Source: Candidatus Methylomirabilota bacterium
GTDB taxonomy: Bacteria > Methylomirabilota > Methylomirabilia > Rokubacteriales > CSP1-6
Reading direction: 5' to 3'
Assembly (NCBI GenBank): GCA_046726415.1
Contig: JBKPAK010000026.1
Location: 1 to 23,410, forward strand
Length of the DNA: 23,410 bases
How positions within the stretch are numbered: position 1 is the first letter of the stretch; the number at the start of each line of letters is the position of its first letter. The position numbers and the translations under genes were made by a program. Positions 1 through 23,410 of this stretch are shown here, piece after piece. The notes below the pieces were generated by a model. It made no database searches, had not been told where the DNA came from, and saw nothing but the letters and a program-made list of their open reading frames with translations.

Positions 1-1
1 C

Positions 2-457
2 CGCTCCGAGGCGGCCGACCGCCTGGGCCATGCTTCGGCGGAGGTCGGCGTGCTCTTCCTCGCCATCACGATCGTGTCCGGATCCATCTGGGGCAAACCC
101 ACCTGGGGCACCTGGTGGACATGGGACGCTCGCCTGACCACCGTGACGATCCTCTTCGTGATCGGACTGGGGTATCTCCTCCTGCGCGGGATGATCGAGG
201 ACAGCGAGCGCGCGGCGCGCTACGCGGCCGTGCTCGGCATCGTGGCGGCCCTGAACGTCCCCCTCGTGCACTTCTCCGTCTATTGGTGGCGGACTCTCCA
301 TCAGCCGCCCTCGCTCCTCAAGCCGGGACCGGTCGCGATGTCGTCCAGCATTCTCCTCGCGCTTCTCGTGAACATGGCGGCGTTCGGCGTTCTGTACACC
401 TACTTCGTGGCCAAACGGGTAACCCTGCTGCGCCGCCAGGCAGAGGCCCTCGCCTGA
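2..457 (+). CDS. ccmC: Heme exporter/cytochrome c biogenesis protein CcmC (5' truncated by window edge)
   Basis: WWD motif WGKPTWGTWWTWDARLT, VHFSVYWWRTLHQ; frame open from base 2; first gene of ccm run. Confidence 0.95.
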   Translation, partial: RSEAADRLGHASAEVGVLFLAITIVSGSIWGKPTWGTWWTWDARLTTVTILFVIGLGYLLLRGMIEDSERAARYAAVLGIVAALNVPLVHFSVYWWRTLHQPPSLLKPGPVAMSSSILLALLVNMAAFGVLYTYFVAKRVTLLRRQAEALA

Positions 458-636
458 TGCCCGACAACTGGGGATACGTCGTCGCCGCCTACGTTCTCAC
501 CGCGGCAATGCTGGCCGGATACTGGCGCCACTTGGTGCGGCGCGCCGCGGCTCTCGCCGCGCCGCGGCCGCCGCGGCGACGGCATCCGGGCGAGAAGATC
601 TGGCCGGCGCCGGGCTCGCCACCGGCACGTCCATGA
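457..636 (+). CDS. ccmD: Heme exporter protein CcmD (small single-TM protein)
   Basis: ATG at 457 overlaps ccmC TGA; MPDNWGYVVAAYVLTAAMLAGYW hydrophobic N-terminus followed by basic tail; located between ccmC and ccmE. Confidence 0.8.
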   Translation: MPDNWGYVVAAYVLTAAMLAGYWRHLVRRAAALAAPRPPRRRHPGEKIWPAPGSPPARP

Positions 637-1073
637 GGCGGCACCGCAAGTTCCTGGTGGGCGGCGCGATCATCGCACTCGCCCTCGGCTACCTCATCTA
701 TGCAGGCGTGACCCAATCCGCCGTTTACTTCGTCACCCCGGCCGAGCTGCGCGCGGGCCCGGTGGCCGGCAAAGCGTATCGGCTGGGGGGCATGGTGGCC
801 CCCGGGACCCTCGCGTGGGAGCCGCGGACGCTGGCTCTGAACTTCTCCCTCTCGGACGGCAAAGCCACCGTGCCGGTCCGCCACCGCGGCACGCCACCCG
901 ACCTGTTCGGGGAGGGCCGCGGTGCCGTCGTGGAGGGACGGTGGAACAAAGAGGGCTACTTCGAGGCGACCTTGATTCTGGCCAAGCACTCCGAGGAGTA
1001 CAAGGCGCCGCATGACCAGTCGGAAGCCGGCTACAAGGAGCTGCTCAAGACGTTGAAGGGAGCCCAGCCATGA
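633..1073 (+). CDS. ccmE: Heme chaperone CcmE
   Basis: N-terminal TM, YFVTP, RLGGMV, PDLFGEG, heme-binding HxxxY (AKHSEEY). Confidence 0.95.
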   Translation: MRRHRKFLVGGAIIALALGYLIYAGVTQSAVYFVTPAELRAGPVAGKAYRLGGMVAPGTLAWEPRTLALNFSLSDGKATVPVRHRGTPPDLFGEGRGAVVEGRWNKEGYFEATLILAKHSEEYKAPHDQSEAGYKELLKTLKGAQP

Positions 1074-3016
1074 CGGTGGAGATCGGCGCCGGCACCATCG
1101 TCGTGGCCCTGCTCCTGGCGCTGTACGGAAGCGGGGCCGCCGCGGCCGGAGCCCTCACCGGCAGGACGAATTTGGTGGTCTCGGCCCAGCACGCGGCGCT
1201 CGGCGTATTCCTGCTGGTCACGGGCGCCCTCGCGCTCCTGATCCACGCCTTCCTGCGCTTCGATTTCTCCATCCGATATGTCGCCACGAACACCAACCTC
1301 GGCACGCCCTTCTACTACCGCATCACCGCGGTGTGGGGCGCGCTGGAGGGGTCGATCGTCCTGTGGGCGTGGATGCTCGCACTCTACACGTTGATTGTGA
1401 TGATGCGCCATCGGCACAACGCCCGGGAGCTCTACCCCTGGGTTCTCACCGTCATGCTGGCCGTGCTCGCGTTCTTCTTGCTGGTGATGACGGGCCCCGC
1501 GCCGGTCTTCCAGCGGCTGAGCCCGGTGCCGCCCGACGGGCGGGGCCTGAATCCGCTCCTCGAGGACACCGGGATGATCACCCACCCGGTCTGCCTCTAC
1601 CTCGGCTTCACGGGGTTCACCGTGCCCTTCGCCTTCGCCGTCGCGGCCCTGGCCACTGGCCGCGTGGGCGACATGTGGATCACGCTGACGCGACGGTGGA
1701 CGCTGATCGCCTGGTACTTCCTCTCGCTCGGTTTGCTGATCGGCGGCTGGTGGAGCTACCACGTCCTGGGCTGGGGCGGTTACTGGGCCTGGGATCCCGT
1801 GGAGAACGCGGCCTTCATGCCCTGGCTGACGGGCACGGCCTTCTTGCACTCGGTGATGATCCAGGAGCGCCGCCGGATGCTGAAGCTCTGGAACATCTCC
1901 CTTGTCGTGCTGACGTTCAGCCTCACCCTTTTCGGGACGTTCCTCACCCGCTCCGGCATCATCGCGTCGGTCCACGCCTTCACCCAGGGTGCGATCGGGG
2001 CCTTCTTTCTGGCCTTCCTGGCCCTCGTCGTGTTGACGTCGTTTGCCCTGATCGCGTGGCGCTGGGATGACCTCCGGGCCCAGGGCGTGCTGGACTCGGT
2101 GGTCTCGCGCGAGTCGGCCTTCCTGCTCAACAACGTGTTCCTCGTGGCGGCGGCCTTCACCGTATTCTTCGGCACGGTCTTTCCTCTGCTCTCGGAGGCG
2201 CTGCGGGGCGAGAAGGTCAGCGTGGGTGCGCCCTTCTTCAACCTGGTCAACGTACCGCTGTTTCTCGCCCTCATTTTCCTGATGGGCGTGGGTCCTCTCA
2301 TCGCGTGGCGCCGGGCGTCGCTGCACAATCTCAAGCGCAGCTTCCTGGCCCCCGTGCTGGTGGGAATGGGGGCGGCTGGCTTCTTTCGCCTGTTGGGCAC
2401 CGCATCCGCGCTCACCGTGCTGACCCTCGCCCTGACGGCGTTCACCGCTGCTGCCGTGGGAGTGGACTTTGTCCGGGCCGTCCGGGCCCGCCTCCGCATG
2501 GGCGAGCGAGTTCTCCCCGCCGCCGGAGGGCTGCTCGTCCGTCACAATCGGCGCTACGGCGGCTTCGTCATTCACGTCGGGATCCTGATCGTCGCGCTTG
2601 GGGTGATGGGCTCGCACGCCTGGTCGGTGCAGACGGAGACCACGCTCAAGCGAGGCGAGGCCGCCGAGCTGGCCGGCTACAAGGTTCGCTTCGATGGACT
2701 CGCCGCGCGGGAGGAGTCCAACCACTTCAAGGTGGTGGGGACCTTTACCGTCTCCGACGGCAAGCCCGACTTCGCCGTGCTTCGCCCCGCCAAGAAGTTC
2801 TACCCGCAGGAGCAGAGCCCCATCGCCGGCGTCGACTATCGACTCGGCTTGAAGGAGGACGTGTACCTCGTCCTGGGTGACTTTGCGCGCGATGGTTCCC
2901 ACGCCACGATCAAGCTCCAGATCAACCGCTTGGTGAGCTGGATCTGGATCGGCGGCCTCATCCTCACGCTCGGCACCGCTCTGGCCCTGGTTCCCGACCG
3001 CCGGAGACCGGCGTGA
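1070..3016 (+). CDS. ccmF: Heme lyase CcmF
   Basis: WGGYWAWDPVEN WWD domain, GLNPLL, conserved His (ITHP, FLHS, SVHAF, IHVG); ATGA overlap with ccmE. Confidence 0.97.
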   Translation: MTVEIGAGTIVVALLLALYGSGAAAAGALTGRTNLVVSAQHAALGVFLLVTGALALLIHAFLRFDFSIRYVATNTNLGTPFYYRITAVWGALEGSIVLWAWMLALYTLIVMMRHRHNARELYPWVLTVMLAVLAFFLLVMTGPAPVFQRLSPVPPDGRGLNPLLEDTGMITHPVCLYLGFTGFTVPFAFAVAALATGRVGDMWITLTRRWTLIAWYFLSLGLLIGGWWSYHVLGWGGYWAWDPVENAAFMPWLTGTAFLHSVMIQERRRMLKLWNISLVVLTFSLTLFGTFLTRSGIIASVHAFTQGAIGAFFLAFLALVVLTSFALIAWRWDDLRAQGVLDSVVSRESAFLLNNVFLVAAAFTVFFGTVFPLLSEALRGEKVSVGAPFFNLVNVPLFLALIFLMGVGPLIAWRRASLHNLKRSFLAPVLVGMGAAGFFRLLGTASALTVLTLALTAFTAAAVGVDFVRAVRARLRMGERVLPAAGGLLVRHNRRYGGFVIHVGILIVALGVMGSHAWSVQTETTLKRGEAAELAGYKVRFDGLAAREESNHFKVVGTFTVSDGKPDFAVLRPAKKFYPQEQSPIAGVDYRLGLKEDVYLVLGDFARDGSHATIKLQINRLVSWIWIGGLILTLGTALALVPDRRRPA

Positions 3017-3038
3017 GGTCCGAGCGCCGGCCACTGGC

Positions 3039-3569
3039 ATGAAGCGCGCCTGGCGCTGGCTCATCCCTCTCTCCTCGATCCCCGTGTTGGCCCTGCTCGC
3101 CTATGGCTTCAAGCTGAGTCCCCGTGACATCCCCTCGCCCCTGGTGGGGCGGCCGGCCGCCGCGTTCACGCTCACCGCCTTCGATGGGCAGACGGTGTCG
3201 CTGGAGGCGCTGCGCGGACGCGTCGTCCTCGTCAACTTCTGGGCCTCGTGGTGTTACCCCGCCTGTTACGACGAAGCGCCCGCGCTCGAACGAGTCTGGC
3301 GCGTGTACCGCGATCGCGGGGTGACCTTCGTCGGCGTCGACATCCAGGACAAGCGGGAACCGGCAACGAAATTCATTCGCGACTTCGGGCTCACCTTCCC
3401 CAATGCACCCGACCCGACCGGCAAGGTGTCGGTGGACTACGGCGTCTACGGCGTCCCCGAGACATTTTTCATCGATCGCCACGGGAGGATCCGCGCCAAG
3501 CACGTGGGGGCGCTGACCGACCAGGCCATTCGCGAGAAGCTCGAGCGCTTGCTCGCCGAGCCATCCTGA
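3039..3569 (+). CDS. ccmG: CcmG/DsbE-type membrane-anchored thioredoxin (TlpA family) with CxxxC variant site
   Basis: N-terminal TM, IPSPLVG, VNFWASWCYPAC, YGVYGVPETFFID; position after ccmF. Confidence 0.88.
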   Translation: MKRAWRWLIPLSSIPVLALLAYGFKLSPRDIPSPLVGRPAAAFTLTAFDGQTVSLEALRGRVVLVNFWASWCYPACYDEAPALERVWRVYRDRGVTFVGVDIQDKREPATKFIRDFGLTFPNAPDPTGKVSVDYGVYGVPETFFIDRHGRIRAKHVGALTDQAIREKLERLLAEPS

Positions 3570-3570
3570 C

Positions 3571-4701
3571 GTGCGCGTGGTGCGGCTGCTCGTCATCGTG
3601 GGCCTGACCGTAGCGGCCCTCTACGCCTCGGGAGTAATCACCGTCAACATCGACGTCAACGTGCCTCGCCTGGGCGGCCAGCGGGCGACCGCCACACCCT
3701 TCTGGCAGGAGAAGAGGGCGGAGCCGCTGCCCGAGGGCCTGGCGTTCTGGGTCCACCTGGCGCGCGCGGTCAGGCCCGCCGTCGTCAACGTGAGCACCGC
3801 CCAGCGGACGCAGCGTCTTCCCGGCGGCGAGGAGTTCTTCCGCCGCTTCTTCGAGCGCGATCAGACGCGACCGCGCATGGCACTTGGCTCGGGCTTCATC
3901 GTCTCCTCCGACGGCTACGCGGTCACCAACGCTCACGTCATCGGGAACGCCGCCGAGGTCCTGGTGCGCCTCGCCGACCAGAGCGAGCACCCCGCGCAGC
4001 TGATCGGCACCGACCCGAAGACCGATATCGCCCTCCTCAAGATCGAGGCGAGCGGCTTGACGGTGATTCCCTTCGGGGACTCCGACCGTCTGGAAGTGGG
4101 CGAGCCCGTCATGGCCATCGGCAATCCCTTCGGCCTCGATCAGACGGTCACCACGGGCATCGTGAGCGCCAAGGAGCGGTTCATTGGAAGCGGACCCTAC
4201 GACGACTTCATCCAGACCGACGCCTCGGTGAATCCCGGCAACTCCGGCGGCCCACTCGTCGACGCCCGGGGCGCCCTGGTGGGCATCAACACGGCGATCT
4301 TCTCGGAGAGCGGCGGATCGATCGGGATCGGCTTCGCCATCCCCGTGAACCTCGCCAAGCAAGTGCTCCCGCAGCTGCGCGCCAAGGGACGGGTGACGCG
4401 GGGCTACCTCGGCGTCTCGGTGGGGCCGGTGAGTCCGGACGTCGCCAAGACCCTGGGCCTCGGAGTGCGGCGCGGGGCGTTGGTGGCCGAAGTGGTGCCG
4501 CGCTCCCCGGCCGCGCTGGCGGGGATCCAGCGCGGCGACGTCATCGTGGGGTTCCAGGACGCGGAGATCCAGAGCCCGCACGAGTTGACCCGCCGGGTGG
4601 CCGGCGCGGCTCCGGGCTCGCGTATCACCTTGTCCATCGTCACGCCGAGTGGGCCGCGCTCGCTCACCATTGCGCTGGTCGAGCTCAAGGACCGGCCGTG
4701 A
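3571..4701 (+). CDS. HtrA/DegP-family serine protease, N-terminal anchor plus one PDZ domain
   Basis: GSGFI, TNAHV (His), TDIALL (Asp), IQTDASVNPGNSGG (Ser), GYLGV PDZ. Confidence 0.95.
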   Translation: MRVVRLLVIVGLTVAALYASGVITVNIDVNVPRLGGQRATATPFWQEKRAEPLPEGLAFWVHLARAVRPAVVNVSTAQRTQRLPGGEEFFRRFFERDQTRPRMALGSGFIVSSDGYAVTNAHVIGNAAEVLVRLADQSEHPAQLIGTDPKTDIALLKIEASGLTVIPFGDSDRLEVGEPVMAIGNPFGLDQTVTTGIVSAKERFIGSGPYDDFIQTDASVNPGNSGGPLVDARGALVGINTAIFSESGGSIGIGFAIPVNLAKQVLPQLRAKGRVTRGYLGVSVGPVSPDVAKTLGLGVRRGALVAEVVPRSPAALAGIQRGDVIVGFQDAEIQSPHELTRRVAGAAPGSRITLSIVTPSGPRSLTIALVELKDRP

Positions 4702-5186
4702 CCCGACGCGTGCTCCTGGTTGTCCTGTTTGCCGCCAGTGTGGGGATCGGGGGGCGTGCCTGGGGGCCGGTGGCGGCCCAGCACCCGGCCGTGCACGTGG
4801 ACGAACGCGCGGTCTACGAAGTCGCCGCTGAGCTTCGCTGCGTGGTGTGCCAGAACCTGTCGGTGGCCGATTCGCCCTCGGAAATGGCCACCCAGATGCG
4901 CGCCATCGTGCGCGAACGCCTGGCCGCGGGTGACACACCGGAACAGGTCCTCCAGTACTTCGTCGAAAAGTACGGCGAGTGGATCCTGCTGTCTCCGCGC
5001 CGGCGGGGTTTCACGCTCCTCGTCTGGCTGGCTCCGCTGGTGGCGGTGGTGATAGGGCTGGGCCTCGTCATCGTGCTCCTGCGTCGCTGGACCCGCGCCG
5101 CCGCCCGTCGCGCTCCGGCGACCCCACGCGCGGTGGACGCCGCCATGAGCGAGCGGATACGACGAGAGATGGAGGTCGAGCCCTGA
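4698..5186 (+). CDS. ccmH: Cytochrome c biogenesis protein CcmH
   Basis: LRCVVCQN..ADSPS, YFVEKYGEWILLSP, C-terminal TM; GTGA overlap with protease stop. Confidence 0.93.
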   Translation: MTRRVLLVVLFAASVGIGGRAWGPVAAQHPAVHVDERAVYEVAAELRCVVCQNLSVADSPSEMATQMRAIVRERLAAGDTPEQVLQYFVEKYGEWILLSPRRRGFTLLVWLAPLVAVVIGLGLVIVLLRRWTRAAARRAPATPRAVDAAMSERIRREMEVEP

Positions 5187-6100
5187 GCGGAATCGTCGTG
5201 GCTGCCCTCGTCATCGGGGCACCTCTCTTTCTGTTCGCGCTCTGGCCGCTCCTGGCGCGCGGCGGCGGCACCCTCCTGCCCTTGCCCGCGGACGCCCGCG
5301 AACCGCTTCTCGAGCGCAAGCGGACGATCCTCCACGCCCTGCGCGAGCTGGCCTTCGAGCACGGCTCCGGCCACATCGCCGCTGACGACTACGCAGAGCT
5401 GCGCGCACGCCACGAAGCCGAGGCGGCCGAGATCCTCACGGAGTTGGACCGCCTGGGACCGGCTCCTGCCTCCGCGATGCCGGCGCCGGAAGCAACGGCG
5501 ACGGCGCCGCGCGGTTGGCGTCATCCGGCGGCCGTGGCCGTGGGTGCCGTGGCACTTCTGGTCTTCGGGATCGCGCTTGGCGCCGGAGTCGTGCGCTACA
5601 CGACGCCCGAGCCTGGACCCGCCACCCCGGCTGCGGGCTCGCGCCCGCTGGCGCCTCCCCTCGGAGCGGGTGAGACGGCGCCGGCAGCCGTGCCCGGCCG
5701 CGCCTCGGAGAAGCTCAGCCCGGAGGTACTGCAAGGCATGCTTCAGGCCGCGCGCGGAAGTCTGTTCGAGGGACGCTATGCCGAGGCGATTGCCGCCTAC
5801 CAGGCGGTGCTCAAGCGCGACCCGAAGAACGTCGACGCGATGACGCATCTGGGCTTGATCGTCGCCCTCGGGGGCCATGCCGACCAGGCGCTCGAGACGC
5901 TCGACCGCGCCCTCGCCCTTGATCCGAACTATCCGCCCGCCCTGCTCTACAAGGGCCAGATCCTTCTCGAGTCCAAGCGCGATCCCAAGGCCGCCATCGC
6001 GTCGTGGGAGAAGTTCGTGGCCGTCGTTCCTCCCGGCGAGGAGCGCGATCGCGTGGCCACGCTGATCGCGGAGGCCAAGACGCGCCCCGCTGCGCGCTGA
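5183..6100 (+). CDS. CcmI/CycH-like TPR membrane protein (apocytochrome chaperone); probable CTG start
   Basis: TM ending LWPLL, LRELAFE..G.I...DY..LR motif, second TM, C-terminal TPRs; CTG at 5183 overlaps ccmH TGA with GGAGG at 5171-5175. Confidence 0.8.
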   Translation: MSGIVVAALVIGAPLFLFALWPLLARGGGTLLPLPADAREPLLERKRTILHALRELAFEHGSGHIAADDYAELRARHEAEAAEILTELDRLGPAPASAMPAPEATATAPRGWRHPAAVAVGAVALLVFGIALGAGVVRYTTPEPGPATPAAGSRPLAPPLGAGETAPAAVPGRASEKLSPEVLQGMLQAARGSLFEGRYAEAIAAYQAVLKRDPKNVDAMTHLGLIVALGGHADQALETLDRALALDPNYPPALLYKGQILLESKRDPKAAIASWEKFVAVVPPGEERDRVATLIAEAKTRPAAR

Positions 6101-6110
6101 AGCTGACCAA

Positions 6111-6821
6111 CTAGTCCGCGAGGTACACCCAGATCTTCGCGGCAGCTGGCAGCCCGAGGGCGATGGTGCGGCCGTCTCCCGAGGCGGTGATCGTCCCCGC
6201 CCACGGGGCCACTTCCGTGATCTGCAGACGGCGGCCGGGACGCACCTCGTTCCTCCAGAGGTACTCGAGAAGGTTCTTGTCGGCCTCGGCCTCCTCCGTG
6301 ATCCGCTCGACGACGACGGTCTTCCCCTCCTTGGCCTGATTGAGCGGGAACACCTCGACGCGGGAGGGCTCGGACATCCCGGGAATGGGGTTGCCATGTG
6401 GGCATGTACTCGGCATGCCGAGTAGCTCGGCCAGGCGGTCCTCGACGCGGGGGGAGAGCGCGTGCTCCAGACGGTGCGCTTCCTCGTGGGCGTCCGTCCA
6501 GTTCATCCCGAGGGTGTCGGTCAGCCAGCGCTCGAGCAGCCGGTGCCGACGCGCCATGGCCTCTGCCACGTCGCGTCCCTTCGCGGTGAGGAACAGTTCT
6601 TTGCCCGCCCCCACGCGCACGTACCCTCCGCGCGTGAGGCGCTGCATCGACTCGGTCACCGCGGGCGCGGAGATGGCGAGGTGTTTGGCCAGGCGGGCGG
6701 CGATGACCGGCTTGCCGCTTCCCGCGAGATCGTAGATGGCGGCGAGGTAGTCCTGCACCGAGGCGGTGGCGTTCATGGAGGCCGCCCGACTTCGGGATTT
6801 TAGGCTTGACACCTTCTTCAT
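6111..6821 (-). CDS. DtxR/MntR-family metal-dependent repressor with C-terminal FeoA/SH3-like domain (alternative start 6776)
   Basis: QDYLAAIY, HTH (LAISAPAVTE), RRHRLLERWL, AHEEAHRLEH, CPHGNPIPG. Confidence 0.95.
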   Translation of the reverse strand: MKKVSSLKSRSRAASMNATASVQDYLAAIYDLAGSGKPVIAARLAKHLAISAPAVTESMQRLTRGGYVRVGAGKELFLTAKGRDVAEAMARRHRLLERWLTDTLGMNWTDAHEEAHRLEHALSPRVEDRLAELLGMPSTCPHGNPIPGMSEPSRVEVFPLNQAKEGKTVVVERITEEAEADKNLLEYLWRNEVRPGRRLQITEVAPWAGTITASGDGRTIALGLPAAAKIWVYLAD

Positions 6822-6833
6822 ATTAAGTATACC
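6806..6833 (+). promoter_or_regulatory. Putative sigma70-type promoter for the Fe3+ ABC genes
   Basis: Perfect TTGACA at 6806-6811; weak -10 candidate TATACC at 6828-6833 in an AT-rich island. Confidence 0.5.
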
Positions 6834-6837
6834 TAAT
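6822..6837. promoter_or_regulatory. DtxR/SirR-type operator palindrome ATTAAGTATACCTAAT
   Basis: Near-perfect 16-bp inverted repeat; minus strand core TTAGGTATACTTAA resembles the SirR/MntR box TTAGGTTAACCTAA; lies between the regulator and the transporter. Confidence 0.75.
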
Positions 6838-6859
6838 CATTGAGGCGCGATCTCGCTCC

Positions 6860-6889
6860 AGTATAGTCCAGTCGTTCCCGCGCGGGCAA
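6860..6889 (-). promoter_or_regulatory. Putative promoter of the DtxR-family gene
   Basis: Minus strand TTGCCC (6889-6884), 18-nt spacer, TATACT (6865-6860). Confidence 0.45.
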
Positions 6890-6968
6890 CGAGAACGGCT
6901 GCACGCGGCTACTCCAGCACTAGGGACCACTGACCATGCGCATCACGCACGTGAAGGGACCGGTGACT

Positions 6969-7984
6969 ATGCGCACGACACACCGAGCGCTCGGCATCGC
7001 TGTGGCGGCCGTGGCCTGGGCGGCCATCGGGCTGCTTGGGAAGACTGCTCCGGCGGCGGCTCCCGAGGTCGTCGTTTACTCCGCGCGGCACTACGGTCAG
7101 GAGCCAGCTTTCCAGGCGTTCACCCGGAAGACGGGAATCGAGATCAAGATCCTCAACGGCAATACCGGCGAAATGTTCGAACGCCTCAAGGCAGAGGCCG
7201 ATAAGACGCCCGCCGACATCCTCATCACGGTGGATGCCGGGAATCTCTGGAACACGGCTCGGGCCGGCCTGCTCTCCAAAGTGGACTCTCCGGAGCTGAC
7301 CGCTAACATCCCCGCCCACCTCCGCGACCCGGACAGTCGCTGGTTCGGGCTCACCGTGCGAGCGCGGACCATCGTGTACAACACCAGCAAGGTCAAGCCG
7401 TCCGAGTTGTCGACCTATGAGGCGCTGGGCGACCCGAGGTGGAAGGGACGGCTCTGCCTCCGGCCGTCGGGGTACATCTACAATCAGTCCATGATCGCCA
7501 CCATGATCAAGCGGCATGGCGAACCGCGCACCGAGGACATCGTGAGAGGCTGGGCGGCCAACCAGCCGATCCTCATCAACGGCGATACCAAGATCCTCGA
7601 AGCCATCGCGGCCGGCCAGTGCGACGTCGGCGTCACCAACCACTATTACCTGGCGCGCATCGTGGCCAAGGATCCCGCGTTCCCGGTGGCGCCCTTCTGG
7701 GCCAACCAGACCACCACCGGAACCCACGTGAACGTGTCGGGAGCCGGGGTCACCGCGCATGCCAAGAACCACGCGAACGCCATCAAGTTCCTCGAGTTCC
7801 TCTCGAGCCCGGAAGCGCAGCAGATGTTCGCCGACGTTTCCATGGAGTACCCGGCGAACCCGCAGGCTTCGGTGAACCCGATCGTGGCCAAGTGGGGCAA
7901 GTTCAAGCAGGAGGACATCAACGTCGCGTCCGCCGGAGAATTCCAGGCCGCGGCCACCAGGCTCGCGGACCGGGCAGGCTACAA

Positions 7985-7988
<4 letters not shown>
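6969..7988 (+). CDS. Fe3+ ABC transporter substrate-binding protein, FutA/FbpA type (alternative start 6936)
   Basis: Signal peptide; YSARHY, PADILITVDAGNL, WFGLTVRAR, YIYNQS, NHYY tandem Tyr ligands; GAAGGGA upstream of ATG 6969. Confidence 0.93.
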
Positions 7989-12680
<4,692 letters not shown>

Positions 12681-12755
12681 GGACGACCGCGGCCAGCCGT
12701 GCCTCAGCGCCCGCCGCAGAACCGGACGCCGGCCATACCAGGCAAGGAGGACACC

Positions 12756-13433
12756 GTGATCGACGCCCTGCGCAAGATTTCCAGCCCCAGCGTGGCCAAC
12801 GCCATCGAGACCTTCAAGGTGCGCCCGCGCCACCAGGGACAGATGTCGTCGGAGATCAAGACACTGTTTCCCGAGATGGGTCCGCTGGTCGGCTATGCCG
12901 TCCCCGCCATCATCCGGGCCGAACCCCAGCCGATAGAGGGCCATCGCGCCAGCACCTACGGGTGGTGGGACTATGTGCTCTCCATCCCCGAGCCCCGGGT
13001 GGTGGTCGTCCACGACCTCGATGAGCCGCGCGGCCAAGGCGCCCAGTGGGGCGAGGTGCAGGCCAACATTCACAAGGCCCTCGGCTGTGCCGGCGTCATC
13101 ACCGACGGCTCCGTCCGGGACCTGGACGAGGTGCGTGGCCTCGGCTTCCAGTTCGCCGCGGCCCACGTGTCGGTCTCGCATGCCTACGTCCACATGGTGG
13201 ACTTCGGGCTCCCCGTGAAGGTCGGCGGCCTCTGGGTGAAGCCCGGAGACCTCTTGCACGCCGACCATCACGGGGTGGTGTCGATTCCCTCCGACATCGC
13301 CAAGGGGATCCCGGAGGCGGTGGCCCGCATCGAGGCCGACGAGCGAAGGATCATCGGCGTCTGCCAGGCCCCCGACTTCTCCCCAGATAAGCTCAAGGCG
13401 CTCTACGCGCAGATCCGTCCCGGCACCTACTAG
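12756..13433 (+). CDS. RraA / HMG-CHA aldolase family protein (alternative start 12699)
   Basis: VANAIE, GAQWGEV, GVITDGSVRDLDE, VKPGDLLHADHHGVV; AAGGAGG upstream of GTG 12756. Confidence 0.88.
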   Translation: MIDALRKISSPSVANAIETFKVRPRHQGQMSSEIKTLFPEMGPLVGYAVPAIIRAEPQPIEGHRASTYGWWDYVLSIPEPRVVVVHDLDEPRGQGAQWGEVQANIHKALGCAGVITDGSVRDLDEVRGLGFQFAAAHVSVSHAYVHMVDFGLPVKVGGLWVKPGDLLHADHHGVVSIPSDIAKGIPEAVARIEADERRIIGVCQAPDFSPDKLKALYAQIRPGTY

Positions 13434-13557
13434 AGCATGGCGGAGAATCGAGGAACGCCCCGGGCGATGATCCGCCCTCCGCGAGACGCCACCCTAGGGG
13501 GTGGAGTACCGCGAGGTGCGCTTCGACACCGGCGGCTCGGATGACCAGGAGGCCTTC

Positions 13558-14019
13558 ATGACCCCCAAGGAAGAACTGTTGAACCAGGCCGCGCGCGAAT
13601 TCAACGCCTTCCAGCAGGCCATCCATGGCTTGAACGAGGATCAGCTCACCGAGGTGTGGCTGGGCACGTGGAGCGTGCGGGAGATCGTGGCCCACATCGC
13701 GAGCTGGCATCGCGAGATGGGTCCCGCGCTTCAGCGGTTGGCCCGCGGCGAGAAACCCATCGCCGACGGCGTCTCCTACGAGGACGTCGACACCTGGAAC
13801 GCTCGGTTCGTCGCCGCCAAAAAAGACTGGCCGCTCGAGGAGATTCTGCTCGAACTCGACCGCAGTCACGAGTATTTCATGCATGTGGCGGACACCGTGC
13901 CCGAGGAGCGGGTCCAGCCCGGCAAAACGGCCCATCGCATCATCGATGCGAATAGCGCCCACCACTATCAGGAGCACGGTGACCAGATTCGCGCCTGGCG
14001 CGCGGCCCGGGATCTGTGA
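13558..14019 (+). CDS. DinB/ClbS-DfsB superfamily four-helix bundle protein
   Basis: WSVREIVAHIASW, DTWNARF, HHYQEH His cluster; AGGAGG upstream of ATG. Confidence 0.85.
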   Translation: MTPKEELLNQAAREFNAFQQAIHGLNEDQLTEVWLGTWSVREIVAHIASWHREMGPALQRLARGEKPIADGVSYEDVDTWNARFVAAKKDWPLEEILLELDRSHEYFMHVADTVPEERVQPGKTAHRIIDANSAHHYQEHGDQIRAWRAARDL

Positions 14020-14060
14020 GGGAGTCCTGACGCGATCGAGGGGGACGGGCTCCGCCTCCG

Positions 14061-15077
14061 TCACTCGAGCAATGCCACGGTGACCACGCGCTCGCCCGCC
14101 GCCACTGTCGACAAGGTCGTGGTCCGGACGAACAGCCCATCGGCGGGAGCGAAAATCGTCTCGACGATGTCACCATACACGTTCTCGATACGAGCGAGGC
14201 GGTCGCCGGTCCGCACCACCGCACCCAGCGTCGCCTCGGTATAGAGCAGGCCGCCCCGGGTGGAGCGCAGGCCGAGGAACTCGCGCAGCCTGATCGTGGT
14301 GGCCGGCGCTTCCACCTCCCCGGGAATCATCCTCAGGTAGCGAAGCGCATTCAGCACGCAGCGGGCGCCGGTGGCCACCGCGTCGGCTTCGAGACGTCCA
14401 CCCTCGCCGATCTCGAACGTGAAGCACGGGACGCCGGCCCGGGTGGCCTCCACGCCCAGAATGCCGTCGCGCACGTACATCCCCGCGGTGGTCTTCATGA
14501 TATAGCCGGAACCGAACGCCACGGCCAGGGCTTCGGCGCGCCGCGCGGGGTCGCCGAGCGCCGGCGGGGGCAAGATCGAGATGGGGACGTAGCGGCCGCC
14601 GCGAGTGGGGGTGTGGATGTCGATCGCCCACTGGCAAGCGCCGATGAGGCCGAAGAGCGTGTGCGCGATCACCTCGGCCAGGGGACCCGACGCGCTGCCC
14701 GGGAAGCAGGACCAAGGATCGATCGGCATCTGATCCAGCGGTGACTTCAGGTAGTGGCTGACGGGGATGCGGTGGTCCGCGTGCAGGGCCAGGGGATTTT
14801 GGACCAGGACGCAGACGAGGCTTCCGGCCATCTCGGCGGGGTCGACCTGTTGGAGGGCGCGGCCCAGCAGGGCGACGCCTCCGACTTCATCGCCGTGGAT
14901 GCCCGCACCGAGGTAGAGGCGCGGCCCCGGCCGCGCGCCGTTGACGAGGAGCACGGGAAGCGTCGCGGTCAAACCATCGGCCAGCTCGATGAGGGGCAGA
15001 GAGTGGCGCACGGCCGCGCCCGGCGGCACCGTGACTCCAGCCAGGCGTTGCGCGAAGCGCTCCGTGGCTCCCGTCAT
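14061..15077 (-). CDS. Succinylglutamate desuccinylase/aspartoacylase (M14) family Zn hydrolase
   Basis: GIHGDE, QNP, IDIHT, FTFEIG, C-terminal barrel-sandwich (APADGL); ATG overlaps the monooxygenase stop. Confidence 0.9.
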   Translation of the reverse strand: MTGATERFAQRLAGVTVPPGAAVRHSLPLIELADGLTATLPVLLVNGARPGPRLYLGAGIHGDEVGGVALLGRALQQVDPAEMAGSLVCVLVQNPLALHADHRIPVSHYLKSPLDQMPIDPWSCFPGSASGPLAEVIAHTLFGLIGACQWAIDIHTPTRGGRYVPISILPPPALGDPARRAEALAVAFGSGYIMKTTAGMYVRDGILGVEATRAGVPCFTFEIGEGGRLEADAVATGARCVLNALRYLRMIPGEVEAPATTIRLREFLGLRSTRGGLLYTEATLGAVVRTGDRLARIENVYGDIVETIFAPADGLFVRTTTLSTVAAGERVVTVALLE

Positions 15078-16567
15078 GATCGCGGGCGATCTTCCCCCCT
15101 GGGAGGGTCGGCGGGCAAGTCGTAGCCCGCGAGGCACCGATCGACCATCGCGCGGGCGGCGGCGAAGTCGAAGGAGCGGAAGGCCCGGATCGACGTCGTC
15201 TGGGCGCGACCGCCGGCATAGAACAGCTCGTACTGCTGATGGCGGCCGGCGAACTCGGAGCCCACGAGGTCCCAGGCCAGCTTGTAGAGCTTGACGCGCT
15301 CGACCGACTTGAGCCCGGGCGAGCGGACGAAGCGGTCGAGGTCGGCGGCGATTTCCGGATTGAGATAATCGCGATACGACGACGGCACCTGCAGGAGCCC
15401 ACCACCCGACAGCTCGCGCAGGTACGTCACCATCGTCTGGTAGTACGTGGCCTGGAGCCAGTTGTTCGCGTAGAGGTATGTCGGGTGGGGATAGACGAAG
15501 CCGCGCGGGTCGAGCTGGCACTCGCTCTCCGCCGCTACCACCAGGCCGGCGGCCATGCCGCAGTAGCTGGCCAGCTCGCCCAGCGCACTCTGGGTCTCGC
15601 GCAAGGAGTCCACCCCCATCGACTCGGCGATGCGCAGGCCCAACCCGGCCAGGAACTCCGCCTTGGCGGCGAAGCGGACCTGGGCCTGGAAGTTCCCGAG
15701 CAGATGCGCGGGCGTCTCGTAGAACTGCGCTCGGGTGAGCGCGACGTTGCGGTAGACGAACACGCGCTCCCAGGGGACGAACACGCGGTCGAAGATGACG
15801 AGGGCGTCCGTCTCGTCGAAGCGGGCGGAGAGTGGATAGTCGTACACGCTCGGCGCCGTCTCCGCGTACGGGCGCCGCACGATCATGCGCAGTCCCGGCG
15901 TGGCGGCCGGGACGGCAAACGACAGGGCGTAGTTCTCGTCGCCCGGTTGCAGGGGGTTGATGCAGCTCACGAACACCTCGTTGGAGATGGCGGCCCCGGT
16001 GCCGAGCATCTGGGCTCCCGTCACCACGATGCCGTCCGACCGCTCCGCGACCACGCCCGCGTAGAGGGTCGGATCGTCCTGGCGGTGCGCCGGCTTCGCC
16101 CGGTCGACGATGGGCGGGATGATGACATAGCTCGCGTACAGATCGCGGTCCCGGAGGTAGGCGTGGTAGCGCACCACGTTCTCGCCGAAGCGCGCCCCCG
16201 CCTGGGCGAAGAGGTCGGGGCGAAGGGCGAAGCCGGTGATGAACCCCGGCACGTGGTCGGGCGAGCGGCCCATGAGTCCGAAGGTCGCCTCGGCCCATAG
16301 ACGATGGGCGCGCCGTCGCGCCGCGAGGTCCGCCCGAGTTCGCGGCAGGAGAAAGGACGCATTCACCGGCGCTCCCGTGGCCGGTGACGGAAACGTCATG
16401 ACGTCGCGGTGCTCGGGGGCCGCGGCCAGGTCGTACAGGTTGGCGATGCTGCGCACGGCGGCGCGGAATGCCAGATGTTCGGTCACGTCCAGCGCGCGCT
16501 CTCCGTTGACGAAGACCGTGCGCCCATCCCGGAGGCTCTCGACGTACTGCGCTCCCGTGCGAAACAT
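15074..16567 (-). CDS. 4-hydroxyphenylacetate 3-hydroxylase (HpaB) family group D flavin monooxygenase, oxygenase subunit; substrate unknown
   Basis: RTGAQYVESLRDGR, MGRSPD, DYPLSARFDETDA, FVPWERVF, LAWDLVGSEFAGRHQQYELFYAG. Confidence 0.93.
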   Translation of the reverse strand: MFRTGAQYVESLRDGRTVFVNGERALDVTEHLAFRAAVRSIANLYDLAAAPEHRDVMTFPSPATGAPVNASFLLPRTRADLAARRRAHRLWAEATFGLMGRSPDHVPGFITGFALRPDLFAQAGARFGENVVRYHAYLRDRDLYASYVIIPPIVDRAKPAHRQDDPTLYAGVVAERSDGIVVTGAQMLGTGAAISNEVFVSCINPLQPGDENYALSFAVPAATPGLRMIVRRPYAETAPSVYDYPLSARFDETDALVIFDRVFVPWERVFVYRNVALTRAQFYETPAHLLGNFQAQVRFAAKAEFLAGLGLRIAESMGVDSLRETQSALGELASYCGMAAGLVVAAESECQLDPRGFVYPHPTYLYANNWLQATYYQTMVTYLRELSGGGLLQVPSSYRDYLNPEIAADLDRFVRSPGLKSVERVKLYKLAWDLVGSEFAGRHQQYELFYAGGRAQTTSIRAFRSFDFAAARAMVDRCLAGYDLPADPPRGEDRPRS

Positions 16568-16784
16568 GACCTCGCCATTCTCCACGAGACAGTGGCCCGC
16601 GCCAAGACCACGCGCACTCGCTGCCACTCGCGTGGCCCGACGGCCCGGCGGTTTCGCCTCGGGTTGGTGGGAGACCGTTCGAGAAGGTGGCTCGCTATCG
16701 GCTTGTCCCCACGCTGTCTCTGGGTGGTCGAGGCCCAGGAGGAATCTGCGACGAGAGTTGGTCTGGAGCCGCGCTTCGGCGGCC

Positions 16785-17475
<691 letters not shown>

Positions 17476-17489
<14 letters not shown>

Positions 17490-19254
17490 AGAGCTCTCCC
17501 GACCCCAAGTAGGCGCGGATGACCTCGGGGTTCTGACGGATCTGGGCGGGCGATCCCTCCGCGATCCGCTGACCGTGATTGAGGACGACGATGCGGTCGC
17601 ACAGCCCCATGACCAGGGTCATGTCGTGCTCGACCAGGAGCACGCTGATGCCACGTACGCGGATCTGCTCGATGAGCCGCATCAGGCGCTCGGTCTCCAC
17701 CGCGTTGAGGCCGGCGGCGGGCTCGTCGAGCAGCAGTACGGACGGAGCCGGCGCCAGCGCGATGGCCAGGCCGAGGAGTCGCTGTTCGCCGCACGAGAGG
17801 GTGCGGGCGGCCACCTCGGTTTTGTGGGCGAGGCCGACAAAGGTGAGGATCGCGGACGCGCGGTCTCGCAGTTGGCGCTCCTCGTAACGGTGGCCGGGGG
17901 TGCGCAGCACCAGGGCCAGCAGTCCCGTGTGCGCGAGGCGATGACACGCCGTCAGCACATTGTCGATGGCCGAGGCTTCGGGGAAGATGCTCGTGCGCTG
18001 GAACATGCGGATGAGGCCCAGTTCGGCGATTCGATGCGGAGCGAGACCGCGGATGTCGCGTCCCGCGAAGGTGACCCGGCCCGCGTCCGGAGGCTGGAAC
18101 CCGGTCATCACGTTGAACGCGGTGGACTTGCCCGCGCCGTTGGGACCAATCAGAGCGAGGATCTCTCCGCGCGCGAGCTCGAGACCGACGTCCTGTACGG
18201 CCGCCAGCCCTCCGAATCGCACGGTGACGTCGCGCATGGCGAGGGCGGGCCCTGCGCGATCATCCAGCCGGGCGCTGTCGGCCGGGAGCGTCGCCCCGAC
18301 GGGCCGCGGCGACATCGCGGCCGGTACCCTCGCGGGCAGAGCGCGCCGGAGATAGAACACGATGCCGCGCGGCATGAACAGGACGACGAGAAGCAGGATG
18401 ATGCCGTAGAGCAGCATTCGGTAGAAGACCGCCATGCGCAGCAGCTCAGGCACGAAGGTGAAGACGAGGGCGCCCACGGCGGGGCCCAGGATCGTCCCTT
18501 GCCCGCCTCCCACCACCATCACGGTCATCGTCACGGTGTTGTGGAAGCCGAACAGCTCCGGGGACAGGAAGGTGACGTAGTGCGCGTAGAAGCTGCCCGC
18601 CGCGCCCGCCAGCACGCACGCCACCACGAGCGCGAGGATGGTGTGGCGGTAGGCTCCGATCCCCGACGACTCGGCCAGGCTCTCGTTGCTGCGGATCGCT
18701 GACAGCGCGCGGCCCACGCGCGACGAAAGCAGCCGCGCGGTCAGGAGTAGCGTGCCCCCGCCCATCGCGATCATGAGGTAGTAGTAGTCGCGCTTGCTGA
18801 TCAGGGTGAAGCGCTCCGGACCCACGGCGAAGGGGGGCACGCCCGGCAATCCCATCGGCCCCTGGGTCAGATCGGTCCAGTTGGTGGCCACCAGGCGAAT
18901 CACTTCGGCGAAGCCCGTAGTCACTAACACGAAGTACGCGCCGCGAAGCCGCAGAGTGAGGCGCCCCAGCAGGTACCCGACCAGCCCGCTGATGGCGCTG
19001 GCCGCGGCCAGCGCCATCAGCGGAGAAAGCGTGAAGTGTAGGGCCAGCAACCCCGAAGCGTAGGCGCCGATCCCGAAGAAGGCGGTGTGTCCGAGATTGA
19101 GCTGTCCCGCGGCGAGCACCAGGTTCATGCCCGCCGCCAGCATGAAAAAGATCCCGGCCATGATAAGAAGATGGAGGTAATAGTCGTTGACCCCGACGAG
19201 GGGCAAGAGGACGGCAGCTCCCACCGCGACCGCGCCGAGGACGCGAGCGGTCAC
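17476..19254 (-). CDS. Fused Liv-type permease (LivM-like) + ATPase (LivG-like)
   Basis: [20 protein letters not shown], then [28 protein letters not shown] in one frame; GTG overlaps the livH-like stop. Confidence 0.92.
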
Positions 19255-20126
19255 CGCGGGATGCTCTTCTTCCCGAAGAGCCCCTGGGGACGCCACAGCA
19301 GAAGCAGGATGATCATGATGAAGCCGATGGCGTCCTTGTAGCCGGACGAGATATAGCCCGCCCCCAGACTCTCCGCGACTCCGAGCAGCAACCCCCCGGC
19401 GATCGCCCCGAGGAAGTCACCGAGACCACCCATGATCACGACGGCGAAGGACTTCAGCGCGGCGAGGTCGCCCATGGCTGGGTAAACCCAGAAGATTGCG
19501 CCGAGGAGCGCCCCCGACGCCCCCGCCAGGGCTGCGCCGAAAGCAAAGGTGGCCATGTAGATCCGATCGACGTTGACACCCGTCAGTCGGGCCATCTCGG
19601 TGTCCTGGAACGTCGCCCGCATGGCCCGGCCCAGTCGTGTCTTCCGGATAAAGAGATGCGAGCCCGCGATGAGCGCGACCGCCATGACCCCCGCGAAGAT
19701 GCGGATGGCCACGACGTGCACGGGGCCGAGAGTGAGGGGCGCGGGCGAGAACGGCGGGCGGATCGACTTCGGCGACGGATCCCAGATCAAGATCGCGAGA
19801 TTTTGAATGATCACCGAGAGCGCTACCGTGGCCAACATGGGTATCTCGAGCGGCTGGTCGCGCAGCCGACGCAGCACGAGCCGCTCCACCATCGCCCCCA
19901 CCACCCCCACCCCGATCACCGCCAGCAGACCGGCGACAAAGAAGTTGAGGCCGCTCAGAGTGAACAGCGTGAACAGGAAGAAGGCGCCGAGCATGTAGAA
20001 CTCGCCGTGCGCGAAGTTGACCACGCGCATGATGCCGAAGATGAGAGTGAGTCCGATCCCCATCAGGGCGTATCCGCCCCCGAGGATCAGGCCGTTGACG
20101 ATGTGCTGGACCAGCTCGGCGATCAT
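19251..20126 (-). CDS. Liv-type ABC permease, LivH-like
   Basis: NGLILGGGYAL.GIGLTLIFGIMRVVNFAHGEFYMLG, TRLGRAMRA, GGLG, RPQGLFG. Confidence 0.95.
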   Translation of the reverse strand: MIAELVQHIVNGLILGGGYALMGIGLTLIFGIMRVVNFAHGEFYMLGAFFLFTLFTLSGLNFFVAGLLAVIGVGVVGAMVERLVLRRLRDQPLEIPMLATVALSVIIQNLAILIWDPSPKSIRPPFSPAPLTLGPVHVVAIRIFAGVMAVALIAGSHLFIRKTRLGRAMRATFQDTEMARLTGVNVDRIYMATFAFGAALAGASGALLGAIFWVYPAMGDLAALKSFAVVIMGGLGDFLGAIAGGLLLGVAESLGAGYISSGYKDAIGFIMIILLLLWRPQGLFGKKSIPR

Positions 20127-20132
20127 TTGAGA

Positions 20133-20297
20133 TGGGGGGCCTCGAGCGGGCCCCCCAAGCCCCCCACGCGCTCGGGACGGCCCGGCGCAGCCGGGCCGCC
20201 CCTCGATCCCGCGCCGGCTTGGGGTCGCCCCACACCGCCCCCTACACCCTCAGCACGATCCCGCCCAGCCGGGCCGCCCCTCGATCCCGCGCCGGCT
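20133..20297. repeat. REP/BIME-like composite of hairpins with a perfect 32-bp direct repeat (20188-20219 and 20266-20297)
   Basis: TGGGGGGCC-N7-GGCCCCCCA; CGGCCCGGC-GCA-GCCGGGCCG; two copies of CAGCCGGGCCGCCCCTCGATCCCGCGCCGGCT. Confidence 0.8.
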
Positions 20298-20301
20298 GTG
20301 G

Positions 20302-21501
20302 TCACTTTGCGGCGGCCATCTCCCAGAGCTTCGTGCTCGGCGTCACCGCCACCACGGCGTACTTGCCGTCCTTGACCTGGGTCAGGATGATGTTGCAGTA
20401 GCTCTGGCCGTTCTGATCGAACTTGACGAGCCCGTACAGTCCCTTCATCTCGAGGCCGCGCAGGGCGGCTTGGACCTTGGCGGGCGTGGGCTCCTTGGCG
20501 ATCTCCAGCGCCTTGGCCACTACGTTGACGCCGTCGAAGCCGCGCATGCCTTCGACCACGCCGATCCAGGGCAGGTTGCGCTTCTTCCACTCGTCGACGA
20601 ACGCTTTGCTGGCCTCGGGGTCGCCCGCCATGGCGAAGTCGTAGGGATTGTAGAACGTGATGAACATCGCCCCCTCGGCTGCCTTGGCGCCGGCCAGCTG
20701 CACGATGGAATCCGGCCACGCCGAGCCGCCGGTGACTACGACCTTCGCGTTGAGGCCGAGTTCCTTCATCTGCTGCAGCATCTTGGCGGTCTTGGGCGCG
20801 TCGTCGGTGATGACCACGCTGTCCACGCCGGCTGCTTTGAACTTCGTGAGCTGGGCGTAGAAGTCGGTGTCGGCCTGACCGACGTACTCCACCAGCTCCA
20901 CGGTGGCTCCGGCCCGCTTGAGCACATCGCCGAAAGCCGTCACCGCGCCCCGTCCCCAGTCGGTGTTGACCGCGATGTAGCCAACTTTCTTCATGCCGAG
21001 CTTGGGCAGCACGGCTTCGAACCCCTTCGCCTCCAGCTCGCTGGTTGGGCTGATTCGGCTCACCACCTTCTGGCCGGGCGTTTTCGGATCGGTGATCTTG
21101 ATGGAGCTGGAGGTCTCCACCACGAGGGGCACGCCGTGCTGCGCGGCCAGCGGCATCATGGCCAGGGTCATGGAGCTACCCCAGGCCCCGATGATCACCG
21201 GCACCTTGTCGCGCACGATGAGCTTCTCGGCTGCGTTGCGCGTCTCGGCAGGGTCGGACTTGTTGTCCTCGATGATCAGTTCGAGTGGGCGGCCGAGCAC
21301 CCCACCTTTGGCATTGATGCGATCCACCGCGATCTTCGCGCCGTTGGTGATGTAGGAACCGGCCGCCGCGATGGGGCCGGATAGCGGCTGGATGAGACCG
21401 ACCTTAATGGGCTCCTTCGTCTGTGCCTGCGTCGTCCAAAGGCCGGCCGCGACGACGCCGACGGCCACGGCCACGCACGCCACGCGCTTCACGCTCTTCA
21501 T
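20302..21501 (-). CDS. Liv/HAAT-family ABC substrate-binding protein
   Basis: Signal peptide, IKVGLIQPLSGP, INAKGGVLGRPLELIIED, TDFYAQL, G..KFDQNG; AAGGAGG RBS. Confidence 0.94.
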   Translation of the reverse strand: MKSVKRVACVAVAVGVVAAGLWTTQAQTKEPIKVGLIQPLSGPIAAAGSYITNGAKIAVDRINAKGGVLGRPLELIIEDNKSDPAETRNAAEKLIVRDKVPVIIGAWGSSMTLAMMPLAAQHGVPLVVETSSSIKITDPKTPGQKVVSRISPTSELEAKGFEAVLPKLGMKKVGYIAVNTDWGRGAVTAFGDVLKRAGATVELVEYVGQADTDFYAQLTKFKAAGVDSVVITDDAPKTAKMLQQMKELGLNAKVVVTGGSAWPDSIVQLAGAKAAEGAMFITFYNPYDFAMAGDPEASKAFVDEWKKRNLPWIGVVEGMRGFDGVNVVAKALEIAKEPTPAKVQAALRGLEMKGLYGLVKFDQNGQSYCNIILTQVKDGKYAVVAVTPSTKLWEMAAAK

Positions 21502-21547
21502 GGGTTGGCGCCTCCTTGGGGGTTGGGACGTTTCGCCTCGCCTCTCA

Positions 21548-21563
21548 AGCAAGAGGCCTGCCT
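21548..21563 (-). promoter_or_regulatory. Putative sigma54 (-24/-12) promoter of the ABC-monooxygenase cluster
   Basis: Minus strand AGGCAGGCCTCTTGCT versus consensus TGGCACGNNNNTTGCW, exact GG-N10-GC spacing, 46 nt upstream of the ATG. Confidence 0.6.
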
Positions 21564-21734
21564 CAGGGTAACGGACGAAATTCCGTGTGGTTCCCACGCA
21601 TCCATGGGCCTTCAGGGCCTAGGGAGCGAGCACACCCGTCACGCGGGGCCCGCCCGGCGGGCACCGGTCGCTGCGAGAGGGCCAAGAGCACCGTTCGGGC
21701 GACCGCCGGGAAAGCCCACCGCGCCGCGCGTGCT

Positions 21735-23318
21735 TCAGCCGCGGGCGCGGCGGTCGTCGCGGCGCAGCTTGTATTCGATGGAGTCGACGAGGGCCTGCCA
21801 GGAGGCCTCGATGATATTGTCGGCCACGCCGACCGTGCCCCAGGTTTCCTCGCCGTCACCCGAGGTGATGAGCACGCGCGTCTTGGCGCCCGTGCCCTTC
21901 GACTCGTCCAGGATGCGAACCTTGTAGTCCAGGAGTCGCAGCGCTTTCAGGTTCGGATAGAACTCCTCGAGGGCCTTGCGCAGCGCGTGATCGAGGGCGT
22001 CGACGGGCCCATTGCCCGAGGCCGCGGTATGCTCGAGCGCGCCCTTGACGCGCACGCGCACGGTCGCCTCGGCCACTGGTTCCTGACCGCCGTTCTGCTC
22101 CTCCACGATCACGCGGTAGGCCTCCAGGTCGAAATACGGCTGATGACGGCCGAGCGCCCGCTCCATCAGGATCTCGAAGGACGCCTCGGCACCCTCGAAC
22201 TGGAAGCCCTGGTCTTCTAGCGCCTTGAGCTGATCGAGGATGCGACGCGAGTCGGGCGTCTCGCGGTCGAGGTCGATGCCGTATTCACGTGCCTTCCAGA
22301 GGATGTTGGACTTGCCACTCAGCTCCGACACGAGCACGCGGCGACGATTGCCGACCGCCTCCGGATCGAGGTGCTCGTACGTCTCGGGATGCTTGAGCAC
22401 GGCGGAGACGTGCATGCCGCCCTTATGGGCAAACGCCGAGTCTCCCACGTAGGGTTGGGCATCCCACGGCTTGCGGTTGGCCAGCTCGGAGGCGAAGCGC
22501 GACACCGAACGCAATTCGCGCAGATTGTTTTGGGGGATGCAGGCGAGCCCCATCTTGAGGACGAGGCTGGGGATGATCGATACCAGATTGGCATTCCCAC
22601 ACCGCTCACCGTAACCGTTGACCGTTCCCTGCACTTGCCCAACGCCCTCGCGCACGGCGGCGAGGGAGTTGGCCACTGCACACTCGGCATCGTTGTGGAC
22701 GTGAATACCGAGCGGGGCGCGAACGTGCCGCTGCACCGCGCGGATGATCTCCACGAGATCAAAGGGGAGCGTGCCCCCATTGGTGTCGCACAAGATGAGC
22801 CAGTGGGCTCCGGCGTCTTGGGCGGCCTTGAGGGTGGCCAGGGCGTAGTCGCGGTTGGCGCGGAAGCCGTCGAAGAAGTGCTCGGCGTCGAAGATGACCT
22901 CCTCGGTGCGCTGACGCAGGAAGGCGATGGTGTCGGCGATCATCGCCAGATTTTCAGGCAGCGTAGTGCCGAGCGCTTCGGTCACGTGGAAGTCCCAGGA
23001 CTTGCCCACGATGGTCGCGACCGGCGCTTCCGCCTCGAGGAGAGCCTGCATGTTGGCGTCGTTCTCAGCCACGGCGCCCGCGCGGCGGGTCATGCTGAAG
23101 GCGGCCAGCTTCGCGTGCTTGAAGCTAACGTCCTGCATGCGGCGGAAGAAGCGCAGGTCCTTTGGATTCGACCCCGGCCAACCACCTTCGATGTAGTGGA
23201 CGCCGAGCGCATCCAGTCGCGTGGCCAGCCGGACCTTGTCCTCCATCGAAAACGAGACGCCCTCACCTTGAGTCCCGTCTCGAAGGGTCGTGTCATAAAT
23301 CTTGATCAAACGGGGCAT
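21735..23318 (-). CDS. cimA: (R)-citramalate synthase
   Basis: [75 protein letters not shown]. Confidence 0.93.
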
Positions 23319-23345
23319 TTCCTGCCTCCTCGCGCGCGTCCCCGT

Positions 23346-23375
23346 ATGATGCGAGAGCGACGCTGGCCCTGTCAA
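23346..23375 (-). promoter_or_regulatory. Putative sigma70-type promoter of cimA
   Basis: Minus strand TTGACA (23375-23370), 18-nt spacer, CATCAT (23351-23346). Confidence 0.5.
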
Positions 23376-23378
23376 TGA

Positions 23379-23409
23379 GTCTGGAGGGGGCGAGACGCCC
23401 CCTCCAGAC
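23379..23409. repeat. Perfect 14-bp inverted repeat (REP-like hairpin or upstream terminator)
   Basis: GTCTGGAGGGGGCG-AGA-CGCCCCCTCCAGAC. Confidence 0.8.
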
Positions 23410-23410
23410 C

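Follow-up and report, generated by a model that had tools for sequence, protein, structure and literature searches.

The HpaB family comprises group D flavin monooxygenases, two-component enzymes that are widely used as hydroxylation biocatalysts. In the HpaB of Thermus thermophilus, we take R100, Y104 and H142 to bind the phenol and S197 and T198 to bind the carboxylate, with positions read from the alignment. Among the AstE/AspA deacylases, aspartoacylase holds its substrate's carboxylate by an Asn-Arg pair, and the ectoine Doe pathway uses a deacetylase of this family. The Rut pathway combines a flavin monooxygenase and a reductase with an amidohydrolase and RidA. No published description of an HpaB oxygenase paired with an AstE/AspA (M14) deacylase was found among the abstracts covered by our literature search. 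Such a pair is encoded in the DNA analysed here (23,410 nucleotides of a Methylomirabilota contig; hereafter, the window).

As the earlier note on this DNA had claimed, the pair belongs to a group of six co-oriented genes; all lie on the minus strand, and their ORFs are intact. The window was compared with 79 genome loci anchored on the M14 gene (L numbers below), 70 of which have at least 1600 bp upstream. The features of the region are the following:

14061-21501, minus strand: operon of six co-oriented genes (Pfam and NCBIfam)
14061-15077, minus strand: AstE/AspA-family (M14) zinc deacylase, 338 aa (PF24827, 92.8 bits, cutoff 25)
15040-15077, minus strand: deletion scar, HpaB stop/ATG overlap plus M20-derived 5' codons in frame to M14 (alignment with L001)
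15074-16567, minus strand: oxygenase subunit of an HpaB-family two-component flavin monooxygenase, R/H/Y clade, 497 aa (Pfam)
16568-16784, minus strand: LivF-HpaB spacer, 217 nt, absent from the nearest relative
16785-17471, minus strand: LivF-type ATPase, 228 aa (LivF model, 262.7 bits, cutoff 441)
17476-19296, minus strand: LivM permease-LivG ATPase fusion, 606-aa ORF (Pfam and NCBIfam)
19251-20126, minus strand: LivH-type permease (BPD_transp_2, 152.6 bits)
20127-20297, no strand: two tandem copies of a GC-rich two-hairpin dispersed repeat of about 80 nt, in the SBP-LivH spacer
20302-21501, minus strand: periplasmic SBP of a Liv/HAAT-type ABC importer, 399 aa (Peripla_BP_6, 234 bits)
21548-21563, minus strand: sigma54-like -24/-12 motif AGGCAGGCCTCTTGCT, 46 nt upstream of the SBP start

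The importer belongs by Pfam to the LIV-I/urea HAAT family, and every component scores under the Liv/Urt equivalog cutoffs. The SBP has a signal-peptide-like N-terminus and an undefined specificity, because its score against the LivJ model NF011933 (134 bits) lies below the cutoff of 477; its closest solved structures are amino-acid binders (3td9, E 1e-34). The LivH gene product reaches 157 with the LivH model (cutoff 379) and 180 with UrtB (cutoff 250). In the LivM-LivG fusion, BPD_transp_2 covers residues 40-305 and ABC_tran plus BCA_ABC_TP_C residues 368-600, with a LivG model score of 265 (cutoff 362); its start is probably the GTG at 19254, forming a GTGA overlap with the LivH stop. This fusion is common to relatives (cluster c16, found in six sources, i.e., the window and five loci), and the short N-terminus of LivF is also present in L001 (92% identity, residues 1-228). 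The operon contains two sizeable intergenic gaps, the 217-nt LivF-HpaB spacer and the 175-nt SBP-LivH spacer that holds the dispersed repeat; another copy of this repeat lies at 11655-11745 and six are found in L001.

The sigma54-like motif, whose 5' end is the end coordinate (21563) of the earlier note, has two mismatches to the TGGCAC-N5-TTGCW core of GG-N10-GC promoters, and the window holds three such matches versus 7.06 expected. Alone, it is not above chance, but L001, L015, and L036 have the same core, GGCA(G/A)G-N3-TCTTGCT, at 44-95 nt before the start of their SBP genes, so that it occurs in 4/4 SBP-first sources when the window is counted; L002, L003, and L072, in which the SBP gene comes after M14, lack it. 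The operon may be expressed from a sigma54-type promoter, as the earlier note proposed. Pfam and NCBIfam detected no gene for a sigma54 enhancer-binding protein in the window, and no sigma70 promoter or terminator above chance was found in the region.

The oxygenase contains both HpaB domains at full length and above their gathering scores, which defines family membership (PF11794, HpaB_N, 325.6 bits, cutoff 35; PF03241, HpaB, 176.2 bits, cutoff 25). It is annotated automatically as 4-hydroxyphenylacetate 3-monooxygenase, and its best solved match is the Thermus enzyme (2yyg, E 4e-85). Aligned to the latter, it keeps R100, carries H for Y104 and Y for H142, and replaces S197/T198 by I/N. Arg101, His105, and Tyr147 are found in 50/50 full-length HpaB copies of the cassette, whereas solved HpaBs have Arg/Tyr/His there; Y and H occupy the swapped positions in 5/5 solved HpaBs with alignments (2yyk, 2yyg, 9lft, 6qyh, and 6eb0). 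In the tree, the window protein falls in a separate clade of 76 tips (support 0.996). A standard hpa cluster for 4-hydroxyphenylacetate or tyrosine-derived compounds, beside which the hydrolase gene lies by chance, would agree with the annotation and with the E value to Thermus HpaB, but it is very improbable, since the protein stays below both equivalog cutoffs (TIGR02309, 346.2 vs 480.2; TIGR02310, 287.6 vs 885.2), the binders of the 4-HPA carboxylate are replaced, the Tyr/His pair is swapped, the clade is separate, the window contains no hpaC or hpaD-I genes, and the hydrolase neighbour is kept in 57/79 loci. Furthermore, no match to a flavin reductase (PF01613) was found in the window at E<=1e-3.

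The M14 protein has the zinc ligands His/Glu/His and the catalytic Glu of the AstE/AspA family, with H61, E64, H155, E222, and R103 invariant in 19/19 aligned homologues. It lacks the Asn-Arg pair: the xNRxFPG motif of 3cdx and of the DoeB structures reads DPWSCFPG in the window, D120 and W122 do not vary among the homologues (DPW-x-x-FPG), and these have an invariant motif of their own, HTPTRGGRY. The amine that is released may therefore be something other than a standard alpha-amino acid. The best solved match, 3cdx (E 3e-17), has no assigned function, and the DoeB/EutE model TIGR02994 gives 56.3 bits versus a cutoff of 402.7. The ESM Atlas search retrieved only generic AstE/AspA clusters, a 496-aa homologue (P0094) shows no second Pfam domain, and tblastn of M14 against 72,556 plasmids gave nothing at E<=1e-40. 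Fusions of HpaB to M14 were not found, those seen being to DUF2848 or NRPS modules. The claim that both enzymes deviate at substrate-binding motifs is thus borne out, by the Tyr/His swap and S197/T198 in HpaB and by DPWSCFPG in M14.

The earlier note had set beforehand two points on which its proposal of a new pathway depended, the co-occurrence of the two enzymes and the absence of high-identity matches to characterised enzymes. No such match exists for HpaB or M14, and the pair is kept together, with an HpaB-like gene upstream of M14 on the same strand in 57/79 loci; it lies directly upstream (<=200 bp) in 45 and with genes between in 12 more, and it is present in 52 of the 70 loci with sufficient upstream sequence. 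The hosts are Methylomirabilota, Alpha-, Beta-, and Gammaproteobacteria, and one Streptomyces. The HpaB-M14 pair is not a chance neighbourhood. In 18/70 loci, M14 occurs without HpaB, often beside M20, SDR, or GMC oxidoreductase genes, so the deacylase also works in other contexts.

The most frequent companions are an ArgE/DapE (M20) deacylase (50/79; 219 bits with TIGR01910, cutoff 217.6), a MarR regulator (29/79), and, inside the cassette, a PF01613 HpaC-type flavin reductase (13/79). The earlier description of an HpaB without HpaC consequently holds for the window but not for these 13 relatives. Other companions encode gamma-glutamyltransferase, RidA, Asp/Glu racemase, SBP_bac_3, and TRAP and TctC transporters, LigB-type extradiol dioxygenases adjoin the cassette in three loci (L015, L036, and L045), and genes for a PuuE-like cyclic amidohydrolase, hydantoinase A/B, or RidA lie near it in some. 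Within Methylomirabilota, the order is transporter-HpaB-M20-M14 in L001, L015, and L036 and HpaB-M20-M14-transporter in L003, with matching partial orders, cut off at M14, in L002 and L072. The cassette and a Liv-type transporter appear again in Bradyrhizobium (L012 and L033) and in L063. Other neighbours were discarded: the DinB/DUF1706 gene (13501-14019) recurs in 2/79 loci (L001 and, at a distance of 6 kb, L019) and the RraA-like gene (12699-13433) only in L001 (1/79), so that the suggestion that they encode downstream steps falls, and the upstream citramalate synthase gene (TIGR00977, 820 bits) has a housekeeping role and keeps its synteny in just two loci, L001 and L003.

The ATGA that joins the HpaB stop and the M14 start is of secondary origin. 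The window sequence tracks the HpaB-M20 junction of L001, its fully syntenic relative, and then switches to the 5' region of the L001 M14 gene. By this alignment, the window has lost the M20 gene through an in-frame deletion, and the first 10-17 or so M14 codons come from the start of the deleted gene; no M20 remnant was found elsewhere in the window. The overlap is therefore a relic of the HpaB-M20 junction: it is present, as the earlier note said, but as a secondary coupling left by the deletion. The LivF-HpaB gap is 7 nt in L001 and 217 nt in the window, and no copy of the 217-nt spacer was found elsewhere among the loci compared; a riboswitch or RNA element was considered there and rejected (no Rfam match; folding no better than shuffles, z -0.59).

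These changes raise the question of whether the operon is a decaying remnant that can no longer complete its pathway, having lost M20 and having neither a reductase nor a regulator gene close by. The in-frame deletion and the insertion that parts LivF from HpaB would fit this reading, and the lack of M20, reductase, and regulator means that this copy could be partly disabled. Nevertheless, we consider decay quite unlikely: the six ORFs are intact, M14 has all the residues that are invariant in its family, and the deletion preserved the reading frame and translational coupling. Moreover, 29/79 loci have no M20 gene within reach and 19 of those carry HpaB (e.g., L005, L033, and L048), and thus M20 appears accessory.

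Our favoured reading, to which we give about an even chance, is a catabolic or salvage operon whose products import, deacylate, and hydroxylate a phenolic, N-acylated carboxylate that resembles an amino acid. The Liv/HAAT-type importer would take up an amino-acid-like carboxylate with two features, a phenolic or enolisable ring and a group linked through an amide (N-acyl or gamma-glutamyl-type). In the cytoplasm, the AstE/AspA zinc deacylase would cut the amide bond, which in most relatives the ArgE/DapE M20 deacylase would also hydrolyse, and the oxygenase would hydroxylate the ring beside the existing hydroxyl, drawing reduced flavin from a reductase whose gene lies elsewhere in the genome; this order of steps is tentative. 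An N-acyl amino-acid-type carboxylate is suggested by the transporters (amino-acid-type, TRAP, and TctC), the second N-acyl-amino-acid deacylase (M20), the gamma-glutamyltransferase, RidA, and Asp/Glu racemase genes, and the amino-acid-binding solved relatives of the SBP, and a phenolic ring by the retained Arg/His/Tyr phenol triad and the LigB dioxygenases of three loci. A ring-cleavage gene is found in only those 3/79 loci and not in the window, which leaves the fate of a catechol product unexplained.

The earlier note had proposed amide or ring hydrolysis of an N-containing aromatic, heterocycle, or N-acyl compound. In an N-heterocycle route, the HpaB-like enzyme would hydroxylate a carbon beside the ring nitrogen of a heteroaromatic acid, e.g., a pyrrole, imidazole, or pyridine carboxylate, and M14 and M20 would open and trim the lactam tautomer, with a logic perhaps comparable to that of the Rut pathway. 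It would agree with the lack of a ring-cleavage dioxygenase in 76/79 loci, with the common presence of two or more amidohydrolases per cassette, with the RidA, PuuE-like, and hydantoinase genes near some loci, and with a swapped His/Tyr active site unlike that of phenol-specific HpaBs. We regard it as unlikely, though worth keeping in view: the known members of both hydrolase families cleave linear N-acyl amino acids, not rings, according to their NCBIfam names, and the Arg/His/Tyr set still resembles a phenolate-binding triad. To our knowledge, no HpaB-family member acts on such heterocycles, and the abstracts searched gave no example. The context rather favours the phenolic N-acyl amino-acid-type carboxylate.

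A wider proposal, which we also hold to be unlikely, is that the cassette of R/H/Y HpaB, DPW-type deacylase, and ArgE/DapE encodes an undescribed pathway, widespread in soil, that acts on a common natural amide and involves new HpaB chemistry. Tyrosine-like or aminophenol-like compounds conjugated to an N-acyl or gamma-glutamyl group would be candidate substrates, and the swapped His/Tyr could serve, e.g., an ipso-hydroxylation coupled to C-N bond release or the hydroxylation of N-heteroaromatic rings; such chemistry would account for the usual lack of ring-cleavage genes.

Methylomirabilota (Rokubacteria), which are uncultured and abundant in soil, have very many Liv-type transporters without an assigned specificity, and a transporter of this type tied to a defined enzyme pair offers a testable handle on their diet. 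The cassette is also present in cultured strains of Bradyrhizobium, Methylobacterium, Hansschlegelia, Ancylobacter, and Methylopila, among them Bradyrhizobium sp. URHD0069 and Methylobacterium soli, and its function is therefore open to genetic testing. The HpaB clade with exchanged catalytic Tyr/His and the AstE/AspA clade without the Asn-Arg motif are targets for enzymology.

Compared with known systems, the operon may be analogous to the Rut pyrimidine and ectoine Doe pathways, in which an importer or oxygenase and amidohydrolases free nitrogen from an amide-containing small molecule, although the Rut oxygenase is of an unrelated family and Doe has no oxygenase. The importer has the same five functions as LivJHMGF and belongs to the same family, but LivM and LivG are fused, the genes are tied to catabolic enzymes, and their order is permuted among relatives. 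The deacylase shares the PF24827 domain, the His-x-x-Glu...His zinc site, the catalytic Glu, and a conserved Arg with succinylglutamate desuccinylase, aspartoacylase, and the N-acetyl-diaminobutyrate deacetylase DoeB/EutE (6twl), and differs by the invariant DPW-x-x-FPG in place of xNRxFPG and by HTPTRGGRY. Finally, the oxygenase shares with HpaB/HpaC (Thermus thermophilus 2yyg, E. coli 6qyh) its fold, its family, and the phenol-site Arg, as well as, in many relatives, an HpaC-type flavin reductase and a MarR regulator beside the gene; it differs in His105/Tyr147 for Tyr104/His142, in the replaced S197 and T198, in its separate clade, and in having metallo-deacylases as partners where the classical enzymes have the hpaD-I meta-cleavage genes.

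The operon described in the earlier note, with six co-oriented genes and an ATGA in which the oxygenase stop overlaps the hydrolase start, was found again by Pfam and NCBIfam scans of the long ORFs of the window (G+C about 68%) and by inspection of the junction. The genes assigned between 14061 and 21501 are the following:

20302-21501, minus strand: Liv/HAAT-type periplasmic binding protein (SBP); likely start ATG at 21501, with GGAGG ahead of it
19251-20126, minus strand: LivH
17476-19296, minus strand: LivM-LivG fusion
16785-17471, minus strand: LivF
15074-16567, minus strand: HpaB-family oxygenase
14061-15077, minus strand: AstE/AspA (M14) deacylase

The LivM permease and the LivG ATPase are thus a single polypeptide (17476-19296), a fusion common to the Methylomirabilota relatives and one betaproteobacterial locus (cluster c16, six sources: the window and five loci). 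A citramalate synthase gene lies on the upstream side of the operon on the same strand, and a DinB/DUF1706 gene, an RraA-like gene, a Kelch protein and LigA are encoded convergently downstream. The Kelch-repeat beta-propeller protein (11637-12680), whose similarity to NanM-type mutarotases is weak, probably starts after a repeat element at 11655-11745. The remainder of the window encodes Ccm cytochrome c maturation proteins, a DtxR-family regulator and an iron-type ABC transporter. In the System I maturation cluster (633-6100; CcmE, CcmF, thioredoxin-like CcmG, CcmH and a TPR protein), an inserted gene (3571-4701) for a PDZ-containing DegP/HtrA-type serine protease separates CcmG from CcmH. 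The DtxR/MntR-family regulator (6111-6821, minus strand) carries a C-terminal FeoA domain, and the transporter is divergent from it (SBP 6936-7988, permease inside the ORF 7439-9595; region 6111-9595).

The named best protein-database matches of both enzymes come from Rokuibacteriota or Methylomirabilota. Using an alignment of 19 M14 homologues, one genome per species was scanned, yielding 79 distinct loci, which were searched for HpaB neighbours by tblastn with the proteins of the window. The closest locus, L001, from an uncultured Candidatus Rokubacteria MAG, shows complete synteny (CimA, SBP, LivH, LivMG, LivF, HpaB, M14, DinB, RraA, LigA) with amino-acid identities of 81-94% across the syntenic genes. 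Both observations point to this phylum as the origin of the window. The pairing of oxygenase and hydrolase on which the earlier note built its pathway proved to be conserved: in 45 of the 79 loci an HpaB-like gene immediately precedes M14 on the same strand (≤200 bp), and in 12 others it lies 358-2615 bp upstream on that strand, with other genes intervening. The remaining 22 have no HpaB-like gene, four of them having less than 200 bp of upstream sequence; where at least 1600 bp were available (70 loci), the gene was present in 52 and absent in 18. In these 18, M14 often stands with an M20 deacylase instead. Going by record titles, 13 of the carrier loci belong to Methylomirabilota, many to Alpha-, Beta- and Gammaproteobacteria and one to a Streptomyces. 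Among the proteobacteria are cultured strains of Bradyrhizobium (e.g., sp. URHD0069, L012), Methylobacterium soli (YIM 48816, L020), Hansschlegelia (H. beijingensis DSM 25481, L024), Methylopila and Ancylobacter (A. lacus, L011).

The oxygenase is a genuine HpaB-family protein, yet it is no equivalog of 4-HPA 3-monooxygenase. Compared with Thermus HpaB, the phenol-site Arg is kept, Tyr104 and His142 are exchanged for His105 and Tyr147, and S197 and T198 are replaced by I and N. Tyr and His occupy the swapped positions in all five solved HpaB sequences with alignments over that segment, whereas each of the 50 HpaB-like ORFs recovered at full length from the window and the cassette loci has Arg/His/Tyr (R/H/Y). 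An exhaustive search gave, among its best 150, 105 full-length representatives, of which 15 had R/H/Y, 37 R/Y/H and 28 R/F/H. A FastTree phylogeny of 155 sequences placed all 65 R/H/Y tips in a single 76-tip clade (support 0.996), and the oxygenase of the window thus belongs to a distinct HpaB clade, with the sequence signature GRSPDH ... DLYxSYV. That the operon is a classical hpa cluster is very improbable. The residue equivalent to T198 varies by lineage (Asn or Val in Methylomirabilota, Arg in most proteobacteria), suggesting that substrate specificities may differ in detail. Four alphaproteobacterial loci (L011, L025, L069, L077) have a second R/H/Y-clade HpaB paralogue upstream of MarR; in three of them it adjoins a PuuE-like hydrolase, accompanied by an NAD-dependent epimerase in L011 and L025. 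This arrangement hints at a second hydroxylation or a second substrate.

The M14 deacylase is remote from all characterised members compared. The Asn-Arg ahead of FPG is replaced by an invariant Asp-Pro-Trp-x-x-Phe-Pro-Gly, and the family has its own motif, HTPTRGGRY. Since the zinc ligands, the catalytic Glu and one conserved Arg are invariant in the 19-homologue alignment, the deacylase should be active, judging from its sequence.

All predicted neighbour genes of the loci were clustered and representatives scanned. An ArgE/DapE-family M20 deacylase (TIGR01910, 219 bits against a cutoff of 217.6) occurs in 50 of the 79 loci, directly adjoining M14 in 36 by our reading of the neighbour table. 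No M20 remnant was found anywhere in the window at E≤1e-3. The 3' end of its HpaB gene, the ATGA and the next ~24 nt correspond to the HpaB-M20 junction in L001, and beyond this point the sequence proceeds as the 5' region of the L001 M14 gene; the M20 body was therefore lost through an in-frame deletion that left a chimeric M14 N-terminus. This explains why M14 homologues align only from residue ~12. The ATGA coupling of the earlier note is inherited from the HpaB-M20 junction. That the operon is partly decayed in this genome, which would be compatible with the other readings, is quite unlikely. M20 seems to be accessory to the cassette, because it is not within reach in 29 of the 79 loci, 19 of which carry HpaB (e.g., L005).

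Other recurrent neighbours are a MarR regulator (29 of 79 loci), an HpaC-type flavin reductase (at least 13 of 79, a lower bound because the count rests on one query), gamma-glutamyltransferase, RidA, a PuuE-like hydrolase, hydantoinase A/B, and SDR and GMC oxidoreductases. The transporter differs among loci, being Liv-type, SBP_bac_3 with a fused permease-ATPase, TRAP or TctC. Its position is permuted within Methylomirabilota, i.e., transporter-HpaB-M20-M14 (L001, L015, L036) or HpaB-M20-M14-transporter (L003; L002 and L072 end at M14 and show only the M14-transporter part), which argues for a functional link between importer and enzymes. In Streptomyces sp. TP-A0874 (L075, 1151-14750), an NRPS (A-T-C-A-T) and a P450 precede an HpaB-M14-M20-flavin reductase cassette, followed by a TauE-family exporter and an alanine racemase; in this actinomycete the role of the cassette may lie in biosynthesis or tailoring and not in catabolism.

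With two mismatches, the sigma54-like motif at 21548-21563 does not by itself exceed chance. In L001, L015 and L036, where the surrounding spacers align poorly, its core, GGCA(G/A)G-N3-TCTTGCT, is found again 44-95 nt ahead of the SBP gene; it is absent where SBP is not the first gene. Support for a putative sigma54-type promoter is moderate, since these loci and the window represent about two independent lineages. No enhancer-binding protein gene was found in the window. A dispersed GC-rich intergenic repeat of ~80 nt with two conserved hairpins (core ATGGGGGGCC...GGGCCCCCCAAGCCCCCC...CGCTCG...CCTCGA) resembles a REP- or MITE-like element of this lineage. It occurs in two tandem copies at the SBP-LivH spacer (20127-20297) and once between LigA and the Kelch gene (11655-11745), and in six copies in the 21-kb L001 (263-353, 3802-3903, 10986-11063, 12162-12240, 17415-17495 and 19373-19445); relatives with a short SBP-LivH spacer keep just one GC hairpin there. 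The LivF-HpaB spacer (16568-16784) measures 217 nt versus 7 nt in the nearest relative; it has no Rfam match, unusual folding or further copy among the loci compared, and could carry an internal promoter.

As for the substrate, the amino-acid, TRAP and TctC transporter types point to an amino-acid-like carboxylate, and amide-linked groups are suggested by gamma-glutamyltransferase and by the two deacylases, which belong to families whose characterised members hydrolyse N-acyl amino acids. A LigB-type class III extradiol dioxygenase gene adjoins the cassette in three of 79 loci, all Methylomirabilota: L015 (1762-2553) and L036 (1605-2396), both divergent from the SBP gene, and L045 (3-845), accompanied by RidA and a GntR regulator; none was found in the window. 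This occasional dioxygenase and the retained Arg/His/Tyr point to a phenolic ring turned into a catechol. Because ring-cleavage genes are usually absent from the loci, a heterocycle-opening route stays a live rival, possible if unlikely. We give roughly even chances to a pathway for a phenolic amino-acid-like compound that bears an N-acyl or gamma-glutamyl group: the Liv-type importer would take it up, the deacylase would remove the amide-linked group and the HpaB-like oxygenase would hydroxylate the phenolic ring in the ortho position, giving a catechol.

Searches of the openly accessible literature yielded no description of the HpaB-M14 pairing. The cassette offers a good lead for enzymology and no new principle: all its parts come from known superfamilies, and the novelty lies in a catabolic cassette, conserved but uncharacterised, that brings together two atypical enzyme clades.
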